Shown here: in pieces, positions 1-64,000 of the stretch
How positions within the stretch are numbered: position 1 is the stretch's first letter
Layout: the number at the start of each line of letters is the position of its first letter
NCBI GenBank assembly: GCA_024231215.1
Contig: JAAEQR010000099.1
Coordinates: 50,401 to 114,400, forward strand
Reading direction: 5' to 3'
From: PVC group bacterium
Lineage (GTDB): Bacteria; Omnitrophota; Gorgyraeia; B26-G9
Length of the DNA: 64,000 bases
Notes under the pieces: model-generated
Database searches by the model: none
What the model saw: the letters and a program-made list of their open reading frames with translations, nothing else
What the model was told of the DNA's origin: nothing
Translations under genes and position numbers: made by a program

Positions 1-1379
1 ATCTTTTTTAATGTGCTGGAGTAAGGATATTTATTAAACTGCGAAAGATTCGGTGCGGGGAAATCAGTCCCCCAAATACCGTTTTCTTTATCTACCGGCC
101 CAGCCAATGTAGAATGAACAACACCTATATTATCTCTGTCAACATTATGTTGATTTAAAAGCTCTACGACTTTTTTCCCAACAATCTGCATCATCTCATT
201 AGGATCTGCCTTTTTTAAATGTTCCTTTGTCCCATATGCTTCTAGCCAATCAAACTTCAGTTCAGCTTGTATGCGATTAAATCCATCGTTTATAGAAATA
301 GCCAACTTCGTTCCCCCGATGGAAATTCCTTCATATCTATACGCTGCTTTAATCGTATTCATGCCGATATCACCAACTCTATGTGATTGCGCATCAATCG
401 TTTTAAATCCCAAAATATCTTTAACAAATGTGATCATCCCGGCTGTAGTCTGAGGATTAACTCCTTTTACTTTTAATCCTTCTATATCAACTTTTATTTC
501 TCCTTTTGCATCCACTAAATTTTCTGCAGCTTCAGGAACAGATTCTAATAATAATGCCCCTTCTTCAATATTCCCGTTATCATTATCCGGGGAGTGAGTC
601 CCCGTAGCCGTGAGTGCTATTTGCCCCCTATCTTTAGATATCTTGTCTTTTAATTTTACGCGACCAATTAATATTTTCTCTTCTGGGGAATCTCGATATG
701 CTTTTTTTTCATCAATCGACAGGCCTGCAGTGCCATTACCTGTAAAAGTCCCTTTTCCTATTTTATAAACCTTTATATGTTGCTCTCCGGGGAGTGCTTC
801 AAATGCTACAACCTGTTTATCCCATCTATATGAATCCGGATCAGTTCCCCATTTACAGCCCACAAGATCTCTTGCTTGATACCAAGCTGGCGCCCCTTGC
901 GTGCCTTTTTTTTCCAGGACTAAAGTCATCGATCCATACTGTAAATAATTTTTTAAAGACTGGCAGTATGGCCGGCCCTTGTGTTCCTTATCATATACCT
1001 TACTAAGTAACTGTTGGTCAAAATTACTTTCCGCCATAAATAAAATCTTGAAATCTTTTTGAATATATTGCATTGCCCTTTCAAGATCCTCTACCCCGTC
1101 GCATTTCAAAACAAAAACCACATGTTTATCATTATCAAATTCCCCCAAGTTATATTTCTCGAAAAAACTGTTTATCCGGCCAATATCCTCATTGTTTGCC
1201 TGAAAAACATTCTGCACTATGGATGCGGGAAGGTTCAAAGATGGAGAAAGAGTATCTGTGTTACTCTCTGGGGACTGTATTTGCCCTGCCGCAAATCCAG
1301 CATTTGTCAGCAAAAACAACTGTATTAGTAAATAAGCACTAACTTTGAAAATCCTATTTTGTTTATTTAATACTCGCAC
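1..1379 (-). CDS. Hypothetical secreted protein, partial; C-terminal part runs off the window start
   Basis: Open minus-strand frame from GTG at 1379-1377 to position 1. AGGAGG RBS 8 nt upstream. Signal-peptide-like N-terminus (KVSAYLLIQLFLLTNAGFAAGQ). Not in the ORF track because no stop lies in the window. Family not recognised. Confidence 0.45.
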   Translation of the reverse strand, partial: MRVLNKQNRIFKVSAYLLIQLFLLTNAGFAAGQIQSPESNTDTLSPSLNLPASIVQNVFQANNEDIGRINSFFEKYNLGEFDNDKHVVFVLKCDGVEDLERAMQYIQKDFKILFMAESNFDQQLLSKVYDKEHKGRPYCQSLKNYLQYGSMTLVLEKKGTQGAPAWYQARDLVGCKWGTDPDSYRWDKQVVAFEALPGEQHIKVYKIGKGTFTGNGTAGLSIDEKKAYRDSPEEKILIGRVKLKDKISKDRGQIALTATGTHSPDNDNGNIEEGALLLESVPEAAENLVDAKGEIKVDIEGLKVKGVNPQTTAGMITFVKDILGFKTIDAQSHRVGDIGMNTIKAAYRYEGISIGGTKLAISINDGFNRIQAELKFDWLEAYGTKEHLKKADPNEMMQIVGKKVVELLNQHNVDRDNIGVVHSTLAGPVDKENGIWGTDFPAPNLSQFNKYPYSSTLKK

Positions 1380-1583
1380 AATTCATTCCCTCCTATAATA
1401 TATCTTTAAAAAGTATTTTATCTGTAAAAAAAACAATCGAAGAAGTATATCATAGAATTAAATACCTCGCAACTAAATATGGTGTTTTTTTTAAATATGT
1501 GAAAATCCCCCATAAATAGTCGCCAGTTTTTAACATCGCCTCACAACTTATTTATTTACAACAAGTTAACTGTTTATTTTTAT

Positions 1584-1612
1584 TTGCAAAAAAATTCAAC
1601 CCGTGATATACT
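1584..1612 (+). promoter_or_regulatory. sigma70-like promoter upstream of the hydrolase gene (TTGCAA-17-TATACT)
   Basis: -35 TTGCAA at 1584-1589, 17-nt spacer, -10 TATACT at 1607-1612. GAAGGAGG RBS at about 1646, then GTG start at 1665. Confidence 0.4.
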
Positions 1613-1664
1613 TTATCGTATTTTTTAAAAACACTTTAATATCATTTCATGAAGGAGGCTTCAA

Positions 1665-4325
1665 GTGACTCAGCTTACAAAAAATTGTATCTTAGGAATA
1701 GCTTTATTCTCTATGCTTTTATTGCCGGTGATCGGACTTAAGGCTCAAGAAGCTTCGTTCGAATTACATGCTCCAGGCACACAGTTTCCGGTTGATTATA
1801 CTGCGTTTGGTGAATTTTATGATGTAAATACCGAAAACTTTTTTTACAACACCCTTGATCCTGTTGGATTAAAAGCTGCGGTAGGCGAAGGAATATATCC
1901 TAATACTACAAGCATCTACGCCGATCCTGGGTATCAACAGTATTTAAGTGAAGGAAAATTAGGTGGAAGTCATTGGGATTTTATTAATACTGATGACCCA
2001 CAAGCTGATTTTTATAAATGGGCTACGGCACCCGAAGAACCTGGAGTAAAACTGTTCTTCACAGCTCAAGCATTAATAAATGCCGGACATATTGAACACG
2101 CGATAAAAGCTTTTCACGCAATTATTATTCATTACCAAAAATCTCCGTGTTATGATCCCTGGGGTGATTTTTATTGGTATGTTGGCCCATCCTCAGTCAG
2201 CATGATTGATACTCTTTGCCGCGATTATCCGGAATTAGAAGTAAAATTAACCACTGCAAAAGTACGGATTCAAAACGGAAGCGATCTTGATCTTAGCAAC
2301 GACATTGCAGTTACTGATCCGGGCAGCTTTATCAGTTATACACACGCCGATAGATTAGCCGCTGTGAGCGATCCATCAACATTAACCATCGCCGAACAAA
2401 GAGGCACTGGAAAAGTACAAGTAGTAAAATATTCAAGTGGACATTGGCAGCTTATCGTCGACGGAAAACCGTTTATTATTAAAGGTATGACTTATGGGCC
2501 AACACAAGTCGGCATGGGTTCTCAAGAACAAGGGGAATGGATATCTTTAGATTCGAATAATAACGACAAGATAGATGCTCCTTATGACTCATGGGTAGAT
2601 CGAAATAATAATAATATTCAGGATTTTAATGAACCTACTGTCGGAGATTTTCAACTTTTAAAAGAATTAGGCTGCAATTCCATTCGATTGTTTCATTCTG
2701 CCGGAGACGATAATATCACATACGATCCTGGTGAGCTGGATAAAACAATCCTTAGAGATCTATATAATACTTATGGCATACGAGTAATCTTGGGGGATTT
2801 TCTTGGAGCGTATACAATTGGTTCCGGTGCAGACTGGTCAGTTGGAACAGACTATACAGACCCTCAGCAAAGAGAAAACATGAAAAACGTAGTTAGAGAT
2901 TTAGTGCTGGACCATAAAGATGAACCATATGTACTGCTCTGGCTGCTTGGAAATGAAAATAATATGGAATCTGAATACGGCGGAGTAAATGCTACCCGTA
3001 CCAATGCTGCAGTTTATCCTCAGGAATACGCGGAATTTTTAAATGAAGTAGCTGCGATGATTCATGCTATTGATCCGGACCATCCGGTTGCTCTGGGTAA
3101 TTTAGGCACTGGCCTGCTTGAATATTATGGTGATTACGCCCAGGAAATAGATATTTTAGCAACAAATTGGTATACTGGTAAATATGGCATTGGTTTCTCT
3201 TATTTAGATGAAATAAAAGAAAAATTTGACCGGCCGGTATTTCTTCCGGAATATGGTTGTGATGCCTATCATTACGAGCAAGGCGAAAATCAGGCAGAGC
3301 AAGCCGCACATCACAAAGGCTGCTGGAGAGCAATTATGTATAACACAGCTCACAATCCGGCAATAGGTAATATGCTTGGTGCGATGGTCTTTGAATGGTT
3401 GGATGAATGGTGGAAAGATACACAGTCTGGAGACTCTGTATATAGTCACCAAACAGAGCCTCAGTTTCACTGGGGAATCCTCCCTGATGGCTGGTCGCAT
3501 GAAGAATGGTTTGGTATTTGCAGTCAAGGTAACGGCAGCAACAGTCCATTCCTTCGACAATTGAGGGAAGCTTATTATGTATATAAATCTTTGTGGTCAC
3601 CGCCTCTGACAAAATACGGACATAATATAATTTTAAGCTGGAATAGTTATCCAGGAATTACTTATGACATATATTATAGTGATGATGGATCAACTTGGCA
3701 TTTAGCCCAATCTGAGATCCCGGCATCAGGAATAAGCACAACCACCTGGCCGGATAATGGCGAATATACAGGAACTCATCCCAAAAATGTTTCGATTAGA
3801 TATTATCGAGTTGCTGTACACGGTAAGTCCCCGGCTTTATATGTACTTCAGGAAAATACAGGCTCTGACGCTGAAGGCACTATTTCCGGAACAGTTACCT
3901 TACAGTCAAGAACCGACCACAGCGCTACGCTTACATTTGAACTTAGGGAGCCAGGAGAAACAACATCTCTCTACACTTACGAAGTTAACACTTCCACTAA
4001 CGGAAGTTTTTCTCTGGAAGATATTCCCAGCGGCACATATGATCTTACCGTGAAAAATTTTAATTCGCTGCGTGCAAAACAAACAAATATTATAATTAAT
4101 GAGGGTGAAACTACTGCAAATATAAATTTCTATCTTTTCGGAGGAGATGCAAATAATGATAATTATGTCTCCTGGTATGATTTTGGGATATTAAGAAATT
4201 CCTATCGTTCAAGCACTGGACATCCTCGCTGGGACGCCCGGGCTGATTTTAACAATGATGGATATGTATCTTGGTATGATTTTGGAATCCTGCGCAGTAA
4301 TTACAGGCGTCAGGGCGCAGAATAA
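1665..4325 (+). CDS. Secreted dockerin-bearing glycoside hydrolase with a clan GH-A-like TIM barrel
   Basis: N-terminal signal peptide. WLLGNENN motif (acid/base Glu of retaining TIM-barrel glycosidases) and a later FEWLDEWW candidate nucleophile. C-terminal beta-sandwich regions. Two tandem dockerin-like Ca-binding repeats: DANNDNYVSWYDFGIL and DFNNDGYVSWYDFGIL. Confidence 0.75.
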   Translation: MTQLTKNCILGIALFSMLLLPVIGLKAQEASFELHAPGTQFPVDYTAFGEFYDVNTENFFYNTLDPVGLKAAVGEGIYPNTTSIYADPGYQQYLSEGKLGGSHWDFINTDDPQADFYKWATAPEEPGVKLFFTAQALINAGHIEHAIKAFHAIIIHYQKSPCYDPWGDFYWYVGPSSVSMIDTLCRDYPELEVKLTTAKVRIQNGSDLDLSNDIAVTDPGSFISYTHADRLAAVSDPSTLTIAEQRGTGKVQVVKYSSGHWQLIVDGKPFIIKGMTYGPTQVGMGSQEQGEWISLDSNNNDKIDAPYDSWVDRNNNNIQDFNEPTVGDFQLLKELGCNSIRLFHSAGDDNITYDPGELDKTILRDLYNTYGIRVILGDFLGAYTIGSGADWSVGTDYTDPQQRENMKNVVRDLVLDHKDEPYVLLWLLGNENNMESEYGGVNATRTNAAVYPQEYAEFLNEVAAMIHAIDPDHPVALGNLGTGLLEYYGDYAQEIDILATNWYTGKYGIGFSYLDEIKEKFDRPVFLPEYGCDAYHYEQGENQAEQAAHHKGCWRAIMYNTAHNPAIGNMLGAMVFEWLDEWWKDTQSGDSVYSHQTEPQFHWGILPDGWSHEEWFGICSQGNGSNSPFLRQLREAYYVYKSLWSPPLTKYGHNIILSWNSYPGITYDIYYSDDGSTWHLAQSEIPASGISTTTWPDNGEYTGTHPKNVSIRYYRVAVHGKSPALYVLQENTGSDAEGTISGTVTLQSRTDHSATLTFELREPGETTSLYTYEVNTSTNGSFSLEDIPSGTYDLTVKNFNSLRAKQTNIIINEGETTANINFYLFGGDANNDNYVSWYDFGILRNSYRSSTGHPRWDARADFNNDGYVSWYDFGILRSNYRRQGAE

Positions 4326-4357
4326 TAATTTAATTTGACAAAAAAAGGAGTCGTATT

Positions 4358-4981
4358 ATGAAAAAACTAACAATTATATTATTGGTGTTCGGATTCATAG
4401 CTATACCTTCTATGCAGGCTAATGCTCAGGAAATCTTCAGCCTGGTCCCGGACAAAACTACGGTTGATGTTGGCGAAACTTTCAATGTGGATGTTATATT
4501 CAATAATCCTCAAGGAACCCCGTTTATTGAGCTGTGGTCCTGGATACAGTTTGATCCACAATATCTTACGGTTGTTGATCCCGGTGAAGATGGAAGCTGG
4601 ATAACCTCTCCGGACACAAACATCTCTGATGCCGCATCTCATTCAAACTTCTCTTTTTCCTGGCATATAGACAACAAGGTTGATAATGTTTTTGGCGATA
4701 TCGACTATGCCGAAAGCGTTAGTACCAACGATCCCATTACCAGTAGCGGCACTTTTGCCTCAATAACATTTCAGGCACTTGAAGTTACAAATAATACGTC
4801 TATAGATTTCGTCACCGATGGCACCCCTATTAGAAATAGTCTTGTGGTAGGCGCTGACGGATTTACAAATATCTTAGACGATGCATTTGCTACGAATATA
4901 ACAGTTATTCCGGAACCAACAAGTATATTATTATTTGGTTTTGGATTATTAGGAATATCTCTTCACAGGCGAAAAAAATAA
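4358..4981 (+). CDS. PEP-CTERM-anchored secreted protein with a cohesin-like beta-sandwich domain
   Basis: Signal peptide. C-terminal VIPEPTSILLFGFGLLGISLHRRKK is a classic PEP-CTERM exosortase signal (PEP motif, TM helix, basic tail). The mature region fits the cohesin pattern: V.VGETF.V.V, W.QFDP.YL.VVD and GTFASITFQAL. The cohesin assignment is only moderate. Confidence 0.7.
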   Translation: MKKLTIILLVFGFIAIPSMQANAQEIFSLVPDKTTVDVGETFNVDVIFNNPQGTPFIELWSWIQFDPQYLTVVDPGEDGSWITSPDTNISDAASHSNFSFSWHIDNKVDNVFGDIDYAESVSTNDPITSSGTFASITFQALEVTNNTSIDFVTDGTPIRNSLVVGADGFTNILDDAFATNITVIPEPTSILLFGFGLLGISLHRRKK

Positions 4982-5011
4982 TATTTAATATATAAAAAAT
5001 TCAATATACAT

Positions 5012-5042
5012 GAGACTAAAGCGGTCTGGCTTCTTTAGTCTC
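5012..5042. terminator. Perfect 10-bp-stem palindromic hairpin at a convergent gene junction; member of a repeated hairpin family
   Basis: GAGACTAAAG (5012-5021), loop cggtctggctt, CTTTAGTCTC (5033-5042). Lies between the plus-strand PEP-CTERM gene and minus-strand pilO. Related copies at 33271-33300 and 57834-57870. Confidence 0.6.
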
Positions 5043-5073
5043 GTTGCTTTAAGGACAATTAGATTATTGAGGG

Positions 5074-5637
5074 TCATTCTGAGGGGAGCGTTCCGGGGAT
5101 AATAATGCTAAGTACGCCATCGATCACTAATTTTGCCTGATTTTTATCGCTGAAATTTACCACCATTCTATCGAGTTTTATCAGTTGTTTACTGTCCCTT
5201 ATTTGAAGTTGTAATTTCAATAGTTCTTCAAAGGTCAATTCCATCTGTACATCAGCCATATACTTCGCATACATATCTCTTGTCTCAGGATTTTCGTGTA
5301 CAGCCAGCTTGGTTATCGAACCGCCGGATAAGCGAATAATATTTTCTGTCTCATGCAGCAAAATAGTTTTTATATCTTTCTCCTCCGCCTTCCCCAGTTT
5401 CAAGAAAGGCTTACATTGTTCATAGTCCGCGTATAGCTGGTCTTTGACAGCATGAATCGCCAAATATTCCTGGAGCCGCACCTCTGCGATTTTTATTTGA
5501 TCCTTCAAGATTTTTGACTGCTGACGCAGGCTTACAATAAAAACCCTTTCAAAAACAAACATTGCCAGAAGTATCGCGCAAATTCCGATAATAATTTTTT
5601 TGTTTTTTAACATCTGTATGCTTTTATTCTTAGCCAT
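5074..5637 (-). CDS. pilO: PilO-like type IV pilus alignment protein: N-terminal TM, coiled coil, periplasmic domain
   Basis: Bitopic topology and size typical of PilO. It immediately follows the pilMN fusion with a 5-nt gap. Confidence 0.55.
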   Translation of the reverse strand: MAKNKSIQMLKNKKIIIGICAILLAMFVFERVFIVSLRQQSKILKDQIKIAEVRLQEYLAIHAVKDQLYADYEQCKPFLKLGKAEEKDIKTILLHETENIIRLSGGSITKLAVHENPETRDMYAKYMADVQMELTFEELLKLQLQIRDSKQLIKLDRMVVNFSDKNQAKLVIDGVLSIIIPGTLPSE

Positions 5638-5642
5638 TATTT

Positions 5643-7052
5643 TTAAAGCTCCGCCAGAAATTTCACTTCAAAATTCACCAATTCCAGTCCTTTTATTTTT
5701 CGCTTACGAGTGTTCCGAGTCTCTACCTCTTTAAACTGTTTTGATTCTTCTAGTTTTGTAGTTAGACCAAATATGTCAGACAGCTGCTGCGCTGTACCTT
5801 TTAAAACCACGTTATTATCTGCATCAATGCTTAAGTTCGTTATCACCACCGATTCGCTCACTGCTTTTTGAAGTTGGAACAATACAAATAGGGGGATTTG
5901 GCGTTCTGCCAACAATTCCTTTGTTGTTTTTATTTTTTTTCTCTGATGCACAACTTCACCCAGTTGCTTTTCAATCACCGAAGCCTGTTCGTTTAGTCTT
6001 GCTAAATATGCCCGATTTTGTTGTTGGCGCCCTAAAAAGATAAAAAAGATAACCCCTAAAATATAAATCGATCCCAAACCAATAGTCATCAACTCTTTCA
6101 TCCTCCGACGAAGATCCTTGCGAATCTGTATCTCCGGCAAGGTAAAACTAAACTGCCTCTGTATATTATCAAAAAACAATGCCGCTACCCCGCTCACTGA
6201 AGCATCTTTGGGAATTGTTCTCTTTTTTGCCCGAAGGCATTTGTCCATTCCTGGGATTTTTACGCTTTGCACTGGGAATTCCAATTCTTGCTCAATACTT
6301 GGCGCCAATATTTCAGCAAAGGCTCCGCTTAAAAAAACCTGTGACGGCTTTGCACTCTGTTCTTCACTATTGAAAATTATTAAGGCCTGCCGAATATCAC
6401 CCATCAATCGATTTCTTCCTGTTTTTTCTTCTAATTGAATATTTTTAAAAGAAATGCTTCGCGAAAAAACTAACCGACCGCCTTTTAAAATAATAAGATC
6501 TGTAAAAAAAGTATCTACATCTAAAATTAAATAGACCTCTTCTTTGCTTATCTTCATTTTTGAGGTTTTTAATATAAGGTGATACAGCCCTTCGGAGCTA
6601 AACATTATGCTGTCTACAGGAAAGCCTGTCTTTTCGATAATCCGCATCTGCTTACGCATGATTTCTTTAGTAACAATCGCCACTAATATTCGCGAATACC
6701 CTCTTTCATCTTGTCCACATATCTGATAGCTGTAAAACATTTCTTCTTTTTTATACGGAACAATCCGGTTAATATGCAGCTCTACCATCTTGATCAATTC
6801 TTTTTTATCTTTGGACGGCAAGGACAAGTTTCTCACGGTAACAAAGTTACGAGGTAAAGACAAAGCTACTGAGGTAGGTTTATATTTGTTTTTCTTAAAA
6901 ACATCTATGATCGTATCTGTAATAGCCGCGTCATCAAGCCCGGCAATCCGTTTTACAATACAATCTGTAAATTTTGGCTGCGCGCCCATTTGATCCGCGG
7001 TTATTATTTTTAAATATTGCTCTCCGATTTCAATTCCGGCAAATAATTTCAT
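5643..7052 (-). CDS. pilMN: PilM-PilN fusion: actin-like PilM ATPase-fold domain, then a TM helix and a PilN periplasmic domain
   Basis: N-terminal LFAGIEIGEQYLKIIT matches the PilM start. A TM helix MTIGLGSIYILGVIFFIFLG follows, then a PilN-like coiled coil and C-terminal domain. Confidence 0.75.
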   Translation of the reverse strand: MKLFAGIEIGEQYLKIITADQMGAQPKFTDCIVKRIAGLDDAAITDTIIDVFKKNKYKPTSVALSLPRNFVTVRNLSLPSKDKKELIKMVELHINRIVPYKKEEMFYSYQICGQDERGYSRILVAIVTKEIMRKQMRIIEKTGFPVDSIMFSSEGLYHLILKTSKMKISKEEVYLILDVDTFFTDLIILKGGRLVFSRSISFKNIQLEEKTGRNRLMGDIRQALIIFNSEEQSAKPSQVFLSGAFAEILAPSIEQELEFPVQSVKIPGMDKCLRAKKRTIPKDASVSGVAALFFDNIQRQFSFTLPEIQIRKDLRRRMKELMTIGLGSIYILGVIFFIFLGRQQQNRAYLARLNEQASVIEKQLGEVVHQRKKIKTTKELLAERQIPLFVLFQLQKAVSESVVITNLSIDADNNVVLKGTAQQLSDIFGLTTKLEESKQFKEVETRNTRKRKIKGLELVNFEVKFLAEL

Positions 7053-7077
7053 AGCATTTAAATATCTTCGGTTGTTA

Positions 7078-8463
7078 TTATGCTGGCAAACTACCGATCA
7101 TATAAAACTTTTCTTCACTAATATGATCCACTCTGCCGCTTAAAATTTTCTGGCATCCGGATAATGTATCCTCCAAAGAAACATAATGTCCCTTTTTCCC
7201 TGTATAGCTTTCCACAACAAAAAACGGCTGGGTCAAAAAATTCTGCAGTTTCCTTGCCCGGTCAAAAATAACCTGTTCTTCATGTGTAAGCTCAGACTTC
7301 CCGATAATCGATACAATTCTCTGCAACTCGTCATAGCGCTGAAAATAACGCAATACTTCCTGGCTTATGCTATAATGTGCAGCCCCGATAATGTCCGACG
7401 AAATAAACGCGGAGCTTGATTCCAGCGGATGAATTGCCGGATACAAACCATGTTGTACGTATTCCCGGGACAATACCATAATCGAATCTAAATGGCTGAA
7501 TATGGTTACTACCGCAGGATCTGTTAAATCATCTGCCGGGACATAAACCGCTTCCACGCTGGTAATACTACCGTCTTCTGTAGAAGCAATGCGTTCATGA
7601 AATTCGCCAATTTCACTGGTTAATGTCGGCTGATATCCTGTCTCCGACGGAATCCTTCCCAGCAAGGCAGACACCTCGCTTCCTGCCTGCGCGAAACGAA
7701 ACACATTATCCACAAAAAATAATACATCCTGGCCATCTTCCCTCAACGATTCGGCAATAGTAACCGACGTTCTGGCGCTCTCAAATCTCGCTCCCGGAGA
7801 TTCATTCATTTGCCCGAAGACAAGAATAGAATTCTTTAATAGATCACGTTCTAAAAATTCATAATACAATTCATTCCCTTCCCTGATCCGTTCGCCAATC
7901 CCGCTAAATACACAAGTACCTTTTTGTTTATGAATAATATTATGGATAAGCTCTAAAATAATTATTGATTTGCCGCAAGCCGCGCCACCCAGAATGCCTG
8001 TTTTAGATCCTTTAACAAAAGGAAATAACAAATCAATAACTTTAACGCCTGTTTCTAGAATTTCATGCGTTAGCTTTTCACCTTTTTTTGTTTTTACATC
8101 TCTACGCATTTTAGACCTGTGTGTTGATAAAAATTTGTCAGCTTTCACCGGCCCTTTTTTGTCTATGGGCTTACCCATAACATTCAATAATCTACCATAT
8201 AAATATTTCGCTTCAGGAACCGTTAAACCCTTTCGAGTCCTTTCCACTGAAGTATTGCGACGCAGTCCATATGTAAAAGACAGCGCAATACATCGGCAGA
8301 TATTGTCCAGCTTATGTTCTATAACCTCTAAAACCACTTCTTCGTCACGATAATTTTTTGCCATAACGATTTCATGAATTCCCGCGATTGCTTTTTTGCT
8401 CGGGAATTGGACATCTACAACCGGTCCATATACAGCAACGATTTTACCAATATCTTCCCTCAT
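7078..8463 (-). CDS. atpD: F-type ATPase beta subunit, divergent P-loop
   Basis: Strong beta-subunit identity blocks: [30 protein letters not shown] and [13 protein letters not shown]. Walker A is GGAACGKS instead of GGAGVGKT. The DELSEED region reads SELTHEE. There is an N-terminal insertion. Confidence 0.85.
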
Positions 8464-9318
8464 TTATTTCTTCACCTTAATCCGCGCAGCAAATAATTCG
8501 CGAATTCGTTTATCTGCCAACGCATGTACACTTTTAAAATATTCTCTAGCTAACTTTCTATTAATTCGAGTTAGCTCCTGATAGCTTGCTTCTAAATGCA
8601 TAAGCCTGGCAGCCAATTCTGCCAGTTTACTAGAATATAGTATCTGACCCAAGCTAGATTCTAAATACAAACCTATCAATCCTTCGATAATACTTTGATC
8701 AGACGGCTCTGTAATTATTGCTTCCTTTGTTTTCTTCCTAACTTTCCCCTCTAATTCCGACATGGGAAAAGGCAGCAGCTGCCGCGTTTTTATTTCGCGC
8801 GCAGTAACTGAAATAAATTCAGCATACACAATAATCGCTTTATTAATTTTCCCGTCTAAATAATCACGAATTAAAAACTTTTTTAGTTTTCGCGCTTCAC
8901 TCAAAAAAGTCTTTTCTTTGACCCCCGGCAAGAACCTAAAAGACTCTTTTTTACCGCGAAAATAATGAGACCCCTTATCTCCTAAAACAATATAAGAATC
9001 TTCCGGGGTTTTTTTCTGACGTAAAGCAGCACTGATCAAAAGCATATTTAAGTCCCCTAAAAACCCTTCGTCAGAGGTAATTACCACAATGGTCTGAGGA
9101 GTCTCCTGTTCCCGCAACAGCAAAGGATGTATAGTGATCTTTTCCTGGCCCAGTTTAGAAAGAACTGAATATATTTCCCGGGGAAATCTTTCTTCTCCCC
9201 ACTGCTGCCGCTGAAACTGCCGCAACTGGATAGATGTCGCAATCTTCAGAATATTAATTATCTGATCTAAGCTTTCATTAAAGCTTAAACTATATTTAAG
9301 TTGGGAAAGTGACTTCAT
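8464..9318 (-). CDS. atpG: F-type ATPase gamma subunit
   Basis: 284 aa with N- and C-terminal helices. Sits between the alpha and beta genes as in atpAGD operons. Confidence 0.7.
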   Translation of the reverse strand: MKSLSQLKYSLSFNESLDQIINILKIATSIQLRQFQRQQWGEERFPREIYSVLSKLGQEKITIHPLLLREQETPQTIVVITSDEGFLGDLNMLLISAALRQKKTPEDSYIVLGDKGSHYFRGKKESFRFLPGVKEKTFLSEARKLKKFLIRDYLDGKINKAIIVYAEFISVTAREIKTRQLLPFPMSELEGKVRKKTKEAIITEPSDQSIIEGLIGLYLESSLGQILYSSKLAELAARLMHLEASYQELTRINRKLAREYFKSVHALADKRIRELFAARIKVKK

Positions 9319-9339
9319 GTAAAATCAATCCCTGTTTCT

Positions 9340-10815
9340 CTAGGTTTTTGCTTTTTTCTTCTTAAAATACTCTATAAGTGCTACATCTAATTGTGTTTTT
9401 ACTATATCGGTCAAGGTTTTTTCATTTTCAATTGCAGTTACTAGATCCGGGTATTTCTTGCACAGAAATGGAAGTATCTCCTGTTTAAACTTGTTCCAAA
9501 GTTCAGGAGGAAGAACCTCCAAAATCTTCTTTTTAAACGCGTAAAAAAGAGCTACTTCCGCAGTTAACGCCAATGGATTATAATTCTCCTGAACAAACAA
9601 TTCTTCTAATACCTTGCCCCGGCGAATAATAGCCTGCGCTTCTTTAGAAAGTCCGGTACGCAAACGCATTAAACGCAGCATTTCCCGGTATTGTAGATAG
9701 TCCAAACGGATTCCTTCGCTTAATTCCCGCAACGCCGGACATTGGACTTTAGAGCCAAGACGTGATACAGAAAGGCCAATATCAATTGCCGGCTTAAACC
9801 CTTCCCGGAATAAATTATTATTTAAAAATATCTGTCCGTCGGTGATTGATACCAGGTTAGAGGGAATAAACCCGGTAATATCTCCCTGCAAAGTTTCTAC
9901 GATAGGCAAAAAACTCATAGTTCCACCGCCTAATTCCGCTTTTAATTTTGCGGCTCTTTCCAGTAACTGGGAATGAATAAAAAAGATATCTCCGGGATAT
10001 GCTTCTCTCCCGGGAGAACGTTCAAGCAATAAAGATATCTGCCGATATGCCCAGGCATGTTTGGTTAAATCATCAAAGACAACAACAACATCCCGGCCCT
10101 GATGCATAAAATATTCACCAATTGCCGCGGCAGTATAAGGAGCAATATACTGCTCTGCCGGAGAACTTGAGGCAGAAGAACAAACCCCAACAACGGTAGG
10201 CATTATATCGGTTTGCACTAGCTGATGAATAATCTTTTCAAATGTGGATTGAGACCCTCCGATAAAACAATAAATGCAAACCACATCTTTATCTCGTTGA
10301 TTAATCATCGTATCCATGGCAATACTCGTGCGTCCTGTCTGCCTGTCTCCGACGATTAATTCTCTTTGCCCTTTACCAATTGGAATAGTTAAATCAATAA
10401 TTTTTATTCCGGTTGATAATTGTTCAGATATGGGATCGCGCTCCATAATTCCCGGAGCTTGCCGAAAAACCGGATAACGATCTACCTCGGGAATAGAACC
10501 TTTATCGTCTACCGGCTGAGCCAGACAATCAACTACTCTACCCAAGAGTTTATTTGACACCGGAACCGCAAGTAATTCACTCGCGCTTTTTAAATAATCA
10601 CCGATTTTGATATCCGGCTCATCAGATAAAACAATAATAAATACTTCATTCGGATCAAACCCGATAACCACGCCCTTGGTCCCATCATTAAATTCTACCA
10701 GCTGCCCATAAAGACACGACGGCAATCCGTCTGCCTTAACAATCCCCTGGGTTATTTCTTTAATGCGGCCAACTTCCCTGATTTCTACCTGCGGTATTTG
10801 TATTTGCTTTTGCAT
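9340..10815 (-). CDS. atpA: F-type ATPase alpha subunit with Lys-to-Arg change in the P-loop
   Basis: GDRQTGRTSIAMDTMINQ versus the canonical GDRQTGKTA.A.D.I.NQ. Remaining alpha-subunit blocks are conserved. Confidence 0.85.
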   Translation of the reverse strand: MQKQIQIPQVEIREVGRIKEITQGIVKADGLPSCLYGQLVEFNDGTKGVVIGFDPNEVFIIVLSDEPDIKIGDYLKSASELLAVPVSNKLLGRVVDCLAQPVDDKGSIPEVDRYPVFRQAPGIMERDPISEQLSTGIKIIDLTIPIGKGQRELIVGDRQTGRTSIAMDTMINQRDKDVVCIYCFIGGSQSTFEKIIHQLVQTDIMPTVVGVCSSASSSPAEQYIAPYTAAAIGEYFMHQGRDVVVVFDDLTKHAWAYRQISLLLERSPGREAYPGDIFFIHSQLLERAAKLKAELGGGTMSFLPIVETLQGDITGFIPSNLVSITDGQIFLNNNLFREGFKPAIDIGLSVSRLGSKVQCPALRELSEGIRLDYLQYREMLRLMRLRTGLSKEAQAIIRRGKVLEELFVQENYNPLALTAEVALFYAFKKKILEVLPPELWNKFKQEILPFLCKKYPDLVTAIENEKTLTDIVKTQLDVALIEYFKKKKAKT

Positions 10816-10830
10816 CTTTCCTTTATATTA

Positions 10831-11568
10831 TCAAAAAGTCAGGTTTTGTTTATCTTGACCCAGTTGCTGCACTGCCTTGCTGAATTTATTATGCAAACTG
10901 CCGTCAATAATAAATGAGCCAATCTCTATAATTAATCCGCCAATCATAGCTTCATCGATTACTTGTTCTATGGCTATTTTTTGACCTAGTTTTTCACTAA
11001 GCATTGTATTTAAACAATCTTTTTGTTGTTCTGTCAACGCGCGAATAGTAATTGCCTTTGCCTGCTCTATTTCAATCGGAAAACGTTCCTTGTCAATGCC
11101 CTTTATTATCTCAATAACTTCATCTATAAGAGAATGGTGCAATGTGTCTTGAGCATGAGAACTGAAGGTAAGACGCACAATCTCCAACGCATAACGCAAC
11201 GCCTGATGATCAAATTTTAGAAATAACTTATTTTTCAGTTTATCTACACGTTCTTTGCTTTCATTTATAATTTTATCTGCTTCTATCTGTCCTTTATCTT
11301 CTTGATTTTTCTGCAATATTTTGCCTATATTTACAGCTTCATCCGTAACGCGCTTTGCCTCCTGCTTAGCTTTTTCCACCCTCGCTGTGGCCTCTTCCTC
11401 TGCCTTAACCAATCCGGTCTTTAATTTCTCTTCAATGATCTCATTTTCTCTTTGCAATGATTGTAATCGCCGCAATGCAGTATTAACACTGCGCGCGTAA
11501 AAAAATCGCAAAGCAATCAGTATTGCAATAAATGTAACTATTTGAATTATAATTAATTGTGTGCCCAT
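10831..11568 (-). CDS. atpFH: F-type ATPase b subunit fused to a truncated delta (OSCP) C-terminal domain
   Basis: TM helix, long charged coiled coil, then an OSCP-like C-terminal motif GGLIIEIGSFIIDGSLHNKF. Start taken at MGTQ (11568), which abuts the c-subunit stop; the ORF-track start at 11631 is probably over-extended. Confidence 0.6.
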   Translation of the reverse strand: MGTQLIIIQIVTFIAILIALRFFYARSVNTALRRLQSLQRENEIIEEKLKTGLVKAEEEATARVEKAKQEAKRVTDEAVNIGKILQKNQEDKGQIEADKIINESKERVDKLKNKLFLKFDHQALRYALEIVRLTFSSHAQDTLHHSLIDEVIEIIKGIDKERFPIEIEQAKAITIRALTEQQKDCLNTMLSEKLGQKIAIEQVIDEAMIGGLIIEIGSFIIDGSLHNKFSKAVQQLGQDKQNLTF

Positions 11569-11569
11569 A

Positions 11570-11779
11570 TTATTTAAACAAGTTATACACCACAAGTAAC
11601 GCAAGTACTGCGATCGCTTCCGCGAATACAAACGCTGTGATCATAATTACAAAAATCTTAGGCGCCGCGCCTGGATTACGTCCTACTGCACGCACTGCAT
11701 TACGCCCAACCATTCCAATCACAAGTGCCGGGCCCATTGTACTTAAAAGCATAATTAAAGTTACGGTAAAATTCTGCAT
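11570..11779 (-). CDS. atpE: F-type ATPase c subunit (proteolipid)
   Basis: 69 aa two-helix hairpin. Polar loop GRNPGA. Conserved ion-binding Glu in helix 2 (FAEAIAVLAL). Confidence 0.8.
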   Translation of the reverse strand: MQNFTVTLIMLLSTMGPALVIGMVGRNAVRAVGRNPGAAPKIFVIMITAFVFAEAIAVLALLVVYNLFK

Positions 11780-11833
11780 AATTTATTTTTATCTACAAAC
11801 TATTGACCATGGACCATCGACTATTAACTATTT

Positions 11834-12061
11834 TCATCGTTCCACTAAAATCGTAAGCCGGTTATTTTCCATGCTCGCAACACCATCTGTCACGGAAAAA
11901 GAATCAGAGTCATTTATGGTAATAATGCCATTTTTTAGACGAGACAGGAAATTCTCATGCATGTCCAGTACGCAGAGCTCGCCCTCAACTGTGGGCAATA
12001 CTACCCTTACGGCCGATTTTTCATAAAGAATTTCTTTTGTATCTAAAATAGAAACATCCAT
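11834..12061 (-). CDS. atpC: F-type ATPase epsilon subunit, beta-sandwich domain only (75 aa)
   Basis: N-terminal beta-sandwich similarity (LPTVEGELCVLDMHENFLSRLKNGIITI). The usual C-terminal helical inhibitory hairpin is absent. The gene sits first in the operon rather than last. Confidence 0.6.
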   Translation of the reverse strand: MDVSILDTKEILYEKSAVRVVLPTVEGELCVLDMHENFLSRLKNGIITINDSDSFSVTDGVASMENNRLTILVER

Positions 12062-12093
12062 GCTTAGTTGAAGGTACTACTCTCCTATTTTGT

Positions 12094-12122
12094 ATTATAA
12101 TCTCCCTGAGGATATTATTCAA
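12094..12122 (-). promoter_or_regulatory. Near-consensus sigma70 promoter (TTGAAT-17-TATAAT) driving the atp-pilMNO operon
   Basis: On the minus strand: TTGAAT (12122-12117), 17-nt spacer, TATAAT (12099-12094). Lies about 33 nt upstream of the epsilon start codon. Confidence 0.45.
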
Positions 12123-12290
12123 GAAATGTATTTACAAAGCAACTGACACAAGTAAAGCAAAAATTCTCTTTGAGCCAGAACCAGTCTTTCAGACGATATA
12201 GGGGAACCGGCGCAAGCGAAACCCGAAGGGTTCCACAAGCGTAGCGAAGTGCAAAGAAAGATTGTTGCAAAACGAGAGAGCAATCAAAGA

Positions 12291-13106
12291 TTATTCCCCC
12301 TTATTCATGATATCTTCAATATCTTCAGCATTAATCTGCTGTTCTTCCTCTGCGGTATACTGTTCCGGAGCTAATTCTTCTTCTTTCGCCGCAGCATCTT
12401 CCTTAACTGAAGACTTCATCATCTGTGCCTGTCTTTGCCAGATAATATAAAGTGTCGTTGCCAATACCCCGAGAAACCCAACCACTGAAAAGAACACCTT
12501 CCAGATCGTAATTGCCGGCAAACGCTTCCCTTCGGTAAGAAAACTACGCGCTAATATCAAATCATTTTTCGCGGCTTCTAATAAATCAAGGTTTTCCCGG
12601 TAATTTGAAATATGCTGCTGGGGGTTTGCCGCGGAGAGGTTCTGTCTCTTAATGATCTTGTCTAGCTTTACTTCAATACTTTGTTTTAAAAACTGGGCGC
12701 GTTCCTCAAACTCAGTATTTTTAATAAAACTTATTGTCTTATTTATTTCTTTTCTTAAATTTTCGATCTCCGCCTCTGAAACCAGCCAGATATTTTTGAT
12801 TGTAACTTCGCGTTCAATTGTTTCTCCGGGAGCCAATTCGTATTCTCCAAAAACCTTATACGCCCCCTGCTGAGTATCATAAGTCAGGTTAAAATCACCT
12901 CTATCAATGATATCTTCCGGAGTAACTTCTTTCGGTAAATGCGCCTGTAATGTCATGCTCTGCGTATTTGTCTTCGACGGGTTAACCCCAAGAAGTTTTA
13001 GCGTAATTTTTGTTTGAACCGCATATACTGTAGCCGCAAAACAAAAAACACTAAGACACAACATCCCCCAAAACAACAGCTTCTTAAATCCATTTAATAC
13101 ATTCAT
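12291..13106 (-). CDS. Bitopic membrane protein of unknown function
   Basis: Signal-anchor N-terminus, periplasmic region of about 200 aa, a second TM helix, and an acidic cytoplasmic tail. Lies 17 nt downstream of the giant gene on the same strand. Confidence 0.6.
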   Translation of the reverse strand: MNVLNGFKKLLFWGMLCLSVFCFAATVYAVQTKITLKLLGVNPSKTNTQSMTLQAHLPKEVTPEDIIDRGDFNLTYDTQQGAYKVFGEYELAPGETIEREVTIKNIWLVSEAEIENLRKEINKTISFIKNTEFEERAQFLKQSIEVKLDKIIKRQNLSAANPQQHISNYRENLDLLEAAKNDLILARSFLTEGKRLPAITIWKVFFSVVGFLGVLATTLYIIWQRQAQMMKSSVKEDAAAKEEELAPEQYTAEEEQQINAEDIEDIMNKGE

Positions 13107-13122
13107 CCTTTATCCCCTTATG

Positions 13123-16100
13123 TTAAAACTCATACCAAACCTGACTCATCGGCTTATCACTGATATTCTCAATCATCTGATTGTTCAGCTCAAGCATTGC
13201 TTTCATTTCCTGCGTCTTATTTTTTAGATATTTTATATCTTTTTTCTTTTCTGCCGCCACTTCCAAGCGATTTTCTATTCCCACACTTTCCAGCTTTCCA
13301 AATTCTTTTATCTGAGAACCCATATCTGAAAGCTGTTTATAAATTATATTCAACTCTTTAGACATACCCGATCCCTGTTTTGCTTCGTTGAGAAAATCCT
13401 TGGCTATTCTGGTAAAAGATGTTTCAATCAATCCAACCTGATTATTCAAGATATCCACTATCCCGCCAATATCACTTAATCCAGAAGTCGCGCCTAAAAT
13501 TGCCGAGGTCTGGCCAGCGATATCGTCTACTGTATTACGAACAACTGTGATTGTCAAAGAATCAAGCGTACCCCGGGTTTCTTCCGAACATATGATCGTG
13601 TAATCACCAATCCCCCATGCCGAGTAAAACTTGACCGGATATTCATAGATACCCGTAGTCCCCATTTCCACCATGCTTCCCTTAATGATGCGCTGTACGT
13701 TCTTTACATCATACACATCTATTTTTGGAGACATCCCGGAATAAGTCTGATATCTTACATTTATCTCGTCCCCGCTTTTTGCCTGTTTTTCTCTGTTTAA
13801 AATCTTTGATTTCATGGTTGTCTGCAACTCATCTTCTGCCGCGGCTAAAGAACCTTCTAAACTTTCACGCGTAGCCGATAGTTCTTCTGTTAATGCTGTG
13901 GTTGTTTCTTCCATGGTCTCTGTAAGATTATCCGTTGCTTCTTCCAAGGTGCCTTCTAAGGAGTCCCGGGTATCTTCCAGTTCTGTGATCATCGATTCTG
14001 TTCCTTCTCCCACAGACTCCTCGATCTGCGCAACAGACGCGGCCAGTTGCGTCGCAGTTTGCGTAAAGAACTCGTATTGCAATATCTCTGAACCCACATC
14101 AATATTCGCACTAGATGTATAGTCTCTGCCTCGATAAAGCACTGTCAGTGTGGCCGGGTATACATACCCTGCTTCAAATCCCGTGCCAGGCAATGTAAGT
14201 GTATACATACCGTTCTCATTCGGAGCATTTGCTGAGACATTATTACGCACAGTTGTTCCATCCGGAGTATAAATACTCAACACTGCCGGCCCCATATCCG
14301 CACGTTCTAAGGCATTTGTTCCTACCAGTTTTCCTTTTCTCTGCAAAGAACCAACCGCACTTAAAGTATCACTTCCCGGGCTAAAACTGTATGTCAAAAT
14401 CGCTTCCCAGGTAACCTGCGCGGATGCTGAGTTTTCCAAATATATATTTACAATATAAGTGTCTGTCCCGGATTTCGGAACAACCCAGGTAACACTATTA
14501 TCGATAAAATTTGTCTTCGAGAGAAACGTTGTATACGTAGCATACGGATATGATGCTGAACGAGTAATAGCTGAATTAAGTCCGGAGTCATTCCATCCCG
14601 TACCCGGCTCATTTACATTCACATCCTGCAAATGCTGTAATGTATCATAATCCAAAATATTAAAAACAACCGAAGCATATACAATATTAAAAACCGCGTC
14701 ATTAACATCAAATACCGTAGAATCATCCGGATCTGAAACCCGAACCATAGCCTCAGTTGTCTGTGCATCCGGTAATATCCAAACATATGATCCAATATTA
14801 TCTACATTCGCCGCGATTAGATTCCAATTCAAACCATTATCCGTACTATAATCTAGTTTTATTTTTGCGATCGTTCCTCGAGTCTGCCACATGACTGTAT
14901 GATCTGATTTAGCAACCCAATCTTCATCACCATTCGGAACATTAATCGTAAACCCACCTCTTATCCGGAAAAATCCGGCCGATTGATTTGTTATCTCACT
15001 CCGATTACCGTCCGTAATACGCAGCTTCAACGTCGGACCGGTAAGAGCATCATCCGGAATATCCCAGGTATAAAGCCCGTCATTTGCTTCTCCCACGGCA
15101 ATTATCCTTCTTGTCGCAAAACCATCCCCGGACATATCAATAACCAGATTATCCGAAATAGATAAACCTTCCCAGGTCCAGGTTATTGTGGTCATATCTC
15201 CTAACACAAATTCTTCTCCGCCATCCGGAGCAGTAACATCAAATGTCGGGATCGGAATAATTCTAAAAAACTCGTCCGAGACATCTGTACTTACCGGACG
15301 ATTCCCGTCTGTGAGTTTAAATAAAGCATTATTAGTTACGTCATCCGGAACATCCCATGTATATTCCCCGTCATTCAACTCTCCTGATCCAATTACAAAA
15401 TAAGTAGAACCTCCATCAGGAGAATATTCTGCAACCAGATTATCGCTTATTGATCCCTCAGTAGTCCAAGTCGCCGGAGCCTGGTCTGCTACGGCCCAGA
15501 CTTCTCCTCCGTTGGGTGCAGTTATTGTAATTAACGGATCTGCTATAGCAAACACATCATCTGAAACATCTTCGTTCGAAGGCCTATCCGCATCAAAAAC
15601 CTTTACCAAACAAATGGCACTTACATCATCTGGAATTGTCCATGAATACGCGCCCATATTTGCCGCACCGGTTGTAATGTCCTGATATACAGTTCCTCCG
15701 TCAGATGAATATTGAACAGTTAAGTTATTGGATATCAACCCGCCGTTATCTTCCCATGTAACATCTTGTATGGTTCCTACTCGCCAAATCTCGCTACCGT
15801 TCGGCGTAAGAATAGTAAGCTGCGGTATTGGTAAAACTGTAAACATTCCGTCTGACCTGTCCCAAACTACCGGCCTGGTATTATCTGTTATTCTTACACG
15901 CATACTTGCGGAGACATCATTTGGAATCGTCCAATTATGGCTTCCGCTATTGGTTGTCGATCCAATTATTGTATTAACGTCTGAAATAAAATTATCTTTT
16001 GAATATTCAATAAGCAAGTCATTGCCCACGCTTCCGGTATTATCCCAGGTGATTATTTCTGCATCTGATACAGTCCAAAGTTCGCCGCCATTTGGCACCG

Positions 16101-19100
16101 TCACTCTAATCACCGGATACGCAATCGCAAACGGAACATCCGACATATCAGATATAGCCGGGGTGTCATTATCTGTAACTCTTATTTTTGCGGTAATTGA
16201 ATAATCATCCACCACAATCCAATCATATGTACCATCATTAGTTTCAAAGTTCGCAATTAAATTAATATCACTGCCAAAATTGTCTTTAGAATATTCAATG
16301 CGCAAGTTATCACTTACGCTTCCTAAAGAACCCCAGGTGATTTCCTGAGCCGTACCAATCGCCCAGCTTTCACCGCCATTAGGCGCAATAATATTTACAT
16401 ACGGCAGTCTAATCGCAAAAACAGAATCAGATTGATCTGTAGTCGCAATTCGTGTCGCGTCAAATATTCTGACCAAGCAATTGGTTGATAAGTCATTCGG
16501 TATTGTCCAAACATAATCTCCGTCATTTGCTTCTGCGCTGGACACAGTATTCCACGCTCCGCCTCCGTCAGAAGAATACTCTATAGTTAAGTCATCGCGA
16601 ATCGCTTCATCTGTATTGCCTTCGGATGTCCAATTAATTCCATGCGTGGTTCCTACAATCCATTCTTCTGCACCATTCGGGGAAGTTACTGTAATTGTCG
16701 GCGCAACAATACTAAACACAGCATCCGACATATCCCAAACTGTAGCCCTGGCATTATCTGTAAGTCTTACCAATACCTGGTCGGAAAGATCATCTGCCAC
16801 ATCCCAGGTGTATGTCTGATCATTTGGCTCTCCTGTTGCAATCGTATTCCAAGCCACCCCGCCGTTGCTGGAATATTCCAGCAACAGATCATTTGTAACC
16901 GCACCCAAGAATGTCCAGGTAATTTCGTAATCGCCTGTTGCATACCATGTCTCTGCCCCATTAGGAGAAGTGATTGTTACCGCAGGAATTGTGATTTGGA
17001 AAACATCGTTTGAAACATCAACAACCAATGCGTCATTCTCATCCATGACCCGAATAAGCGCTTCTATTGTTTCTACATCTGCTACTGTCCACGTATATAA
17101 ACCATCATTAGTTTGCTGGTTGCTAATTAGATTCCACGATCCGCCATTATCATCCGAGTAATAAATCGCCATCTCATAATAATCAGCGCCGCCGGATTCT
17201 AATTTTTGGCCATAAGATTCCCAGGTGATATCATACTCTTCCCCAATGGCCAATACTTCTCCGCCGTTTGGATCAAGCATCGTGACTATTGGATAAGGAA
17301 TAACCGTAAATGCTTCAGATATCCCTGTAACCTGAGTCCATGCATTATCCGTAATTTGTACCTGTACTATATTTGAATCTATGGCGTCCGGAATCGTCCA
17401 TGCATATATACCATCACAAGCTTCATTATCCGCGATAGTATTAAAAATTAATCCATCTGTTGTATATTCAAACAGTAAATCATCTGTTACCGTTCCAAAA
17501 ATCGTCCAAGTAATATCATGGATATCTGCAGACACCCATGTCAATCCGGATACCGGGGATGTAATCGTAATATAAGGAAAAACAATCGAGAAATCAGCAT
17601 CTGACATATCCCAGATAATGCTCTGGGTATCTCTGCCGCCAAGAATCGAATCTTCTCTTATTCTTACTTTCACAGTTGTAGAAATATCTTCCGGCACTGT
17701 CCAGTCATATGTCCCGCTAATCGTATCATTTGCATCCGAACCACTAGGAGTTCCTATACTTGTCGTAATAATCGCAGTTTCCGTACTAAAATTATCTGTT
17801 GAATAATCAATAATCACATTATTCACAAACTGCGTAGAATTGGTTGCCCAATTGACTTCATATTGATTACCAACAATCCATTGTTCCGCACCATTCGGTG
17901 CCCCAACGATTAATATTGGCTGTGGTACAATGGCCCAAACCGCGTCTGATTCATCTACCACATCGGTATTATCCGCATCGTAGATTTTCAACAATACTTC
18001 ATCTGATGGATCATTTGCTATTGTCCAGTTAAAATTCCCTGTATTTGGACGCTGGGTAGAAGCAGCTATCCAGGTTGATCCATTGTCCGGAGAATATTCT
18101 ATGGTCAGATTATCATTTACTGTTCCAGTTGAAGCCCAGGTAATCGTATGCTGTCTGCCTGCTTCCCAGATGTCTCCTCCGTTCGGAGAAGTAATGATCA
18201 AGCCCATGATTTGGAAAATAGCATCCGATTCATCGCTAACATTTGGAAATTCTACCGAGCTCACCCGGACCAAAGCATTAGGCGATGCGCTATCCGGCAC
18301 TGTCCAGCCATGACTACCGTCATTAGCTGTCGAAGCAATCACTTCATTCCAACTGCTTCCGGTATCCGCAGAGTATTCTATTTGTACATTTGAAGCTGCT
18401 CCATCAACGCCCTCTGATGTCCAGGTAATAGTATGGGACGATGCAACCGCCCATTGTTCTGCTCCATCAGGAGAGCTAACATTGATTTCCGCTCGGATAT
18501 AATCAATGTCTATACTATCTATCACCGGGGTGCTCTCCCCGTATGAATATAAGGTTGTTTTATACTGAAGATATCGATCATCCAAACAATCTTCATTTAA
18601 GGTATTGATTGCTTCTGCGCCAGCAGAGTCAAAATAATAACTCGGCGGACTCGCTAAGGTAATTGTTACTTCATCCAATTCCGGGGTATTTATTCCGTCA
18701 TCAGTATGTAAATACGCGCGGTAATAAAAATCTCCATCCGGAAATTGTGATTGAAAATTAGTTAAGTTTGCATTAATCTCTGCCGCGGTATTAGTATTCG
18801 CATAACCAAAATCAACCTTTGCCCAACTACTTCCATTATGCCAATACCAATTATATCCGTCCGCGGAAACTTGATAGCCTACTTCTGTCCCTGCGGGTTC
18901 AGTCACAACATCCTGGAAATTAACCAGATTCCCTTCGTAAAAAACACCGATTATCGGCTGAATTACAGGGTTATCATCATAGTAATTAGTAAGGCTGTGC
19001 GTGTTGGCCGGGTGTACATACGTATCTTCAGCGTCCTGAGCCATCCCGACAGTATTATTTTCTAAAATTGCCCATTCATCCGTATGGGCCTGCTCACCGC

Positions 19101-22100
19101 TATCGTGGTGCACTATATGCGGCTTTAAATTGCTCTCCGAAGAATATGAAGATTCATAAAGCAATGTCCATGTGCTAGAATCGACAATGCGATAGTAATA
19201 GTCTGCTCCCATGCTCTTTAACACAATGCGAATTTCATACCATGTACCCGGAGAATAACTACCCACACCTTGCCTATAGCTACCATCTTCATAAATATGA
19301 AAATTCCCGTTATCAAAATATATCGCATGCGGCATATCCTGATAACTTGCACCTCCAGCATTACTTTTCCAGCCGATCATTGTCCGAGAACCAGAATCAG
19401 CTTTTATTTTCGCGCAAAACTCTATGTTTGATCTAGCATAGAAATTATTAGTATTAAGATAACAATCCCAGTCATCACTGTTATTCTGTAATGTAACATA
19501 TTCATTCTGCGTTACTGTTCCTCCTCCATACATAAACGTTGATCCCGCTATTGTTGTGCCATGGAAATTGTGAACAAACACAGCGATTATGCCTTTGGCG
19601 CTCGCGCTTAGATCACTTGCTCCGGAAGCCCCAGGATTTCCATAATACAAATATATCGTTTTATCAGCTAGGGCGGAAAAAGAAGGTATTTTTGTGTAAA
19701 CCATAGCTTTTTTTGAGACAAAATCAAAGCTGTCAAGATAGTAATTTAATACTGTAGTATCGTCCGAATCTACAATCCTAATATCTCCTCCGTCATTTTT
19801 TACATTACTCCAAAACTCATGCCAGTTGTCCAGCTTTAACTCTACCAGCTGATTAGTTATATCTGCCGTTGTAAAATTGGTTACTGTAATCGGAATTTTA
19901 TACGCCCACGCTGCTAACCCTGGACATGTGCCAGCTTCTTCCTCCATAGAAAAATATGTTTTTATATACTTATTTAGAGTTAATGGCATACGTTCTGTAG
20001 CAGATACATACTGTATACAGCTTCCATATCTTGGCCCATATTTTTCCACATAAGCCTCTCCCGCGTTAAGCCCCTTGCGGCCAATCATAAGATATTTAGA
20101 ACGATAGGCTAGCCCGCTCAACAGCGCATCGCTTGCCCCAAAATTCTTAAGCTCATTTTTCAAAGAGGTGTTATTATATATATTATTTCTCGGTTCATCA
20201 TAAGTGGTAACAATAATTAATGTATCATCGGGCAATCCCGCTAAATACGCTTCCATTGCGTCTGCTTGCGCGCTATCATTGTGACAATCATATTGCATTG
20301 ATTCCACCCAATTTAGATCAGCATCCAATCGGGTAACTGCCCAGCTTATAGTTGTTGTATGCCTTAAGGTTCCATCAACATATACATAATGATCTCTTGG
20401 CCCATCATCGCTTCCAGCTGACGAAATATTAAGATCCCCCACATTAATAATAGTATCGTTGCTATCCGATGCCGCACTAGCTGAGCCATATAATAAGTGG
20501 ATAGTTTTTATCTCATCTATTGCAATTGTTGGAATTTCAACAAAAATAACCGCAGTTTTTTCTGCATAATTAAACAACTCCAAACAATACTCTAAAGTTT
20601 GCGTACCATCATGAAATCTAATATCATCTCCGTCAGTCTGGACATTAGCCCAGAATTGAAGGTTTGAAAAAGGTATCTCTACTTTGACCAAAACATCTGT
20701 TCCCGCTTCTCCACCTGTATTATCTAAAACAATTTTATTAGCATAAGAAAAATCCGGCAACCCGGCAAATAAATCTCCATCTTCAAACTCCACGCCACCC
20801 TTAGAAGGATATTCCGCAGCACTGTTGCCGTAATACAAATAGATAGTTTCTGAAGATTCCGCGGCAATAAACGGAATTTTTGCGCACACTTCCGCCTCTG
20901 TATTAGCATAATCAAATGTTTTCAAAAATGATTCTAAAACTGTGCTATCGTCAGAATCAACTACACGCACATCTTCCCCATCAATTTTTACGTTCTTCCA
21001 AAACTCATGCCAGTTATCTATCTTTATATTAATAATTTCATCGGTTAAATCAGTTAGCCCGGAATTTGTTATTGTAATAGGTAACCTGTACTGCCAGCCT
21101 GAAAGAGCAGGGGAGCTGGCTAGTTCTTGTGCAACTGAAAAACAAGCAAAAGCCCCTCCTCCTAAAACAATATTATCTACCCCAAAACTCTCATCATAAT
21201 CCCCTCCGGAACTTAAGTTAGACGTGAATCTAAGCGTTAAATCTCCACCTGGGTGATCAAATGTAACTTTATATGCCCTGCCAAGATAATCACTTCCTGA
21301 GCGTGTAGTTATATTACCTATATTTTGAGCTGCGGTAAACTGATACGTATTCCACACCAAGCCACCATTCGCATAAAGATAGCCTCGTTCACCGTCCCAG
21401 GAATCCATCCAATAATAATCAAAAGTCACCTCATAACTACCCGCCGGGGCATTGCTTTTCGTATACATTGTATACTGCCCCTCTCCGCCATACTTTCCCA
21501 TCATTCCATGCCCGCCAGATGTATATGTCTCCGGATCAGAACTGCCCACATTATCTGTCCACCCAGTATAATTAGGATAAGACCATCTATTGGCAATCGT
21601 TGAATCACTCTCTGAAATTGCCGAAACAGAACCATAAAGCACGTAAATTGTTTGTATGGAATCCGCTGAGAGCAACGGTATTTTAACATCGATGCTTATA
21701 CTTTTGCTGGCATAATCAAATGTACTTAAGTAATACGATAATTTTATACTCCCATCATAAAATCTGATGTCACTACCCTCTGATCGTACATTGTCCCAAA
21801 AATGAGTATTTGAAGGGAATATCTTAAGTGATACCAATTCATCTGTTTTCTCCACACCGCCCGTATTATCAATAATTACCGCTTGCGCATGTTTAAAGTC
21901 TGCTAACTCCAACTGAATTTTTGCGGTTCCGGCACTTACTTCTATTTTGCTGGAATAGGCATAATCTGCCTGCATAGAATAATCATTACCTAAAACCTGA
22001 GCATCCGCAATCCCCAGCCATTCTGTCCAGGAAATATTATCTGCCGAGGTTCTAAGCTGTAATCGAGCATCTGTACCTAGAGGAAGTGTCTCCTGCCAGG

Positions 22101-25100
22101 TAAGATCCAAAAGTCTGCTTGTAGCAAAAGTAGTATCATAAACAGAAGATATCAGCATCTGAGAAATCGGGTATTTCTCCCACTCAATTCGCATCTCTTC
22201 GATTGCTGGGCTTTCCAATAAATTATCGGTTGAAAAAGTTATTTTGTATTGCAAATATTTTGCTGTGTCCGGACACGCCGCAGATGTGCTCAAATCCGCT
22301 CCATTAGCCACATCAGCAATATTAAACCATTCCGAGGTATCAGATAAATCTGTTTCATTTCCCGCGCGAAAAGATACAGTCGCGCATTGGATATCATTAA
22401 AATCCCAGCTAATATTGCCCCAGCCGGAATGATTGCCAATCTCTTTTATTTTTGATGTATAATTTCCAAAACAAAACGCATAATATTTAGCAAATTTTCT
22501 TCCTCTGCCCTGGGTCGCGTAAAAATATTCTCCGTCCGCCCAAATCAAAGTCCCGGGATGCCTGATATTAAAAGAAGCAGGGGTAAGCTCTTCCCATAAA
22601 TTATTCTCCACATCATATCGCAGAAAAACATATGAACCAGACCAGTCCCACCAAGACGAACCATGAATCAAATATAAATAATTTCCAAACCCCGGATAAA
22701 TAGCTTCCGAATGCCCCGTATGAAGAGGCACCGGAGCCGGAGTACGCACACTCCAACTACCGCTTCCTATATGATATCTGTATAAATTTGATGAACGATT
22801 TCCAGTCATCACGTACAAATAATCATCGCTTCCCGGATATACAACCTGCCCCCCATATCCTACATATTGCGGCGTATCATTAAGCACAGACCAGGAATCA
22901 TCCGCTAAATCATATTGCCAAAATGTATTTGATTCGCCTCTTAATATATACAAGTAATCACCATAATGACATATGCTATTCCCAACTTCAAATGGATCCG
23001 GCGGGGGAGATAATTCTATCCATAGATCCGCAGCAACATCATACCGGTAAAAACTTGCCAGGCTATTGCCTCCGGTAACATAAATTGAAGGCTGTCCCTG
23101 GTATTCAACAACTCTTATTGTTGTATCTGTTTGATCAAATGTTAGGGGAGGATCAGCTAATGTAGACCAAGTATTAGCTATTGTACTATATCTGTGAAAA
23201 GCATCTCTGTTTAAATAATAAATATACCCTTTATACCCGGCAAATGAGCAATCTTCATTCATGTCCTCGGGTAAAAATGACGGCAAATCATATGTATTTT
23301 CTGTCACATGATAGCGCATAAAATAACTTCCCCATTGATAATTAAAAATATAAAACCAGGGCTTGCCTACAGTCACTATAGACGCCTCATAACTACTTGT
23401 TGTGATCGGTAATTTTGCCAACTGTTCCCACAAATCTTGCGTAATAGAATAACGGTATAAATATTCGCTTGTTGCTCTCGGGATACTGTAAATATAATCT
23501 CCGGATCCCGGATAAAACAAAACGCCCCCGGAACCGGTTGTTTCCACTGTCTCTCCCATGCCAGTTTCATCTCCTACCTGTGTCCGGCTTAGCCAGGTAT
23601 CTACGCTAGGATCATATTCATGAAAAGTTGACTCATCATCTCCGGGCATTAAATATACCTTGCCCTGCGCATATACTAACCCATTAAGCCAGTCATCATG
23701 CGCCCTCGGAGCATCCGCAAAAGATGACCAATAATCTGAACTATTATAAACAACAAAATTTGTCGAACCCCATCCACCCATCATAAATATCCGGTCATTA
23801 TCATTATCCGCGGCCACTTCCGCGCCGCGCCAAAAACGCAAAGATGATTCCGCGCATTCAATCCAGGTTTTGGTTGTAATATCATATCGATACATCTCGG
23901 TCGAACCACGACCCTTAGTAATATAAATAGAATTCGTCGCTGTCAAATACGAAGCTTTTGCCCCAGGAGCCAGCACAAAAGGCACCCGGATTAAATCTGT
24001 CCATCGATTTTGATCCGCATTATATACCCAAAAATGAGAAGGGCAACTAGACTCATCTCCATGAATAACATAAATATTATTATTAGCATCGGCCACCGTC
24101 ATCCCCATTTGATTATCATGGCGATCTATAACCGGCTCATTCCATTGTCCTGTAGCTGGATCATACTTCCAAAAATTATTATATCCATAATTAGCAATAG
24201 CAAATATCGCTGTGTCTGTTCCGGTAATACAACTCCTTGCCTGATGAAATGGTGTCGGCTCAAGAATATCCCAAGCATCTGTATCCATGTTATAGCGTAC
24301 AAACCCATAACTATATCCAATGCTATCCCAATCGGCCGACAATCCATATACATAGTTATTTGCGGCGCTTGTATGTGCGATGGAAGGACCTGCGTCCATA
24401 TGAAATCTGAAATTATTTGGAGCATCAGTTACTTTTGTCCAAACCCCTAAGTTATTACCATCGCTATCTAAGTCATCCTGATCACTAATATCATCTTCTA
24501 TGGGACCATACTTATAAAAATTCCGGCTCCATTGGCCACGACAAGCATAGATATAAGTATATCCATCAGATTCGGTATAATTAGAATAAACCATAAAACT
24601 TCCATCCATACTATCTGTTGTAGAATCCATTGATTCCCACGTTTCACCAGCAACATCATACCGATAAAAATCATATGTATCTGTGCCGCGCAAAGCATAC
24701 ATATAATCCGTACCACCAACGTTTATCCCGATCACCCCAGAACCATAATCAACATTCTGCGGAAAATCAGTTAATGTTTCCCATGCATCACTGCCCGGAG
24801 TCTGCGAAACATCATAACGCCAAAAATCATCAGACTCAGCCCCTCTTAAGCAATAAACATACCCGTTCAAATACCCTAATCTATTCCCTCCATGTCTAAT
24901 ACCACTTGGAGCATGTGCTAATTGTTCCCATTCATTATTCGAGATTGAATACCTAAAAAACGTGGAACTATCCTCTGCCGGCACATAATAAATATAATCA
25001 CCGATCCCCGGATAACAAATATTTATACCATACCCCCTGTCTGTCGGCGCTTGAACTAATGTACTCCATTTCCCATTAACAATATCGTATCTCCATGGAC

Positions 25101-26421
25101 GAGTATAATTTCTCCCAGAAAAAAACTGTAATTCTTCGCCTTCACTCGGTCCGCCTAAATCGGGATCATACATAATAAATTTGCATTCTGCTGTTGGGGC
25201 CGGAAGATTCGGTAATTTTTCCCAGACCGGGCTCCCTGTCAAAGGTCCGTAGCGATAAAAACCTCTATCCGTGCGATAAGTACCTAGCCTTGTCCGAACA
25301 TCATACATCCCTGCGGCATAAATATAATCGCCAGAACCCGGATACCAGATATCAGACCCACGCCAAAATTCAGTATCATAACCATAGAGATCAGGAAGAT
25401 CCGCAATCCCGGTATCCCAGGAATTAGTACTAATCTGATATCTCCAAAATGTCTCATAATGCCTTCCCGGCGTACAATAAATATAATCCGCTCCTGTTTT
25501 ATACGCTAAAGCTCCGCCTTGCTCTACGTTATCCGGGGTGGAAGCTCTGTCTCTCCAAACTCCTCCGCCAATATCCGGATTGTATTCGAAAAAATTACGA
25601 TCATCGCCGCCGCCTAAAGCAAACAATCTTCCCGGGGTAGTCGCATGTGTTAATTCATTGCCTGTATGCGCAAGGTCCGATCCAAGATTAATTCCTTTGG
25701 TTAAAGACAGAAACTGGCGCCATTCGCCCGGAGGTGGTGATTCCATCGGAAATGCGGTATTGCCCGGATCGGGATCCGCAACATCCGAAGGCAAATAAAA
25801 ATATGTTTCTTTTGACCCGGATCCACGCAACGCGTATATATATTGGCCATCATTGGTGATTGTTGCTCCCGCGGCTACAGCTACAGACATTGGCGCTAAA
25901 AATTCCCATACTTGATTTGTAATATGAAAACGGCCGAATTGTTTCCCATCGCCAGAAGCAAACAAACAATATATATAATTACCCATTCGAGTGTAAGTAG
26001 AAAATGTGCCTGGATCAGGAATAGACGGTAAGTTCAGCCATTCGCCCAAGCCGGAAGCAAAAGAATCGGTCACGCTGGAGGTTAACTCTACCTGGGCAGC
26101 ATTGCCTGTCCCATTTATAACTATATCTTTCAATGTCCCATCAGAGAAATCCGTGTCTGTAGTGTCCGTAATCATAAACGTATTCGCAGATAAAGATAGA
26201 GCTCCGCCTGAAGTCAGAATATTGCTGTCCCGGGAAGTATATTCAGCCCAGCTGCTCTGGTCTCCGGGGTGGCTTGCGTCATTAGCACTTGAGCCTCCGG
26301 ACCAATCGGTTTGATTAAACGTACCGGCTTCCTGAACATACCCTGTCTGTGCGAGCATAAAAACAATAAGCAGAGATGTAAGAAACGCCGCAATTATCTT
26401 GTAATATTCACGCGCTTTCAT
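13123..26421 (-). CDS. Giant secreted multidomain protein (4432 aa)
   Basis: Single uninterrupted 13.3-kb ORF with a signal peptide. Kelch-type beta-propeller blades run from aa 140 to 1310. A DUF2341-like, LamG/ConA-like and ILEI-like lectin region runs from aa 1515 to 2450. About 13 tandem Ig-fold repeats of 95 aa each run from aa 2645 to 3915. An acidic coiled coil follows, then a distinct C-terminal domain. Confidence 0.9.
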   Translation of the reverse strand: MKAREYYKIIAAFLTSLLIVFMLAQTGYVQEAGTFNQTDWSGGSSANDASHPGDQSSWAEYTSRDSNILTSGGALSLSANTFMITDTTDTDFSDGTLKDIVINGTGNAAQVELTSSVTDSFASGLGEWLNLPSIPDPGTFSTYTRMGNYIYCLFASGDGKQFGRFHITNQVWEFLAPMSVAVAAGATITNDGQYIYALRGSGSKETYFYLPSDVADPDPGNTAFPMESPPPGEWRQFLSLTKGINLGSDLAHTGNELTHATTPGRLFALGGGDDRNFFEYNPDIGGGVWRDRASTPDNVEQGGALAYKTGADYIYCTPGRHYETFWRYQISTNSWDTGIADLPDLYGYDTEFWRGSDIWYPGSGDYIYAAGMYDVRTRLGTYRTDRGFYRYGPLTGSPVWEKLPNLPAPTAECKFIMYDPDLGGPSEGEELQFFSGRNYTRPWRYDIVNGKWSTLVQAPTDRGYGINICYPGIGDYIYYVPAEDSSTFFRYSISNNEWEQLAHAPSGIRHGGNRLGYLNGYVYCLRGAESDDFWRYDVSQTPGSDAWETLTDFPQNVDYGSGVIGINVGGTDYMYALRGTDTYDFYRYDVAGETWESMDSTTDSMDGSFMVYSNYTESDGYTYIYACRGQWSRNFYKYGPIEDDISDQDDLDSDGNNLGVWTKVTDAPNNFRFHMDAGPSIAHTSAANNYVYGLSADWDSIGYSYGFVRYNMDTDAWDILEPTPFHQARSCITGTDTAIFAIANYGYNNFWKYDPATGQWNEPVIDRHDNQMGMTVADANNNIYVIHGDESSCPSHFWVYNADQNRWTDLIRVPFVLAPGAKASYLTATNSIYITKGRGSTEMYRYDITTKTWIECAESSLRFWRGAEVAADNDNDRIFMMGGWGSTNFVVYNSSDYWSSFADAPRAHDDWLNGLVYAQGKVYLMPGDDESTFHEYDPSVDTWLSRTQVGDETGMGETVETTGSGGVLFYPGSGDYIYSIPRATSEYLYRYSITQDLWEQLAKLPITTSSYEASIVTVGKPWFYIFNYQWGSYFMRYHVTENTYDLPSFLPEDMNEDCSFAGYKGYIYYLNRDAFHRYSTIANTWSTLADPPLTFDQTDTTIRVVEYQGQPSIYVTGGNSLASFYRYDVAADLWIELSPPPDPFEVGNSICHYGDYLYILRGESNTFWQYDLADDSWSVLNDTPQYVGYGGQVVYPGSDDYLYVMTGNRSSNLYRYHIGSGSWSVRTPAPVPLHTGHSEAIYPGFGNYLYLIHGSSWWDWSGSYVFLRYDVENNLWEELTPASFNIRHPGTLIWADGEYFYATQGRGRKFAKYYAFCFGNYTSKIKEIGNHSGWGNISWDFNDIQCATVSFRAGNETDLSDTSEWFNIADVANGADLSTSAACPDTAKYLQYKITFSTDNLLESPAIEEMRIEWEKYPISQMLISSVYDTTFATSRLLDLTWQETLPLGTDARLQLRTSADNISWTEWLGIADAQVLGNDYSMQADYAYSSKIEVSAGTAKIQLELADFKHAQAVIIDNTGGVEKTDELVSLKIFPSNTHFWDNVRSEGSDIRFYDGSIKLSYYLSTFDYASKSISIDVKIPLLSADSIQTIYVLYGSVSAISESDSTIANRWSYPNYTGWTDNVGSSDPETYTSGGHGMMGKYGGEGQYTMYTKSNAPAGSYEVTFDYYWMDSWDGERGYLYANGGLVWNTYQFTAAQNIGNITTRSGSDYLGRAYKVTFDHPGGDLTLRFTSNLSSGGDYDESFGVDNIVLGGGAFACFSVAQELASSPALSGWQYRLPITITNSGLTDLTDEIINIKIDNWHEFWKNVKIDGEDVRVVDSDDSTVLESFLKTFDYANTEAEVCAKIPFIAAESSETIYLYYGNSAAEYPSKGGVEFEDGDLFAGLPDFSYANKIVLDNTGGEAGTDVLVKVEIPFSNLQFWANVQTDGDDIRFHDGTQTLEYCLELFNYAEKTAVIFVEIPTIAIDEIKTIHLLYGSASAASDSNDTIINVGDLNISSAGSDDGPRDHYVYVDGTLRHTTTISWAVTRLDADLNWVESMQYDCHNDSAQADAMEAYLAGLPDDTLIIVTTYDEPRNNIYNNTSLKNELKNFGASDALLSGLAYRSKYLMIGRKGLNAGEAYVEKYGPRYGSCIQYVSATERMPLTLNKYIKTYFSMEEEAGTCPGLAAWAYKIPITVTNFTTADITNQLVELKLDNWHEFWSNVKNDGGDIRIVDSDDTTVLNYYLDSFDFVSKKAMVYTKIPSFSALADKTIYLYYGNPGASGASDLSASAKGIIAVFVHNFHGTTIAGSTFMYGGGTVTQNEYVTLQNNSDDWDCYLNTNNFYARSNIEFCAKIKADSGSRTMIGWKSNAGGASYQDMPHAIYFDNGNFHIYEDGSYRQGVGSYSPGTWYEIRIVLKSMGADYYYRIVDSSTWTLLYESSYSSESNLKPHIVHHDSGEQAHTDEWAILENNTVGMAQDAEDTYVHPANTHSLTNYYDDNPVIQPIIGVFYEGNLVNFQDVVTEPAGTEVGYQVSADGYNWYWHNGSSWAKVDFGYANTNTAAEINANLTNFQSQFPDGDFYYRAYLHTDDGINTPELDEVTITLASPPSYYFDSAGAEAINTLNEDCLDDRYLQYKTTLYSYGESTPVIDSIDIDYIRAEINVSSPDGAEQWAVASSHTITWTSEGVDGAASNVQIEYSADTGSSWNEVIASTANDGSHGWTVPDSASPNALVRVSSVEFPNVSDESDAIFQIMGLIITSPNGGDIWEAGRQHTITWASTGTVNDNLTIEYSPDNGSTWIAASTQRPNTGNFNWTIANDPSDEVLLKIYDADNTDVVDESDAVWAIVPQPILIVGAPNGAEQWIVGNQYEVNWATNSTQFVNNVIIDYSTDNFSTETAIITTSIGTPSGSDANDTISGTYDWTVPEDISTTVKVRIREDSILGGRDTQSIIWDMSDADFSIVFPYITITSPVSGLTWVSADIHDITWTIFGTVTDDLLFEYTTDGLIFNTIADNEACDGIYAWTIPDAIDSNIVQVQITDNAWTQVTGISEAFTVIPYPIVTMLDPNGGEVLAIGEEYDITWESYGQKLESGGADYYEMAIYYSDDNGGSWNLISNQQTNDGLYTWTVADVETIEALIRVMDENDALVVDVSNDVFQITIPAVTITSPNGAETWYATGDYEITWTFLGAVTNDLLLEYSSNGGVAWNTIATGEPNDQTYTWDVADDLSDQVLVRLTDNARATVWDMSDAVFSIVAPTITVTSPNGAEEWIVGTTHGINWTSEGNTDEAIRDDLTIEYSSDGGGAWNTVSSAEANDGDYVWTIPNDLSTNCLVRIFDATRIATTDQSDSVFAIRLPYVNIIAPNGGESWAIGTAQEITWGSLGSVSDNLRIEYSKDNFGSDINLIANFETNDGTYDWIVVDDYSITAKIRVTDNDTPAISDMSDVPFAIAYPVIRVTVPNGGELWTVSDAEIITWDNTGSVGNDLLIEYSKDNFISDVNTIIGSTTNSGSHNWTIPNDVSASMRVRITDNTRPVVWDRSDGMFTVLPIPQLTILTPNGSEIWRVGTIQDVTWEDNGGLISNNLTVQYSSDGGTVYQDITTGAANMGAYSWTIPDDVSAICLVKVFDADRPSNEDVSDDVFAIADPLITITAPNGGEVWAVADQAPATWTTEGSISDNLVAEYSPDGGSTYFVIGSGELNDGEYTWDVPDDVTNNALFKLTDGNRPVSTDVSDEFFRIIPIPTFDVTAPDGGEEFVLGDMTTITWTWEGLSISDNLVIDMSGDGFATRRIIAVGEANDGLYTWDIPDDALTGPTLKLRITDGNRSEITNQSAGFFRIRGGFTINVPNGDEDWVAKSDHTVMWQTRGTIAKIKLDYSTDNGLNWNLIAANVDNIGSYVWILPDAQTTEAMVRVSDPDDSTVFDVNDAVFNIVYASVVFNILDYDTLQHLQDVNVNEPGTGWNDSGLNSAITRSASYPYATYTTFLSKTNFIDNSVTWVVPKSGTDTYIVNIYLENSASAQVTWEAILTYSFSPGSDTLSAVGSLQRKGKLVGTNALERADMGPAVLSIYTPDGTTVRNNVSANAPNENGMYTLTLPGTGFEAGYVYPATLTVLYRGRDYTSSANIDVGSEILQYEFFTQTATQLAASVAQIEESVGEGTESMITELEDTRDSLEGTLEEATDNLTETMEETTTALTEELSATRESLEGSLAAAEDELQTTMKSKILNREKQAKSGDEINVRYQTYSGMSPKIDVYDVKNVQRIIKGSMVEMGTTGIYEYPVKFYSAWGIGDYTIICSEETRGTLDSLTITVVRNTVDDIAGQTSAILGATSGLSDIGGIVDILNNQVGLIETSFTRIAKDFLNEAKQGSGMSKELNIIYKQLSDMGSQIKEFGKLESVGIENRLEVAAEKKKDIKYLKNKTQEMKAMLELNNQMIENISDKPMSQVWYEF

Positions 26422-26505
26422 GAGAGACTCTCCTCCCTGGTAAAAAAATCGTTTATCGGTTAATCGGTTTTATATCGGGCGGACACAAGGCCCGCCCCTA
26501 CAGGA

Positions 26506-27429
26506 TTATTCTTCGATTTTTGCTTCTAGTTCTTTTATCCTCTTTTTTTCTATTTCCATGCGTTTTTGCATAGCTCTATATGAAACCATGTCTGCCGCAT
26601 ATCTCTCTTGTAGATTTTGTTTTAGAACTTTTGTTTCTGTCTTTATTTTCTGCTCAAACTTCATTCTTTCTGTTTCTTGCGTAATCACCAGTTTTTTCTG
26701 TAAATGCATATTCACAGAATATAAAGCACCCACGAGCAAAAGCATCACCCCAACAGCCACGCCACTCATAACACGCTTCTTGTGCTGCTCTTCAGGTTCT
26801 TCTTCGGGATTATCTTCTTTTGCAGCTTCTATTGCTGCATCTATTTTCTTTTTAAACTCTTTGGATCCAATAACTCTTTTGCGGCCCAAAGCATTACTTA
26901 AACTGGCAATTTCATCCTTGCCCATTATTTCGACAAAATCAGCATAACTGCGTCCGTCTAAACTCTCGAGTCCTTCTGTTTTTTCCTCAGCAATGTTGAC
27001 CGTATCCGCTAAAAGCTCATTTTTTACATATAAGGCATAGCTGCTAAATGGGTTTTCCTGGGAATGCATGCAGGCAATCACTTTTCCTAGCCAAGGCATT
27101 TTTTCAATTAATACACAGCGATACCGTTCGGTAAATAAATGTCCGGTACGATCATATTTTTTATTAAAATATTTAATGTAAGAAGAGTTCAGGTCATGCA
27201 TGATTTGCGAAATAGTTACACCTTCAACCAGTTCTATTAATAAATTAAGCTGGGATGAGTCTAAAACATAAGCAAATAATTTAAATCCATGTTGTTCTTT
27301 GTATTTTTTCAAAAGATCCACATAAGCTTGAAAATCTTCATTGTCTTTAAAAATATTCCGATTATTGTCTCCTCGAGAGGTAGTATGATATAAGGCTCCT
27401 TCAATATTGATTCTCGGCATCCTTGGCAT
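26506..27429 (-). CDS. Inactivated IS200-like Y1-transposase-fold domain fused to a TM helix and a C-terminal coiled coil
   Basis: The N-terminal 150 aa align to IS200/RAYT TnpA. The strand-1 YH motif is kept (ALYHTTSRG) and so is the catalytic-Tyr region (FTERYRCV). The HuH histidines are replaced (SQLNLLIEL where HIHMLLEI is expected). A TM helix (GVAVGVMLLLVGALYSV) and a K/E-rich coiled coil follow. Start assigned at the internal Met preceded by an AAAGGAG RBS. Confidence 0.65.
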   Translation of the reverse strand: MPRMPRINIEGALYHTTSRGDNNRNIFKDNEDFQAYVDLLKKYKEQHGFKLFAYVLDSSQLNLLIELVEGVTISQIMHDLNSSYIKYFNKKYDRTGHLFTERYRCVLIEKMPWLGKVIACMHSQENPFSSYALYVKNELLADTVNIAEEKTEGLESLDGRSYADFVEIMGKDEIASLSNALGRKRVIGSKEFKKKIDAAIEAAKEDNPEEEPEEQHKKRVMSGVAVGVMLLLVGALYSVNMHLQKKLVITQETERMKFEQKIKTETKVLKQNLQERYAADMVSYRAMQKRMEIEKKRIKELEAKIEE

Positions 27430-27525
27430 TATGCAGCTCCTTTCGCTGGTAATTTCATCAGTCAATAGCTAATAGTCTATGGTTTTGATTTTTCTTTGTA
27501 ATGCTATTAACCCTAGACTTCTTCC

Positions 27526-27538
27526 TAGTGCGTGGCAC
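27526..27538. repeat. 13-nt perfect direct repeat TAGTGCGTGGCAC, copy A
   Basis: Exact second copy at 27712-27724. The two copies bracket the intergenic terminator and structured region. Confidence 0.6.
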
Positions 27539-27552
27539 TTTACTTGTTTTGC

Positions 27553-27584
27553 AAAAAAAAATCTCAGACAAACTCGCCTGAGAT
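27553..27584 (-). terminator. Strong intrinsic terminator: 7-bp stem followed by a 9-nt U-run on the minus strand
   Basis: Minus-strand transcript ATCTCAG-gcgagtttgt-CTGAGAT followed by UUUUUUUUU (plus-strand A9 at 27553-27561). Lies between the 95-aa gene and the Y1-like gene. Confidence 0.7.
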
Positions 27585-27711
27585 CACTTGCTGCAACCTG
27601 CCAATCCCGACTCTCGTCTCAGGACGCACGGCTTTGCGTCCCCAGCTTCCGCTGAGTTTGCCCACATTAACTATATATTATAAGTATACCTTACTATATA
27701 AATGCGCGCAA

Positions 27712-27724
27712 TAGTGCGTGGCAC
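27712..27724. repeat. 13-nt perfect direct repeat TAGTGCGTGGCAC, copy B
   Basis: Identical to 27526-27538. On the minus strand it lies about 28 nt upstream of a TTATAAT hexamer (27683-27677). Confidence 0.6.
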
Positions 27725-27770
27725 GTGCTTTTGTATCTTTTTTAAACACAACAATTAATGGGAATGCGTT

Positions 27771-28058
27771 TTATTTAGCCGCCGTTTTTTCAAGTTTTCT
27801 GCGACGTAATGCACTTTGTGCAACCTCTTGAGCTAAAGCTTCATACTCAGCTATCTGCTGCTCATATTCTTTGTACATTTCATCAATAGCTAAAGTTTCC
27901 TGCTTTGCCATTTCAATATCGTATTTAGCCTCTTCTCCCTGGGCAATATTTTGTGTCCATAATCCGGCAAAAACAATCATTACGCACAAAACAAAAATAC
28001 TGGCACCGAGAAACCCCATGACTATCTTTAAAATTGTATTTGATATACTTGCTTTCAC
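27771..28058 (-). CDS. Small bitopic membrane protein with coiled coil
   Basis: N-terminal TM helix and a Q/E/A-rich coiled coil. Overlaps the upstream gene by 4 nt. Confidence 0.5.
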   Translation of the reverse strand: MKASISNTILKIVMGFLGASIFVLCVMIVFAGLWTQNIAQGEEAKYDIEMAKQETLAIDEMYKEYEQQIAEYEALAQEVAQSALRRRKLEKTAAK

Positions 28059-28711
28059 TCTTCGCTCAACTCCTGAATCCAGGCTATAACCTCTTTTACA
28101 TCTTCTCCGGCTGGATTTGCTTCTAAATAAAGCTTGTACTGTAAAACCGCTTTGTGAGGTTCTTTGGTAATCATGTGATAAATAAGTCCTAAGTTATATA
28201 ATGCTTCATGATTTTGCGGATTAATTTCTAAGGCTTCATCATACGCTTTAATAGCTTCCTCATACATTTTTGCTTTTGTGTATGCTACGCCTAAATTATA
28301 ATAAAAACGTGTTCGTTCGGATTTTAGTTCCTGCTCTAAATTTGTTACTGTTTGTTCTAGCGCGGCAGTTGAAGATTTTTCTTGTTTCCATTTATTAATC
28401 AAAGCTTCGCTTGCATTTAATTTCTTTTCCGAAACTTCTAACTTGCTCATCAATTGCTTTTTCCCATCCTGAAAAGCATTTATCCGGCTTAAATGACCCA
28501 CAACATCTGCGCTTAATTTTTCGTTTTTATCTTCTAATCTTGTTTTCTCCTGCTTTAGTATCTCTATTTCAGCCCGCATATGCGCGGAAAACTCCTCGCT
28601 TTTAACAAATCGTTCTTCCCAGACCTGTTGCCGCAAAAAGAAAAAAACAGTTGCCAGCGCAATTGCAATTATTATAACGATACCTATTAAATAAATAGTT
28701 TTGTTTTTCAT
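28055..28711 (-). CDS. Bitopic membrane protein: TM helix, coiled coil, C-terminal TPR repeats
   Basis: TM at the N-terminus, then a long coiled coil. TPR motifs YYNLGVAYTKAKMYEEAIKAYDEALEINP and ALYNLGLIYH. Paralogous to the 366-aa neighbour. Confidence 0.6.
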   Translation of the reverse strand: MKNKTIYLIGIVIIIAIALATVFFFLRQQVWEERFVKSEEFSAHMRAEIEILKQEKTRLEDKNEKLSADVVGHLSRINAFQDGKKQLMSKLEVSEKKLNASEALINKWKQEKSSTAALEQTVTNLEQELKSERTRFYYNLGVAYTKAKMYEEAIKAYDEALEINPQNHEALYNLGLIYHMITKEPHKAVLQYKLYLEANPAGEDVKEVIAWIQELSEE

Positions 28712-29808
28712 CGCAGCATTCTGAGATAGGAGTTAACCCTTCCCTTATTTGATGAGTTTGGATTAAGTCGTAAGTATGTTTCAAACGCATTAACCGCTTT
28801 GGCATTGTTTTTTATATGCGCATAAAGCAGCCCTAGCTGATAATAGTATGCGGCTATTTGTGAGTTGCGGGCAATTGCCTGCTCATAAGCTGTTATCGCA
28901 TCTCTATATCTGCGCTGTTTGGTATACATTAGGCCCAGCCTAGCTTTCTCAATTGATGGATCGCCACTTTCCACTTTTTCAGAAAAAGAGGGAAGCTGTT
29001 TTACCTTGCGAAAAGTTGAAGATGCCTTGCGCCGGCCAAATAATTCAGCCGCGCGATCATCCCATAATTTCAATTGTTCTTCTGTAAAATTATATCGTTT
29101 TTCCAACAAGCTATAAGAATCGTTCAAGAGGTGTTTTTCTTCTTTTAAAAATACGACCTCGTTTTCGAGATTTGCTATTGCCTCTTCGTGTTCGATGCTC
29201 ATTGAATTTTTTTCTTTTTCATGCCGTTGTTTAAGTTGTTCTATTGTTTGTTTTAAATCCGCTATTTCCTGCCGTAGATCCGCAAACATCTTTTCGCGTT
29301 CTGCAATCACTATCCACTGACTATCGGTAAGTTTATTTAAACGAGTATTATCTTCCCCCAAAAACTCTGCGGCTTGGGATACTTGCTGATATTTCTCTCT
29401 TAAGCCTATCAGCTCTTCTTTTAAGATGATATTTTTTTTAGATAAAGCAGCTCTGTCTTTTTGTAATTTTGTAATTTTATCGGCAGTTTCTAAATCGGCA
29501 AGCTCTAAAACCTCTTGTTCTTTTTCCTGCAAACGTGAAGTTTTTTGCCGAAGTAATTCCACTTCGGCAACAAGTCGGGCAATAAAAGATTTATGGGGAG
29601 AAGATTCGCTTTGCTGGGCATCGGATATTAATATTTCGCGTAAAACCGTATTGTCTTCTGTAAGTGTAGCTATTTCTTGCTTAAGATATTGAATGAACTG
29701 TTGGGTATCTTCATTTTCTGCTGCATACAAAAACATATTGCATTTCAAAATCAAGATTATGAATAGACTTATTATGAATAAGAACTTCCGTGTCCTTACC
29801 AAAACCAA
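28708..29808 (-). CDS. Bitopic membrane protein: TM helix, long coiled coil, C-terminal TPR repeats
   Basis: Same architecture as the 28055-28711 gene. TPR motifs AITAYEQAIARNSQIAAYYYQLGLLYAH and AVNAFETYLRLNP. Confidence 0.6.
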   Translation of the reverse strand: MVLVRTRKFLFIISLFIILILKCNMFLYAAENEDTQQFIQYLKQEIATLTEDNTVLREILISDAQQSESSPHKSFIARLVAEVELLRQKTSRLQEKEQEVLELADLETADKITKLQKDRAALSKKNIILKEELIGLREKYQQVSQAAEFLGEDNTRLNKLTDSQWIVIAEREKMFADLRQEIADLKQTIEQLKQRHEKEKNSMSIEHEEAIANLENEVVFLKEEKHLLNDSYSLLEKRYNFTEEQLKLWDDRAAELFGRRKASSTFRKVKQLPSFSEKVESGDPSIEKARLGLMYTKQRRYRDAITAYEQAIARNSQIAAYYYQLGLLYAHIKNNAKAVNAFETYLRLNPNSSNKGRVNSYLRMLR

Positions 29809-29830
29809 CTCCTTTCGGCCTTGCCGCTTA

Positions 29831-31609
29831 CTACTTAATTCCTTTTAATTTTTCATCAAACAAAACTACCGAATCCGCATCACTTGTCGTTTGGGCCTCA
29901 GGATACGGTAATTGAGATTGTTCTAATTCCTGCAAAAACTGATCATTGCCGCCAGACATTCCTGTTTCAGGCAATGAATTCATGTTTTCTAATTCTTGCA
30001 GAAAAATATCTTCTGTTTCAGATTGTGACATATATGTGTCAATAACCATTTTTCTATCTCCCGGCTCTTTGGTAATAGAGTGTTCTCCGGTGATAATATG
30101 CGGGGTGATAAATACGATCAGCTCTGTCTGGCTGCTTCCTTGCGTTTTTGAGCCAAACAATCCGCCGATAAACGGAATCCTATGAAGCCAAGGAATCCCT
30201 GCTTCATCCTCCCTCTTCTCATCTTCTCTGAGGCCGGCAATCATAATCATTGTTTTATCTTTTACTTTTATGAAAGTCTCTACCTCTGATGTAGCCACAA
30301 TTGGAATCCGGCTGCCTAAAGACGTTGTGATCGTTTCAGAAACGTTGCTTACTTCAGGCTTAATCTCCATCGTCACAAATCCGTCGTTGCTGATCTTCGG
30401 AACAACCTTCAACTTTACTCCAACATCAATAAATTCAATCCCTTCAGAAGTTACCGTAGTAGATTCAGCCTGACTTAGCGTCTGGGTTACATATACGTCC
30501 CGCGTCCCAACCATGATCCTTGCTTCTTGATTATTTAAAACCGCAAGTCTGGGGCTTGATAAAATTTTAAGATCTCCATATTCCTGTAAAAATTCAAGCG
30601 CTATATTATAATCTCCCGGCTGCAGGGTTCCGATAGAGATGTTCCCAGAAGTTGCAAGCGCCGGCGTCACCGGGAAAGCAGCCGTCACTTCTGATTGCGC
30701 GCTGTTAAAAAAACTTTGCCAGTCAATCCCGCGATTAAAACGATCACTCATATTAATCTGGATAATTTCCGCTTCAATAAATACTTCTTTTTCCGCAACG
30801 TCTAAATTAGCTATAATTGTTCTGATTTTTTTCATTTTCTCCGAAGAATCTTCGACAATCAATCTCGAGCTTTTTACATCCACAATGATTTGACCCACAT
30901 CCGGGGTAACAACTTTCTCTAAACTCTTTTTTATTGCAATAGGATCCGCGGAATTCAATTCAAACACTACTGTCTCTGTCGGACAGTCAAGTTTCTTTAC
31001 CATATCTGCCATCAATTCCAACCGCTCCGGGATATCAAGTAAAATAACCATGCCGGAGGCTTTATCTATAATTACCTTCCCAACATCTGATTTCAACTGA
31101 CTTACTATGGTAAAAACATTGGTTGGATCTGCATAACGCAATTTGATATTTTTGTATTTTTTAGTTTCCAGATAATCATGCCCATACAATCTTTTGTATT
31201 CGGCCGCGGTCATAATATATATTATTCCTCCCCGCCGCTTGCAAGCTAAGTTCTGCGTCGCTAATATAACATCTAATGCTTCCAGAAAACTCACATTGTT
31301 TAAGAAAATATCTATTCTGCCGTTTAATCCCTTGCTCGGCACAATTGTTAATCCTGTCTTTTGGGCCAGCATGCGCAGTAAATTAATAATATGCATGCCT
31401 TTTAAATCCAGCGATATCGTTGTGTTTTCCCCTTGTTTTTTAGAGGTTGTTTCTATCTTTCCTTTGCCTTGTTGTTCCTTAGGGCTATCTGAAACGGCTA
31501 GTTCATCGGGATTTTCGAATATAGCCTCTTCCGAAGATTGCGCTATTACTAAAGACGTTCCAACCGCAATCATCAAAAATATTATACAAATGTGTCGTAT
31601 AGTGCGCAT
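29831..31609 (-). CDS. pilQ: Secretin (PilQ/GspD family) outer-membrane channel
   Basis: Signal peptide, N-terminal secretin-N domains, and a canonical secretin C-domain (VVPKISNDGFVTMEIKPEVSNV ... IPWLHRIPFIGGLFGSKT ... TELIVFITPHII). Start taken at MRTIRH to avoid overlap with the upstream gene. Confidence 0.85.
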   Translation of the reverse strand: MRTIRHICIIFLMIAVGTSLVIAQSSEEAIFENPDELAVSDSPKEQQGKGKIETTSKKQGENTTISLDLKGMHIINLLRMLAQKTGLTIVPSKGLNGRIDIFLNNVSFLEALDVILATQNLACKRRGGIIYIMTAAEYKRLYGHDYLETKKYKNIKLRYADPTNVFTIVSQLKSDVGKVIIDKASGMVILLDIPERLELMADMVKKLDCPTETVVFELNSADPIAIKKSLEKVVTPDVGQIIVDVKSSRLIVEDSSEKMKKIRTIIANLDVAEKEVFIEAEIIQINMSDRFNRGIDWQSFFNSAQSEVTAAFPVTPALATSGNISIGTLQPGDYNIALEFLQEYGDLKILSSPRLAVLNNQEARIMVGTRDVYVTQTLSQAESTTVTSEGIEFIDVGVKLKVVPKISNDGFVTMEIKPEVSNVSETITTSLGSRIPIVATSEVETFIKVKDKTMIMIAGLREDEKREDEAGIPWLHRIPFIGGLFGSKTQGSSQTELIVFITPHIITGEHSITKEPGDRKMVIDTYMSQSETEDIFLQELENMNSLPETGMSGGNDQFLQELEQSQLPYPEAQTTSDADSVVLFDEKLKGIK

Positions 31610-31611
31610 CA

Positions 31612-32175
31612 CTATATCTCCCATTCCTTATTTTCTTTTTGCAAAACTACACTGTCTTCTTTTATTGTTTTTACAGTAAATGTTTCAAACATTTGCCCTT
31701 GCTGCAATAAATGCGTTTCCCTTGTTATTGTATCCTCCAAAATAACTTGAGGCACATCTGTTTCCCACCAGACCCCGACAAACGATAACTGCTTCATCCG
31801 AGCTTCTGCTTCTTTTACCCAATTTGCTTTTTTTTCGCTAATAATTTTAGCCTGTTTCCCTGGGATTAATCCAAAAATGTTGTAGCGGATTCCGCTTTCC
31901 AAATTTTTTTTTATTACCAACAAGAAAGAAGCATCTATTGTTTGTCCCTTCTCCGTTGCTATATTCTTAGTGATTGCTACAAACCTTTTTTCTTTTTTCA
32001 GTTTTTGATAAAAAAGATCAAAGACAAAATAAGCCGTTATTATTACCCCGCAAACAATAATAGTTTTTATAACTTTCTGCAGGCTAATTGCCTTCAATTG
32101 TTTTTTTATCGCTTCCTGCAATTCCTGAACAATTCCCGGCTTGGGATTCCCGGCCACAACCCCTTTTGATTCCAT
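31612..32175 (-). CDS. PilP-like bitopic protein (short cytoplasmic N-terminus, TM helix, periplasmic beta domain)
   Basis: Topology and size match the PilP/GspC HR-domain class. Lies immediately upstream of the secretin gene and is co-oriented with it. Confidence 0.4.
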   Translation of the reverse strand: MESKGVVAGNPKPGIVQELQEAIKKQLKAISLQKVIKTIIVCGVIITAYFVFDLFYQKLKKEKRFVAITKNIATEKGQTIDASFLLVIKKNLESGIRYNIFGLIPGKQAKIISEKKANWVKEAEARMKQLSFVGVWWETDVPQVILEDTITRETHLLQQGQMFETFTVKTIKEDSVVLQKENKEWEI

Positions 32176-32485
32176 TAGCGATCCATCACCTTTATAGCGT
32201 TTTTTATTTTATGTTTTGTTTTCGGATGGGCCTGGGAACAACGAAGAAGATACACTCCCCCCTGGGAATGAATTCTTTCTTAAAAATAATCCCTTAAAAC
32301 AATCCATCCTTGTTTTCTATTAATAACTATATATTTTGTCTATATAATACATTGTTTTTATAGACAAGTAGCCATTCTGTATTATACTACACTGAAAAAA
32401 AACATTCCAGAGATTATTGTGATTATCTGGCAATCCTTGCTTTTCGATCAAAATTATGGTATCTTAAAAAAGCTTCGCAGTTCCC

Positions 32486-32575
32486 TAATCCCGCACGTTT
32501 TCCGCGGGAAAAACCGTTGAAGCAACGCAATAATATAATATTTTCTTTGCGGAGGAGTGGCTGAGTGGTCGAAAG
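32486..32575 (+). repeat. 90-bp direct repeat copy 1: tRNA-Ser leader plus the first 27 nt of the tRNA
   Basis: Matches 32649-32738 with one mismatch. The copy ends at the D-arm of the tRNA sequence, and the following 73 bp are unrelated. Confidence 0.7.
32549..32575 (+). pseudogene. Truncated 5' fragment of tRNA-Ser: acceptor strand and D-arm only
   Basis: GGAGGAGTGGCTGAGTGGTCGAAAG is identical to nt 1-27 of the intact tRNA-Ser. It lacks the anticodon, variable and T arms. Confidence 0.6.
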
Positions 32576-32712
32576 AAAAGGTCTTGTTCAATGAAACTTA
32601 GACTTTTGGAACGACCGCAGGGAGAGAATAAAAGTCTGTAGTTGAATTAATCCCGCACGTTTTCCGCGGGAAAAACCGTTAAAGCAACGCAATAATATAA
32701 TATTTTCTTTGC

Positions 32713-32800
32713 GGAGGAGTGGCTGAGTGGTCGAAAGCGGCGGTCTTGAAAACCGTTGTACTGCAAGGTACCGTGGGTTCGAATCCTACCTCCTCCGCCA
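32713..32800 (+). tRNA. tRNA-Ser (anticodon UGA), class II with long variable arm
   Basis: Acceptor GGAGGAG pairs with CTCCTCC. Discriminator G and encoded CCA. Anticodon loop CTTGAAA (TGA at 32747-32749). T-loop GGTTCGAATCC. Confidence 0.85.
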
Positions 32801-32873
32801 TTAAAACCCTACAATACGGATTTATATGCACCACACACAAGATGAAAAAAATATAACTATTAAAAAGACCCCC

Positions 32874-33272
32874 ATGCATACGCCCAGATTATCCGAGGCT
32901 GCTGTTGCTTTTCCCCGGGGATTAAGAGTTGACCTGGGGATACATACTTTATTTTTCATTTCCGGGACAGCAAGCGTTGGCCCGGAAGGACAAAGCATGC
33001 ATGAAGGAGATTTTTATGCGCAGGTAATACATACGTATAAAAATATAGCGTCTTTACTTCACGAGCAATCTGCTGCGTTTAAAGATATTGTTAGATTTAC
33101 TGTTTACTTAAAATCTATGGATTATTATGACAAGTTTAACAAAGCGCGAGATGATTTTTTTGCCAACCAGGGGTTATCCCGAGAAGAGTTTCCTGCCAGC
33201 ACGTGTGTCGAGGCCCGCCTTTGTCGAGAAGAACTTCTAGTAGAAATAGAAGCTATTGCAATCATCAAATGA
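32874..33272 (+). CDS. ridA: RidA/YjgF-family reactive-intermediate deaminase
   Basis: GTASVGPEG ... DIVRFTVYL ... C-terminal EIEAIAI motif. About 130 aa from the internal Met. Confidence 0.65.
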   Translation: MHTPRLSEAAVAFPRGLRVDLGIHTLFFISGTASVGPEGQSMHEGDFYAQVIHTYKNIASLLHEQSAAFKDIVRFTVYLKSMDYYDKFNKARDDFFANQGLSREEFPASTCVEARLCREELLVEIEAIAIIK

Positions 33273-33300
33273 GACAAACCGGTCTGGCTTCTTTGGTCTC
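33271..33300. terminator. Palindromic hairpin of the same family as 5012-5042, at the convergent ridA junction
   Basis: GAGACAAA ... CCGGTCTGGCTTC ... TTTGGTCTC. Loop sequence identical to copy 1; the stem has one mismatch. Confidence 0.5.
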
Positions 33301-33328
33301 ATTGGAGCAAACAAATAGCTAAATCTGG

Positions 33329-35449
33329 TTAAATGGCACTGTCTGTTAGAATTTCCATTGGGGACGGCTGTGTTGTTTCTTTTGTTAGTTTCTTTTCAGC
33401 ACGAGAAGCAAGAAATTTATAATGATTATATGCGTTTTCATATCCAACTTGCCTAAATAAATCTTTTCCCACGATTCCTATTTCTCTGATTTTCTGAGCA
33501 ATAGTACGATAGTCGCTCTTCTGTTCTGCTTTGTCACAAGTTGCCATGGCATCAAAAAACATATCCATATCAGCCAACTCGTGTGCTGGAACACTCTCCC
33601 CATTTAAGATGTTTGGCCAAAAATTATGATGTGATTCTATTGGTTTTGAAATCGGCGTGCTAAGAAACTGAAATTGTTCTATTTCTACCATAGCCCCCCT
33701 CTCTCCTACTGCTAAAAGTTGCAAGGCATAACATCCGGGCTGGTCTCCTGGCAAGCCAAATAGATACATTAAATATGATAAGTTTATTGTGATTATCCCG
33801 TCCTGTAACTGCAAATCTTGCCAGCTTATATCCTCTTGCACTCGTATATATTTATCCTCTGCAAAAGGTGGATAATGCAATGTTAGCGCAATCTTATCTC
33901 CCTCGCTGATCTTACCTACTTTTATTTTAACAAAAACACCTTCCTTTTTATCGCTTGATAGCTTCAGCTTTACCGCATCCGGAATCTCAAACAATCCTCC
34001 TCCCCAAGAAGTATCCTCTAATTTATTGGTGATTCTTATCGTCCTGCGCTCATGATCAAAATGCAAACCATCTGCTCGATTAAAATAATGCTCATTATCT
34101 CCTGTGCTTGCTTTCATAAAGATTTTAGTCTTATAGTAATTTTCTATAACATTATAGTTTTGTGATAAAGCTGCGCCCGCAAGCCTTCCCTTTAAATAAT
34201 CATCAGCAAGTTCATGCAGTACTTTTAAATCTGGATATTGTTTGATTAAACGCATTATGGGAGAAACTTCTTTTTCAAACATATGACTGCCTGCTAACCG
34301 CTCCAGAATATTGTGCTTAAAAGGTTCTACTGCTAATTCTCCGATGTAACGAACATACTGATAGATCAACCATATAATTTCGTCATTTTTTTTATTTATT
34401 GCTTCCCTGCAAGTTTCTTCTGCGGCATTAAGCAAAGTAATCATTTTTAAATTCTTTTTTTCCGGGCTCTCTGTTTCCTGAATACTATTATTTTCTATTT
34501 CTTTAATAATCTCTTTAATTTTATTACTTGCATTCACCTTTCTACTAACAAGCTTTATAATTTTCCGGATGGTTTCGCTATCCTTTTCGAGAAGAGGTGT
34601 CTGTTTTTTTATCTTATTGGACAAAGTTCGGATTGTATTATAGTTACCTTTTTCACTTTTTAGCTCCGCTACGAAAGTCTCGATGAGCAGCGGCAAAAGA
34701 GATTTAAAGGATTGTAGCGCAAGTTTTGCTGGACGTGTAGCGTTCGGGGAACGCTCCCGTGCTAGTTTCAATGCAGCTTCCACTTGTTTTTGAAGCTCCT
34801 CAACACTCGTCCCATCATAAGGATACATTGCGACCCCCGCAGTAATTCTTACCTTGTGCTCTTCTTGAATAGGATTAAACTTTTTTTTCAGCCTTGGAAG
34901 GACTAAATCATTTGCTTGCTGATAATCAGCGTCCGGAAGAACAATCGTAAAGCTATCCTTCCCCGCAAATAATTCATCTGAATCGCGTAAAATGCTTTTA
35001 CATTCTTTTTCTACCTCTTTAAATAAGTCAGTATTATCTGTTACTTTTTCTCCATTATAAAGTTCTATTTTTATTACAGAAAATTTCGCCCCTTCAAGCA
35101 TTTTGTTCATAATAGAGCTGTCTACCGGAGTCCCTGGTTTTTTAATTTTTTTCTGCCACTGCAATAAAATCCGGCTTAAAAAAGATGGGGTATGGGGATA
35201 TTCCTCTGTCTTCATCCCGAACGTTAGATTTATGTCGGGAATTTGCTTGTTTTGCGATGGCGAAAAACTCGCCATTTTTTCAAGCGTTTCCTGAAAGTCA
35301 CTACTCTCCAACCGTACAGAAGGCGCAAGCATCTCTGTTTCTTGGCGAGCTGCCGACAAAGACGGCAGTCCAAGCAATAAAAGAGTCTGAACTAGCAAAG
35401 CAATACCGCTTCGTAACAAAAAGTGATTTTTGAAGCTATTAAACCGCAA
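33329..35449 (-). CDS. Secreted protein with a degenerate GGDEF domain followed by a large uncharacterised C-terminal region
   Basis: Signal peptide. GGDEF-domain core aligns (ILRDSDELFAGKDSFTIVLPDAD ... VRITAGVAMYPYDGTSVEELQKQVEAALKLAR), but the active-site GGDEF motif reads AGKDS. Confidence 0.6.
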   Translation of the reverse strand: MRFNSFKNHFLLRSGIALLVQTLLLLGLPSLSAARQETEMLAPSVRLESSDFQETLEKMASFSPSQNKQIPDINLTFGMKTEEYPHTPSFLSRILLQWQKKIKKPGTPVDSSIMNKMLEGAKFSVIKIELYNGEKVTDNTDLFKEVEKECKSILRDSDELFAGKDSFTIVLPDADYQQANDLVLPRLKKKFNPIQEEHKVRITAGVAMYPYDGTSVEELQKQVEAALKLARERSPNATRPAKLALQSFKSLLPLLIETFVAELKSEKGNYNTIRTLSNKIKKQTPLLEKDSETIRKIIKLVSRKVNASNKIKEIIKEIENNSIQETESPEKKNLKMITLLNAAEETCREAINKKNDEIIWLIYQYVRYIGELAVEPFKHNILERLAGSHMFEKEVSPIMRLIKQYPDLKVLHELADDYLKGRLAGAALSQNYNVIENYYKTKIFMKASTGDNEHYFNRADGLHFDHERRTIRITNKLEDTSWGGGLFEIPDAVKLKLSSDKKEGVFVKIKVGKISEGDKIALTLHYPPFAEDKYIRVQEDISWQDLQLQDGIITINLSYLMYLFGLPGDQPGCYALQLLAVGERGAMVEIEQFQFLSTPISKPIESHHNFWPNILNGESVPAHELADMDMFFDAMATCDKAEQKSDYRTIAQKIREIGIVGKDLFRQVGYENAYNHYKFLASRAEKKLTKETTQPSPMEILTDSAI

Positions 35450-35611
35450 TATCTAACCCCTCTTAACCTTAGTCATTCTTGACTTTTATAACATTTTTAT
35501 AAAGGCAGTAAAGTATACACTATCAATTGTGTTTTGTCAAAGCAGCGGAGGGGGAATTTTGCAGTCAGTGAGACTTGTTTGGTCTGGCTCTTTTTGTCTC
35601 GTTGGGGAGGG

Positions 35612-36301
35612 TCATCTCGCAGAGGTGGTAAACTCCAAAATCTTATCCCAAATAAAGAAAACCGTTTCCTTGGAATATAGCCAAAAATCCTTGAAAAATA
35701 CAACTAAGCTTACCTTTTTAAAGATAAAGCTAAGCGGAATTACCAACACCAGAATATTTATAATATAAATCAACGTCAGGGAAAATAAATATCCATTCTC
35801 TACCAAATCAGGTTGTTTTGTTTTTAAAGAATCCGCGTTCATTAGAAAATGAAACGCCAGACTAAACCCGATAAGAAAAATAAATATATTGGTATACTGA
35901 TAAGCCTCTTTCCAAAACAAACATATCCCCCAAAAAATCAGAGACAGGATAGCCGTATATAGTGGAAAAAAGTATGGAGCAAGCGTAATAATAAAATTGG
36001 ATTTTGTAGAAGCAACGCTCCCGCCCTGAGATGTGACGCGAAATGACTTTATCTTTCCTCCGAAAAGTAATGCGAAAAAAGCATGCACTGATTCATGCGC
36101 AAGCACATATAAATAATCCGGCTTATACACCAAAAGATGCATAACCACATAAACAATTATTCCGGCGAGGAAAAACATTGGCAGCTTATCAACTACACGT
36201 AAAGAGTTTAATATCGCATATAAACTTCGGGTTATCCCAACACATAGCGGCAGAAAAGCAATCCCGATTAGTATTTTAAGTAATCGCTTTAACATATTCA
36301 T
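35612..36301 (-). CDS. Polytopic membrane zinc metalloprotease-like protein with an HExxH motif in a TM helix
   Basis: About 6 TM helices. HESVH motif embedded in a TM segment, as in M50/site-2 proteases. Confidence 0.45.
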   Translation of the reverse strand: MNMLKRLLKILIGIAFLPLCVGITRSLYAILNSLRVVDKLPMFFLAGIIVYVVMHLLVYKPDYLYVLAHESVHAFFALLFGGKIKSFRVTSQGGSVASTKSNFIITLAPYFFPLYTAILSLIFWGICLFWKEAYQYTNIFIFLIGFSLAFHFLMNADSLKTKQPDLVENGYLFSLTLIYIINILVLVIPLSFIFKKVSLVVFFKDFWLYSKETVFFIWDKILEFTTSAR

Positions 36302-36409
36302 CGTAATTTAATTTTAAGCCTAATTACTTACTTTTTCAATATTAATAATATAAAAAAGCGATGATTGAAAAAATCAACCACCGCTCTGTCTTTTTAAGTT
36401 AACCTTGTT

Positions 36410-37213
36410 TTAGCTTTTCTTTTTAAAAAATCCGATCATCCCAATTCCCGCTAACATTAAAAGGCTAGTTGCCGGCTCTGGAACAACGGTTAAAGTACCT
36501 CCCGCAAAACTACCACCATCAAGTCCTGCAGAAAAACTAGTCTTTTCTGTGTAAATTCCCCAGTGGTAAGTTCCTCCCGGAAGATTTTTCCCAGCATCAG
36601 CAAAGTCAACGAAATAGGTGCTACCATCAAAATCAATATCAGCGTTCCAGGATGTATAGAGTTCCACGGTTTCCGATAAATCCAGGTATCCACTACCATC
36701 TGTAAATGTTTTGCCGTCATTCCAAAAACCAATCCAGCATCTAGAATCAGCGATTGCATCCCAGCTTATTTTAGCTTCTTCTGAATAATTATTTTCCAAG
36801 CTTGCGCTTGCAAATTCTAAACTATTACCCAAGAAATCATCAGCCTCTTCGGCTAACAAGCTGCTAGATTGATCATATATGCGAAGCCAGCCGTATGACT
36901 GAGGTGCTCCCATAACCGCGCAGGTGTAAACTCCATCTGCCGCAAAAACATCGCCATAAATACCAGAGTCAGTCAAATCATAAGTCCCCATTAAAAGTCC
37001 ACCTGAGGTATAATCTTGTCCCACAACACTTATATTTGTATATGCCGGATTAGAGACAAAAATTGCCGCTTCGCTATCTCCCAAAAGAGAAGTATAATAA
37101 CTATCAAACCTAACTGACATGTAATCTTCAGCAAACGCAGGACTACAAATCAAGGTAAACAGCGCACAAAAAACCCCTATCCAATACTTTGTCTTATTAA
37201 TTTTTTTACTCAT
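36410..37213 (-). CDS. PEP-CTERM-anchored secreted protein
   Basis: Signal peptide. C-terminal VVPEPATSLLMLAGIGMIGFFKKKS. Confidence 0.75.
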   Translation of the reverse strand: MSKKINKTKYWIGVFCALFTLICSPAFAEDYMSVRFDSYYTSLLGDSEAAIFVSNPAYTNISVVGQDYTSGGLLMGTYDLTDSGIYGDVFAADGVYTCAVMGAPQSYGWLRIYDQSSSLLAEEADDFLGNSLEFASASLENNYSEEAKISWDAIADSRCWIGFWNDGKTFTDGSGYLDLSETVELYTSWNADIDFDGSTYFVDFADAGKNLPGGTYHWGIYTEKTSFSAGLDGGSFAGGTLTVVPEPATSLLMLAGIGMIGFFKKKS

Positions 37214-37330
37214 AATTACTCCCTTCCTTCCTTTTTTTAAATTATTTAATTAAATATATATAAAAACTTTTAGATTGGCTGTAAAAGTTTACCATGAAAA
37301 CATTGGTTTTACAAGGGGGGGGCTACCGAT

Positions 37331-38608
37331 TTATCGGAGTTCAATAACCGCTATCCCATCCATATAAGATCTAAGAACTTCCGGGACAACAATGGAGCCA
37401 TCTTTTTGCTGATAATTTTCCATTATCGCAATGACTGTCCTGGCTAAGGCCACTCCAGAGCCATTAAGGGTGTGTACAAAGCTAGTCTTGCTCGTGGTTG
37501 GATCTTTGTATTTGATATTTGCTCTGCGTGCCTGAAAATCTTCAAAGTTACTACAGCTGGATACTTCCAGCCACTTTTCAATTCCCGGAGCCCAAACCTC
37601 GATATCATAACATTTTGCCGCAGCAAAGCTTATGTCTCCAGTCGACAGACATAAAACCCGATAAGGCAACTTTAAAAGCTGCAAAATTGTTTCGGCGTTA
37701 ATCAATAATGTTTCCAGTTCTTCATATGAAGTTTCTGGCTTTACAAATTTTACCATCTCCACTTTATCAAACTGATGTACTCGCATCAATCCCCGGGTAT
37801 CTTTACCATAAGAACCCGCCTCTCTTCTAAAACAAGGCGTGTATGCCGTATAAAATATCGGTAATTGGGCTTCAGGTAGAATTTCATCTCTATGTATATT
37901 AGTTACAGGCACTTCCGCAGTTGGAATCAGAAACAAATCATCTTCATTTGCCCGATACATGTCTTCTTCTAGCTTTGGTAACTGCCCCGTCCCTGTCATG
38001 CTTGCCCTGTTCACTAAAAGTGGAGGGGAAACCTCTGTATACCCATGTTTCGTGGTGTGAATTCCCAGCATAAAGTTAAATAATGCTCTTTCCAGCCTCG
38101 CACCAGCGCCTTTAAATAAAACAAAGTTAGATCCTGTTATTTTTGTCGCTCGAGGAAAATCAATAATGTCAAGATTTTCGGCAAGATCGATATGTGTTTT
38201 TGCTGAAAACTCCAATTCGCGGGGTGTGCCCCACGTTTTGACATCTGTGTTAGCGCTAGCATCTTTCCCTACAGGCACAGAATTGTGGGGTATATTTGGG
38301 ATGCTTATTAATATTTCAGCACTTTTTGCTTCGATTTCGACCACTTTTACATCAAAATCCTTTATTTTTTGGGACAGCTCCTTTAATGCGGCTCTTTTTT
38401 CCGAAATATCAACCTTTTGCTGTACTAATTTACCCATTTCATCCGCAGAAACATTCCTTTGCCGCTTTAATTCCTCCACTTCTAAAAGAAGTTCTCGTCT
38501 TTGCTTATCTAGAGACAATAGTGCTTCAATGTCAAGCGTCATATTTCTGTTTTTGATCGCTGTTTTTACAATTTCCGGGTTTTCTCGAATAAATTTTAAA
38601 TCTAGCAT
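37331..38608 (-). CDS. serS: Seryl-tRNA synthetase
   Basis: N-terminal coiled-coil arm (MLDLKFIRENPE...). Class II motif 2: FRREAGSYGKDTRGLMRVHQFDKVE. Confidence 0.9.
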   Translation of the reverse strand: MLDLKFIRENPEIVKTAIKNRNMTLDIEALLSLDKQRRELLLEVEELKRQRNVSADEMGKLVQQKVDISEKRAALKELSQKIKDFDVKVVEIEAKSAEILISIPNIPHNSVPVGKDASANTDVKTWGTPRELEFSAKTHIDLAENLDIIDFPRATKITGSNFVLFKGAGARLERALFNFMLGIHTTKHGYTEVSPPLLVNRASMTGTGQLPKLEEDMYRANEDDLFLIPTAEVPVTNIHRDEILPEAQLPIFYTAYTPCFRREAGSYGKDTRGLMRVHQFDKVEMVKFVKPETSYEELETLLINAETILQLLKLPYRVLCLSTGDISFAAAKCYDIEVWAPGIEKWLEVSSCSNFEDFQARRANIKYKDPTTSKTSFVHTLNGSGVALARTVIAIMENYQQKDGSIVVPEVLRSYMDGIAVIELR

Positions 38609-38680
38609 AATTCCTCCATTATTTATATTAGATGTATAATCAAATAATAGCGTTAAAGTTCTCTGGTGTCAATCTTTTTG

Positions 38681-40129
38681 CTAACCTTTTATAACGCCAA
38701 CGGGTTTTACTCGACAAATTTTTCTTGCAAGGCCTGAGTTATCCACAATATCCACAACATTATTAACATCTTTATAGGCTTGTGGTGCTTCTTCGGCAAT
38801 TGTATCCCGGCCTGTCGTGCGAATTACAATGCCTTTTGCTTTTAATTCATTAAAGATCTGTCTTTTATCCAAAGTTTTTATAGCCTGGGTGCGAGACTTT
38901 AGTCTTCCTGCTCCGTGACAGGTAGAACCAAACGTCTCCTCCATTGCTTTTTGCGTCCCTGCCAAAAGATAAGAATGCCGCCCCATGTCGCCTGGAATGA
39001 TCACTGGTTGTCCCATTTTTTTGTATCGATTCGGCAGTGTCGGGTTGTCTGGGCCAAACGCACGCGTTGCTCCTTTTCGATGTACACACAAGCGCATTTC
39101 TTTACCATCAACAATATGTGTTTCTATTTTTGCCATATTATGGGCCACATCATATATCAGGTTCATGCCCATTTGCTCCCAGCTTTGTCTTAAAACTTTT
39201 TCAAAAACTTCTCGTGTTTTATGCATAATTATCTGGCGATTGGCCCAGGCATAATTAGCCGCACAGTTCATGGCCCCTAAATAAGCTTTGCCTTCTTTTG
39301 AAGTTACCGGGGCGCAAGCAAGCTGTCTGTCTGGAACCTCAATCCCATATTTACACAGACAATTAAGCATTATTTTCACATGGTCTGTGCATACCTGATG
39401 CCCAAATCCTCGGGATCCGGTATGAATCATAACCATTATCTGGTCTTTTTCCAGATTAAGTAAAGATGCTATCTCTGTATCAAAAATTTTATCTATTCTC
39501 TGAATTTCCAGGAAATGGTTGCCTGAGCCCAGGGTACCAGCTTGTGTTTTACCTCGTTCGTATGCACGCGGAGAAATCTCATCTGGATTTGCTCCTTTTA
39601 TTTGACCCTTCTCTTCGGTATGCTCTAAATCCTGCTTTGTGCCAAAACCTTTTTCCACTGCCCAAGCCGCGCCTTTTTCTAAAATTCTTTTACCTTCGGC
39701 CCCTTTTAAGTTAATATTTCCACGAGACCCCACTCCGCTGGGGATATAATTGTATAAAGAATTGATCAAATCATCGATTTTAGGCCTGATTTCATCATAA
39801 AAAAGCCTTGTTTTTAGAAGCCTTACTCCGCAATTTATATCAAAACCCACCCCGCCAGGGCTAATTACTCCACTTTTGTCTATATTTGTGGCGGCCACTC
39901 CACCTATGGGAAATCCATACCCCCAATGAATGTCCGGCATAGCTAGTGAGTGTTTTACAATACCCGGGAGGAACGCAACATTTGCCACCTGCTCTACGGC
40001 CTTGTCTTTTAGTAAATCCGGCAGTAATCTTTCGTCGGAATAAATAATCCCGTCCACCAACATGCCCGGTTTGTATGTTTTGGGGATTCTGTATTTAGTT
40101 TCGTCTATTTTTTCTATTTGTACTGACAT
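38681..40129 (-). CDS. rtcB: RtcB RNA 3'-phosphate ligase
   Basis: GSGNHFLEIQ, HTGSRGFGHQV and HRKGATRAF motifs. Start assigned at the internal Met MSVQIEKIDE. Confidence 0.85.
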   Translation of the reverse strand: MSVQIEKIDETKYRIPKTYKPGMLVDGIIYSDERLLPDLLKDKAVEQVANVAFLPGIVKHSLAMPDIHWGYGFPIGGVAATNIDKSGVISPGGVGFDINCGVRLLKTRLFYDEIRPKIDDLINSLYNYIPSGVGSRGNINLKGAEGKRILEKGAAWAVEKGFGTKQDLEHTEEKGQIKGANPDEISPRAYERGKTQAGTLGSGNHFLEIQRIDKIFDTEIASLLNLEKDQIMVMIHTGSRGFGHQVCTDHVKIMLNCLCKYGIEVPDRQLACAPVTSKEGKAYLGAMNCAANYAWANRQIIMHKTREVFEKVLRQSWEQMGMNLIYDVAHNMAKIETHIVDGKEMRLCVHRKGATRAFGPDNPTLPNRYKKMGQPVIIPGDMGRHSYLLAGTQKAMEETFGSTCHGAGRLKSRTQAIKTLDKRQIFNELKAKGIVIRTTGRDTIAEEAPQAYKDVNNVVDIVDNSGLARKICRVKPVGVIKG

Positions 40130-40149
40130 TTTTCCCAAGTAATTAAACT

Positions 40150-40755
40150 TTAATCCTCCCAGGAACATTTAAATTCACAAAATGGCTTTCCATCAAGAAA
40201 ACATTTCTCTTCTTCAACTAGAGGATTTTTTAAACTAATATGCCGCCTGATAAGGCCGTGAAGATATCCTCTTAGATATGCGCAATACCCTTTGGTGGGA
40301 AATGGAACATGGCTAACGCGAATGCGGTAAAGATTTTTTTTACTTTTATCTAAAACTATATTTATGCTTCCATGCGAATGAATCGTGCGATAGATAATCG
40401 GTGCGTGTTTTAGTAAAAAAATTATATCAAAAACTTCTATGAAAATATTATAGATGCTCTTAAACCCGACTCCCCCTGATAATTTTCCGGCATTAAAACA
40501 AACATCATAATCTCCTATACCAAACATCTTCTCTATTGTTTCCAATAGGTCCATGTGCAGTTTTTCCGGAACCCAGGATGAACCTCGGATATTTTGTGGG
40601 ATAGAATACTTGCACTCTTTTTTAATTGCAGCAATAGCCCGCTCAAAGGCATCCGGACCATATGTCTTTTTTATATACCTTGAGATATCTAAGATCTGGT
40701 TACCCTTAACTTTGGGTTCTCTTTTTGCGGTATCCATGGGGCCCCTATATATCAA
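40150..40755 (-). CDS. Hypothetical protein (201 aa) between rtcB and archease
   Basis: Intact ORF co-oriented with and tightly packed between rtcB and the archease gene. No recognisable motif. Confidence 0.5.
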   Translation of the reverse strand: MIYRGPMDTAKREPKVKGNQILDISRYIKKTYGPDAFERAIAAIKKECKYSIPQNIRGSSWVPEKLHMDLLETIEKMFGIGDYDVCFNAGKLSGGVGFKSIYNIFIEVFDIIFLLKHAPIIYRTIHSHGSINIVLDKSKKNLYRIRVSHVPFPTKGYCAYLRGYLHGLIRRHISLKNPLVEEEKCFLDGKPFCEFKCSWED

Positions 40756-41179
40756 ACACCACTTCTGCTTGAAAATATTGGTCTTTAGCTTCTATTTTTA
40801 ACTTGTGACAGGTAACTGCTTTTATTTCGGTTTTTAGATTGTATTTCTTTGGCTCTAATTTGTCAAAGGAAACATCCGCCGTTATTGTTGTCTCGGTAAA
40901 TTCTTTTATTTGAATGCGGGAGGCCATTAATCTTTTGGCGTCAGATAAGCTTAAAAGTTCGCTTAACCAGCTAAACAACAGTTCTTCTAAATTGTTTGCG
41001 CGTACATTAATTGCTATAGTTGTGAGGTTGTTATAATCTTGCTGTGTGCGGATTTTTAGTTCCGCAATCAAAAAAAACATTCCCCAGGCTGCGTTCATGA
41101 ACAATTCTTCCCTGTCCCTGCCAAAGGCTTTTATCCCGATATCCGCGGTATGTTCAAAAAACTCGTACGGATTTAACAT
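40745..41179 (-). CDS. Archease (RtcB activator)
   Basis: N-terminal YEFFEHTADIGIKAFGRDREELFMNAAWGMF matches the archease signature. Confidence 0.8.
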   Translation of the reverse strand: MLNPYEFFEHTADIGIKAFGRDREELFMNAAWGMFFLIAELKIRTQQDYNNLTTIAINVRANNLEELLFSWLSELLSLSDAKRLMASRIQIKEFTETTITADVSFDKLEPKKYNLKTEIKAVTCHKLKIEAKDQYFQAEVVFDI

Positions 41180-43620
41180 TATTCTTCTGTTTCTTCATCT
41201 TTTGCAGCTAATCTTGCGACAGCCACGAGTTTATCTTTTTCTTTAGTCCTGATCAACCGGACTCCCTGAGTAGAACGCCCGGTAGAACGAATATCTTTAA
41301 TTGGACATCTCACTACCATGGCGCTAGAGGTGATTAGCATTAGTTCGTCGGTGTCAACTACGGTTTTAAACGCCACGACTTCTCCGTTAGTTTTGGTTGT
41401 TTTTATGTTGATGATCCCTTTCCCTCCCCGGCTTTGGACCCGGTATTCTTCAAATTTGGTTCTTTTGCCAACACCGCTCTCTGTAACAGTAAGAATGGTT
41501 CCTTCATGCTCTACTATTTCCATGCCAACAACATAGTCTTTCTTTGACAAGGAAATACCGCGCACCCCGGAAGCAGTTCTACCCATGTGTCTTACATCAG
41601 ACTCGGCAAACCGGATCGCTTTTCCTCCCTTGGTAGCTAAAATAATTTCCTGCTGTCCATCAGTAAGCTTGCAAGCAATCAAAGCATCTTTATCTCTTAA
41701 GGTTATCGCGCTAATACCGCCTTTTCGAGGATGGCTGTAGGCCATAAGATCTGTCTTTTTTACCTGGCCGTTTTTAGTTGCCATTGTCAGAAATTTTCCT
41801 TCTTCAAATTCCTTGACTTGGATTAATGCGCTAATTTTCTCTCCAGACTCAAACTGCAGTAAGTTCACAATCGCCTTTCCCTTGGAAAGCCGGCTTGCCT
41901 GAGGAATTTCATAAACTTTAACCCAATAGACTTTTCCTTTATCAGTAAATACCAGCAAGTAATCATGGGTTGAAGCTATGAATAAATGCTCTATAAAGTC
42001 TTCTTCCTTCATGCCGGACCCAGAAACGCCTTTTCCTCCGCGCCTCTGTTGACGATATGCGCTTACTAATTGACGCTTGATATATCCCCCGTGAGAAATC
42101 GTGATAACAACATCTTCTTGGGCAATTAAATCTTCAATTTCAAAATCTTCTACCTGCGCCAGAATCTGTGTTCTTCTTTCATCTCCGTATTTTTTCTTTA
42201 AAAGTTCCAGCTCTTCTTTGATTATCGCTAAAACTTTTTTAGGGTCTGCCAAAATAGCTTTTAGCATGTTGATTTTCTTTAAAAGTTCCAGATATTCATT
42301 TTCAATTTTTTCGCGCTCCAACGCGGTTAAGCGCTGCAGCTGCATTTCCAGAATTGCCTGCGATTGAACTTCTGAAAGTCCAAATTTTTCCATCAGGTTT
42401 ATTTTTGCTTCGGCAGTTGTTTTGGAACTTCGGATAAGTTTAATTATTTTGTCCAGATTATCCAGACAAATTTTCAAACCTTCTAAAATATGTGCTCTTT
42501 CCTGAGCTTTTCTCAGTTCAAATTTTGTCCGGCGAACAATGATTTCCTGGCGATGTTCAATATAATGATGCAACATCTGTTTAAGCGTTAACACCCGCGG
42601 ACGGGTATCAACCAGGGCCAGTAAAATAATACCAAAGGTTGTTTCTAGTTGGGTGTGTTTATATAAGAGGTTCAGAACTACTTGGGCATTCCCGTCCCGC
42701 TTCAGGTCTATGACAACTCTCATCCCGTCTTTATCGGATTCATCCCGAATATCGGAAATGCCTTCTATTTTTTTGATGTTAACTAAGCTGGCAATAGCTT
42801 CGATAACATTTGTTTTATTCACCTGATAAGGAATCTCGTTAATAATTATCGATTCTCTACCGTTTTTATGCTCTTCTATTGTTGCCTTCGCACGAACCTT
42901 AATCGGAGAACGCCCTGTTTCATAGGCTGTTTTAATCCCTTCTCTTCCGCAGATGATTCCCCCTGTGGGAAAATCCGGCCCTTTTATAAATTTCATTAAT
43001 TCTTTTAGCTTGGCTTCAGGATTGTCAATCAAATACATAATTGCATCTATTGTTTCGGTTAAGTTGTGCGGAGGGATGTTTGTTGCCATTCCAACCGCAA
43101 TTCCACTTGAACCATTTATAAGCAGCCCTGGTAATGCGGCTGGAAGTATTTTTGGTTCTTGTAATGATTCATCAAAATTGGGAGAAAAATCAACCGTGTC
43201 TTTTTCTATATCAACCAACATTTCTTTGGTTATCGAGGCCATGCGTGCTTCAGTATAACGCATTGCCGCGGCTCTATCGCCATCAACAGACCCAAAATTA
43301 CCCTGACCATCAATAAACGGATATCTCAGAGAAAAAGTCTGAACCATCCGAACCAAAGAATCATACACTGCGGTATCGCCATGCGGATGATATTTACCTA
43401 ATACTTCCCCGACAATACGCGCGCATTTTTTATAAGGTTTATTATGCTCAAGACTAAGATCTTTCATCGCATATAATATTCTGCGATGTACGGGCTTTAA
43501 TCCGTCACGAATATCCGGTAAAGCGCGACCCACGATTACGCTCATCGCATAATCAATATAAGACTTCTTCATTTCTTCTTCGATCGGAACTGTTACAATT
43601 TTTTCGTTTTCTGCGTACAT
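41179..43620 (-). CDS. gyrA: DNA gyrase subunit A
   Basis: AMSVIVGRALPDIRDGLKPVHRRILYAM. Active-site Tyr region and C-terminal beta-pinwheel repeats. Confidence 0.92.
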   Translation of the reverse strand: MYAENEKIVTVPIEEEMKKSYIDYAMSVIVGRALPDIRDGLKPVHRRILYAMKDLSLEHNKPYKKCARIVGEVLGKYHPHGDTAVYDSLVRMVQTFSLRYPFIDGQGNFGSVDGDRAAAMRYTEARMASITKEMLVDIEKDTVDFSPNFDESLQEPKILPAALPGLLINGSSGIAVGMATNIPPHNLTETIDAIMYLIDNPEAKLKELMKFIKGPDFPTGGIICGREGIKTAYETGRSPIKVRAKATIEEHKNGRESIIINEIPYQVNKTNVIEAIASLVNIKKIEGISDIRDESDKDGMRVVIDLKRDGNAQVVLNLLYKHTQLETTFGIILLALVDTRPRVLTLKQMLHHYIEHRQEIIVRRTKFELRKAQERAHILEGLKICLDNLDKIIKLIRSSKTTAEAKINLMEKFGLSEVQSQAILEMQLQRLTALEREKIENEYLELLKKINMLKAILADPKKVLAIIKEELELLKKKYGDERRTQILAQVEDFEIEDLIAQEDVVITISHGGYIKRQLVSAYRQQRRGGKGVSGSGMKEEDFIEHLFIASTHDYLLVFTDKGKVYWVKVYEIPQASRLSKGKAIVNLLQFESGEKISALIQVKEFEEGKFLTMATKNGQVKKTDLMAYSHPRKGGISAITLRDKDALIACKLTDGQQEIILATKGGKAIRFAESDVRHMGRTASGVRGISLSKKDYVVGMEIVEHEGTILTVTESGVGKRTKFEEYRVQSRGGKGIINIKTTKTNGEVVAFKTVVDTDELMLITSSAMVVRCPIKDIRSTGRSTQGVRLIRTKEKDKLVAVARLAAKDEETEE

Positions 43621-43641
43621 CTTTTTTTTGTCTCCTTTTAT

Positions 43642-46179
<2,538 letters not shown>

Positions 46180-46368
46180 CTATTTTATTAATCCGTTACA
46201 CCCTTCAGATCTTGCGACCAGGGTTTGAACCGCCCGTTGCGTATAATATTTTTTACCTTCTTTTGTGATTATTATTGTTTTTTGTTTCTTTTTTTTTGTT
46301 TTCTGAGTTAATAATGCTACAATGTCGTCTAAGGCTACTGTTTTTTTCTCATCTATATATAAAAACAC
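46180..46368 (-). CDS. Small hypothetical basic protein (62 aa)
   Basis: Short ORF between DUF721 and gyrB. No family recognised. Could be spurious. Confidence 0.25.
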   Translation of the reverse strand: MFLYIDEKKTVALDDIVALLTQKTKKKKQKTIIITKEGKKYYTQRAVQTLVARSEGCNGLIK

Positions 46369-46382
46369 TCGATCCTCTATTT

Positions 46383-46688
46383 TTAATTTTTTCTATTACC
46401 TATTTTAAACCGCAAATCGATGATCTTATCTTTTCCGGCAATGTCTTGTATTTTTTCTAATATCTGATACTTAGTAAATGTTAAATGGTGAAGCCAGGCT
46501 GAATTTGAAACATTTACTAATAATATTTTGTTTTTTATTAGTGCTGGATTGCTGTATGCTGCTGCATCTTGTGAAACTATTTCAGGCCATTTGTTTAAAA
46601 TCTTATTCTTTACCGATTCTTTCTTTGGTTTATATTCTTTTAAGAATCTATCTAGAACGTCTTTTATAAGTACTGGTTTACGCTTCAC
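46383..46688 (-). CDS. DUF721/DciA-like protein
   Basis: Pattern W.EIV....A..S.P.......LLV.V.NSAW.H.L matches DUF721. Occupies the recF position between dnaN and gyrB. Confidence 0.55.
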   Translation of the reverse strand: MKRKPVLIKDVLDRFLKEYKPKKESVKNKILNKWPEIVSQDAAAYSNPALIKNKILLVNVSNSAWLHHLTFTKYQILEKIQDIAGKDKIIDLRFKIGNRKN

Positions 46689-46717
46689 TTTGTTCGCGGA
46701 TCCCTTCGGGTTTCTTC

Positions 46718-47824
46718 TTAGTTTAATTGCATTGGTAAAACAATGTATACATATTGTCCATTAAGCTCCGGCAACTCTTCTCTAAACACTCCTGGTTTTT
46801 CCGCGTCGACGATTTCAATATCAATGTTTTCTTTTTGTAAAACTTTTAATACGTCTAATAAATATGTTGGGTTAAATCCTACTGTTAATTCGTTCCCTTT
46901 ATATTCTGTTTTGATTTCTTCCTTCACTTCCCCTATATCCGGAGTTGTTTTTGAAACTACAATTTTGTTTTTAAAAATATCTATTTTTATTGATTGTGAG
47001 TCTGGGCTGGTGAATAGGCTTGCTCTTTTTACGGCTGACATAAGGTGTTCTTTTTCTAATATTATTTTATCTTGTTTTTCTTTAGGGATTACCTGTTCAT
47101 AATTAGGAAACTCCCCTTCTATTAATCTTGAGATTATCATTGTTCCGTCTAATTCGAAAGCAACTTGGTTGTCGGAAAAAATAATCCTAACCTGACCGTC
47201 TTCTTTTAATATTTTACTTAACTCGTTGATTGTTTTTATTGGAATAATCGCTTCTTTTTTTTCTACATCTTGTTCTAATTTACTTTCCGCCATAGCCAGA
47301 CGTCTTCCATCCGTGGAAACAAGCCGCAACATTTTATTTTTAAACATAAATAATGTTCCATTTAATACATAGCGCGTCTCATCTCTAGACATTGCAAAAC
47401 TAACCTTCTTTAATAACTTTTTTAATAATATTTGCTCCAGAACAATCCCCTCTTTTGCATTAAACTTGGGAATTGACGGAAATTCTTCTTTTGGTAACCC
47501 GATTAATCTAAATGAACATGTTTCACAATCTATGATCATATTATAATTTTTTCTTACATTTACCGTAACCTCTCCTGAGGGTAATTCCTTAATGATATCC
47601 GCAAAGCGTTTTGCAGGAACAGTGATATTTCCAGCATCTACTATTTCTGCATCTGCCTTATATATGATTCCAATATCCAAATCTGTTGCGTTAAAATTAA
47701 GTTTATCTTTCTGCCCTTCAATTAGAACATTAGATAATATTGGTAATGTTGTTTTTGTAGCTACAGCACCTTCTACTGTTTGTATAGCGCTCATCAGCAC
47801 ATCTTTAGTTGATTTAAATTTCAT
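46718..47824 (-). CDS. dnaN: DNA polymerase III beta sliding clamp
   Basis: Three-domain clamp, 368 aa. N-terminus MKFKSTKDVLMSAIQTVEGAVATKTTLPILSNVLIEG. Confidence 0.9.
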   Translation of the reverse strand: MKFKSTKDVLMSAIQTVEGAVATKTTLPILSNVLIEGQKDKLNFNATDLDIGIIYKADAEIVDAGNITVPAKRFADIIKELPSGEVTVNVRKNYNMIIDCETCSFRLIGLPKEEFPSIPKFNAKEGIVLEQILLKKLLKKVSFAMSRDETRYVLNGTLFMFKNKMLRLVSTDGRRLAMAESKLEQDVEKKEAIIPIKTINELSKILKEDGQVRIIFSDNQVAFELDGTMIISRLIEGEFPNYEQVIPKEKQDKIILEKEHLMSAVKRASLFTSPDSQSIKIDIFKNKIVVSKTTPDIGEVKEEIKTEYKGNELTVGFNPTYLLDVLKVLQKENIDIEIVDAEKPGVFREELPELNGQYVYIVLPMQLN

Positions 47825-47919
47825 CTTATCCCCCTTTTATTAACAATTTGCACCTATTATTATTCTAATATATAAATTTACAAAAATAGTAGTCGTATTA
47901 GTAGTATAGCCTGTTAATA

Positions 47920-47928
47920 TGTGGATAA
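47920..47928. promoter_or_regulatory. Consensus DnaA box (TGTGGATAA) in the dnaN-dnaA spacer
   Basis: Exact 9-mer match on the reverse orientation. Confidence 0.5.
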
Positions 47929-47965
47929 CCAGGTTAATGGTTTAAAAACAATAGCGTTACCACCT

Positions 47966-49309
47966 TTATAAGTTGTTGATAATTGATGTTAATAAGCTGT
48001 TTAAATTGTTATCTTGTGTTAGTAATTTCTTAATCTTTTCGAATGCGTGTAAAACTGTTGTATGATCACGTCCACCAAAATTTTCCCCGATTTCTGCCAA
48101 GGAATGATTAGTAAGCTGTCGCGATAAATACATTGCGATTTGACGCGGGTGTGAAATCGCCTTACTTCGCCCTCCCCTTTTTATGTCGGAGACTTTCACG
48201 TCAAATTTTTCAGATATGGCCTTTTGGATTTTTTCTATGGTTATCATTTTTTTCGCAGAATCTTCTCGGATAGCATCTTTTAAAACTTCCCTGGCAATCG
48301 TGATTGAAATAGGATTGTTTGTAAGAAGAGAATATGCAACTACCCGGATAAGCGCCCCTTCTAGCTCCCGGATATTAGCGCGTATTTTCTCCGCAATGAA
48401 AAACATTACTTCGTCGGGAACTTTCACGATTTCTCGCTCTGCCTTTTTTCGTAATATTGCAATTCTGGTTTCCAAATCAGGCGCCTGGATGTCTGTAACA
48501 AGCCCCCACTCAAATCGTGATATTAAGCGTTCTTCAAGTCCGGAGATTTCTTTTGGCGGCCGGTCGCTGGAAACAACGATTTGTTTATGTGCGTCGTATA
48601 AAGTGTTGAATGTGTGGAAAAATTCTTCCTGCGTACTTTCTTTTCCTCCAATAAACTGGATATCATCAATTAATAAAATATCTACACTTCTATATTTTTC
48701 TCGAAAACGCATTGTTGTCCGCGTTTGAATTGCGGTAATCAATTGATTTGTAAAACGCTCACTTGTTGTATAAGAAAGTTTTGCGCGACTATTTTTGCTT
48801 TGCATGTGATGCCCAATCGCCTGCATCAAATGCGTTTTTCCTAAACCTACTCCTCCATAGATAAATAAGGGATTGTATGAATGTGCCGGAGACTCCGCGA
48901 CAGCGATGCTTGCCGCATGCGCAAATCGATTACTTGAACCGACAACAAAACTATCAAAGGTATATTTTGGATTTAAATACACATCTGTTTTTGGCCGTGG
49001 CGTAGCTGGCGCTATGTTAAATGTTGGAATTTTTGATTCTGGGCGCAACTCGGGCGCCGCGTCGGAAACAATAAAATCAACGCGCACTTTTTTTTGCAAT
49101 ATCTGAGAAACAATTTTGGTGATCAAAGATAAGTAATGGTCAAGAAGCCACTCTTTAAAAAACTTATTGGGAACCTCGACGACTAATCCCTGGTCAGAAA
49201 GTTCAACGGCCTTAGTAGGTTTTAACCAAGTCTCAAAGCGCTGCACGCTAATCTCCTTTTTTAGAAAAGACAAGGTTTCGGCCCAGAGCTCTGAAGGTTT
49301 TATACTCAT
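47966..49309 (-). CDS. dnaA: Chromosomal replication initiator DnaA
   Basis: AAA+ Walker A GGVGLGKTHLMQAIG. C-terminal DnaA-box-binding domain. Confidence 0.95.
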   Translation of the reverse strand: MSIKPSELWAETLSFLKKEISVQRFETWLKPTKAVELSDQGLVVEVPNKFFKEWLLDHYLSLITKIVSQILQKKVRVDFIVSDAAPELRPESKIPTFNIAPATPRPKTDVYLNPKYTFDSFVVGSSNRFAHAASIAVAESPAHSYNPLFIYGGVGLGKTHLMQAIGHHMQSKNSRAKLSYTTSERFTNQLITAIQTRTTMRFREKYRSVDILLIDDIQFIGGKESTQEEFFHTFNTLYDAHKQIVVSSDRPPKEISGLEERLISRFEWGLVTDIQAPDLETRIAILRKKAEREIVKVPDEVMFFIAEKIRANIRELEGALIRVVAYSLLTNNPISITIAREVLKDAIREDSAKKMITIEKIQKAISEKFDVKVSDIKRGGRSKAISHPRQIAMYLSRQLTNHSLAEIGENFGGRDHTTVLHAFEKIKKLLTQDNNLNSLLTSIINNL

Positions 49310-49637
49310 GGTAGAGACATCTCTGTTTAAGAGTTATGCACAATAAAAACAACGAAAAAACATAATTGTAAAACGTTACTGTAAAATGTGTTATGCGGCA
49401 TTTTTAAAGATCTTTCCACAACTTATCCACAAGCGGGGTATAAATCATTTGGTAAATACGAAACTTATTATAGCAGATTGTGCGGTGATTTCAAGAGTTT
49501 TTTTGTGTTTTTTATTGACTAAACAATCTTTTATGTTATAATTCTCACTATAATTAAAAAACTAATATAAGGGCTTCATGAAAATTAAGAAGTCTTCATT
49601 GGTGTAATCGGGGTTCAAGAAAGGATGTTGATATACA
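49310..49637. promoter_or_regulatory. Candidate oriC, DnaA-box cluster and AT-rich unwinding region
   Basis: Consensus TTATCCACA at 49423-49431. One-mismatch box TTATGCACA at 49333-49341. Degenerate TTTCCACA at 49413-49420. Highly AT-rich stretch 49500-49560. Classic dnaA-rpmH divergent spacer. Confidence 0.55.
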
Positions 49638-49775
49638 ATGAAAAAGGGTCTTACTTGCAAGTCAAATCTAAAGAGAAAAAGAAAACATGGGTTTCGTTCT
49701 CGCATGGAAACAAGCGACGGGCAGGCAATATTAAAAAGACGCCGTAAAAAAGGGCGAAAAGAGCTCTCGGCTTGA
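49638..49775 (+). CDS. rpmH: Ribosomal protein L34
   Basis: 45-aa product [45 protein letters not shown]. Below the ORF-track length cutoff. Confidence 0.85.
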
Positions 49776-49776
49776 C

Positions 49777-50145
49777 ATGGAAAAACAGGGTTTTTCGACG
49801 GAAGAACGCCTTTTAAAGACATTTCAATTCAAAAGCGTATATCAGCAAGGCCGCCCCAGGAAGAGTGCAATCTTGTGGATATACAGCATAGCAAATGGCC
49901 TGGGCAAGAATCGCCTAGGGATAAGTGTTAGCAATAAATCCTGTAAGAACATTGTCCAAAGAAACAAGATCAAGCGCATCATAAGAGAAGTATATCGACT
50001 AAACAAAGATGTTTTTGGCCAGAGCAGAGATGTTGTGGTAGTTTTAAAGCGAGCACCAAAAGAAATAAACTATGTTGTTTTCGAAAAAGTCCTCAAAGAA
50101 TGTCTTAATTGTCAAGAGAGAACAACAAGGCAGAGAGTAATATGA
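49777..50145 (+). CDS. rnpA: RNase P protein component
   Basis: Basic 122-aa protein immediately after rpmH. Canonical synteny. Confidence 0.8.
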
Positions 50146-50357
50146 AAAATGCCATTATTTTTCTTATTGATTTTTACCGTAAATATCTGTCAAGGCTGAA
50201 GATAAGAACATGTAGGTTCTATCCGACATGTTCGGCTTACACAAAAGAGGCCATAGAAACAAGGGGAGTGGGGAAGGGGCTGTTATCCGGAATCTGGCGC
50301 ATATTACGTTGTCATCCTTTTTCTCCGGGGGGATATGATCCTGTAAAGAAAACCTAA
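50142..50357 (+). CDS. yidD: Membrane protein insertion efficiency factor YidD
   Basis: FYPTCSAY and CHPF..GGYDPV motifs. The ATGA start overlaps the rnpA stop. Confidence 0.8.
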
Positions 50358-50388
50358 AGCAATATAACGATCGGAAAACAAACAAACC

Positions 50389-52020
50389 ATGAATAAAGAC
50401 AAAAATTTTATCAAGGCGATTATAATTACAGTTGTAGTTCTTTTTCTTTACCCAAAGATCATGATGCGATTTTTTCCTCAAATGTTTCCAGCTCCGGAAC
50501 AAAACCCGAAAACACATACAACAGAAACCATAAAACAACAGACAGTGATTAATGAAACAGAAAGTGCCTCAACGGATAGTTCTTCAGGCGTAACATATTC
50601 TAAAGAAAACAGTTATGTTTTAGAAAACGATACATATAGAATAACTGTTAATAGTCCGCAGGCAGATGTTCAAAAAGTTGAACTGCAACAATTCATAGAT
50701 CCTCAAACCCAGCAGCCCACCGTGGTCTTGGATGCAGAAGAAAAGCAGCGCGGTGTTTTTGCCACACCAGAGCTTGTGGACAAGGCCCAATTGGAAGACG
50801 TTATAAGTGGTTCTGATAAAATTATATTTATTTATAAGGATTTATCAGGTTTAACGATTAAAAAAACAATCGAACTAGAAGATAATACGCATATAATAAC
50901 GCTAGATATTGAAATAATCAACGAATCCTTACAAGATCAAACCGTGTCGTATCGAATGACTTCTGCGGCAGGCATTGCGCCCGCAGAAGGTATCGCCAGT
51001 CGCTATCAGGAAATATTAACCATACTTGAAACAGAAAAAAGACATAAACAACATCCCGGAAAGGTAAAAAAGGAAACGCTTGTGCCCGGGGCGGTAAAAA
51101 TTGCCGCATTTAAAACAAGATACTTTTCGCTAGCAGCGATCCCTTTTATAAACTGTGACTATACATATAGTTATAAAAACAACTACAGCGATGCTCAGCA
51201 AAGCCCCAGCTTTGGTTTGGGCATAGACAAACAAATAATCCCGGCACAGGGTAAAAAGAACCACGCATTTGCTTTATACGTTGGTCCGAATGATAGTGAA
51301 ACAATGGCTATCTCCGGGCTGGGAATAGAGGAGATCAGAGGGAAAGGGGTTTTTGCGGGATTTTCAGACTTTTTGCTTTCTCTGCTTAGATGGTTACATG
51401 GCATATTTAATAATTATGGATTAGCCGTAATTGCTTTGTCTTTAGTCTTGCAGACCTTCCTGTACCCGCTTACATTTAAGAGCTTAAAGTCCATGAAAGA
51501 TATGCAGGCATTGCAGCCACAAGTAGAGGAGATGCGCAATAAATACAAAGACGATGCGCAAAAACTAAATAAAGAGATAATGGAGCTTTATAAGAACAAT
51601 AAAGTTAATCCTTTGGGCGGTTGCTTGCCGATGCTGCTTCAGATGCCGGTCTTTTTCTCTTTATACAAAGTATTAATGCAAGCCGTGGAATTGCGGGGCG
51701 CACAATTTTGGTGGATAAAAGATCTTTCCGGGCCGGATGCTTTAATTGTTTTCTCTAATACATATCCATTAATTGGAAACACCTTTAACATTTTGCCGGT
51801 AGTAATGATCGCGGCGTCATTTTTACAGCAAAAAATGACGAATCCCAACCAAGCAAATGAGCAGCAAAAAATGATGGCTTTAATCATGCCTGTTTTTCTT
51901 GGGGCTATTTTTTATAGATTTCCGTCGGGATTGGTGCTGTATTTTCTTACTAATACAATTTTTTCGCTTGTAATGCAGGGATTTATGGCTTCAAGGGCTT
52001 CTGTGGCAAAAGAAGAATAA
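50389..52020 (+). CDS. yidC: Membrane protein insertase YidC
   Basis: N-terminal TM and periplasmic domain. Conserved C-terminal 5-TM core (PLGGCLPMLLQMPVFFSLY ... LVLYFLTNTIFS). Confidence 0.9.
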   Translation: MNKDKNFIKAIIITVVVLFLYPKIMMRFFPQMFPAPEQNPKTHTTETIKQQTVINETESASTDSSSGVTYSKENSYVLENDTYRITVNSPQADVQKVELQQFIDPQTQQPTVVLDAEEKQRGVFATPELVDKAQLEDVISGSDKIIFIYKDLSGLTIKKTIELEDNTHIITLDIEIINESLQDQTVSYRMTSAAGIAPAEGIASRYQEILTILETEKRHKQHPGKVKKETLVPGAVKIAAFKTRYFSLAAIPFINCDYTYSYKNNYSDAQQSPSFGLGIDKQIIPAQGKKNHAFALYVGPNDSETMAISGLGIEEIRGKGVFAGFSDFLLSLLRWLHGIFNNYGLAVIALSLVLQTFLYPLTFKSLKSMKDMQALQPQVEEMRNKYKDDAQKLNKEIMELYKNNKVNPLGGCLPMLLQMPVFFSLYKVLMQAVELRGAQFWWIKDLSGPDALIVFSNTYPLIGNTFNILPVVMIAASFLQQKMTNPNQANEQQKMMALIMPVFLGAIFYRFPSGLVLYFLTNTIFSLVMQGFMASRASVAKEE

Positions 52021-52041
52021 GAGGCTATAGCAAGGGGGCAC

Positions 52042-52263
52042 ATGGTCGATAACGATAAAGAAAAAGAAGCAATGCGCGATAGGGAGTATGTGGGGAACAC
52101 TGTGGAAGAAGCAATAGCTACAGCACTCGCCGATCTTAAACTTCCCAAGGAAAAAGTAAAAATACAGATTTTAACCGAAGGACAACGGGGTTTGTTTGGA
52201 ATGAAAGGGGCAAAACAAGCAAAAATACGAGTAACAATCCTGCCAGAAGAGTCCCCCCAATAG
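52042..52263 (+). CDS. Stand-alone Jag/KhpB N-terminal domain protein
   Basis: Jag_N-like sequence (VEEAIATALADLKLPKEKVKIQILTEGQRGLFGMKG) in the canonical post-yidC position. No KH or R3H domain follows. Confidence 0.55.
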   Translation: MVDNDKEKEAMRDREYVGNTVEEAIATALADLKLPKEKVKIQILTEGQRGLFGMKGAKQAKIRVTILPEESPQ

Positions 52264-52329
52264 AAAAATAGAGATTCCTAAAAAATATTCGCACTGTTCC
52301 ACGTGGAACAGTTGCCCAGTGAATGAAGA

Positions 52330-54153
52330 ATGAAAGAAATAAAATATCCACAGAAATATGATGTTATCGTTGTTGGTGCCGGACACGCCGGATGTGAGGC
52401 GGCTTTGGCGGCTAGCAGAATGGGATGTTTAACCTTGCTGACCACGATAAATCTGGATACGATTGCCCAGCTGTCTTGCAATCCTGCCCTAGGCGGCCCA
52501 GGAAAGGGGCATATTGCCCGGGAAATCGATGCCCTAGGGGGAGAGATGGCTAAAATCATTGATAGGGCAGGGATCCAGTTTCGCATGCTTAATACAAAAA
52601 AAGGGCCTGCGGTTTGGGCGCCCCGAGCGCAGACAGATAAGCGGCAATATCAGGCCTTTATGCGGCAGAGCTTGGAAAAACAGAATTTATTGCAGTTAAA
52701 GCAAATGATGGTTACTGACCTGATTATAGAAAAAAAGAAAGTTATTGGGATTAAAACCAATACAAATCTTAAAATATATGCAAAAACTGTTATTCTTACT
52801 ACGGGGACTTTTTTAAACGGGCTTATTCATATAGGAGAAACTTCAATGGCGGGCGGGCGATTAGGGGAATGTTCTTCCCTGGGGTTGCCAAAGAGGCTAA
52901 AAAAACTTGGGCTTAAAATGGGTCGGCTAAAAACAGGAACTCCGGCAAGAGTTCACGCAGCCACAATTGATTACAAATTATTTGACAAACAGCCCGGAGA
53001 TAAAAAACCAAGCCCGTTTTCTTACGAAACAAAAGAATTAAAACTGAAGCAGGTTTTATGTTATTTAGGATATACAAATAAAAAGACCCACCAGATTATT
53101 AAGAGAAATCTCCACCGGTCACCACTATATAGCGGGAAAATAAAAGGAGTAGGAGTTAGGTACTGTCCGTCGATAGAAGATAAAATTGTAAAATTTCCGG
53201 ATAAAGATAGGCACCAGGTGTTTATTGAGCCAGAGGGTAGAGATACTTGTGAGATATATTTGAACGGGCTATCCAATAGCTTGCCACAAGATATTCAGAT
53301 AAAGATGCTGGAATCTATTCCCGGATTAAACAAAGCGCAGATAATGCGGTTTGGTTATGGCATAGAGTATGATTTTGTAGATCCCACACAATTGGCTTCT
53401 ACCACTGAAACAAAAACAACTCAAAACCTATTTTTAGCTGGGCAGATTAATGGAACTACGGGATATGAAGAAGCCGCTTGTCAGGGGTTGGTTGCGGGGA
53501 TCAATGCTGTTTTAAAGATACAAAAGAAGTCTCCATTTATTATGGATAGAACGCAAAGTTATATTGGGGTGCTTATTGATGATTTGGTCACAAAAGGAAC
53601 AAATGAACCATATAGATTGTTTACTTCCCGAGTGGAACATCGTTTGATAGTTCGACAGGACAATGCAGATTTAAGGCTTGGTGAGTTAGCGTATAAATTT
53701 GGCTTGATTTCAAAAAGAAGAATTGATACAATAAGAAAAAAGCAGGAGTTAATTACCTCAATGATAAATTCTTTACATAAAACTCAGCATGGAAACAATT
53801 CGTTGGCAAAAATTTTAAAGCGACCACAAATAGCTTTTGCTGATATCCGGAAAATAAAGCCAGGGCTAAAAAAGCTAACACCTGAAATTGTAAATCAGGT
53901 TGAAATAGAAATAAAATACGAAGGATATATTCAGAGAGAAAAAACACTAGTTAATAAATTAGGTAAACTGGAAAACAAAAAAATTCCTGAGCGTTTTCCG
54001 TTTCACAAAATAGGGGGAATTAAAAAAGAAGCTAGAGAAAAATTAAGCAAAATACAGCCGCGATCTATTGGGCATGCAATGCGGATCTCGGGAGTGACAT
54101 CAAGCGATATCGCCTTGGTGCTTTTACATATTGAAAGAGCCGCAAAGAAATGA
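52330..54153 (+). CDS. mnmG: tRNA uridine-5-carboxymethylaminomethyl modification enzyme MnmG (GidA)
   Basis: FAD-binding YDVIVVGAGHAGCEAALAASRMG. Full-length 607 aa. Confidence 0.92.
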   Translation: MKEIKYPQKYDVIVVGAGHAGCEAALAASRMGCLTLLTTINLDTIAQLSCNPALGGPGKGHIAREIDALGGEMAKIIDRAGIQFRMLNTKKGPAVWAPRAQTDKRQYQAFMRQSLEKQNLLQLKQMMVTDLIIEKKKVIGIKTNTNLKIYAKTVILTTGTFLNGLIHIGETSMAGGRLGECSSLGLPKRLKKLGLKMGRLKTGTPARVHAATIDYKLFDKQPGDKKPSPFSYETKELKLKQVLCYLGYTNKKTHQIIKRNLHRSPLYSGKIKGVGVRYCPSIEDKIVKFPDKDRHQVFIEPEGRDTCEIYLNGLSNSLPQDIQIKMLESIPGLNKAQIMRFGYGIEYDFVDPTQLASTTETKTTQNLFLAGQINGTTGYEEAACQGLVAGINAVLKIQKKSPFIMDRTQSYIGVLIDDLVTKGTNEPYRLFTSRVEHRLIVRQDNADLRLGELAYKFGLISKRRIDTIRKKQELITSMINSLHKTQHGNNSLAKILKRPQIAFADIRKIKPGLKKLTPEIVNQVEIEIKYEGYIQREKTLVNKLGKLENKKIPERFPFHKIGGIKKEAREKLSKIQPRSIGHAMRISGVTSSDIALVLLHIERAAKK

Positions 54154-54357
54154 TGAATGAGGGGAAGGCATAAAGGCAAAAAGTTATAAATTATAAATGA
54201 TTTAAAAAATAAATAAAGTAATTAATTGCCATATAAAAATTTCCCGACTTCAAAATTAACTAAAGTTTTTTTGTTTTTAATTTGTCGCGGGTAATGAAAG
54301 AAAGCTTTTATTAATAATTCATAATTAATCAGTAGTAATTAAAGAGTAGGGGGAGTA

Positions 54358-55044
54358 ATGGCCAAAAAAAACAATTCATTTATAAGAAGAAATTATTTTG
54401 TGCTTAAGGGGTTTCAGGTAAGATTCAGCATCATAATTTTTATTGCCACATTAGTTATAAGTTTGATTGCAGTTTGGACCACGTATGTTGTTACTTGGAA
54501 TGAAATAAATATTCATGTAGAAAGTCAAAATTTCGCGGAGAAACTACGCGTTCATTATAGCCAGGGACAGGGAATTGGAGAAAACATAGAATTAGTAAAT
54601 GCTATTTTTGCTGTAGAGTTTTCTGATGTGTTTGATCGTGTGTCCAAATCTTTAATGATTCGACTGTTGGCAAGTTCGCTGGTTTTGTTTGTGCTAAGTA
54701 TTTTTGCTTCGCATAAAATGGCTGGTCCAATATATCGAATGGCCAATGTGGCTAAGGCAATTCGGGAGGGAAATTTAACGGTTGATTTAAGCCGCTTACG
54801 TGAAGGGGATGAGTTCACGGAATTGGCGGATGAGCTTAACGGAGCTATTATAAAATTACGTTCGTCGGTTAATAGATGCAAGCAAATGGCGGGAAAACTT
54901 AGCACCATGAGCGGTAAATTAGTTGTGCATAGCAAGGAAAATAAAGGCATACCAGACAAAGCTGCAAAGACAATAAAAGAGATGGAAGACATTGCAAATA
55001 AACTAGTTGCGGAAATTGATTATTTTAAAACTAAGAAGGGTTGA
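54358..55044 (+). CDS. Two-TM membrane protein with a HAMP domain and short coiled coil
   Basis: Two TM helices flanking a small periplasmic loop. HAMP-like AGPIYRMANVAKAIREGNLTVDL ... ELADELNGAIIKLR. Confidence 0.55.
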   Translation: MAKKNNSFIRRNYFVLKGFQVRFSIIIFIATLVISLIAVWTTYVVTWNEINIHVESQNFAEKLRVHYSQGQGIGENIELVNAIFAVEFSDVFDRVSKSLMIRLLASSLVLFVLSIFASHKMAGPIYRMANVAKAIREGNLTVDLSRLREGDEFTELADELNGAIIKLRSSVNRCKQMAGKLSTMSGKLVVHSKENKGIPDKAAKTIKEMEDIANKLVAEIDYFKTKKG

Positions 55045-55961
55045 GCATGGGCAAAATAATCGGTATTTGTAACCAAAAAGGCGGAGTTGGCAAAACAACA
55101 AGCGCGATTAATTTAAGCACCTATGTAGCGGCAAAAGGATATAAGACGTTATTGGTTGACTCTGATCCGCAGGCAAATGCTACAAGTGGCCTGGGATTAG
55201 ATAAAAAAGCCCAAACAAAAAATGTCTATGATTTATTAATGGGGCTAGCTTCCGTTGAAGAAGTAAAGGTTCAGGGCCCGCTAGAAAACTTGTTCATCCT
55301 GCCGTCTAATGTTGCTTTAACCGGAGCAGAAATAGAATTGGTCGATACCGAACAGCGTGAATTTAAAATGAAACAAGTTTTATCCGCGGCTCGCGATCAG
55401 TTTGATTTTATTTTTATTGATTGTCCGCCGTCGATAGGCTTACTAACCTTAAACTGTCTGGTTGCGGCAGATAAAGTGCTTATTCCTCTACAGTGCGAAT
55501 ATTATTCTTTAGAAGGGATAAGCCAGCTCATGGAGACAATAGCGCTGGTAAAAAGCGGCCTTAATCGCCAATTGGAAACAGCCGGAATTGTTTTAACTAT
55601 GGCTGATTTCCGAACAAAACTAACCTCTGATGTTATTAGTGAGGTAAGAGGATTTTTTAAAGAGAAGGTTTTTGAAACAGTAATTCCCCGCAGCATTCGT
55701 ATAAGCGAAGCTCCGGGGTTTGGTAAGCCGCTTTTATTATATGACGAAACATCTCTTGGCGCACAAAAATATGAATCTTTGGCTGAAGAATTTTTAAAAA
55801 GAGAAGTTGGAGAGGCTGGCAGTGTGGCGAAAATTCCGCACGAAATTGTGTTAATTGAAAGCCCCGAGGATGAAATTCAGCTGGCCGAAGAATCTAACGT
55901 GTTGCAGGCTAACGATTTAGAAGAAGAAAAAACATTTAATAATACAACAGTTGATCAATAG
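55041..55961 (+). CDS. parA: Chromosome partitioning ATPase ParA/Soj
   Basis: Deviant Walker A KGGVGKTT. Full ParA fold. An acidic C-terminal extension. Confidence 0.9.
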   Translation: MSMGKIIGICNQKGGVGKTTSAINLSTYVAAKGYKTLLVDSDPQANATSGLGLDKKAQTKNVYDLLMGLASVEEVKVQGPLENLFILPSNVALTGAEIELVDTEQREFKMKQVLSAARDQFDFIFIDCPPSIGLLTLNCLVAADKVLIPLQCEYYSLEGISQLMETIALVKSGLNRQLETAGIVLTMADFRTKLTSDVISEVRGFFKEKVFETVIPRSIRISEAPGFGKPLLLYDETSLGAQKYESLAEEFLKREVGEAGSVAKIPHEIVLIESPEDEIQLAEESNVLQANDLEEEKTFNNTTVDQ

Positions 55962-55982
55962 AATCAATAGAGGGAGAGAGGC

Positions 55983-56831
55983 ATGGAAAGAAGAGTCTTA
56001 GGGAAAGGCTTGAGTGCGTTAATATCTCCGGAAGCGGTGCCGGAACAAAAAGGAGTTATTTTTCTTGATCCGCAAAAAATAACGGCGAATCGATATCAAC
56101 CACGGTTAGAATTTAAAGAAGACAAGCTGCAAGAATTAATGGATTCAATTCAGGAAAAAGGGGTTGTGCAGCCGGTCATCGTGCGAAAAAACGAGGGAGA
56201 GGCCTACGAGCTTATTGCCGGAGAACGCAGATTGCGGGCGGTAAAAGGGTTGGGGCATAAGGAGATTCCTGCGGTCATTAAAAATGTTACAGACCTAGAG
56301 CTTTTGGAATTATCGCTAATTGAAAATATTCAGAGAGATGATTTAAATGCTTTAGAAGAAGCAAAAGCCTATAACACAATGATAAAGGATTTTAATTTTA
56401 CACAAGAACAAATTGCTAAGACTGTGGGAAAAGGCCGGGCTACAGTGGCGAATATGTTAAGATTATTGTCTTTGCCTTCAACAGTGCAAGAAGCGTTAGC
56501 TAAGGGACTAATTAGCTTTGGACATGCCAAGGCTATTTTAAGTCTTCCGGATGAGAATTTACAAATCGATCTTTTAGACAAAATTATTACAGACGGCTAT
56601 TCCGTGCGCGAGGCAGAACAGTATGCAACCCTGGAACCAGAAGAAGAATATCAGCCGAAAAAGAAACAGGAAAAAGATCAGCATATCATGGCGCTTGAGT
56701 CGGAAATGCAGCATATTTTAGGGACCAAGGTAAAGATTAATCATAAGCCTAAACGAGGTAAAATTCAAATCGAATACTATTCAATTGATGATTTGCAAAG
56801 AATATTAAAAATCATGGGCAAGCAGGAATAA
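55983..56831 (+). CDS. parB: Chromosome partitioning protein ParB/Spo0J
   Basis: ParB box GERRLRA. HTH region. C-terminal dimerisation domain. Confidence 0.88.
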   Translation: MERRVLGKGLSALISPEAVPEQKGVIFLDPQKITANRYQPRLEFKEDKLQELMDSIQEKGVVQPVIVRKNEGEAYELIAGERRLRAVKGLGHKEIPAVIKNVTDLELLELSLIENIQRDDLNALEEAKAYNTMIKDFNFTQEQIAKTVGKGRATVANMLRLLSLPSTVQEALAKGLISFGHAKAILSLPDENLQIDLLDKIITDGYSVREAEQYATLEPEEEYQPKKKQEKDQHIMALESEMQHILGTKVKINHKPKRGKIQIEYYSIDDLQRILKIMGKQE

Positions 56832-56867
56832 TTATTAAAATACAAATAAACGGAGGTATTTTTTATT

Positions 56868-57371
56868 ATGAATAAGAAAACATTAATACTAATCAAGCCC
56901 GATGGGTTGGTGAAATCTTTAACCGGGAATATCTTAACTAGATTATCTGAAACAAAGTTGGAAATTATTGCGGCTAAGATAGTTAATGTATCGGAAGAGC
57001 TGGCAAGAGAGCATTATAAGCACTTGCAAGATAAGCCGTTTTTTAACGAATTAATAAGTTATTTGCAGGGAGGATTGCATGATCGGCAAAAAGTAATGGC
57101 CATGGTTTATTGGGGAGACATTGCTATTCAAAAAGTAAGAGAACTTGCCGGCGCAACCAATCCGGAAGAAGCAGAACCAACATCTATTCGTGGAGCTTAC
57201 GGTCGCATCACCTCTAAAGGTGTATATGAAAATGTGGTGCACGCTTCTTCAGATGAAAAAGAAGCGGAACGAGAGATCAAGCTATGGTTTAAACCCAATG
57301 AAATCATTTATGATGTATATCCAACAGAAACAAAAACATTGGATCAGGTAAGCAAAAGAGTTTGGGTGTAA
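56868..57371 (+). CDS. ndk: Nucleoside diphosphate kinase
   Basis: LILIKPDG, NVVHASSD (catalytic His) and AEREIKLWF. Confidence 0.8.
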   Translation: MNKKTLILIKPDGLVKSLTGNILTRLSETKLEIIAAKIVNVSEELAREHYKHLQDKPFFNELISYLQGGLHDRQKVMAMVYWGDIAIQKVRELAGATNPEEAEPTSIRGAYGRITSKGVYENVVHASSDEKEAEREIKLWFKPNEIIYDVYPTETKTLDQVSKRVWV

Positions 57372-57416
57372 AACAGGGGTCTTTTTAAAATCCCAGGGGA
57401 ATGGTATAATTATTAT

Positions 57417-57803
57417 ATGAAGAGTTTCACGTTGGTAGAATTATTAATGGTTACAATTATAATTGCGGTGCTGGTGGGCATATCTATTCCGCATTATTTG
57501 GATAAGCGGTTTCAGGCTCATGAACAAAAAGCACGGTTTAACTTAAGCCAAATGCATAAAGCCCAAAAACAGTGCTGGTTTGAAGAAGATTTTACCGGAG
57601 ACGGAGATCCCGACAATCGATATGCCGATGTGGGAGAAGACGCTATTTTAGAGACCTATGTGGGCTTCTCCTTGGATGATGGACATTGGACATATGCAAT
57701 CAATTCAGGAGATGCCTCAACCTTTGATATGCAGGCAACGCATTACGACGGCTCTCATAACATGAACATCGACCAGGACGGAACGCTAACCACCGATTAC
57801 TAA
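57417..57803 (+). CDS. Orphan type IV pilin/pseudopilin-like protein with Ser at position -1
   Basis: N-terminus MKSFTLVELLMVTIIIAVLVGISIP is the prepilin N-methylation motif with E5. Ser replaces the usual Gly before the cleavage site. Confidence 0.55.
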   Translation: MKSFTLVELLMVTIIIAVLVGISIPHYLDKRFQAHEQKARFNLSQMHKAQKQCWFEEDFTGDGDPDNRYADVGEDAILETYVGFSLDDGHWTYAINSGDASTFDMQATHYDGSHNMNIDQDGTLTTDY

Positions 57804-57833
57804 TCCATATTAAACGATTTTTATTGCTTGTCT

Positions 57834-57870
57834 AATAAGACTAAACAAGCCAGACTACTTTAGTCTTATT
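57834..57870. repeat. 12-bp-stem palindromic hairpin of the same family, loop in inverted orientation
   Basis: AATAAGACTAAA-caagccagactac-TTTAGTCTTATT. The loop contains GCCAGAC, the reverse complement of GTCTGGC found in copies 1 and 2. Lies at the convergent pilin/lnt junction, overlapping the last codons of lnt. Confidence 0.55.
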
Positions 57871-59258
57871 GTGGCGTGGCCGCGAATAAATATATCTTTA
57901 TTGTTTTGCTTCACAGGTTCTTTTATTCGGCCGTGGGGATCGATAAAGCAGGAGATTCCGGTGTTTGCGCAGCGGATAAACCATTTGCGGTTTTCCACGG
58001 CACGGAATACGCTCATAGCTAAGTGCTGAACAGGTTCGGCGCTGTTTTTAAACCAGGCCTCATTAGTGATCGTGATCAGAATATCTGCCCCTTTTTCCCG
58101 AAATTGTTTTACCAGAGCAGGGAAGGTGTCTTCAAAACAGACCAAAACACTAAAACGCGCAGTGTTTCCTTGTTGATCCGGCATTTCAAACAACGTATAA
58201 TGTGTCCCGGCTGAAAAATCACCTATTCCAAAAGAGTATAAAAATCCCAGGTATTTATTAAACGGTACGTATTCTCCAAATGGAACAAGGTGCAGTTTAT
58301 CATGGTATTTATTAAGCGATCCATTGGAATTAAACAAAAACGCGGAATTATAATATTCTTCACCGAAAGTCTCTTCGCGCGGACTACCAACTAATATGTG
58401 AGCTTGGGATTGTTTGGTTAAATCAATTGTGTATTTCATTAATTTAGCGTTGCTTAGGAGATATCCGGGGATAGATGTTTCCGGCCAGACAATTAAATCC
58501 GGAGTATCTTTTGCTGCTGCTAAAGTAAGCTGGCGGAAATTGTCTAAAATAGCTTGTTTATATGCCGGATCCCATTTGTGTTCCTGCGGAATATTGGGTT
58601 GGAGCACGCTTATTTTTAAATCAGGGGCCGGAAAGTTTTTTTGCAATGAGTAAAATCCATAGGCATAAGTTAAGAATATCAGTAGAGCGCTCAGGCAAAA
58701 GGCGGCGCTGCGCCAAAGATGCTTTGGTTTTAAAAGAATGATTTGTAAAATAGCGAGATTGACAAAAATAATTAAAAAACCAACACCCCAAACTCCAAAA
58801 ATATCAGCGGATTGGAGAAGAGCTAAATTTTTAAACTGAGAATAGCCAATAAGCGCCCATCCAAAACCGGTTAAAAGATAACTTCTCGCAAATTCCAAGC
58901 ATATCCACAACAAGGGCAGGGTAAATAAAGAAAGTATGCTTGTTATGTTTTTTGCGAGAGCTCCAAAAAGACAGATGTAGAGACTTAGATATATGCAAAG
59001 AATAATTAGTCCAGCAATTGTTACATGTCCGATCCAGTAAATAGTTAGGATGAAAAAGAAAAAACTGAAGATAAATGATAAAAAAATACGTTGTTTAAAA
59101 GATTTCTTATGAAGACTGAGCAAAAACGGAATTAGTGCAAACCAGGCAAGTATGCCGAGGTTTAAACGGGAAAAAGTAAATGCAAGCAATATGGCTGAAA
59201 ACAGTGAAGCAAAAATATATTTTATTTGTCTTTGATCTTGATTCATCTTCCACAGCAT
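57855..59258 (-). CDS. lnt: Apolipoprotein N-acyltransferase
   Basis: Polytopic N-terminal half and C-terminal CN-hydrolase domain ([10 protein letters not shown] ... CFEDTFP). Overlaps the secA end by 16 nt. Confidence 0.7.
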
Positions 59259-62068
59259 TTTTTATATTTTTTACCGCTACCGCAAGGACACGGTTCATTT
59301 CGGCCAACTTTTTCTTGAGGGCGTGTATAAGTTTGCGCTTTTGTTTGCGCCGAAGGAGGTGCTTGAGGGGGTTGTCCTGGTATTGGTTGGTGAAAAGTCT
59401 CTGTTTCCGGATGTGAAAAAGATATCGGTACGCCATTAAAAACACCGGTAGGTTCTTCTTTTGCAAATGTTTTGATTTTGAATAAGAATTCCAGGGTTTC
59501 ATCTTTGATTCGGCTGATCATGTCCGAAAATAAAAAGTAAGCTTCATGCTGGTATTCTACGAGGGGATCTTTTTGTCCAACGGCACGCAGGCCGATTCCC
59601 TCGCGAAGTTGATCAACTGCATGTAGGTTATCTTTCCATTGCGCATCTAAAATATGGAGGCTGATGGATTTTTCAAAATCATGCGACATGCTTTGTCCCA
59701 TAGCATTTATCTTTGCTTCATAGGTAGCAATTAAAGCCTGAATTAATGTATCTTGAATGTTCCCGTTTTCCGGAGCGGAAAACGATAATTGAAACCTTGA
59801 GTGTACCCAATCTTCTAACCCGGAAATATTCCAGTCCGCAGGGTGTACTTTTTGGGGCATATATTTTTCCGCGGCGTCTTCGACGATTTCATGAATGAGT
59901 TCAATAATATATTCTTTTATGTTTTTTTGTTCTAAAATTATCCTACGTTGATCGTAAATAATTTCTCGTTGTTTGTTCATGACATCGTCGTATTGCAAGA
60001 GTTGTTTTCGAATTTCAAAGTTATGAGACTCGACTCTTTTTTGAGCCATTTCTATGGAACGGGTGATCATCGGGTGCTCTATGGGCATGTTTTCTTCCCA
60101 TTGTACAAAATTCATAAACTTGGCTATTCTGTCAGAGGCAAATATGCGCATTAAGTCATCTTCAAGAGACAGATAAAAGCGGTTGGATCCGGGGTCGCCT
60201 TGTCGTCCTGATCGGCCGCGCAGCTGGTTGTCTATTCTGCGGGATTCATGCCGTTCAGTGCCGATGATATGTAATCCTCCGAGGCTAACTACTTCTTCGT
60301 GTTCTTTGATAAGTTCTTCTTTTACGATTTGCAGGGCTTGTTCTTTTTGTTCTTGTGTCGCCATCTGCGGATCAATTCCCTTTTTGAGTAAAAGTTCGCC
60401 GGCAAAAAATTCCGCGTTTCCTCCTAAGAGAATATCTGTTCCTCGGCCGGCCATATTGGTAGCGATGGTAACTTTACCGAGTCTTCCGGCTTGAGCAATG
60501 ATCGGTGCTTCCTGTTTATGATGTTTTGCATTCAGAACATTATGGGGAATACCTTTTCTCTTCAACAGCTGGCCTAAATACTCTGATTTTTCGATTGATA
60601 TGGTGCCGACAAGAACCGGTCTGCCGGTTTTATGCATTTCGCATATTTCATCTACTACGGCGTTAAATTTTTCTTTTACGGTTTTAAAAATAACATCCGG
60701 ATAATTTTCCCGGGAAAGAGGTTTGTTTGTGGGCATGACAACAACATCAAGTTTATATATGTGCTGAAACTCAGCTTCTTCGGTAACAGCGGTTCCGGTC
60801 ATTCCCGCAAGCTTATTGTACATGCGGAAGTAGTTTTGAAATGTGATCGTAGCCAGGGTTTGATTTTCCTTTTCGATCCTTACCCCTTCTTTTGCTTCAA
60901 CTGCCTGGTGCAGGCCATCACTCCAACGGCGTCCGGGCATAAGCCGACCGGTAAATTCATCTACGATAAGAACTTTGCCGTCTTTTACTACATACTGTAC
61001 GTCACGCTTAAATAATTGAGAATGTGCTTTTAAAGCCTGGTCAACGTGATGTTTTAATTCCATGGTTTCTAGGTCGCTTAAACTTGAAACTCCGAGTATG
61101 TTTGCAACCTTGGCTTCGCCTTGTTCTGTAAGATAAACGGTGTTACCTTTTTCGTCAACGATAAAATCATTGCTTTCTTCTTTTGTTTCTTCGTTTTTTT
61201 CTCCTTCGATAAGTTTGGGGATGATTTTATCGATCATATAATATTTATCTGTAGATGCTTCTGTAGGGCCGGAAATAATCAACGGGGTTCTGGCTTCATC
61301 AATGAGAATACTGTCAACCTCATCAACAATTGCATAATTAAGTTCGCGTTGTGTCGTTTCTTCTTTTTGCAAAACCATATTATCGCGCAAATAATCAAAT
61401 CCAAATTCATTATTTGTTCCGTAAGTAACATCAGCCCGATAAGCATCCTGCCGAGATACGGGTCTTAGGTGTGCCATTCGTTCATCACGCGCAGATTCCT
61501 CAAGGTGAGAGGGGTCATATTGAACCGAATATTCGTGTACAATGGATGCGCAAGAAAGGCCGAGAAAGTGATATATCGGGCCCATCCATCCGCAGTCGCG
61601 TTGGGCTAAGTAATCGTTTACTGTGACCAGGTGCACCCCTTTACCGGTAATTGCGTTGAGATAGACCGCAAGTGTGGCAACAAGAGTTTTGCCTTCCCCG
61701 GTGGTCATTTCCGCGATTTTCCCTTCATGTAGAACAATGCCGCCGATAAGCTGTACATCAAAATGGCGCATATTAAGGGTGCGCTTGCTTGCTTCCCGGC
61801 AGACAGCAAAGGCTTCCACAAGAATCTGATCAAGTGCGGCTTTGGCTACTTTTTTGGTTTCTTTCTTGTCCGCGTCTTCAGGAAGGTTTTCTTTTAAATA
61901 TTTTTCTATCCGGGTTTTAAATTCTGCTGTTTTTGCTCGCAATTGTTCGGCGGACAGAGCCGCGATTTCCGGCTCTAAAGCATTTATTTGATCAACAAAT
62001 GGCTGCAAGCGAAGAAGTTCTTTTTCTTTCTGCGAGCCGAATATCTTATTTTTAATGAATTGTAACAT
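59243..62068 (-). CDS. secA: Preprotein translocase ATPase SecA
   Basis: DEAD-like motor domains. C-terminal zinc finger [14 protein letters not shown]. Confidence 0.93.
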
Positions 62069-62278
62069 TAAATCTCCTCTGCATAAGCCTGGTCTTTACA
62101 CATTTTGCAACAGCGCTATTATACGGCATAGACAGGGAAATGGCAAGTAAAAGCAATAGTTTCCTTGCTTTTACTTGCAAAAAGGGGGTTTCATGGTATA
62201 ATTAAAAGCCTTTATTATTTTTAGATTAAGACAGCAATAAAAACAATATAACAATTAGAAAGAAAAAGAGTTATAACA

Positions 62279-64000
62279 ATGCTTCGTAGCGACAAAACAA
62301 TAAAAACAGGGGTTTTGAAAGGCGCAGGATATTTAATAATTCAAAGCTTTTTTATTCTTAATATAAATTGTGTGATTGCGGGAGATTTTTCTAACGAATT
62401 TCTTTCTCCTATTGTAAAAGTTAATTCTGAGGTTGTTCAACACGCATTTATTGCCTCAGACATTGACGCGTTTAGCCTAAGCCAAGAGCAGAGGAGTGTT
62501 ACCGCAGAGGACAAAGATCTTTCTCCTCGCCAGTTAATTCAGAAATATTCTTATAAGATCAAGATGAATAAATCTTTTGAAGCAAATGTGCGCCCAGAAG
62601 AGGTTGGAGAAGGCAGATCTTTTTTAGTTAATGAAAGTCCGTATTATCCAGGGGTTCCCCTGGGTGGTTTTGGCACGGTATGTTTTACTCCGGCGAGCAA
62701 CGGGAAGATAGGCAGCAGCTTTTTTAATCCGGATACCTTTAATCCCGCCTCAGTAGCACTTCCTTGGAATAATCAGCAGGCAGAGGGCCCAAAAAATACA
62801 AAATTGTTGATAAAAGAGACAAAAATATTTGATAACGGAAACTTCAATATGGCGCATTATGATTATGTTGAAATTACTGTTCAGTCTGCGACTCCAGGTA
62901 CAAAAATCAAAGTGCAGTTATTAGATGATAAAAGAGACATATCTACAGGGTTTTCCTCCACCAGTTATGAACTTAGCGGAAAAGAAGAAGTTATCAAAGT
63001 TCCGCTTAATACACTTAAGGGTGTTGATATTAAGAACATAACACAGGTACGAGTGCATTATGGACAGAGAGATGGTGCGGGAGCGGTTTTGAATGATGAC
63101 GATAATCAGGAGTTATTAATCAGTAAGCTGAGAGCGCGAACTAATAATTCGCTATATTTGTTTTATAAAGAATCAGCTCAAACCCAAGAGATAGAACCTT
63201 TAAATGCCGGAACGCATAGCATGCTTTATCCAAAATCAAGTTATAATTTTCATTCCGACGATGACTCAAGCGCAAAGCTTTCCGTAACCCAGTTTTCTCC
63301 TATAATTCCTCACGATTACAAAACCACGAGTTATCCTGTTTCAGTTTTTCGAATTACAGCAGACAATACAACTTCTCAAAAAACTAGCGTTACGATGCAT
63401 ATCCCTTTAGAAAATTTTATAAATATTGCTGGATGGGATCCGCAAGATGTTACAACTCGAGTTGTATTTGAAAAAGACAAGACAGGAATGATGTTATTTG
63501 TTCCGGGACAAAAAGGACAAATTGCTTTAGGCGTTAAAAAAGAGGAAGGTATTGAAATAGAATATGCGAAGCCAGAGTTAGAGGGCAGCAGTTTGGGGAC
63601 GTTGAAGGTGAAGATAGCAATTGATGCGGCTCAGACAAGAGATGTTCCGGTTGTTTTGTCTGCGGATTTTCCGGAGGCTGCATTTGCCGAAGGCAAGGTT
63701 ATTAAGCAGCGGTATTACACAAGATTTTTTGGTAAAGAAGCAACTAATGCCTGGGAGATGGTTGGATTAGGAATAGACAAGGCTGAAGAATGGGAAGCGG
63801 CGATTGACGCCTGGATGGCAAACATATTGAAACTTCCCGGGATTCCGTACGAATTAAAACAAAACGCATTAAATGCATTAGGATATCTGGTTAATGGGGG
63901 GACAGTTTGGGATGCAAAGACGGGCTTGTTTTCTTATCTAGAGGGGCTTGATTATCCTATGTACAATACTCTGGATGTTTTGTTTTTTGGAGCAGCACCT
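62279..64000 (+). CDS. Secreted GH116 (GBA2-type beta-glucosidase/glucosylceramidase)-like protein, partial; runs off the window end
   Basis: ATG at 62279 with an open frame to the window end (574 codons; absent from the ORF track because there is no stop). Signal peptide. YLEGLDYPMYNTLDVLFFGA is close to the GBA2 YLEGQEYRMYNTYDVHFY motif. Confidence 0.55.
   Translation, partial: MLRSDKTIKTGVLKGAGYLIIQSFFILNINCVIAGDFSNEFLSPIVKVNSEVVQHAFIASDIDAFSLSQEQRSVTAEDKDLSPRQLIQKYSYKIKMNKSFEANVRPEEVGEGRSFLVNESPYYPGVPLGGFGTVCFTPASNGKIGSSFFNPDTFNPASVALPWNNQQAEGPKNTKLLIKETKIFDNGNFNMAHYDYVEITVQSATPGTKIKVQLLDDKRDISTGFSSTSYELSGKEEVIKVPLNTLKGVDIKNITQVRVHYGQRDGAGAVLNDDDNQELLISKLRARTNNSLYLFYKESAQTQEIEPLNAGTHSMLYPKSSYNFHSDDDSSAKLSVTQFSPIIPHDYKTTSYPVSVFRITADNTTSQKTSVTMHIPLENFINIAGWDPQDVTTRVVFEKDKTGMMLFVPGQKGQIALGVKKEEGIEIEYAKPELEGSSLGTLKVKIAIDAAQTRDVPVVLSADFPEAAFAEGKVIKQRYYTRFFGKEATNAWEMVGLGIDKAEEWEAAIDAWMANILKLPGIPYELKQNALNALGYLVNGGTVWDAKTGLFSYLEGLDYPMYNTLDVLFFGAAP

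Follow-up and report, generated by a model that had tools for sequence, protein, structure and literature searches.

A reduced F-type ATPase operon of the pilus-linked Omnitrophota family, with a beta-sandwich epsilon, a b-delta fusion and no subunit a gene found nearby

The operon described here, from a 64-kb window (the whole stretch of DNA analysed), is one member of a large family of F-type ATPase operons from Omnitrophota/PVC in which the set of parts is reduced and fixed: alpha3beta3, gamma, an epsilon consisting of the beta-sandwich, a c ring and a single stator polypeptide joining b to the delta C-terminal domain, with no subunit a gene near the operon. At present these sequences are best read as having a hydrolysis-type role and not that of a synthase, and we give roughly even chances to the more specific proposal that the operon encodes a rotary module that hydrolyses ATP without chemiosmosis and is part of a pilus-like envelope machine. 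The pilus link itself has been known since 2023, when Seymour et al. first reported a non-respiratory F-type homologue beside T4aP clusters in Omnitrophota (PMC10066038), and the present operon is probably a further member of these T4aP-linked F-type ATPases. Its origin is consistent with this assignment, as a window protein matches a protein of a 'PVC group bacterium' MAG at 100%, and the named homologues and loci are labelled Omnitrophota.

The genes for epsilon, c, b-delta, alpha, gamma, beta, a PilM-PilN fusion and a protein in the PilO position form one tightly packed operon, all on the minus strand and all eight with intact ORFs, separated in gene order by 54, 1, 15, 21, 0, 25 and 5 nt. 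The region singled out by an earlier, sequence-only reading of this DNA (10831-12061) corresponds to the first three genes. The features of the operon and its surroundings are as follows.

12291 to 13106, minus strand: exported protein of 271 aa, anchored in the membrane by its C-terminal end, a conserved upstream neighbour (in many loci a homologue is found upstream of epsilon)
13123 to 26421, minus strand: giant 4432-aa surface-type protein with Kelch, DUF2341 and Ig-like repeats (Pfam)
12094 to 12122, minus strand: TTGAAT-17-TATAAT ahead of epsilon, called promoter-like solely from its agreement with the consensus (10 of 12 positions)
11834 to 12061, minus strand: epsilon, 75 aa, beta-sandwich only, first gene of the operon (Pfam PF02823, PDB alignment)
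11780 to 11833, minus strand: epsilon-c spacer, 54 nt, where a continuation of epsilon had been suspected (stops in all three frames)
11570 to 11779, minus strand: c subunit, a 69-aa hairpin with a membrane Glu (FAEAIA) and an RNP polar loop (Pfam PF00137, E 7.8e-12)
10831 to 11568, minus strand: b-delta fusion, 245 aa (homologue starts, Pfam, AlphaFold2)
11167 to 11565, minus strand: b-like part of the fusion, an N-terminal membrane helix within a ~130-residue helix, residues 2-134 (AlphaFold2)
10861 to 11073, minus strand: remnant of the delta C-terminal domain, residues about 166-236, with the IDGSL motif (Pfam OSCP, PDB, Foldseek)
9340 to 10815, minus strand: alpha, 491 aa, without the N-terminal delta-binding helix, Walker A with GRT and not GKT (NCBIfam atpA equivalog)
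8464 to 9318, minus strand: gamma, 284 aa, divergent (Pfam PF00231, E 1.9e-35)
7078 to 8463, minus strand: beta, 461 aa, catalytic motifs intact (NCBIfam atpD)
5643 to 7052, minus strand: PilM-PilN fusion, 469 aa, starting 25 nt past the beta stop (Pfam PilM_2 and PilN, NCBIfam pilM)
5074 to 5637, minus strand: 187-aa protein occupying the PilO position at the end of the operon (a homologue follows PilMN in related loci)

The 187-aa protein has no match in Pfam or NCBIfam, and the 229-nt leader upstream of epsilon matches no Rfam family (RNA folding z = -2.1). In the related loci L112, L107, L109 and L019, the 271-aa neighbour and the C-terminal part of the giant protein are a single polypeptide; the giant protein probably belongs to the same system as the operon.

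The catalytic subunits score as canonical. Alpha passes the NCBIfam cut-offs for atpA (539.6 against 484.45) and PRK13343 (571.6 against 554), and beta passes that for atpD (562.5 against 462.85). Walker A, the catalytic Glu and Walker B of beta are conserved across the family, as is the arginine finger of alpha, and alpha3beta3 is most likely catalytically competent as judged from its sequence. Beta carries SELTHEE in place of DELSEED and a basic insertion ahead of the nucleotide-binding domain; its best PDB match among F1 beta chains, an engineered hybrid, scores 483 bits, natural canonical betas at most 469, and the Mycoplasma G1-ATPase beta 348. E-values for alpha range from 1e-170 to 1e-224 against family loci and from 1e-113 to 1e-125 against canonical loci. 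A Lys-to-Arg replacement in the alpha Walker A is confined to the window and the related loci L002 and L003, and the alpha site is the non-catalytic one.

Gamma (92.9 against 194 bits), c and b-delta all fall below their NCBIfam family cut-offs. The Glu in FAEAIA of the window c aligns with the canonical Asp/Glu, so that the membrane carboxylate of canonical F1Fo is present. This Glu is retained in 64 of 68 unique c sequences and replaced by V, A or I in the other four, which come from at least three lineages and include L112, where the cluster is otherwise complete. The RNP loop, which contacts gamma and epsilon, is invariant in all 68.

The sequence-only reading had described epsilon as a 75-aa beta-sandwich without the C-terminal hairpin, and both statements hold. 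Residues 1-75 match positions 1-79 of the 80-position Pfam profile ATP-synt_DE_N (PF02823) end-to-end (E 3.7e-16), Pfam detects no C-terminal domain in the window epsilon, and a PDB alignment places it on residues 5-78 of cyanobacterial epsilons of 134-138 aa. AlphaFold2, run on the single sequence, returned a low-confidence model of beta strands only (pLDDT 50.6), and a homology search with epsilon alone retrieved just the query itself. A frameshift or missed piece at 11780-11833 that restores the full length is ruled out: the spacer holds no hairpin continuation, has stops in all three frames and is too short for a hairpin of ~50 aa. The short form occurs throughout the relatives, where epsilon measures 74-97 aa, the C-terminal domain is absent from all 66 unique members and no protein reaches more than 6 aa beyond the C-terminus of the window epsilon. 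The epsilon with a C-terminal hairpin that is common, not universal, in canonical F1Fo is thus lacking in this family. Beta-sandwich-only epsilons of 80 aa are also encoded in ordinary a-containing operons of SAR202 Chloroflexota (loci L032 and L033), and NCBIfam curates short-epsilon equivalogs of 88-102 positions (PRK13449, 88 positions); since a literature search on naturally short epsilons gave nothing usable, the matter was settled from these loci and NCBIfam. Because it also occurs in a-containing operons, a short epsilon is not diagnostic of a bias toward hydrolysis.

As listed, the b-delta ORF (11631..10831, 266 aa) begins with a TTG and overlaps the c gene; the start was placed at the ATG at 11568 (MGTQLIIIQ..., 245 aa) because homologues begin there. 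The fusion had been described as carrying roughly the C-terminal half of delta without its N-terminal alpha-binding bundle; the fusion and the missing bundle are borne out, and the delta part narrows to the C-terminal ~70 residues. The Pfam match to ATP-synt_B is weak, and the match to OSCP is confined to profile positions 102-171 of 172 (E 3.1e-13). In PDB alignments, residues about 167-236 correspond to residues 109-171 of E. coli delta, 106-175 of Bacillus PS3 delta and 383-444 of mycobacterial b-delta. The AlphaFold2 model (pLDDT 88.7) consists of helices 2-134 and 137-157 followed by an alpha/beta domain (169-242); it contains no N-terminal bundle of six helices, and its C-terminal domain superposes on delta/OSCP C-terminal domains with an rmsd of 1.2-2.8 A (Foldseek). 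The full-length delta with N-terminal bundle of canonical F1Fo is therefore absent. Among the 23 columns that are invariant or nearly so, nine lie within residues 1-46, and the IDGSL motif in the delta C-terminal domain remnant is invariant. The architecture is common to 58 homologues; b-delta proteins fall into 272 clusters (50% identity, E <= 1e-30), nearly all of 230-260 aa. Each family locus, like the window, has a single b-type ORF, and a second, paralogous b-delta is apparently present in the same MAG, judged by the shared GY853 locus-tag prefix of P0002.

A matching change is seen in alpha. In canonical enzymes, the delta N-terminal domain binds the alpha N-terminal helix. Most family alphas have 13-17 residues ahead of the barrel, compared with about 28-30 in L018 and L020 and 26-31 in canonical alphas, and residue 8 of the window alpha aligns with residue 21 of PS3 alpha. 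By sequence comparison, the delta-binding helix of alpha is lost together with the delta N-terminal domain. The 96 unique related loci repeat the pattern (epsilon of 74-97 aa, b-delta of ~240 aa and mostly alpha without the N-terminal helix). The short epsilon and reduced b-delta are family traits, neither chance nor local damage or decay.

The sequence-only reading had also reported a missing subunit a gene, and this stands for the surroundings of the operon. A profile made from six canonical sequences of subunit a gave a best E of 2.3 in the 64-kb window and found no match across 953 kb from 101 sources (best E 1.2), and none of the 96 unique related loci has an a gene within 10 kb. The search covered 10 kb on either side of each locus and 64 kb of the 188-kb contig. 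The same profile recovered every canonical a used as a positive control, including distant SAR202 and Gastranaerophilales sequences. The polytopic membrane proteins detected by a hydrophobicity scan of the window and L001-L020 were PilC-type or unrelated, none of them a-like. Three candidates for a hidden a were rejected: a 0.8-kb gap between c and b-delta in L003, which is masked N; the gap that separates b-delta from c in L016 and L017, which encodes a peptidase MA-like protein; and the 271-aa neighbour, which has only one TM, at its C-terminal end, and lacks a conserved arginine. Within the regions searched, the operon thus departs from canonical F1Fo, where an a gene accompanies the other Fo genes. 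In the part of a published Omnitrophota KO table available to us, one species carries alpha and beta with no K02108, at thresholds that also missed its c, and one species has separate a, b and delta.

Type IV pilus genes lie immediately downstream, the PilM-PilN start following the beta stop by 25 nt. PilB is the next recognised gene past beta in 32 of 34 informative loci, and is followed on the same strand by PilC, PilMN, the 187-aa protein and pilins; in L016, L070 and L084, the epsilon gene lies behind PilB, and ahead of PilC where the locus extends. PilM-PilN is a conserved downstream partner in the related loci and in the window comes directly after beta. PilB, PilC and pilins are absent from the window, which has a secretin at 29831-31624. 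The absence of subunit a near the operon and the pilus synteny, which the sequence-only reading had not noted, are stronger functional evidence than the short epsilon or b-delta. The loss of the c carboxylate in at least three lineages and the matching loss of the alpha helix also bear on function.

In the mechanism that we propose, beta would hydrolyse ATP, and a rotor of gamma, epsilon and the c ring would turn against alpha3beta3 held by b-delta. Because there would be no subunit a, there would be no ion path, and the energy would not be stored as an ion gradient; it could be used mechanically by the co-operonic type IV pilus/type II secretion-like envelope machine, or the complex could be docked into that machine. 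The hairpin, the delta bundle and its partner helix on alpha are regulatory or head-attachment parts of an ion-coupled synthase, and their loss would fit a non-synthase role. The catalytic direction, the rotation itself, the partner that the b-delta helix has in the membrane and a physical link with the pilus machine are all inferred. The earlier suggestion of a hydrolysis-biased complex survives in part: the absence of a near the operon and the pilus synteny speak for it, while the short epsilon and b-delta do not bear on it as had been supposed, as a b fused to a partial delta is also known in a-containing N-ATPases and is not diagnostic of such a bias. Found in ion-translocating enzymes, neither trait by itself indicates direction.

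A more detailed version, which we offer tentatively, is that an a-less F1-c-ring motor was co-opted by a type IV pilus/type II secretion-like machine, which it would serve as an additional mechanical motor or as an anchor that bears torque. The machine would handle giant surface proteins in predatory or episymbiotic Omnitrophota, with b-delta(CTD) docked to membrane proteins of the PilN/PilO type instead of a. With PilB, and in some cases a PilT-like ATPase, already encoded in the pilus clusters, it is not obvious what a further motor would do. If subunit a is truly absent, this would be a natural F-type ATPase with a membrane c ring and a membrane-anchored stator and no ion path. The rotary mechanics of F1-c would then be separated from chemiosmosis, and the purpose of a c ring that carries no ions would become a question. 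The fixed linkage to PilB, PilC, PilMN and a giant adhesin-like protein makes the complex a candidate power source for attachment or predation by ultra-small, host-dependent Omnitrophota. For annotation, alpha and beta pass ATP synthase thresholds, so that metabolic reconstructions will score 'F-type ATP synthase present' in organisms that may be unable to conserve energy with it.

The non-chemiosmotic reading has to be weighed against an ordinary ion-translocating F-type ATPase with a encoded elsewhere, which would act mainly as an ATP-driven H+/Na+ pump in a fermentative cell, where the epsilon brake is dispensable and the pilus synteny incidental or regulatory. We regard such a pump as unlikely, if the most serious of the alternatives. 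The c Glu retained in 64 of 68 sequences, within an otherwise normal hairpin, argues for it and against the non-chemiosmotic reading, being unexpected if ions never bind; canonical scores of alpha and beta, the a-containing SAR202 operons with 80-aa epsilons, ion translocation by N-ATPases with a b-partial delta fusion (PMC2881411) and the split atp loci known in several phyla (PMC4154653) point the same way. It must nevertheless accommodate 0 of 96 loci with a in 10 kb even though c and b, the usual companions of a, are always in the operon, the loss of the carboxylate in several lineages including an intact cluster, the near-obligate PilB linkage and, for the single species concerned, the lack of K02108 in the KO table seen in part. 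It is very improbable that the operon encodes the housekeeping ATP synthase of the phylum, with the short epsilon and fused b-delta as lineage quirks of no functional meaning. The architecture is indeed the norm at all related loci, alpha and beta are canonical by score, and a 2026 preprint, in which most complete Omnitrophota genomes carry alpha and beta and no gamma recognisable by KO thresholds, fits a divergent operon as the sole F-type set in many genomes. A synthase, however, requires a, and none is linked; a 'respiratory' F-type clade is set apart from the clade of the window (PMC10066038), V/A-type ATPase subunits are reported in the Omnitrophota literature from 70-99% of the dominant class outside the order Pluralincolimonadales, and the KO table, as far as available, includes the species with separate a, b and delta. 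The apparent second b-delta in the same MAG and the embedding among pilus genes also count against it. The sequence-only reading had named this possibility as one that would overturn it, and the outcome is mixed, as the traits are the norm across the family, but that family is pilus-linked.

Improbable, too, is a complex that is no longer a motor, either a static membrane-anchored scaffold or nucleotide sensor kept by a pilus-like apparatus or, in the window, a decaying duplicate. The window copy is without the PilB, PilC and pilins of its closest relatives, having lost them, and its alpha carries the Walker A Lys-to-Arg change; both facts also argue against the pilus-module reading. Sub-threshold scores of gamma, c and b-delta and the apparent paralogue would fit such a complex as well. 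Against this, all eight ORFs are intact and tightly spaced, the catalytic residues of beta, the arginine finger of alpha and the RNP loop of c are conserved family-wide, and the Lys-to-Arg change affects the non-catalytic site.

Among known systems, the canonical F1Fo enzymes of SAR202 L032 and L033 and those represented by PRK13449 share the beta-sandwich-only epsilon. The SAR202 operons differ in keeping a, a separate b and a full-length delta, none of which is present in the window operon.

Mycoplasma type 2 (the gliding G1-ATPase) and type 3 enzymes are extra, non-respiratory ATPases of alpha/beta/gamma type recruited to a surface or motility function. Their clusters are not known to have homologues of c, b/delta or epsilon, whereas the window operon has all three. 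Membership in these types was rejected, as the thresholds for MMOB1660/1670 and MSC_0619/0618 were failed (431 against 600, 429.5 against 850, 340.7 against 520 and 392.8 against 570). The 'symbiotic' (non-respiratory) loci of Seymour et al. (PMC10066038) come from the same phylum, and like the window they have an alpha and a beta that stand apart from the respiratory clade, with giant ORFs nearby and pilus genes no more than 10 kb away. PilB and PilC normally come after beta; the window copy lacks both. That study places alpha with the Mycoplasma type 2/3 enzymes, unlike the window alpha and beta, which score higher against canonical atpA/atpD than against Mycoplasma models. It covers alpha/beta phylogeny and co-location; epsilon, delta and subunit a do not figure in its main text, and no description of them was found in its supplements.

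In N-ATPases (atpDCQRBEFAG; Dibrova et al. 2010), atpH is absent and AtpF, of ~246 aa, comprises b and the C-terminal part of delta (PMC2881411), an arrangement also found here. The window b-delta aligns end-to-end, if weakly, with the AtpF model (residues 6-229 with 8-238 of 246). N-ATPases possess subunit a and translocate ions, and have been proposed not to synthesise ATP (PMC2881411). They further differ in AtpQ and AtpR, Na+ ligands in c and the lack of pilus linkage, and the window gene order is epsilon-c-b/delta-alpha-gamma-beta, with no a, AtpQ or AtpR among the operon ORFs. Membership was rejected on the alt_F1F0 cut-offs for alpha (506.9 against 750.5), beta (488.7 against 752), b (29.1 against 224.7), gamma (16.8 against 282) and epsilon (16.4 against 100).

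Mycobacterial b-delta (AtpFH; PDB 7jg5, 8j0s and 9vkp, chain d) likewise has b N-terminal to delta in one polypeptide. It is ~445 aa long, has a complete delta with the bundle and pairs with a second b and subunit a, whereas the window protein, at 245 aa, retains from the delta part no more than what corresponds to residues 383-444, with a single b-type gene and no a found. V/A-ATPase subunit E and flagellar FliH are also b plus delta-like fusions (Pallen 2006, as cited in PMC2881411), resembling the window protein in having one long helix capped by a small alpha/beta domain that binds the head. The whole b-delta model gives query-normalised TM-scores of 0.38-0.47 against V-ATPase E chains, and neither Pfam nor NCBIfam returns a FliH family match. 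Unlike E, which pairs with G, and FliH, both of them soluble, the window b-delta has its own membrane helix and a C-terminal domain that is delta by sequence.

The genes around the truncated subunits form one compact run on the minus strand of the window, from epsilon through a 187-aa protein, with intergenic gaps of 54, 1, 15, 21, 0, 25 and 5 nt. The b-delta gene was listed as an ORF with a TTG start at 11631, overlapping the c gene; its start was assigned to the ATG at 11568, the position where all homologues begin.

Features of the ATPase gene run in the window
12122..12094, minus strand: promoter-like site TTGAAT-17-TATAAT, upstream of epsilon
12061..11834, minus strand: epsilon, 75 aa
11779..11570, minus strand: c, 69 aa
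11568..10831, minus strand: b-delta fusion, 245 aa
10815..9340, minus strand: alpha, 491 aa
9318..8464, minus strand: gamma, 284 aa
8463..7078, minus strand: beta, 461 aa
7052..5643, minus strand: PilM-PilN fusion, 469 aa
5637..5074, minus strand: unannotated protein, 187 aa

The sequence-only reading had described an epsilon reduced to its beta-sandwich and a b subunit joined to roughly the C-terminal half of delta. Pfam and PDB alignments agree on the former: the Pfam beta-sandwich domain spans the whole of epsilon, which contains no other domain and aligns with residues 5-78 of PDB epsilons 134-138 aa long. Rescue of a longer protein through a missed exon or frameshift is excluded, since the 54-nt spacer between epsilon and c has stops in all frames and is too short for the hairpin. 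Across 66 unique family sequences, epsilon measures 74-97 aa (median 75.5), with none running more than 6 residues beyond the C-terminus of the window protein and the length variation arising from a loop insertion. In three related loci the epsilon gene lies outside the ATPase block: between PilB and PilC in L016 (17350-17589) and L084, and in L070 immediately behind PilB, where the fetched contig ends.

The b-delta fusion was likewise borne out. The protein matches the b family weakly, its OSCP match is limited to Pfam profile positions 102-171 of 172, and its last ~70 residues align with the C-terminal domains of the E. coli, Bacillus PS3 and mycobacterial delta subunits in the PDB. In the AlphaFold2 model (pLDDT 88.7), a continuous helix (residues 2-134) is followed by a short return helix and an alpha/beta domain (169-242) that superposes with delta/OSCP C-terminal domains at 1.2-2.8 A. 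The N-terminal helical bundle of delta is missing. Conservation is highest in the 46 residues nearest the membrane and in the delta C-terminal domain, a sequence pattern consistent with a stator that would have a specific membrane partner.

A matching loss was found in alpha, which has 13-17 residues ahead of the beta-barrel in most family members, compared with 26-31 in canonical alphas; in the divergent members L018 and L020 the N-termini are longer but unrelated. The missing piece is the SEISELIK-type helix, with which the PDB alignment offsets agree. In the E. coli enzyme this helix is the binding site of the delta N-terminal domain; domain and docking helix have thus disappeared together. 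In alpha of the window (9340-10815) and of its two closest relatives, L002 and L003, Walker A reads GDRQTGRTS (Lys to Arg), which no other family member shares; the rest have GK[ST].

Judged by sequence comparison, the short epsilon and b-delta architecture is a family trait, not local damage. The window b-delta is 100% identical to a protein of an NCBI 'PVC group bacterium' MAG, and among its 58 homologues of ~240 aa, every one that comes with a source name bears the label Omnitrophota or PVC group. An exhaustive profile search with b-delta gave 272 clusters (50% identity, E <= 1e-30); of the top 150, almost all are 230-260 aa long and align over their full length. The loci compared comprised 19 genome loci, 80 metagenome loci and one complete-genome locus, or 96 unique loci after duplicate removal. 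Outside the window, a second b-delta of 241 aa, P0002 (NCBI GY853_14945), is 38% identical and carries the same GY853 locus-tag prefix, from which the MAG seems to hold two paralogous clusters.

The catalytic sites are retained, namely Walker A, the catalytic Glu (GERIREGNE), and Walker B with the following arginine in beta, and the arginine finger in alpha. Both subunits exceed the NCBIfam cut-offs for canonical atpA and atpD and score below those for N-ATPase, Mycoplasma MMOB1660/1670 and MSC_0619/0618. Beta scores 483 bits to the best F1 beta in the PDB, an engineered hybrid with ancestral core domains, and up to 469 bits to natural canonical betas, whereas the score to Mycoplasma G1-ATPase beta is 348 bits. 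The DELSEED loop, which in canonical enzymes forms the acidic surface that the inhibitory epsilon hairpin touches, is replaced by SELTHEE in the window beta (7078-8463) and by EELSKxD in relatives, and a 7-9-residue basic insertion precedes the nucleotide-binding domain. The c subunit is a normal hairpin. All 68 unique sequences have its RNP polar loop unchanged, an argument that the gamma-epsilon foot is still bound by the ring. The membrane glutamate is kept in 64 of the 68, and V, A or I takes its place in the others, which come from at least three lineages. All four substituted sequences keep the RNP loop, and in L112 the cluster is otherwise complete.

c genes without the glutamate (A, I or V), in related loci
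L015, 1039-1248
L020, 6709-6942
L111, 897-1121
L112, 7507-7731

Subunit a, the proton-channel subunit, was sought with a profile built from six canonical a subunits of control loci fetched in the same scan. The profile picks up all canonical a subunits, distant ones from SAR202 and Gastranaerophilales among them, and had no match in the window or any family locus in six-frame translation (953 kb, 101 sources; best E 1.2). Within the loci searched, the operon is thus shown not to include a. Several candidates for a hidden a were discarded: the masked gap of L003, the peptidase MA-like gene of L016 and L017, the conserved 271-aa neighbour, and all polytopic ORFs of the window and genome loci L001-L020.

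In related loci, genes for a 271-aa protein, a peptidase MA-like protein, epsilon, c, b-delta, alpha, gamma and beta, in this order, precede those for PilB (T2SSE), PilC (T2SSF), PilM-PilN, the 187-aa protein and pilins on one strand. Beyond beta, the first gene that could be recognised is PilB in 32 of 34 informative unique loci, L002 and L003 included, and in 29 of these it lies within 400 nt; only the window and L019 differ. In the window, PilM-PilN begins 25 nt past the beta stop (5643-8463) with neither PilB nor PilC between, and no homologue of PilB, PilC, pilin or peptidase MA-like protein occurs anywhere in the 64 kb; secretin and TPR proteins lie upstream. The peptidase MA_2-like gene (HExxH motif) is a conserved neighbour elsewhere, usually between the 271-aa gene and epsilon (L001 7742-8536; L003 482-1294; L016 10648-11523; L017 7369-8139; many metagenome loci). 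Upstream of some clusters, PilB-related ORFs of ~348 aa (L010 1475-2518; L014 2598-3644; L049; L068) may, judged by size, encode PilT-like ATPases, which would give the pilus machine at those loci its own second ATPase.

The window also encodes a giant ORF of 4432 aa with Kelch, DUF2341 and Ig-like repeats. Its C-terminal part and the 271-aa protein form a single polypeptide in four related loci, directly upstream of epsilon wherever the fetched contig includes epsilon. In L112, for example, the stretch 279-2133 of the polypeptide corresponds to residues 2642-4418 of the giant ORF (E 5e-92), and the stretch 2153-2377 to the 271-aa protein (E 5e-32). Through this Rosetta-stone fusion the giant surface protein is linked to the ATPase/pilus cluster.

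Giant/271-aa region and its fused counterparts
Window, 12291-26421, minus strand
L112, 79-7257
L107, 2841-8372
L109, 4-5016
L019, 50-2410

An IS200-like (Y1 transposase) ORF (26506-27465) separates the giant ORF from the TPR and secretin genes and may be related to the rearranged state of the window cluster. Elsewhere in the window, dnaA, dnaN, gyrB and gyrA on the minus strand (41179-49309) and a sign change in GC skew near 48-50 kb mark a likely chromosomal origin region. A glycoside-hydrolase-like protein with dockerin adjoins a cohesin-domain protein with a PEP-CTERM anchor (1665-4981), a second PEP-CTERM protein lies further upstream (36410-37213), and RtcB RNA ligase and archease (38681-41179) flank an unannotated 201-aa ORF (40150-40755).

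Four traits of the cluster are unusual: a membrane c ring and membrane-anchored stator are present without a linked a, the c carboxylate is lost in some members, the delta N-terminal domain has gone along with its binding helix on alpha, and the operon linkage to a pilus-type machine is near-obligate. We favour, at roughly even confidence, an ATP-hydrolysing, non-chemiosmotic rotary module, which would hydrolyse ATP without ion coupling and would work with, or dock in, a pilus-type machine. The bias toward hydrolysis proposed from the short epsilon and truncated b-delta, together with the missing a gene, is partly supported: the short epsilon and truncated b-delta are real, but neither is diagnostic alone, since short epsilons occur in ordinary a-containing operons and b with partial delta in N-ATPases. 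The main rival, an ion pump with a encoded elsewhere, draws its strongest support from the 94% retention of the c glutamate; we consider it unlikely. A non-motor scaffold or decaying duplicate is improbable, and a housekeeping synthase slightly more improbable still.

Among known systems, Seymour et al. 2023 (PMC10066038) reported a non-respiratory F-type homologue beside type IV pilus clusters in Omnitrophota, suggested that it serves attachment or motility on host cells, and placed its alpha together with Mycoplasma type 2/3 enzymes; epsilon, delta and subunit a are not mentioned in the main text, nor was such a description found among the supplement terms searched. N-ATPases have b fused to only the C-terminal part of delta and no atpH gene, and a resemblance of this b with partial delta to V/A-type subunit E and to FliH has been pointed out (PMC2881411). 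The window b-delta aligns end to end, weakly, with the N-ATPase AtpF model, and its whole AlphaFold2 model is similar to V-ATPase E. In the SAR202/Chloroflexota loci L032 and L033, ordinary operons that carry a, c, b, delta, alpha, gamma and beta encode an epsilon of 80 aa without the C-terminal domain (L032 13967-14209; L033 13965-14207), and NCBIfam includes short-epsilon equivalogs. In the literature searched, the combination of an N-terminal-domain-only epsilon, b with the delta C-terminal domain, an N-truncated alpha and a retained c with a absent is apparently undescribed. The window operon belongs to a published, barely characterised family, of which it is an atypical member because it is without PilB and PilC.

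Follow-up and report, generated by a model that had tools for sequence, protein, structure and literature searches.

The giant gene and its passenger region

The 64-kb stretch of DNA analysed in this study (the window) belongs to an Omnitrophota MAG. Its minus strand carries one intact ORF encoding a giant protein of 4432 aa (13123-26421), which has a strong ribosome-binding sequence (GGGAGGAG) 5' of the ATG and is followed by an ORF for a 271-aa partner protein (12291-13106, minus strand). Both ORFs had been recognized in an earlier reading of the DNA made without database searches (the sequence-only reading) and were confirmed, except that the spacer between them, in which a purine-rich RBS-like sequence (AAGGGGAUAAAGG) lies 5' of the partner ATG, is 16 nt rather than 17 nt long. 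The giant ORF extends over 13.3 kb without interruption in DNA at 40% GC; therefore, a chance origin is impossible. Its GC content and GC skew are in line with those of the flanking genes. All features given with coordinates below are also located on the minus strand.

The giant starts with MKAREYYK, followed by 16 hydrophobic residues. This basic n-region and 16-residue hydrophobic core were predicted by eye from the sequence to form a Sec-type signal peptide (aa 1-~31, 26329-26421), as had been read before, and constitute the sole hydrophobic segment of the giant. The next domain (aa 32-140, 26002-26328), which contains FxQTDWSGG ... TDTDFxxGT motifs, corresponds to no Pfam family and is common to many giants of the family. 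The first alignment of this domain was too diverse for a locus search, and a narrower one was used; giant-type N-terminal domains are present in 68 metagenome loci. A protein search with the N-terminal 420 aa yielded generic Kelch fragments only, which were of no use for analysing upstream synteny.

The segment from aa 147 to 1316 (22474-25983) consists of 23-26 Kelch blades forming about four propellers, as judged from Pfam Kelch families and a self-profile. The latter detected 23 blades at i-E<0.01 and two to three weak ones, in line with the previous count of about 25. The middle region (aa 1317-2643, 18493-22473) contains four DUF2341 domains, an ILEI domain and beta-rich segments. DUF2341 (PF10102, E=3.3e-50) was assigned by Pfam to four stretches, aa 1509-1597, 1776-1865, 1891-1979 and 2172-2261 (21631-21897, 20827-21096, 20485-20751 and 19639-19908, respectively), and ILEI to aa 2039-2117 (20071-20307, E=1e-12); the sequence-only reading had named both. 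Two LamG/ConA folds had also been proposed, but searches of aa 1640-1800 and 2290-2470 against Pfam and PDB detected nothing significant, and Laminin_G_3 is recorded for an orthologue 48-68% identical to the giant. Several passenger segments may be lectin-like in nature; the LamG/ConA reading of them is not borne out by the sequence. A carboxypeptidase-regulatory-like domain similarly found no Pfam or PDB support in the giant. The stalk (aa 2644-3915, 14677-18492) comprises tandem Ig-like repeats of ~95 aa each, matching Pfam Kre9_KNH. Their number, previously given as about 13, is exactly 13 with a self-built profile (E<1e-29 for each repeat).

When PDB sequences were searched with the giant, Kelch proteins were the only matches. 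Pfam detected neither SecA nor helicase domains, and neither HemolysinCabind (RTX) nor T1SS families; the adjoining genes are those for a secretin, TPR proteins and ATPase subunits. Neisseria_PilC (the PilY1/PilC propeller) was not among the Pfam matches, and the C-terminus consists instead of an Ig-like sandwich and helices. Autotransporter barrel and TPS families were also absent according to Pfam, and the partner is alpha-helical and single-pass. The module combination had been regarded as unusual. Within the phylum, it is hardly unusual: the passenger is swapped freely among relatives, with, for example, NHL/Vgb_lyase in place of Kelch/DUF2341.

A conserved C-terminal module

The last ~480 aa of the giant (the C-module; aa 3955-4432, 13126-14559) are composed of a beta-rich part, an E/T-rich linker, an Ig-like sandwich and a helical region, and terminate in ...SQVWYEF. 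The helical linker (aa 4112-4204, 13810-14088), already noted as an acidic T/E-rich segment, contains 19 E and 17 T in 92 residues and has a weak Apolipoprotein match. An AF2 model of the last ~230 aa, which had been described as a distinct C-terminal domain, yielded an Ig-like sandwich with helices. The C-module is the only part of the giant that aligns with the 5477-aa giant of locus L002 (29% identity, E=5e-62), whose passenger contains NHL/Vgb_lyase and no Kelch or DUF2341. A profile search placed the C-module at the extreme C-terminus of dozens of proteins of 2000-5700 aa, and 717 representatives scored <1e-30 with its profile, a number partly inflated by the Ig repeat within the profile.

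No relative of the C-module was found in Pfam or PDB, including a profile search against PDB sequences. As the sequence-only reading had stated, PEP-CTERM, LPXTG, SLH and T9SS signals are absent from the whole giant and from its last 323 aa at E<=1 (Pfam/NCBIfam), and GlyGly-CTERM is likewise absent from the C-terminus according to the curated Pfam/NCBIfam profiles. The search was capable of finding such signals, as shown by its detection of PEP-CTERM in two further proteins encoded in the window.

The 271-aa partner protein

The partner consists of a signal peptide, an Ig-like sandwich, a three-helix bundle, a conserved TM helix and an acidic tail. At least 136 homologues were found, all of Omnitrophota type. 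Two TM helices had been assigned to this protein; the first of these hydrophobic segments is instead a signal peptide of the cleavable type, with ...ATVYA before and VQTK after the cleavage point, and AxA-type ends are seen in the homologue alignment. The mature protein would therefore be single-pass, with the acidic tail that had been correctly read. All split homologues, but none of those fused to a giant, carry the signal peptide. We rejected the possibility that the split is a sequencing artefact of a fused gene, because the partner and >100 homologues have their own signal peptide.

The TM-helix residues W202, L212, L215, W223 and Q226 are invariant or nearly so in the partner alignment, and the helix is followed by WQRQxK, in agreement with the positive-inside rule. 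The cytoplasmic tail is short, charged and variable and contains no domain; in deep-clade partners, the periplasmic unit is duplicated and the tail is not. The AF2 model of the partner comprises the Ig-like sandwich, the three-helix bundle and the TM helix (pLDDT 84-87). A profile search of the partner family against PDB sequences gave no match. During alignment, MAFFT repeatedly put the Ig-plus-helix units of the partner and the giant C-terminus onto each other.

Pairing and fusion of the giant and its partner

The anatomy of the two proteins, their pairing, the fusions and the conservation of the cluster are demonstrated by the sequence data. A very long ORF lies before the partner, or is fused to it, in nearly all of the 80 species-level loci; the upstream ORFs stay open to the edge of the locus DNA examined, with lengths of up to >3300 aa. 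The giant-type C-module was detected upstream of the partner in 53 of the 80. Additional copies of the pair are found within the same MAGs, there unaccompanied by the ATPase described below, for which reason we regard the pair as a unit. A further candidate relationship, that the partner is a paralogue of the giant C-terminus, was rejected: BLASTP detected nothing, and the hhalign probability was 0.5%.

About 10% of the relatives contain an in-frame giant-anchor fusion, always at the same junction. In P0166, P0154, P0156, P0212, P0234, P0191, P0233, P0271 and P0042, the sequence ...QTW[YF]E[YF]-[RG]S-VVLKALVINPS... leads directly into the partner domain. Among the complete top matches, about 8 proteins are fused versus ~75 that are split, and seven clear fusions were identified in GTDB loci. 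Furthermore, in CPR-labelled relatives the same anchor ends LamG/Ig proteins, with no secretin or ATPase nearby. Taken from gene order and fusions, these comparisons identify the 271-aa protein as the dedicated partner of the giant that it had been proposed to be.

In a fusion-like AF2 model, the last residues of the giant form the first strand of the partner sandwich (pLDDT of the junction strand, ~64-88). In a control with swapped order, in which the last 41 residues of the giant were joined via the partner tail, the terminal strand was not docked on the anchor, and the giant terminus was helical with pLDDT <65. We therefore do not claim strand complementation in trans as the mechanism of attachment.

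Since the anchor would be located in the cytoplasmic membrane, a surface role as an adhesin would, in a diderm, require a putative route across the outer membrane. The anchoring at the cytoplasmic membrane would also suit an envelope or periplasmic scaffold, coat or spacer (membrane-wall-outer membrane) that does not face outwards. The free exchange of passengers and their lectin/propeller/Ig content, however, point to a ligand-binding surface protein under diversifying pressure. In addition, at an estimated ~4 nm per Ig domain, the 13 Ig-like repeats and the remaining domains, about 20 in number, would by far exceed the width of the periplasm. We thus consider a scaffold highly improbable, even though a passage of Seymour et al. 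(2023; PMC10066038) proposes that the giant proteins of Velamenicoccus form a coat.

The gene cluster surrounding the pair

The gene directly upstream of the giant gene encodes a 319-aa protein (26506-27465) that combines a TM helix and a coiled coil with a degenerate IS200/REP-Tyr-transposase-like domain. Its matches to Pfam Y1_Tnp and NCBIfam REP_Tyr_transpos are both below the cut-off, and its HUH motif is replaced by QLN; homologues occupy the same position relative to related giants in nine metagenome loci. The region further upstream (28055-31624) is the outer-membrane part of the cluster, in which Pfam identified genes for a secretin (29831-31624), a TPR/coiled-coil protein (28708-29808) and a TPR protein (28055-28711). 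A GspC-like protein (weak match) is also encoded upstream of the giant. Among the related loci with enough upstream DNA, secretin and TPR homologues were found upstream of the giants in four (L092, L096, L142 and L149).

On the other side of the pair, Pfam and NCBIfam identified the genes of a divergent F-type ATPase (7078-12061), which encode a short epsilon (11834-12061), c (11570-11779), a fused b/delta (10831-11631), alpha (9340-10815), gamma (8464-9318) and beta (7078-8463). Orthologues of the short epsilon and c genes are annotated as ATP-synt_DE_N and ATP-synt_C, respectively. No a subunit is encoded in the locus. The Walker A motif of alpha is GDRQTGRT; beta contains GGAACGKS and has no DELSEED, and the c subunit retains the ion-binding glutamate. 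The cluster ends (5074-7052) with genes for a PilM-PilN fusion (5643-7052; Pfam PilM_2 and PilN) and a 187-aa protein (5074-5637). atpA/atpD (7078-10815) directly adjoin the PilM-PilN gene, and the secretin gene is located 18 kb from the atp genes. In relatives, GspE/GspF genes are found downstream of atpD, and the PilM-PilN gene comes after them. The 64-kb window contains no GspE/GspF, no RR-GGDEF gene, which is common in relatives, and, in a scan of its whole length, no canonical prepilin motif. There is no sortase-like enzyme adjoining the anchor, and the two 187-aa proteins and a 95-aa neighbour gave nothing usable when scanned against Pfam with relaxed settings.

The ATPase alpha/beta genes are located <=6 kb after the partner in 51 of the 59 informative loci. 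This linkage rules out the ATPase as a chance neighbour, and it is kept across deep clades even when the internal order of the atp genes has been rearranged. GspE is present near the pair in 45 of 54 loci. Together with the secretin and TPR genes of the four loci mentioned above, these data bear out the conservation of the giant next to its partner and the secretin and atp genes, contrary to the refuting condition named in the sequence-only reading. A functional link between the giant, the partner and the ATPase is hypothetical.

Such a link might be mechanical, with the pair serving as the 'leg' through which the adjacent ATPase and/or a pilus motor transmits force in a machine for motility or attachment. 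The analogy is with Mycoplasma mobile, in which an intracellular F1-like ATPase drives two giant surface proteins anchored in the membrane, Gli521 and Gli349; in the model for this organism, giant membrane proteins serve as crank and leg. The persistence of the linkage across deep clades, the divergent features of the ATPase (both nucleotide-binding motifs, no DELSEED, short epsilon, fused b/delta and no a subunit in the locus) and the unusual conservation of the anchor TM helix are compatible with this idea. However, the anchor tail is short and variable, has no domain and offers an ATPase no evident point of contact, the second copies and CPR-labelled relatives have no adjacent ATPase, and the glutamate retained in the c subunit suggests an ordinary ion-coupled enzyme with the a subunit elsewhere. 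With 440-480 bits against canonical F1 and 348 bits against the G1-ATPase beta of M. mobile, alpha and beta are also nearer to the former, and conserved gene order alone is no proof of coupling. A role of the pair as a leg is therefore quite unlikely in our judgement.

The secretin, the weakly matching GspC-like protein and the TPR proteins upstream, and the GspE/GspF of relatives downstream, would also fit a giant that serves as a substrate of a T2SS/T4P-type machine and is released via the secretin. In that case, the 271-aa protein could be a periplasmic loading factor, a chaperone or a transient tether. An exported Peptidase_MA_2 (HExxH) gene, whose product might free the giant in many relatives, follows the partner in 40 of the 73 informative loci, including second copies, and Omnitrophota giant proteins have been tied to T2SS-like loci by West-Roberts et al. 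(see below). The in-frame fusions, however, turn the giant into a TM-anchored protein, which a permanent or until-cleaved tether fits better than a chaperone. Moreover, the protease is absent from the 64-kb window and from the closest relative, and CPR-labelled relatives keep the anchor with neither secretin nor ATPase nearby. We consider release unlikely, and lean towards the pair as a tethered adhesin with its anchor.

Comparison with known systems

The linkage of ATPase and pilus genes has been described before, under the name of the Omnitrophota 'symbiotic F-type ATPase/T4aP locus'. According to a passage of Seymour et al. (2023; PMC10066038), F-type ATPase genes lie within 10 kb of T4aP/T2SS-like genes in every Omnitrophota class, and attachment to or motility on host cells was proposed. 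With atpA/atpD adjoining PilM-PilN, the locus described here appears to be of this type. The alpha subunits of such loci are placed in a type-2/3-like, non-respiratory clade; the ATPase described here is visibly divergent, yet its alpha and beta match canonical F1 better than they do the G1-ATPase of M. mobile. In the passages of that paper on these traits, giant ORFs (>20 kb) are a trait of their own, and no 2000-5700-aa protein with an anchor upstream of the ATPase is mentioned.

Omnitrophota giants near T2SS-like loci were reported by West-Roberts et al. (2023, 10.1101/2023.11.21.568195; 2026 preprint, 10.64898/2026.06.07.730766). These proteins are also very long, rich in adhesin and carbohydrate domains and encoded next to secretin/GspE/GspF genes, and ILEI/POMGnT1-stem-like and LamG-type domains recur in them. 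However, they exceed 30,000 aa and contain SecA-like domains and numerous TM segments, and PilZ genes come next in their loci. The giant described here has 4432 aa, a signal peptide as its sole hydrophobic segment and the conserved C-module, and is followed by the anchor and atp genes, not PilZ.

DUF2341 is known from large proteins of T4P loci (arCOG03508/MJ1470; Makarova et al. 2016, PMC4858521) and from >4000-aa proteins of Patescibacteria (PMC11809585). The giant resembles these in having DUF2341 within a large protein, in its T4P/T2SS-type cluster, in belonging to a small-celled, host-dependent lineage and in the proposed adhesin role. It differs in having no class III (prepilin) signal, and a C-module with an anchor has not been described for the others. 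DUF2341 is also one of several accessory domains on MotA-like proteins. The sequence-only reading had taken its fusion to energized stators as a hint of a connection with the rotary ATPase; this argument is not supported, because the domain is a typical component of large proteins encoded in pilus loci.

LapA of Pseudomonas, which is exported as a T1SS substrate, is held by an N-terminal plug in an outer-membrane channel. Like the LapA-LapG-LapD system, the pair would involve a giant repetitive adhesin retained in the envelope, and many relatives encode an exported protease and a c-di-GMP enzyme next door. Unlike LapA, the giant carries a Sec signal and would be tethered to the inner membrane at its C-terminal end, and the protease of its relatives is an HExxH MA-clan enzyme, not LapG; the protease and RR-GGDEF genes are both missing from the window.

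PEP-CTERM/exosortase and GlyGly-CTERM/rhombosortase, the latter acting on T2SS substrates, are C-terminal sorting signals of the TM type. The anchor is similar to them in its conserved motif, TM helix and basic cluster at the C-terminus, and the genome does contain PEP-CTERM. It is distinct in its folded ectodomain of 200 aa plus helix, in that it can be a separate polypeptide and in matching no sorting-signal profile.

In M. mobile (G1-ATPase, Gli521/Gli349; PMC11864180), an F1-derived ATPase cluster likewise occurs together with giant membrane-anchored proteins for host glycans, and a b/delta fusion has also been proposed for GliD. The present organism is, in contrast, a diderm, and its ATPase has a c-subunit carboxylate and is nearer to canonical F1, while the anchor has no cytoplasmic domain; the likeness is architectural only. 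The pair could, on this analogy, be the output element of the 'symbiotic' F-type ATPase/T4aP locus, a diderm counterpart of the ATPase-driven gliding legs of M. mobile whose conserved TM helix couples in the membrane to a rotary ATPase with no a subunit in the locus or to a pilus platform, but we find this rather improbable.

Proposed role of the pair and its implications

On balance, we favour the reading that a dedicated 271-aa anchor tethers the giant, an adhesin exported by Sec, to the cytoplasmic membrane, and that the pair represents the attachment function of the cluster. The giant would be modular and lectin-rich: its passenger, mounted on the ~480-aa C-module, would comprise four Kelch propellers, modules of the DUF2341/jelly-roll/ILEI types and a stalk built from 13 Ig-like domains. 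The 271-aa protein would retain the C-module on the external side of the cytoplasmic membrane. It is a putative type-I membrane protein in which the signal peptide precedes an Ig-like sandwich and a three-helix bundle, and a single conserved TM helix leads to a short, charged tail in the cytoplasm. In the fused relatives (about one in ten), the anchor would be the C-terminal end of the giant itself; in the Omnitrophota genome analysed here, it would have split off and gained its own signal peptide. The conserved Omnitrophota cluster has the order secretin, TPR, (Y1-like), giant, anchor, (exported HExxH protease), (GGDEF regulator), divergent F-type ATPase, GspE/GspF and PilMN, in which the pair would most likely supply attachment by binding glycans on a host, prey or surface. 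Export and topology may be as described, the C-module may bind the anchor, and the passenger may reach beyond the envelope, possibly via the secretin, and bind glycans there.

Omnitrophota are abundant, ultra-small, probably host-dependent and have never been cultivated on their own. Up to now, their long proteins have been discussed apart from their odd ATPase/pilus loci, each as a trait of its own. If the adjacency is mere conserved gene order, our result is an ordinary but useful family description. The present analysis ties the two traits together, in that a family of adhesin-like proteins of 2000-5700 aa has a fixed place in the ATPase/pilus locus, with the conserved C-module and the anchor, split or fused, presumably accounting for its retention on the cell. 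The anchor gene or the ...NKPVTQTWYEY terminus provides a sequence handle for finding giants in fragmented metagenomes. Furthermore, by naming a candidate surface component, these results make the published idea of ATPase-driven attachment or motility in Omnitrophota testable.

Domain organisation of the giant protein and its conserved C-terminus

The giant gene (13123–26421, minus strand) is a single uninterrupted ORF encoding 4432 aa, with a strong GGGAGGAG ahead of its ATG. The 271-aa partner ORF (12291–13106, minus strand) lies immediately downstream; the two-gene arrangement proposed in the sequence-only reading was confirmed, except that the spacer, which contains a purine-rich RBS-like sequence, measures 16 nt and not 17 nt. 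The giant region is continuous with its flanks in GC content and skew.

Most of the domains proposed from the sequence were recovered. Pfam recognised four DUF2341 domains (E = 3e-50) and an ILEI domain in the ILEI-like segment. With self-built profiles, 23 significant and two to three weak Kelch blades were detected at aa 147–1316 (approximately 25 had been proposed; Pfam also reports many Kelch motifs), as were exactly 13 Ig-fold repeats of ∼95 aa at aa 2644–3915 (each E < 1e-29), for which the matching Pfam family is of the Kre9_KNH type. The acidic T/E-rich segment is also present as 92 helical residues including 19 E and 17 T. Two LamG-like folds and a carboxypeptidase-regulatory-like domain found no support in Pfam or PDB sequence searches; Laminin_G_3 is recorded for the orthologue in one related locus (L001). 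As proposed, the giant carries no known sorting tail: no PEP-CTERM, LPXTG, SLH or T9SS family was detected, the last 323 aa being tested to E ≤ 1, and two other proteins of the window give PEP-CTERM matches. Elsewhere in the window (1665–4981, plus strand), a gene for an 886-aa GH2-like glycosidase, which bears a carboxypeptidase-regulatory-like domain and has a dockerin at its C-terminus, precedes one for a 207-aa cohesin protein with a PEP-CTERM end; the two look like a cohesin–dockerin pair for cell-surface glycosidase display.

The giant begins with a domain of ∼110 aa (26002–26328, minus strand) defined by the motifs FxQTDWSGG ... TDTDFxxGT, which has no Pfam family. This domain heads many giants of the family and is carried by 68 metagenome loci (L084–L151), many of which have no Kelch region or no secretin nearby.

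The conserved part of the giant is its C-terminus. In locus L002, whose partner is 47% identical to that of the window, the upstream gene encodes a 5477-aa protein with NHL/Vgb_lyase propellers in place of Kelch/DUF2341, and only the last ∼480 aa (aa 3955–4432 of the window giant, hereafter the C-module) can be aligned (29% identity, E = 5e-62). An alignment of giant C-termini defined a well-conserved module ending in ...NKPVTQTWYEY[KR]; the window giant ends in ...SQVWYEF. Searching 1.84 billion representatives with a profile of the module yielded 717 matches below 1e-30, some of them owed to an Ig repeat that the profile contains, and dozens of proteins of 2000–5700 aa carry the full C-module at their extreme C-terminus. 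Pfam and PDB searches detected neither a family nor a solved relative for this module.

The partner as a probable dedicated membrane anchor

A hypothetical protein of a 'PVC group bacterium' MAG matches the partner at 100% identity, and the partner's homologues belong to Omnitrophota. Their alignment shows, in order, a signal peptide with an AxA-type end, a beta-rich domain (...AVNPS...YLPxEVKPED...YDTQQGSYYV...), a helical region, a TM helix that is strikingly conserved and precedes WQRQxK, and a short, variable and charged tail. In a deep clade the partner reaches ∼440 aa through duplication of its periplasmic Ig-plus-helix unit, and the tail is still short.

Scanning one genome per GTDB species identified 92 relatives, of which 80 loci, nearly all from Omnitrophota, were retained. 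In most of these loci, the ORF upstream of the partner is open to the edge of the locus DNA (up to >3300 aa), and the window-type C-module is found there in 53 of the 80. Clear in-frame fusions of giant and partner occur in seven GTDB species loci, and protein searches yielded nine natural fusions (P0166, P0154, P0156, P0212, P0234, P0191, P0233, P0271 and P0042). The junction in all nine reads ...QTW[YF]E[YF]-[RG]S-VVLKALVINPS..., followed by the partner domain and then by the TM helix and the tail. The long upstream ORFs and in-frame fusions bear out and sharpen the earlier proposal of a dedicated partner. Among complete top matches, fused and split forms occur at a ratio of ∼8:75; the possibility that the split is an artefact was ruled out by the partner's own signal peptide, present in the window and in >100 homologues.

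A fusion-like construct imitating the natural fusions (giant aa 4205–4432 plus the mature partner) was modelled using AF2 (pLDDT 84). In this model, the last residues of the giant form a strand that is hairpinned to the first strand of the partner, inside the partner sandwich, with moderate confidence at the junction (about 64–88). When the order was swapped and the partner's own tail served as the linker, the giant terminus was helical with low confidence. The predicted physical association is therefore taken as well supported by genetics, and the modelled strand pairing as one candidate mode.

Several MAGs contain a second giant–anchor pair at another genomic site that lacks ATPase genes (L029/L048, L046, L057 and L058). 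In addition, loci labelled as Patescibacteria (Falkowbacteria, Kaiserbacteria and Paceibacterota; L062 5528–11191, L065 8450–11152, L064 and L060) carry the anchor unit fused to the ends of LamG/Ig proteins, with an SH3_3 domain C-terminal of the TM helix in two of them and no ATPase nearby. These could represent either genuine spread past Omnitrophota or mis-binning. From the second pairs without ATPase and these fusions, we conclude that the functional unit is the giant–anchor pair. Directly upstream of the second-copy giant gene in L046 lies a diversity-generating retroelement (bAvd and reverse transcriptase; 305–2572) with a TR/VR-like pair of 128 nt (450–577 versus 1315–1442, 87% identical), the variable copy of which falls in the upstream ORF, outside the giant.

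Gene neighbourhood and the F-type ATPase

The window cluster, encoded on the same strand, comprises in transcription order a GGDEF gene, a 187-aa protein that weakly resembles GspC, a secretin, two TPR/coiled-coil proteins, a 95-aa TM protein, a 319-aa Y1-like protein, the giant and the partner. A gap of 230 nt with a promoter-like site separates these from the F-type ATPase genes (7078–12061, minus strand: short epsilon, c, fused b/delta, alpha, gamma and beta), and the last genes encode a PilM–PilN fusion and a 187-aa protein. The cluster lies about 20–35 kb from dnaA, dnaN, gyrB and gyrA, in the chromosomal origin region (46383–56831; dnaA, dnaN, DciA, gyrB and gyrA on the minus strand, yidC, mnmG, parA and parB on the plus strand), where the GC skew changes sign near 49–50 kb.

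The Y1-like protein (26506–27465, minus strand) has an IS200/REP-associated tyrosine-transposase-like N-terminal domain with a degenerate HUH motif (QLN); C-terminal of this domain come a TM helix and a coiled coil. The protein was ruled out as a mobile element, homologues being located directly upstream of related giants in nine metagenome loci. A GC-rich hairpin lies between its gene and the giant. Among the metagenome contigs obtained by the N-terminal-domain search, a TPR protein is likewise found upstream of the giant in nine loci and a secretin in four (L092, L096, L142 and L149).

Downstream, among the 59 loci whose sequence continues for 6 kb or more past the partner, 51 have ATPase alpha/beta genes within 6 kb of it (median, 2.2 kb), and a deep clade retains this linkage despite a rearranged order (partner–alpha–c–b/delta–gamma–beta). 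GspE is present in 45 of the 54 loci in which the downstream sequence extends to 9.5 kb or more, with GspF and PilMN next. In the window, pilMN directly follows atpD (5643–8463, minus strand), without the GspE (MshEN domain) and GspF genes that most relatives have between them, and no ORF in the whole 64 kb has a canonical prepilin motif. A RR-GGDEF gene follows the partner in 28 of the 80 loci but is absent from the window.

The adjacency to the ATPase noted earlier is therefore real but not novel, since it has already been published: Seymour et al. (2023) reported the co-location of a non-respiratory type of F-type ATPase with T4aP genes across all Omnitrophota classes (within 10 kb on 57 of 66 contigs), compared it to Mycoplasma type-2/3 ATPases and discussed giant ORFs (>20 kb) as a trait of their own. 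An alternative of low probability is that the giant and anchor form a Mycoplasma-like leg driven by this ATPase. The deep conservation of the linkage favours this, as does the divergence of the enzyme, with its alpha Walker A of GDRQTGRT, a beta subunit (GGAACGKS) lacking DELSEED, an epsilon subunit that is placed first, at 75 aa, and consists of the N-terminal domain only, and the lack of an a subunit in this locus and in those of relatives. However, the anchor tail is short and variable, pairs function without a nearby ATPase, the c subunit retains its glutamate carboxylate, and alpha and beta resemble canonical F1 more closely than they do the M. mobile G1-ATPase. The argument for a stator link from DUF2341 is also not supported: this domain is one among several accessory domains, with no assigned role, on MotA-like proteins and is on record both for large proteins encoded in archaeal T4P loci and for Patescibacteria proteins of >4000 aa. 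A bAvd-like gene is present within the L003 atp cluster (5688–6059).

A gene for an exported HExxH Peptidase_MA_2 protein with a signal peptide follows the partner in 40 of the 73 informative species loci (L002 11291–12154, L003 3038–3877, L029 10696–11505 and 37 further loci; Pfam), including second copies without ATPase. It lies ∼9 kb downstream, past GspF, in a deep clade and is absent from the window and its closest relative. This protease may serve to process or release the giant. A competing explanation of low probability is that the giant is released as a substrate of T2SS type and that the anchor tethers it only transiently; another is a role of the giant as an envelope scaffold.

On balance, the most parsimonious reading, which we consider fairly probable, is that the giant is a lectin-rich adhesin that would be exported by the Sec pathway, be held at the cytoplasmic membrane by a dedicated type-I anchor, sometimes fused to it, and act as the attachment component within the T4aP/ATPase cluster. 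In this reading the topology is a predicted one, and the giant would reach outwards, pass the outer membrane, perhaps by way of the secretin, and bind glycans. West-Roberts et al. (2023) tied giant proteins of >30,000 aa to T2SS-like loci and downstream PilZ genes, and a 2026 preprint again observed secretion/pilus flanks of giant genes; in the accessible text of these reports, of Seymour et al. and of the DUF2341 studies, no description was found of the C-module, the anchor or their fixed place ahead of the ATPase. The pair would fit into a known kind, the long adhesin-like proteins encoded in the pilus/ATPase loci of Omnitrophota.

Follow-up and report, generated by a model that had tools for sequence, protein, structure and literature searches.

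The minus-strand gene at 26506-27429 of the window (the whole 64,000-nucleotide stretch of DNA that was analysed) encodes a bitopic protein, composed of a complete class-2 TnpA_Y1 domain of the RAYT/TnpA_REP type (N-terminal 220 residues), one transmembrane (TM) helix and a charged helical tail. The gene is part of a large and previously undescribed Omnitrophota family. We propose, with a probability of about 0.4, that its product binds nucleic acid without catalysis and serves, tethered to the membrane, as an adaptor or regulator of a giant-protein operon, by a mechanism that is conjectural at each step. Domesticated Y1/HUH transposases (RAYTs and relatives) are widespread, and their functions are mostly obscure. 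The family described here combines a fixed genomic context, a candidate ligand in the form of a conserved leader box and natural dead variants, making a non-transposition function testable.

The open reading frame is intact and runs from a TTG at 27465 to 26506 on the minus strand (319 aa). The true start is likely the ATG at 27429, with a GGAG ribosome-binding site (RBS) 8 nt before it, giving a 307-aa product that is 100% identical to the deposited MAG protein P0001. Residue numbering throughout is that of the 319-aa version. About 100 full-length homologues were recovered in a homologue search. The features of the gene and its product are as follows.

26506..27429, minus strand: gene for the membrane-anchored RAYT-like protein with a dead active site, 307 aa from the ATG at 27429
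27025..27396, minus strand: Y1/HUH (TnpA_REP-like) core domain, residues about 24-147, predicted to lie on the cytoplasmic side
27244..27252, minus strand: Q72-L73-N74 in place of the metal-binding HUH (from alignments; codons CAG CTT AAT on the minus strand)
27070..27072, minus strand: Cys132 in place of the catalytic tyrosine (from column counts and the profile-to-4ER8 alignment)
26800..27024, minus strand: serine motif and helical extension, residues about 148-222, with near-invariant G200 and F204 in xILGSxxF (from AF2 helices and conservation)
26716..26772, minus strand: transmembrane helix, residues about 232-250 (from a hydropathy scan and a continuous AF2 helix)
26509..26715, minus strand: C-terminal K/E-rich helix of 68 residues, with the conserved motif KYxADxVSYxAMxKRLExEK

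A preliminary description of this DNA had assigned a Y1/IS200-RAYT fold to the N-terminal domain, and this is confirmed here. The protein matches Pfam Y1_Tnp (PF01797; E=6.7e-9, 36.4 bits, cut-off 23), the AF2 model has a pLDDT of 91, and in a Foldseek comparison with the PDB the best match is TnpA_REP (4ER8, E=4e-5), followed by the IS200, ISDra2 and IS608 transposases. By fold and by similarity to PF01797 the protein thus belongs to the Y1_Tnp/HUH superfamily; against the NCBIfam equivalog for RAYT/TnpA_REP (REP_Tyr_transpos, NF047646) it scores 30.8 bits, with a cut-off of 80. A single-sequence search of the PDB returned nothing but a spurious match to the TM helix, and a profile alignment was used to reach 4ER8. 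In the Pfam search of the window protein Y1_Tnp was the sole match, with no OmpR-type winged helix, HTH or DnaA_C and none of the T2SS/T4P inner-membrane families (GspL/M, PilN/O, GspC); likewise, no T2SS/T4P protein appears among the 50 best PDB fold matches listed, which comprise Y1 transposases, Thg1-like enzymes and small ferredoxin-like designs.

Beyond the core, the AF2 model places helices at residues 159-167, 174-195 and 202-218 of the extension and a single uninterrupted helix at 225-318. The latter includes the TM helix that had been recognized earlier after the Y1 domain (mean hydropathy 2.08). The earlier description of the tail as a 90-aa K/E-rich coiled coil was right as to its charged, helical nature; its length is 68 aa. 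This helix would be periplasmic and may engage in coiled-coil pairing.

The histidines of the metal site had been reported as lost, in accordance with the alignments: where the family consensus reads LPNHLHLL, the window protein has Q72-L73-N74, and the His-hydrophobic-His metal motif on strand beta-3 is absent. The statement that the Tyr-bearing helix is kept has to be withdrawn. The catalytic residue of TnpA_REP is Y115 (PMC3479197). The profile-to-4ER8 alignment pairs the family motif aYiHlnP with DYIYINP of TnpA_REP, so that Cys132 of the window protein falls at TnpA_REP Y115; the catalytic tyrosine on helix alpha-D is missing, and an 11-residue deletion in the same helix follows right after Cys132. 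Probably, the tyrosine meant in the earlier reading was Y115 of the window protein (in 'ERY'), which aligns with TnpA_REP F98 on strand beta-4. Judged by these alignments, the predicted active site of the window copy is destroyed, with HUH changed to QLN, Tyr to Cys, and alpha-D shortened. A close relative (P0002, 82% identical) retains HLH; the HUH loss is very recent and confined to the window lineage, within which the order of loss was traced as the tyrosine, then the alpha-D deletion and last the HUH motif. Every near-invariant residue of the family is present in the window copy.

Conservation was assessed in an unbiased sample of 223 full-length family members. The catalytic residues are kept in 62% (H1), 75% (H2) and 77% (Tyr) of these, and the whole triad in only 51%, as opposed to 99.6% for Y96, 96% for K98, 100% for G108 and for R114, 98% for G200 and 97% for F204. 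Among homologues sharing 5-residue words with the query, a set biased toward that query, both histidines are intact in 83-90% (H1 89%, H2 91%). The conserved block 86-101 plus 108-114 aligns with alpha-C/beta-4 of TnpA_REP, the region that contacts the REP hairpin via R78, K81, K82, H86, K91 and R97 (PMC3479197). Because the catalytic residues are kept at 62-77% each and the alpha-C/beta-4 residues at 96-100%, catalysis looks dispensable and binding via alpha-C/beta-4 essential across the family, which fits the earlier suggestion of an exapted binding fold. At the same time, the intact HUH and tyrosine in half of the family suggest residual or conditional catalysis in many members. Family tails are of two types: the short form, to which the window protein belongs, ends in a presumed coiled coil, and the long form in a predicted 8-stranded beta-barrel (pLDDT about 80-88).

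The surroundings of the gene comprise the following features.

13123..26421, minus strand: giant surface-protein gene, 4432 aa, starting 84 nt downstream of the Y1 gene
27528..27541, minus strand: leader box AAAGTGCCACGCAC between terminator and RBS, conserved and specific to these leaders
27553..27585, minus strand: intrinsic terminator of the riboswitch platform, with T9 after an 11-bp stem
27589..27672, minus strand: c-di-GMP-I riboswitch aptamer (RF01051), 54.7 bits (gathering score 35)
27683..27711, minus strand: putative sigma-70-type promoter TTGCGC-N17-TATACT, found by eye and absent from the consensus-scan calls
27714..27724, minus strand: box core GTGCCACGCAC, repeated exactly, just 5' of the putative -35 (from a repeat search)
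27771..31624, minus strand: upstream envelope cluster, a secretin and three bitopic coiled-coil genes
27771-28058, minus strand: 95-aa bitopic coiled-coil protein
28055-28711 (218 aa) and 28708-29808 (366 aa), minus strand: bitopic coiled-coil/TPR proteins
29831-31624, minus strand: secretin

The 4432-aa protein combines a signal peptide, Kelch propellers, four DUF2341 domains, Kre9_KNH and ILEI domains and a C-terminal coiled coil. A giant open reading frame follows the Y1 gene in nearly all related loci, either directly or past 1-4 small ones. On the other side, the 95-, 218- and 366-aa proteins all start with an N-terminal hydrophobic segment that gives way to heptad-like charged helices, and two of them also contain TPR repeats, as expected from the earlier account of three bitopic coiled-coil proteins upstream; the order of the upstream cluster is common to three related loci (L001, L003, L004).

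The leader between this cluster and the gene, with its riboswitch, terminator and box, had gone unmentioned. The aptamer matches RF01051 over its full length without non-canonical pairs, contains both hairpins and the conserved GGCAAAC and ACGCAAAGCC cores, and is assigned to that family. An aptamer of the same class precedes the orthologues in L001, L003, L004 and L005 (orthologous leaders score 44-66 bits), and a riboswitch lies upstream of the Y1 gene in 48 of the 55 Omnitrophota GTDB-species loci having upstream sequence. Every orthologous leader has a hairpin followed by T6-9, beginning 27-61 nt past the aptamer (mostly 30-50). The window, L001, L003 and L004 have GGTATACT or TGCTATACT as a conserved element 20-30 nt 5' of the aptamer. 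A stretch of the aptamer matching the 3' arm of the terminator (window, L001, L003) could pair with the 5' arm, as in an OFF-switch; no general complementarity of this kind was found across 32 leaders.

The box is oriented, with the consensus AAAGTGCC(A/T)GGCAC; it occurs in the forms AAAGTGCCACGCAC, the short-form variant, and AAAGTGCCAGGCAC. Terminator and box are present in nearly all leaders, and the box lies 3' of the riboswitch terminator and is present in 1-2 copies. A second, upstream copy is arranged as in the window in L001/L006, L004, L007, L009, L010, L015 and L017. In 622 kb of locus DNA, the box hardly occurs outside the riboswitch leaders of Y1 genes, and the 64-kb window holds only two copies, both upstream of the Y1 gene; a generic repeat search around the gene gave mostly chance matches, a 13-nt direct repeat being the sole meaningful one. 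A metagenome scan blind to protein, using the DNA pattern T7-N8-20-box, identified a Y1-family gene as the first open reading frame in 59 of 69 usable loci and elsewhere in the locus in three more, with an aptamer immediately 5' of the pattern in 66 of 80 loci.

Other readings of the box were tried and rejected. A sigma-54 promoter (TGGCAC on the opposite strand) would have the wrong spacing to any GC element and an antisense orientation, and in minimal leaders the box directly adjoins the RBS; this was judged by eye. A symmetric dimeric operator does not agree with a position-weight matrix that is oriented: the 5' AAA is conserved and the 3' flank lacks symmetry. Pairing with the 3' arm of the terminator fits many long-form leaders and fails in the window clade. 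Comparison among leaders revealed no clean compensatory changes in a box hairpin, and covariation between the box variant (CAC or CAG) and alpha-C residues gave no clean signal in a comparison confounded by clade.

Taken together, the arrangement of putative promoter, c-di-GMP-I riboswitch, terminator, box, RBS, Y1-TM gene, sometimes small open reading frames and a giant secreted protein (4,000 to over 20,000 aa) appears as a fixed Omnitrophota module, with the Y1-TM gene as the predicted head of the giant surface-protein operon.

Under the proposed model, the Y1 domain would reside on the cytoplasmic side of the membrane and, without catalysis, bind single-stranded or hairpin nucleic acid through its alpha-C/beta-4 surface. 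The box conserved in the leader of its own operon would be the most likely ligand, bound in the mRNA or in the non-template DNA strand. The tail beyond the membrane may contact or sense an envelope machinery that includes the bitopic coiled-coil/TPR proteins and the secretin. In this way, expression of the giant surface protein, gated by the riboswitch, could be coupled to the membrane, possibly through autoregulation at the box near the RBS or because the protein holds the very long transcript at the site of secretion. Such logic would resemble that of ToxR/CadC-type bitopic regulators, with a dead transposase domain where these have a winged helix. In short-form loci, one copy of the box is situated 5' of the putative promoter and is not transcribed, which fits DNA binding better than RNA binding. 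Several observations speak against the model. The link between box and protein consists of co-occurrence, all of it in loci that also carry the riboswitch, and the box could instead belong to the expression platform or be bound by some other factor. Neither covariation of the box with alpha-C residues nor clean compensatory changes in a box hairpin were found. A domain tied to the membrane can reach DNA only to a limited extent, and half of the family has an intact HUH and Tyr site. In its most specific form, the model would make the domesticated transposase domain a membrane-tethered, sequence-specific RNA or ssDNA binder of AAAGUGCC(A/U)GGCAC in its own riboswitch-gated leader, controlling giant-protein expression or localising it at the secretion site across Omnitrophota. 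We regard this version as doubtful; if true, c-di-GMP aptamer, leader box and dead HUH protein would form a three-part regulatory module without a described counterpart.

The preliminary description had seen the gene as one more structural coiled-coil member of the envelope cluster, a position difficult to maintain for a gene that has its own putative promoter, riboswitch and terminator, setting it apart from the coiled-coil/TPR genes, and that is predicted to head the giant-gene operon. Taken as a pure scaffold model, which we consider unlikely, this view has the Y1 fold exapted for protein-protein contact, anchoring an apparatus of secretin, coiled-coil, TPR and giant proteins in the inner membrane with no nucleic-acid ligand. 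Dispensable catalytic residues agree with such a scaffold, as do the conserved order in which the gene adjoins a secretin and three other bitopic coiled-coil proteins, its predicted co-expression with the giant secreted protein, and the motif of the C-terminal helix, whose conservation suggests a specific partner. Yet the most conserved residues fall on the DNA-contact surface of TnpA_REP and form no new patch, even if reuse of that surface for protein is possible, and a strand-specific conserved box accompanies the Y1 gene almost without exception. Moreover, long-form members carry a beta-barrel and not a coiled coil, and at many of their loci no secretin is seen within the flank (e.g. L005). 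The conserved surface and the leader box suggest that a nucleic-acid-binding role is at least as strongly indicated as a purely structural one.

Processive antitermination has precedents in lambda N/nut and in LoaP with its leader hairpin. By analogy, the protein might recognise the box, in nascent leader RNA or in the non-template strand, and render RNA polymerase insensitive to terminators throughout the giant gene of 13 kb or longer. The succession of promoter, leader element, first gene encoding the factor and long operon resembles pL-nutL-N of phage lambda, the box is oriented and placed 3' of the riboswitch terminator in 1-2 copies, and the downstream genes are exceptionally long. A membrane anchor would nevertheless hamper travel with RNA polymerase, the protein has no homology to NusG/RfaH/LoaP or to N, and the box copy 5' of the promoter in short-form loci does not suit the scheme. 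Resting wholly on analogy, this reading seems very unlikely to us.

Little credence is likewise given to the view that family members are active HUH enzymes, cutting or joining ssDNA at the membrane (possibly DNA taken up or exported via the secretin/pilus machinery, or in programmed rearrangement of the giant locus), with the window copy as a decaying relic. About half of the members do keep HUH and Tyr, a secretin is a neighbour, a DprA gene lies a few genes upstream in L001, and some leaders contain simple repeats. Against this, catalytic residues were lost many times while non-catalytic ones are invariant, and loss in the window lineage was stepwise. Dead copies, such as the window gene and P0003 (51% identity), keep an intact open reading frame, RBS, riboswitch, box and synteny, pointing to purifying selection on a non-catalytic function.

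The gene is evidently not a mobile element, in agreement with its earlier classification as domesticated, because nearly all protein clusters of the family are on one to a few contigs, gene order is conserved across species at 38-51% identity, and the gene is set in a chromosomal region with dnaN, gyrB and gyrA. Its direct neighbours are the 95-aa coiled-coil gene and the giant gene, with neither a tnpB neighbour nor a flanking pair of IS200/IS605 ends; no dispersed REP/REPIN occurs in the 64-kb window, and in related loci the boxes are confined to riboswitch leaders. The earlier statement that no hairpins flank the gene is correct for IS-type ends and overlooked, besides the riboswitch, terminator and two boxes upstream, a GC-rich hairpin downstream at 26477-26497. 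That the gene is a present or recent IS200/IS605 element or REPtron with the boxes as hairpin ends is extremely improbable, notwithstanding the RAYT-like fold and two direct box copies upstream that could each form a 4-bp hairpin, as both boxes are on one side and bracket the riboswitch and not the gene, there is no right end, two copies in the window do not amount to REP-like dispersal, and the catalytic site is dead.

Omnitrophota are uncultured, ultra-small bacteria whose large surface proteins are thought to serve attachment to host or prey. The Y1-TM gene is a hitherto unrecognised conserved component of their giant-gene loci, and c-di-GMP, acting via the predicted class I riboswitch, would be a signal gating large surface proteins. 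In a literature search we found no link of c-di-GMP riboswitches to Y1/RAYT genes and no mention of these genes in papers on Omnitrophota giant genes. Public annotation labels the family genes 'transposase' or 'REP element-mobilizing transposase RayT'; these labels are misleading, and the genes may be scored as mobile DNA in analyses of giant-gene flanks.

The closest known proteins are the TnpA_REP/RAYT proteins (E. coli YafM, PDB 4ER8), members of class 2 of the TnpA_Y1 superfamily (Quentin et al. 2018, PMC6006769). They share with the family consensus the HUH motif, xYIxxNP, the serine motif after alpha-D and the conserved aromatic/Q/R strand (GHLFQER in the family, IWQPRF in TnpA_REP), and RAYTs are likewise single-copy, vertically inherited and domesticated. 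The window family differs by its TM helix and its presumably extracytoplasmic tail; instead of a REP/REPIN array, the window gene is accompanied by a c-di-GMP riboswitch and a giant-protein operon, and about half of the Omnitrophota family has lost catalytic residues, the window copy all of them. Subclass 2.1 of TnpA_Y1 ('TIRYT'-like) has a C-terminal HTH/DnaA_C-like extension (PMC6006769). Like the window family, it is a long protein of class 2 that carries a conserved C-terminal extension beyond the serine motif and has no REPs nearby, but the extension of the window protein consists of a helical LGSxxF segment followed by the TM helix, without a Pfam match to HTH or DnaA_C. TnpA of IS200/IS605 elements (IS608, ISDra2, IS200) has the same fold, with a Y-x3-Q tyrosine motif in contrast to the class-2 type of the window family, which is non-mobile and has neither two-sided subterminal hairpins nor tnpB; the active site of the window copy is dead.

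The bitopic one-component regulators ToxR, CadC and TcpP are functional analogues only: they have an N-terminal cytoplasmic domain, one TM helix, a periplasmic domain and adjoining target genes, as predicted for the window protein, with a winged helix where the window protein has an HUH/Y1 fold, a putative nucleic-acid binder. RodZ consists of a cytoplasmic HTH that binds MreB, a TM helix and a periplasmic domain. It provides a precedent for a membrane-anchored nucleic-acid-binding fold reused for protein binding, though its fold is unrelated and it has no association with a riboswitch or leader box. In Bacillus thuringiensis, the adhesin gene Bc2-cap is under a c-di-GMP-I riboswitch (PMC4933901). 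Adhesin genes of this type share with the Omnitrophota loci a class I c-di-GMP aptamer, a terminator-type platform and a gene for a large surface or adhesion protein, whereas in Omnitrophota the Y1-TM gene and the conserved box sit between the riboswitch and the surface-protein gene.

The open reading frame read mechanically at 26506-27465 (minus strand) is intact and encodes 319 aa from a TTG. Because translation from an ATG at 27429, which has GGAG in front of it, yields a 307-aa product identical to the deposited 'PVC group bacterium' MAG protein, the gene bounds were taken as 26506-27429; residue numbers follow the 319-aa version. Y1_Tnp (PF01797; residues 25-122, E=6.7e-9, 36.4 bits, cut-off 23) is the sole Pfam domain; with the NCBIfam RAYT equivalog model the protein reaches 30.8 bits, below the cut-off of 80. 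Just one segment is strongly hydrophobic (residues 232-250, mean hydropathy 2.08), and after it comes a K/E-rich tail of 68 residues carrying the conserved motif KYxADxVSYxAMxKRLExEK. As no signal peptide is present, the N-terminal 220-residue domain is presumably cytoplasmic and the tail extracytoplasmic.

In a family-profile alignment to E. coli TnpA_REP (YafM, PDB 4ER8), the motif 'LPnhlhLliEl' corresponds to H59-M-H61 and 'aYiHlnP' to D-Y115-I-Y-I-N119-P, H59, H61 and Y115 being the metal ligands and nucleophile of that enzyme (PMC3479197). The window protein has Q72, N74 and C132 at these three positions and lacks 11 residues after H134. The loss of the HUH motif put forward in the preliminary description is thus confirmed, but the Tyr-bearing helix that it considered retained has lost its catalytic tyrosine as well; the tyrosine of the 'ERY' motif (Y115, window numbering) sits in strand beta-4 and pairs with F98 of TnpA_REP. 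P0003 and P0004, homologues with ~50% identity to the window protein, have an intact HUH motif and His in place of Tyr, and P0002 (82% identity) still has HLH, together with the Cys and the deletion. QLN in place of HUH is found in the window lineage only, among the close relatives compared. This pattern points to a decay of the active site in the order tyrosine, deletion, HUH, and the window protein can confidently be predicted to be catalytically dead, membrane-anchored and RAYT-like.

A word-indexed search returned 104 homologues, mostly of 300-340 aa with at least 95% query coverage and ~40% identity; those with a named source belong to Omnitrophota MAGs and carry the annotation 'transposase' or 'RayT'. 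When 1.84 billion cluster representatives were searched exhaustively with a profile, 4480 matches had E<=1e-30, and the best 150 of them all have E<=1e-63. Conservation was assessed in 223 pooled full-length members: 119 have the short form of the window copy (TM helix and ~70-residue helical tail), 94 a long form (TM helix and 130-200-residue domain), and 10 no clear TM helix. Among the catalytic residues, the first His occurs in 62% of these members, the second His in 75% and Tyr in 77%, and only 114 (51%) have the complete triad. Y96, K98, G108, R114, G200 and F204, all found in the window protein, are each kept in 96-100%. The densest conserved block of the family, helix alpha-C and strand beta-4 (S86 to N101, G108 to R114), has conserved positions matching R78, K81, K82, H86, K91 and R97 of TnpA_REP in the 4ER8 alignment, the hairpin-binding surface of that protein, in which alpha-C enters the minor groove and R97 contacts a base (PMC3479197). 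Since catalytic residues are lost in many members and the binding surface is retained, the common function would most simply be binding rather than cleavage.

The Y1 gene lies among the following features:
41179-49309: gyrA, gyrB, dnaN and probable dnaA (47966-49309)
upstream of the promoter: a 95-aa bitopic coiled-coil protein, two bitopic coiled-coil/TPR proteins and a secretin
beside the second box copy, minus: putative promoter TTGCGC-N17-TATACT, read by eye
27714-27724, minus: second exact copy of GTGCCACGCAC, abutting the putative promoter
27589-27672, minus (Y1-gene strand): c-di-GMP-I aptamer, full-length by Rfam, 54.7 bits against 35
27553-27585, minus: intrinsic terminator directly after the aptamer, 11-bp hairpin and T9
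27528-27541, minus: leader box AAAGTGCCACGCAC, after the terminator and followed by RBS and ATG
26477-26497: GC-rich hairpin GGGCGG...CCGCCC between the Y1 stop codon and the giant-gene RBS, T-run not directly after
13123-26421, minus: giant gene (4432-aa ORF), 3' of the Y1 gene across an 84-nt spacer with a strong RBS
10831-11631, 9340-10815 and 8464-9318, minus: OSCP-domain fusion protein, alpha and gamma subunits of an ATP synthase

The box 11-mer, at up to one mismatch, has just two matches in the 64 kb (~0.23 expected by chance). The giant gene encodes a signal peptide, Kelch propellers, four DUF2341 domains and Ig-like domains. The hairpin at 26477-26497 is not conserved among relatives, and the Y1 and giant genes overlap in one related locus (L003). 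The region is chromosomal, with dnaN, gyrB and gyrA 15-20 kb away, and the window adjoins the replication origin region. A 706-aa GGDEF (diguanylate cyclase) protein at 33329-35449 (minus), ~6 kb from the riboswitch, is a possible local source of c-di-GMP. Immediately 3' of the giant gene lies the F-type ATP synthase set (5074-11631, minus), which is similar to the 'symbiotic' F-ATPase/pilus loci reported for Omnitrophota (PMC10066038). RtcB RNA ligase and archease genes around an unannotated 201-aa ORF, with a PEP-CTERM-tagged protein nearby (38681-41179 and 36410-37213), are unrelated to the Y1 gene.

The arrangement recurs elsewhere. The loci of three orthologues (P0003, P0017 and P0045; 38-51% identity) share the gene order of the window, namely AAA_22 ATPase, small protein, secretin, TPR/coiled-coil proteins, ~100-aa protein, a ~300-nt gap, the Y1 gene and a 4085-4513-aa protein, and each has a c-di-GMP-I aptamer within the gap. 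A scan with each GTDB species represented by a single genome yielded 59 Y1 loci, nearly all from Omnitrophota. With a covariance model derived from four of the aptamers, a same-strand riboswitch was detected upstream of the Y1 gene in 48 of the 55 loci with upstream sequence, 10-435 nt (mostly ~90-250) from the start codon; in three more it lies just 3' of the Y1 gene, before the next ORFs. A very large ORF, exceeding the 6-kb flank at >1300-2000 aa, follows in nearly all loci, immediately in the short-form clade and otherwise after 1-4 small ORFs. On these predicted elements, Omnitrophota have giant-protein operons gated by a c-di-GMP riboswitch, in which the Y1-TM gene occupies a conserved first position.

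Every leader examined contains a terminator, and in most the box, in one or two copies, stands 12-15 nt past the T-run, the distance from the last copy to the start codon being 22-46 nt. Besides the window, the box was seen in the leaders of relatives' loci L003-L061 and L065-L144, with the consensus AAA-GTGCC(A/T)GGCAC, i.e. AAAGTGCC(A/T)GGCAC, and with AAAGTGCCACGCAC as its form in the window clade; the short-form clade has a further copy directly beside the putative -35. A symmetric operator was considered and ruled out, as the conserved 5' AAA and the non-symmetric 3' flank make the box an oriented element. In 622 kb of locus DNA it is essentially limited to these leaders and extra riboswitches of the same loci.

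Individual leaders vary. L037 has two tandem Y1-TM paralogues (5995-6918, 8278-9207), each behind its own c-di-GMP-I aptamer (5787-5871, 8053-8138). L005 (10004-10125), of the P0095 sub-branch, has a called gene start that overlaps the aptamer, so the deposited start codon of this sub-branch is probably too far upstream; the flank of L005 contains no secretin, and an NTP_transf_2/HEPN pair and a 1287-aa ORF lie downstream. Short tandem repeats, (AATGACA)x5, (GACA)n>10, (GGGTACA/GGGCACA)n and (GTTAGCC)n, occur between box and start codon in L001/L006 (~9960-9990), L023, L024, L044 and L050, possibly as slipped-strand phase-variation tracts.

As an independent test, a metagenome collection was scanned by DNA pattern alone (T7-N8-20-AAAGTGCCAGGCAC). 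This yielded 80 loci, 69 with at least 400 nt downstream; the first ORF encodes a Y1-family protein (E<=1e-53) in 59 of these 69, and the Y1 gene is the second ORF in two more and just upstream in one. An aptamer is immediately upstream in 66 of the 80, and the few leftover loci have no riboswitch and probably match by chance. The riboswitch, the box and the Y1-TM gene therefore form a tight triad.

We propose that the protein works by means of the nucleic-acid-binding surface conserved in the family, with the box in its own leader as candidate ligand. Given the orientation of the box and its position right next to the RBS, an interaction with mRNA or the non-template strand might bring about autoregulation or anchor the long transcript to the membrane; through its extracytoplasmic tail, as coiled coil or barrel, the protein could couple box binding to the envelope machinery, on the pattern of ToxR-type bitopic regulators. 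As a whole, this tentative model of a non-catalytic leader-box binder has a probability of about 0.4. Box variants do not covary with alpha-C residues, which counts against it, and weak points are the box copy that precedes the promoter in short-form leaders and the intact triad in half of the family. A purely structural scaffold, as the preliminary description favoured, is a somewhat unlikely alternative; it accords with the bitopic coiled-coil neighbours, and the alpha-C/beta-4 block would then be conserved without a nucleic-acid ligand. N/nut-like antitermination, suggested by analogy, appears rather improbable; the leaders do hold an oriented element ahead of a very long ORF, and this element lies past the terminator. 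It is similarly improbable that the family has a residual enzymatic function, which the intact triads would suit, and that the window copy, despite its retained binding residues, is a relic. A mobile element, as the 'transposase' annotations imply, can practically be dismissed; the gene keeps its place in a conserved gene order and is not mobile.

Quentin et al. (PMC6006769), in classifying TnpA_Y1 proteins, include class-2 subclasses with C-terminal extensions, such as subclass 2.1, which has HTH/DnaA_C-like domains and lacks REPs, and describe neither a membrane-anchored subclass nor a riboswitch association. Papers on Omnitrophota giant genes report adjoining type II/IV secretion-like loci, one of them tallying 'transposases' in giant-gene flanks as mobile DNA, and mention neither riboswitch nor Y1-TM gene; a full-text literature search found nothing linking c-di-GMP riboswitches with RAYT, IS200 or PF01797. 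An adhesin preceded by a c-di-GMP-I riboswitch is already known from Bacillus thuringiensis, in the case of Bc2-cap (PMC4933901). What is new here, within the known HUH/Y1 kind, is therefore the architecture of the domesticated protein and its tightly conserved regulatory context.

Follow-up and report, generated by a model that had tools for sequence, protein, structure and literature searches.

A predicted c-di-GMP-I riboswitch in the conserved leader of a Y1-like/giant gene pair in Omnitrophota

The 64-kb stretch of DNA analysed here (64,000 nucleotides, hereafter the window) comes from the MAG of an uncultured PVC-group/Omnitrophota bacterium and contains a structured 305-bp spacer between a secretin operon and a Y1-like gene that is followed by a giant gene. 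Giant genes of the Omnitrophota are thought to mediate prey attachment and digestion, and the question raised by this locus is what the spacer in front of one of them does. The first-pass annotation described a TTATAAT hexamer, nested hairpins, a terminator and a pair of 13-mers, suggested a covariance-model scan, and left the choice between a short terminated sRNA and the 3' end of the secretin operon with an attenuator-like element that governs how much transcription continues into the giant gene. All of its spacer coordinates were checked and found to be correct, on the minus strand, and a 141-nt region proved more stable than its shuffles (z = -4.2; none of 200 equally stable). The window copy (WIN) was compared with related loci, which carry L-numbers (e.g., L001, L034). 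The spacer is very probably the promoter and 5' leader of a Y1-like/giant operon, with a leader composed of a GEMM-I aptamer, a short linker and an intrinsic terminator (Table 1).

Table 1. Features of the spacer and of the genes downstream of it (positions within the window)
Feature	Position	Strand	Details
UP motif copy GTGCCACGCAC(TA)	27724-27712	minus	palindrome 3 nt 5' of the -35; 13-mer abuts the -35
-35-like hexamer TTGCGC	27711-27706	minus	17 nt upstream of TATACT
-10 hexamer TATACT	27688-27683	minus	overlaps TTATAAT at 27683-27677
c-di-GMP-I (GEMM-I) riboswitch aptamer	27672-27589	minus	RF01051
P2 hairpin CUCAGC-GGAA-GCUGGG, GNRA tetraloop	27656-27641	minus	covarying fold
Alternative hairpin GGACGCA-AAGCCG-UGCGUCC	27641-27622	minus	unconstrained MFE folds
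Ligand-binding core ACGCAAAGCC	27639-27630	minus	A47 equivalent is the first A after CGC
P3 helix AGCC-G-UGC-GUCC...GGGAU-UG-GCA-GGUU	27633-27595	minus	covarying fold
Candidate antiterminator 5' segment CCUGAGA (P3 5'/apical strand)	27623-27617	minus	pairs with UCUCAGG, 27583-27577
C92 equivalent	27593	minus	3' of the P3 helix; invariant among aptamers
Intrinsic terminator	27585-27553	minus	11-pair stem, AGUU loop, U9
DOWN motif copy	27538-27526	minus	preceded by AAA; 14 nt past the U-tract; 5' UTR of the Y1-like gene
RBS AAAGGAG of the Y1-like gene	27443-27437	minus	
Gene 1, membrane-anchored Y1/HUH transposase-like protein, 307 aa	27429-26506	minus	PF01797, 36.4 bits
Gene 2, giant 4,432-aa protein	26421-13123	minus	Kelch, DUF2341 and Ig-like domains

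The suggested covariance-model scan identifies a c-di-GMP-I riboswitch, with a score of 54.7 bits against RF01051 (gathering score 35), a match to model positions 1-87 of 87, and no second RF01051 match in the whole 64-kb window. Across 24 homologous aptamers, 15 of the 21 consensus pairs hold via double-sided changes. The CAGC-GGAA-GCUG hairpin noted earlier does exist and is the P2 of this aptamer, with its GGAA tetraloop replaced by GUAA, GCAA or GAAA in relatives; in type 1 GEMM RNAs, a GNRA loop at this place docks into a P3 receptor. The clan-consensus alignment of the window aptamer shows GGCAAAC...GGACGCAAAGCC...UGC; CGCAAAG is unchanged in all 24 aptamers, and the G20 equivalent (before GCAAAC) is G in 23 of them, the window included, and A in L030. 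The nucleotides G20, A47 and C92 (Vc2 numbering), which we take to be those that contact the ligand, were reportedly identified as c-di-GMP contacts by Smith and by Kulshina in 2009. From the equivalents of these three positions, c-di-GMP is the predicted ligand, and the window aptamer would be expected to bind it. A gene for a GGDEF-domain protein elsewhere in the window (33329-35449; PF00990, 35.5 bits versus a cut-off of 23.8) points to c-di-GMP signalling in the host.

The first-pass drawing of nested hairpins survives in part: the GGACGCA/UGCGUCC complementarity is there, but the enclosing CUCAG...CUGAG arrangement is not the conserved fold. The GGACGCA/UGCGUCC hairpin lies outside the covariation-supported fold, in which UGCGUCC pairs with GGGAU-UG-GCA as P3, and appears in the unconstrained MFE folds of WIN, L001, L005, L010, L019 and L034; it is plausibly a ligand-free competitor that would hide the ligand core and rival P3.

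It is very improbable that the aptamer recognizes a different ligand, either 3'3'-cGAMP (as in GEMM-Ib) or that of the c-di-GMP-I-GGC variant. The clan match that the E-value scan returned for the window is indeed c-di-GMP-I-GGC (RF03167), but its 47.1 bits fall below the gathering score of 59, whereas the c-di-GMP-I score of 54.7 lies above 35. Several relatives exceed the GGC gathering score by about 1 bit; however, the A47 column, which in the GGC variant has a consensus G (ACGCGAAG; a distinguishing feature read from the Rfam consensus), is A (ACGCAAAG) in the window and in all 23 relatives, even in those scoring above 59. The cGAMP riboswitches of GEMM-Ib presumably have A20, as is said to have been established by Kellenberger and by Nelson in 2015; an A at this position would fit L030, the only relative that has it, but position 20 of the window is G.

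The locus shares with RF01051 riboswitches (Weinberg 2007; Sudarsan 2008; review PMC7266159) the P2 GNRA loop, P3, the GGCAAAC and ACGCAAAGCC cores, the G20/A47/C92 equivalents, the position in a 5' leader and the strand of the regulated genes. It differs from them in the very weak P1 of the window aptamer (about 3 pairs, marked non-canonical in the alignment), in the large hairpin insertions of some family members, and in the Omnitrophota host and Y1/HUH-giant targets, which are absent from the described contexts in the literature searched. No described link of a c-di-GMP riboswitch to IS200/Y1 transposases or to Omnitrophota was found in that literature; a known riboswitch class is present here in a new context, that of Omnitrophota and of Y1/HUH and giant genes.

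The aptamer is preceded by the hexamers TTGCGC and TATACT, which presumably form the riboswitch unit's own promoter. The TTATAAT of the first-pass annotation is present, but the conserved -10 is the overlapping TATACT: (tg)gTATACTttat is kept in most of 24 leaders, and TTGACA, TTGAAA or TTGATA occupy the -35 position in related loci. No terminator lies between the upstream 95-aa ORF (stop at 27771) and the riboswitch element, so that upstream transcripts may likewise end at the riboswitch terminator, and read-through into the unit from upstream genes is possible. The same gap would suit a spacer that simply ends the secretin operon, as a common 3' UTR terminator, and in which the 13-mer was duplicated by chance. 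That reading is refuted by the RF01051 match above the gathering score, by the covarying fold, and by the promoter, aptamer, terminator and motif kept in more than 25 loci; additionally, when the 305-bp spacer was shuffled 200,000 times, an exact 13-mer direct repeat turned up in just 158 of the shuffles (chance of about 8e-4). Ending the secretin operon has no support as the main role of a unit that appears to have its own promoter, conserved in related loci.

Upstream sequence was usable for 28 related loci, and 26 of these, as well as the extra locus L034, show the order of promoter, aptamer, terminator, motif and Y1-like gene; a very long ORF usually follows the Y1-like gene (at least 16 related loci). 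The aptamer reaches the Rfam gathering score in 23 loci, at 88-436 nt upstream of the Y1-like ATG, and L034 is an additional locus with an aptamer of 59.6 bits. Three further loci have aptamers with large inserted hairpins, at the A47 position or in P2, which score 51.5, 62.6 and 39.7 bits against the aptamer profile and match it end to end only after in-silico excision of the insert; the standard Rfam search misses them, giving only a partial 31-bit match in L014. The insertion variants include L014 (5768-5900) and L016 (5585-5770), with a helix between C46 and A47. Where a helix is inserted in this way, at the A47 that intercalates with the ligand, the aptamers could conceivably form a structurally new GEMM-I subclass with an altered ligand response. 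The proteins of the more than 25 loci that share these elements are only 36-51% identical, and in L013 the aptamer stands directly before a secreted long protein instead of a Y1-like gene. The predicted arrangement of riboswitch, Y1-like gene and giant gene recurs across Omnitrophota.

The layout in the window is that of a cis-regulatory element, with the terminator 3 nt after the aptamer and the RBS and ATG 159 nt past it. The terminator had been described as a 7-bp stem with a U9 tract; both terminator and U9 are present, but the stem is longer, with 11 pairs (4 of them G-C) between GAUCUCAGGCG (27585-27575) and UGUCUGAGAUU (27570-27560), a 4-nt loop and the U9 tract at 27561-27553. At -15.1 kcal/mol this hairpin has the properties of a Rho-independent terminator, and a hairpin with a U-tract is found at the same position in related leaders. 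The attenuator reading of the first-pass annotation was essentially correct, with the predicted control of the giant gene residing in an aptamer and an intrinsic terminator in the 5' leader.

The proposed mechanism begins with transcription that would start a few nucleotides downstream of TATACT. The nascent RNA would then adopt either the aptamer fold (P2 and P3, with c-di-GMP held via the G20, A47 and C92 equivalents) or a competitor fold, in which GGACGCA would pair with UGCGUCC and the freed CCUGAGA could pair with UCUCAGG in the terminator 5' arm. Bound c-di-GMP would lock P3, leaving the terminator hairpin and U9 to stop transcription near 27553 with a discrete RNA of about 115-125 nt as the product, and more read-through into the Y1-like and giant genes would be expected when c-di-GMP is absent. 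The GTGCCA(C/G)GCAC copies would most likely serve as an operator for a dimeric DNA-binding regulator, which would control the operon at a second level.

Which way the switch works is less secure than what it is, and the balance tips only slightly towards an OFF switch in which c-di-GMP causes termination, a direction inferred from the lack of aptamer/terminator overlap and from clade-specific competitor helices. Among upstream segments, CCUGAGA pairs best with the terminator 5' arm (-12.6 kcal/mol), and equivalent segments partner it in L001 and L034; in these two loci the nascent transcript reaches its MFE as the antiterminator conformer, with the aptamer fold about 5.3 kcal/mol higher. Enforcing the aptamer leaves the terminator 5' arm less paired than it is in the free state in WIN, L001, L002, the L021-29 clade and L027, and in the L004-L011 clade GGGAU has two alternative partners, the 5' leader (giving an extended P1) and the AUCCC of the terminator arm. 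When the antiterminator pairing was compared with that of shuffled arms, the result was not significant in the window (z = -0.99; 15.6% as good), no better than marginal in L001 and L034, and gave a family mean z of -0.4, for which reason the claim of an OFF switch was lowered. Additionally, equilibrium folding has the terminator present in both states, meaning that any switch must be kinetic. Adhesion is usually favoured by high c-di-GMP, and surface or adhesion genes are often induced by it, which makes OFF control of an adhesin-like giant protein counter-intuitive.

An ON switch, in which c-di-GMP promotes read-through (for instance by having the bound aptamer release part of the linker to block the terminator), is rather unlikely. 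It would agree with type II examples from C. difficile of surface/adhesion genes induced by high c-di-GMP (PMC3649979), and it gains from the lack of statistical support for the antiterminator behind the OFF reading; in L021-type leaders, a linker hairpin pairs with the aptamer 3' strand in the free state (GGUUGCU:AGCAGCU) and, once released by ligand, could weakly pair with the terminator 3' arm (CAGCU:GGCUG). However, the aptamer and terminator overlap in none of the leaders and every aptamer-enforced fold keeps the full terminator, so that the two are compatible throughout and an ON-type overlap is missing; no conserved partner of the terminator that would pair with it solely when the aptamer is folded was found, and any difference between the two states leaves the terminator 5' arm freer with the aptamer enforced.

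An OFF switch has a precedent in C. difficile, in which 11 of 12 c-di-GMP-I riboswitches are terminator-type OFF switches (PMC3649979). Like the type I riboswitches of that organism (Cdi1_3 upstream of flgB, Cdi1_9 and Cdi1_12; PMC3649979), for which a short terminated RNA of ~140-170 nt is expected, the window unit has an aptamer followed by an intrinsic terminator, with c-di-GMP predicted to raise termination. The window differs from them in that its switch direction is only predicted, in the genes regulated, and in an antiterminator candidate that uses the P3 5'/apical strand rather than the P1 3' strand.

The short terminated sRNA of the first-pass annotation is retained as the discrete product expected from termination, but a free-standing sRNA gene is unlikely because of the conserved downstream ORF. 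A unit that mainly yields an abundant RNA of about 120 nt, which regulates nothing downstream and instead buffers or stores c-di-GMP or acts in trans, is improbable; a merRNA-like RNA would also be expected to be very highly expressed. The Bdellovibrio bacteriovorus merRNA, a c-di-GMP riboswitch RNA proposed as a sponge (PMC3627812), is the precedent for such a role, and shares with the window unit the c-di-GMP-I aptamer, a putative predator as host (Omnitrophota are proposed predators or epibionts, like Bdellovibrio) and a possible discrete non-coding RNA. The apparent own promoter and the strong terminator, formed at equilibrium in both states, fit this role as well, and terminated riboswitch RNAs accumulate in C. 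difficile (PMC3649979). However, merRNA is 445 nt long and defined by the absence of a conserved downstream ORF (PMC3627812), whereas here 26 of 28 loci have the Y1-like gene downstream in the same orientation, separated by a short distance that is conserved, as are a 5' UTR motif and RBS, and the L013 aptamer directly precedes its secreted long protein. A dual role, stand-alone as well as cis-regulatory, is possible.

Regulation in cis would concern the two genes downstream. The product of the first is identical to an NCBI protein (locus tag GY853_06245), and its AlphaFold model (pLDDT 83) has as its top PDB match 4er8, a RAYT bound to a REP hairpin. QLN replaces HLH at the HUH motif of the window copy, which also has an 11-residue deletion beside the Y-x-Y-S-S-Y region; HUH is kept in 19 of 20 relatives, and the TM helix and coiled coil are conserved among them. 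With RAYT/REP and IS200/IS605 systems (PDB 4er8, 2vjv) the locus shares the Y1/HUH N-terminal fold and small palindromic or hairpin-capable repeats beside the gene. In contrast to those systems, the window protein includes a TM helix as well as a coiled coil and lacks the HUH histidines, its chromosomal context is fixed, and the repeats flank the promoter-riboswitch unit rather than the gene and are not dispersed (2 in 64 kb). IS200/IS605 or RAYT/REP elements are recognized by catalytic HUH histidines and a Tyr in the Y1 protein, and by hairpin ends on either side of the transposase gene or numerous dispersed REP copies, a pattern that the window locus does not show. The "transposase" linked to giant genes is a conserved membrane-anchored HUH protein, sometimes catalytically dead, and not a mobile element. 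Since the 84-nt gap to the second gene has no canonical terminator (a hairpin lacking a U-tract directly after it, then a strong RBS), the giant gene is probably co-transcribed with the Y1-like gene.

In the giant-gene literature, an upstream T2SS-like locus and downstream PilZ genes are described, along with GGDEF domains in some giant proteins, and a riboswitch was not mentioned in the part of it that was searched. A c-di-GMP riboswitch between the T2SS-like locus and the Y1-like/giant pair agrees with these PilZ and GGDEF associations and would provide giant genes with a concrete regulatory input, testable in vitro and with heterologous reporters despite the uncultured hosts. Two further leads are the GEMM-I aptamers whose large insertions hide them from standard models and the position-specific, palindromic, operator-like motif.

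The latter is represented in the window by the two perfect 13-mers (GTGCCACGCACTA) of the first-pass annotation, which are exact copies at the positions it gave, with no others in the 64 kb even when 2 mismatches are allowed. Across related loci the motif is a conserved, position-specific mini-palindrome, GTGCCA(C/G)GCAC, with arms of 4-5 bp (reaching 8 in some loci) and no GTAG head. Its position specificity is strong across 375 kb of related loci: about 25 of 27 related leaders carry AAAAGTGCCA(C/G)GCA in the interval from terminator to ATG, and an equivalent of the UP copy is placed 0-23 nt before the -35 in L001, L002, L003, L005, L010, L012, L013, L026 and L034. No copies were found 3' of the Y1-like gene; those in the window flank the promoter-riboswitch unit. 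The proposal that the repeats are candidate binding sites for a putative regulator is strengthened by the conservation of sequence and position across about 25 loci, and a protein operator is the most likely role of the motif. We consider it doubtful that the motif is the recognition site of the riboswitch-controlled, membrane-anchored Y1-like protein. If it were, a domesticated, membrane-tethered transposase would regulate its own expression by recognizing a sequence or hairpin, or would excise a motif-flanked promoter-riboswitch cassette, and the HUH protein would gate giant-protein expression jointly with c-di-GMP.

Several other explanations of the motif were rejected. The antisense strand of the motif has TGGCAC, as in a sigma-54 promoter, but the spaced -12 TTGC is missing in most loci (the window has TGGCACTTTACTTGT only). 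A uORF (GTG/ATG-CCA-CGC...) has no SD upstream and conserves neither the length nor the sequence of its peptide (6 codons in the L004 clade, 27 in the window, about 60 in L003). A genome-wide REP-like repeat does not fit 2 copies in 64 kb and position-specific copies in other loci, and an antisense mini-terminator, flagged on the plus strand, was judged too weak with its 4-5 bp stem and short T-run. The product of the 95-aa upstream ORF had no support as the regulator that binds the motif; it is a TM and coiled-coil protein with no Pfam or NCBIfam match. The motif is also present at codons 4-7 in one clade, and separately it resembles M/I/V-P-R-I coding sequence.

The 305-bp minus-strand spacer (27466-27770) upstream of a Y1-like transposase gene and a giant gene contains a c-di-GMP-I riboswitch with a terminator expression platform, most likely an OFF switch predicted to control the probable operon of these two genes. 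The riboswitch class and its mechanism are already known; what is new is the context, namely a phylum-wide association of the c-di-GMP-I riboswitch with Omnitrophota giant-gene loci, and there are further side features in the form of a position-specific palindrome and insertion-bearing aptamers.

Reading the minus strand from 27300 to 27900 located every element listed in the first-pass annotation, although the terminator, described there as a 7-bp stem with a U9 tract, had been understated and is in fact stronger (see table). The 141-nt core folds more stably than 200 of 200 dinucleotide shuffles (z = -4.2). Among 200,000 shuffles of the spacer, only 158 produced an exact 13-mer direct repeat, and no third copy of the 13-mer exists in the 64-kb window with up to two mismatches allowed.

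Positions of the riboswitch, the surrounding genes and other features in the window
Feature	Position	Strand	Remark
Second PEP-CTERM protein	36410-37213	-	
GGDEF protein (diguanylate cyclase type)	33329-35449	-	706 aa; just upstream of secretin operon and tRNA gene
tRNA gene	32713-32797	+	farther upstream than secretin operon
Secretin, two TPR proteins, 95-aa TM/coiled-coil protein			upstream of spacer
Exact 13-mer GTGCCACGCACTA, first copy	27724-27712	-	
Conserved -10, TATACT	27688-27683	-	overlaps TTATAAT of the first-pass annotation
TTATAAT	27683-27677	-	GC-rich structured segment downstream
c-di-GMP-I aptamer (RF01051)	27672-27589	-	model positions 1-87 of 87
Hairpin + U9 terminator	27585-27553	-	11 pairs
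Exact 13-mer, second copy	27538-27526	-	
RBS of Y1-like gene, AAAGGAG	27443-27437	-	
Y1-like gene	26506-27429	-	ATG at 27429; 307 aa; Y1_Tnp domain (PF01797)
GC-rich hairpins in Y1-to-giant gap	26440-26500	-	GGGCGGGCC...CCGCCC / CCCGCCCGUCGGAGACGGGCG
Giant ORF	26421-13123	-	after 84-nt gap; 4,432 aa; Kelch, DUF2341 and Ig-like domains
F1-ATPase-like set	7078-11631	-	directly after giant gene
PilM/PilN fusion gene	5643-7052		after F1-ATPase-like set
GH2-like glycosidase with dockerin, then cohesin-domain protein with PEP-CTERM anchor	1665-4981	+	

The covariance-model scan proposed for the hairpin region, run with Rfam over the whole window at the gathering threshold, returned c-di-GMP-I (54.7 bits versus a gathering score of 35) and no other regulatory RNA. 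In the alignment from a permissive scan, GGCAAAC, a P2 hairpin with a GGAA tetraloop, GGACGCAAAGCC, the P3 helix and a 3' UGC are seen. The CAGC-GGAA-GCUG hairpin noticed earlier is the aptamer's P2, whereas the GGACGCA/UGCGUCC stem lies outside the aptamer fold, where UGCGUCC pairs with GGGAU-UG-GCA in P3. The model that the permissive scan reports is the related 'GGC' variant, at 47.1 bits and so below its gathering score of 59; the 'GGC' consensus has G at the column where the window has A (ACGCGAAG versus ACGCAAAG). Relatives scoring about 1 bit over the 'GGC' gathering score keep A at this defining column and are therefore not 'GGC' variants. An alignment of 24 aptamers gives the canonical fold, with 15 of 21 pairs kept through two-sided changes; no aptamer varies in CGCAAAG or in the C after P3, and the base before GCAAAC is G in 23 aptamers, including that of the window. 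This G, the first A of CGCAAAG and the C after P3 correspond to the ligand contacts G20, A47 and C92 of the Vc2 structures. Since equivalents of all three are present and GEMM-Ib RNAs that sense cGAMP carry A20, c-di-GMP is predicted as the ligand. The remaining aptamer (L030:5803-5890, from one of the related loci, which are numbered L001-L034) has A at the expected G20 (CAGAGCAAAC), a change linked with cGAMP-responsive GEMM-Ib RNAs.

A Y1-like family profile, searched against genomes limited to one per species, yielded 32 loci, all from Omnitrophota or PVC MAGs, of which 28 were usable after leaving out L015, L028 and L031 (without upstream sequence) and L032 (a spurious C-terminal match). 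In 23 loci, Rfam at its gathering score places a c-di-GMP-I-clan aptamer 88-436 nt ahead of the Y1-like ATG and in the same orientation. L014, L016 and L018 first appeared negative, yet the aptamer is present in each, split by stable 56-78 nt hairpin domains either between ...GCGC and AAAG... (the A47 position) or within P2, and Rfam threads these aptamers only partially. Once the inserts are removed in silico, all three align over the full length of a profile built from the 24 confirmed aptamers, at 51.5, 62.6 and 39.7 bits; the confirmed aptamers themselves score 36-80 bits. The arrangement is common to 26 of the 28 usable loci, and the aptamer is wholly absent only in L020. An additional locus from an exact protein look-up (L034) has the same arrangement together with TPR-TPR-small ORF synteny. 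At least 16 loci have, downstream of the Y1-like gene and either next to it or separated by 1-3 small ORFs, an ORF longer than 1,000-2,000 codons that extends past the end of the fetched sequence. The insert-bearing GEMM-I aptamers, missed by Rfam at the gathering score, may represent a structural subclass. They occupy L014:5768-5900, L016:5585-5770 and L018:5530-5760, and also occur upstream of the Rfam matches in L017 and L024; the extra hairpin domains (-33 to -42 kcal/mol) lie between C46 and the ligand-intercalating A47, or in P2 or J1/2. At L013:4524-4960, an aptamer and its terminator stand immediately before a signal-peptide protein running off the contig, with no Y1-like gene between; the Y1-like gene of this locus lies 2.8 kb upstream, without an aptamer of its own, and two palindrome copies are also present upstream, one abutting the -35 TTGACA.

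The leaders show a conserved order: a TTGAnA-type -35, a (tg)gTATACTttat -10, the aptamer, a 3-35 nt linker, a GC-rich hairpin with U7-9, 8-20 A-rich nt, AAAAGTGCCA(C/G)GCA(C/T), and the RBS and ATG. Enforcing the aptamer fold keeps the full terminator in every leader because the two do not overlap, which rules out the simplest ON design; avoiding the terminator therefore needs a competitor incompatible with the aptamer. In the window, the upstream segment that pairs best with the terminator 5' arm (-12.6 kcal/mol) is GCGUCCUGAGAC, from the 5'/apical side of P3. The same aptamer segment forms a different, longer pairing in L001 and L034 (CCUG-G/A-AGAUAU with AUAUCU-CAGG), where the nascent RNA, folded without constraints and without the 3' arm, has an MFE structure that combines the GGACGCA/UGCGUCC hairpin with the antiterminator, a conformer ~5.3 kcal/mol below the aptamer fold. 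In the window, the antiterminator state (-28.6) and the aptamer state (-28.9) are isoenergetic, with another non-aptamer conformer at -31.8. GGGAU in the L004-L011 clade has two alternative partners, the 5' leader (giving an extended P1) and an AUCCC that overlaps the terminator arm; the terminator arm of the L021-29 clade contains ACCAGCCAA, which matches the P3 3' strand UUGGCAGGU. These three clade designs favor an OFF switch. However, 15.6% of shuffles equal the aptamer-to-arm complementarity of the window, which is therefore not significant; it is marginal in L001 (3.8%) and L034 (4.8%), with a family mean z of -0.4, so the OFF direction is given slightly better than an even chance. In the best-studied analogues, the type I c-di-GMP riboswitches of C. 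difficile, 11 of 12 are terminator-type OFF switches, with terminated RNAs of 140-170 nt (PMC3649979).

The 13-mer is one instance of a conserved mini-palindrome, either GTGC-CAC-GCAC with compensatory ATGC...GCAT variants (type 1) or a perfect GTGCC-A-GGCAC (type 2), extended to AAAGTGCCnGGCACTTT in L013, L024 and L026. Almost all matches in 375 kb of window and loci are confined to two zones: between terminator and ATG, where ~25 of 27 leaders have one copy or sometimes two in tandem, and 0-23 nt upstream of the -35 (the window, L001, L002, L003, L005, L010, L012, L013, L026 and L034). Neighboring copies are 20, 23, 31-32 or 63 bp apart, and the upstream copy is centered near -41 to -46, -52 to -54 or -64; this arrangement suggests a protein that occupies a single face of the DNA duplex. 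Alternatively, the palindrome could be a 5' UTR RNA hairpin or the recognition site of the HUH (Y1-like) protein itself. Sigma-54, uORF, REP and antisense-terminator elements were considered and rejected. The type 1 ('CACGCA') clade has a third, near-identical copy at Y1-like codons 4-7 (ATACCACGCAT = I-P-R-I; 9-10 of 11 positions identical, background ~0.5%), at CDS +9 in L004, L007-L011, L014 and L006 and +3 in L010, ~32 bp from the UTR copy; this copy may be functional or may reflect the coding sequence by chance.

The Y1-like protein has the same sequence as the NCBI protein of locus tag GY853_06245 (a 'PVC group bacterium' MAG), with relatives in Candidatus Omnitrophota, and has a sub-threshold NCBIfam match to REP-associated tyrosine transposase. 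Its AlphaFold model (pLDDT 83) has an N-terminal HUH/Y1 fold, best matched in the PDB by 4er8 (a RAYT-REP hairpin complex) and then by IS200/IS608/ISDra2 TnpA structures, followed by helices, a K/R-flanked hydrophobic helix and an ~85-residue helix. In the family alignment, the HUH histidines are kept in 19 of 20 members and the TM segment and C-terminal coiled coil in all; the window copy has Q-L-N for HUH and an 11-residue deletion beside the Tyr-rich motif (catalytic-Tyr region). The product is a Y1 protein that has been domesticated and anchored in the membrane; its gene keeps a fixed place in the chromosome and is not an insertion sequence.

The gap between the Y1-like and giant genes contains a hairpin without a U-tract directly after, plus a strong RBS; its GC-rich hairpins also occur in the L001 5' UTR. 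In published Omnitrophota giant-gene loci a T2SS-like locus lies upstream and PilZ genes and domains related to c-di-GMP are found close by, and the window layout agrees with them; the papers that describe these loci mention neither a riboswitch nor this Y1-like protein. The GGDEF protein could supply the riboswitch ligand locally. The F1-ATPase-like set begins with an OSCP/delta-like protein carrying a fused coiled coil and continues with alpha, gamma and beta; Fo subunits were not noticed nearby, and such a set is unusual beside a T2SS/T4P-like locus. The dockerin, cohesin and PEP-CTERM genes of the window are cellulosome-like modules in an Omnitrophota genome.
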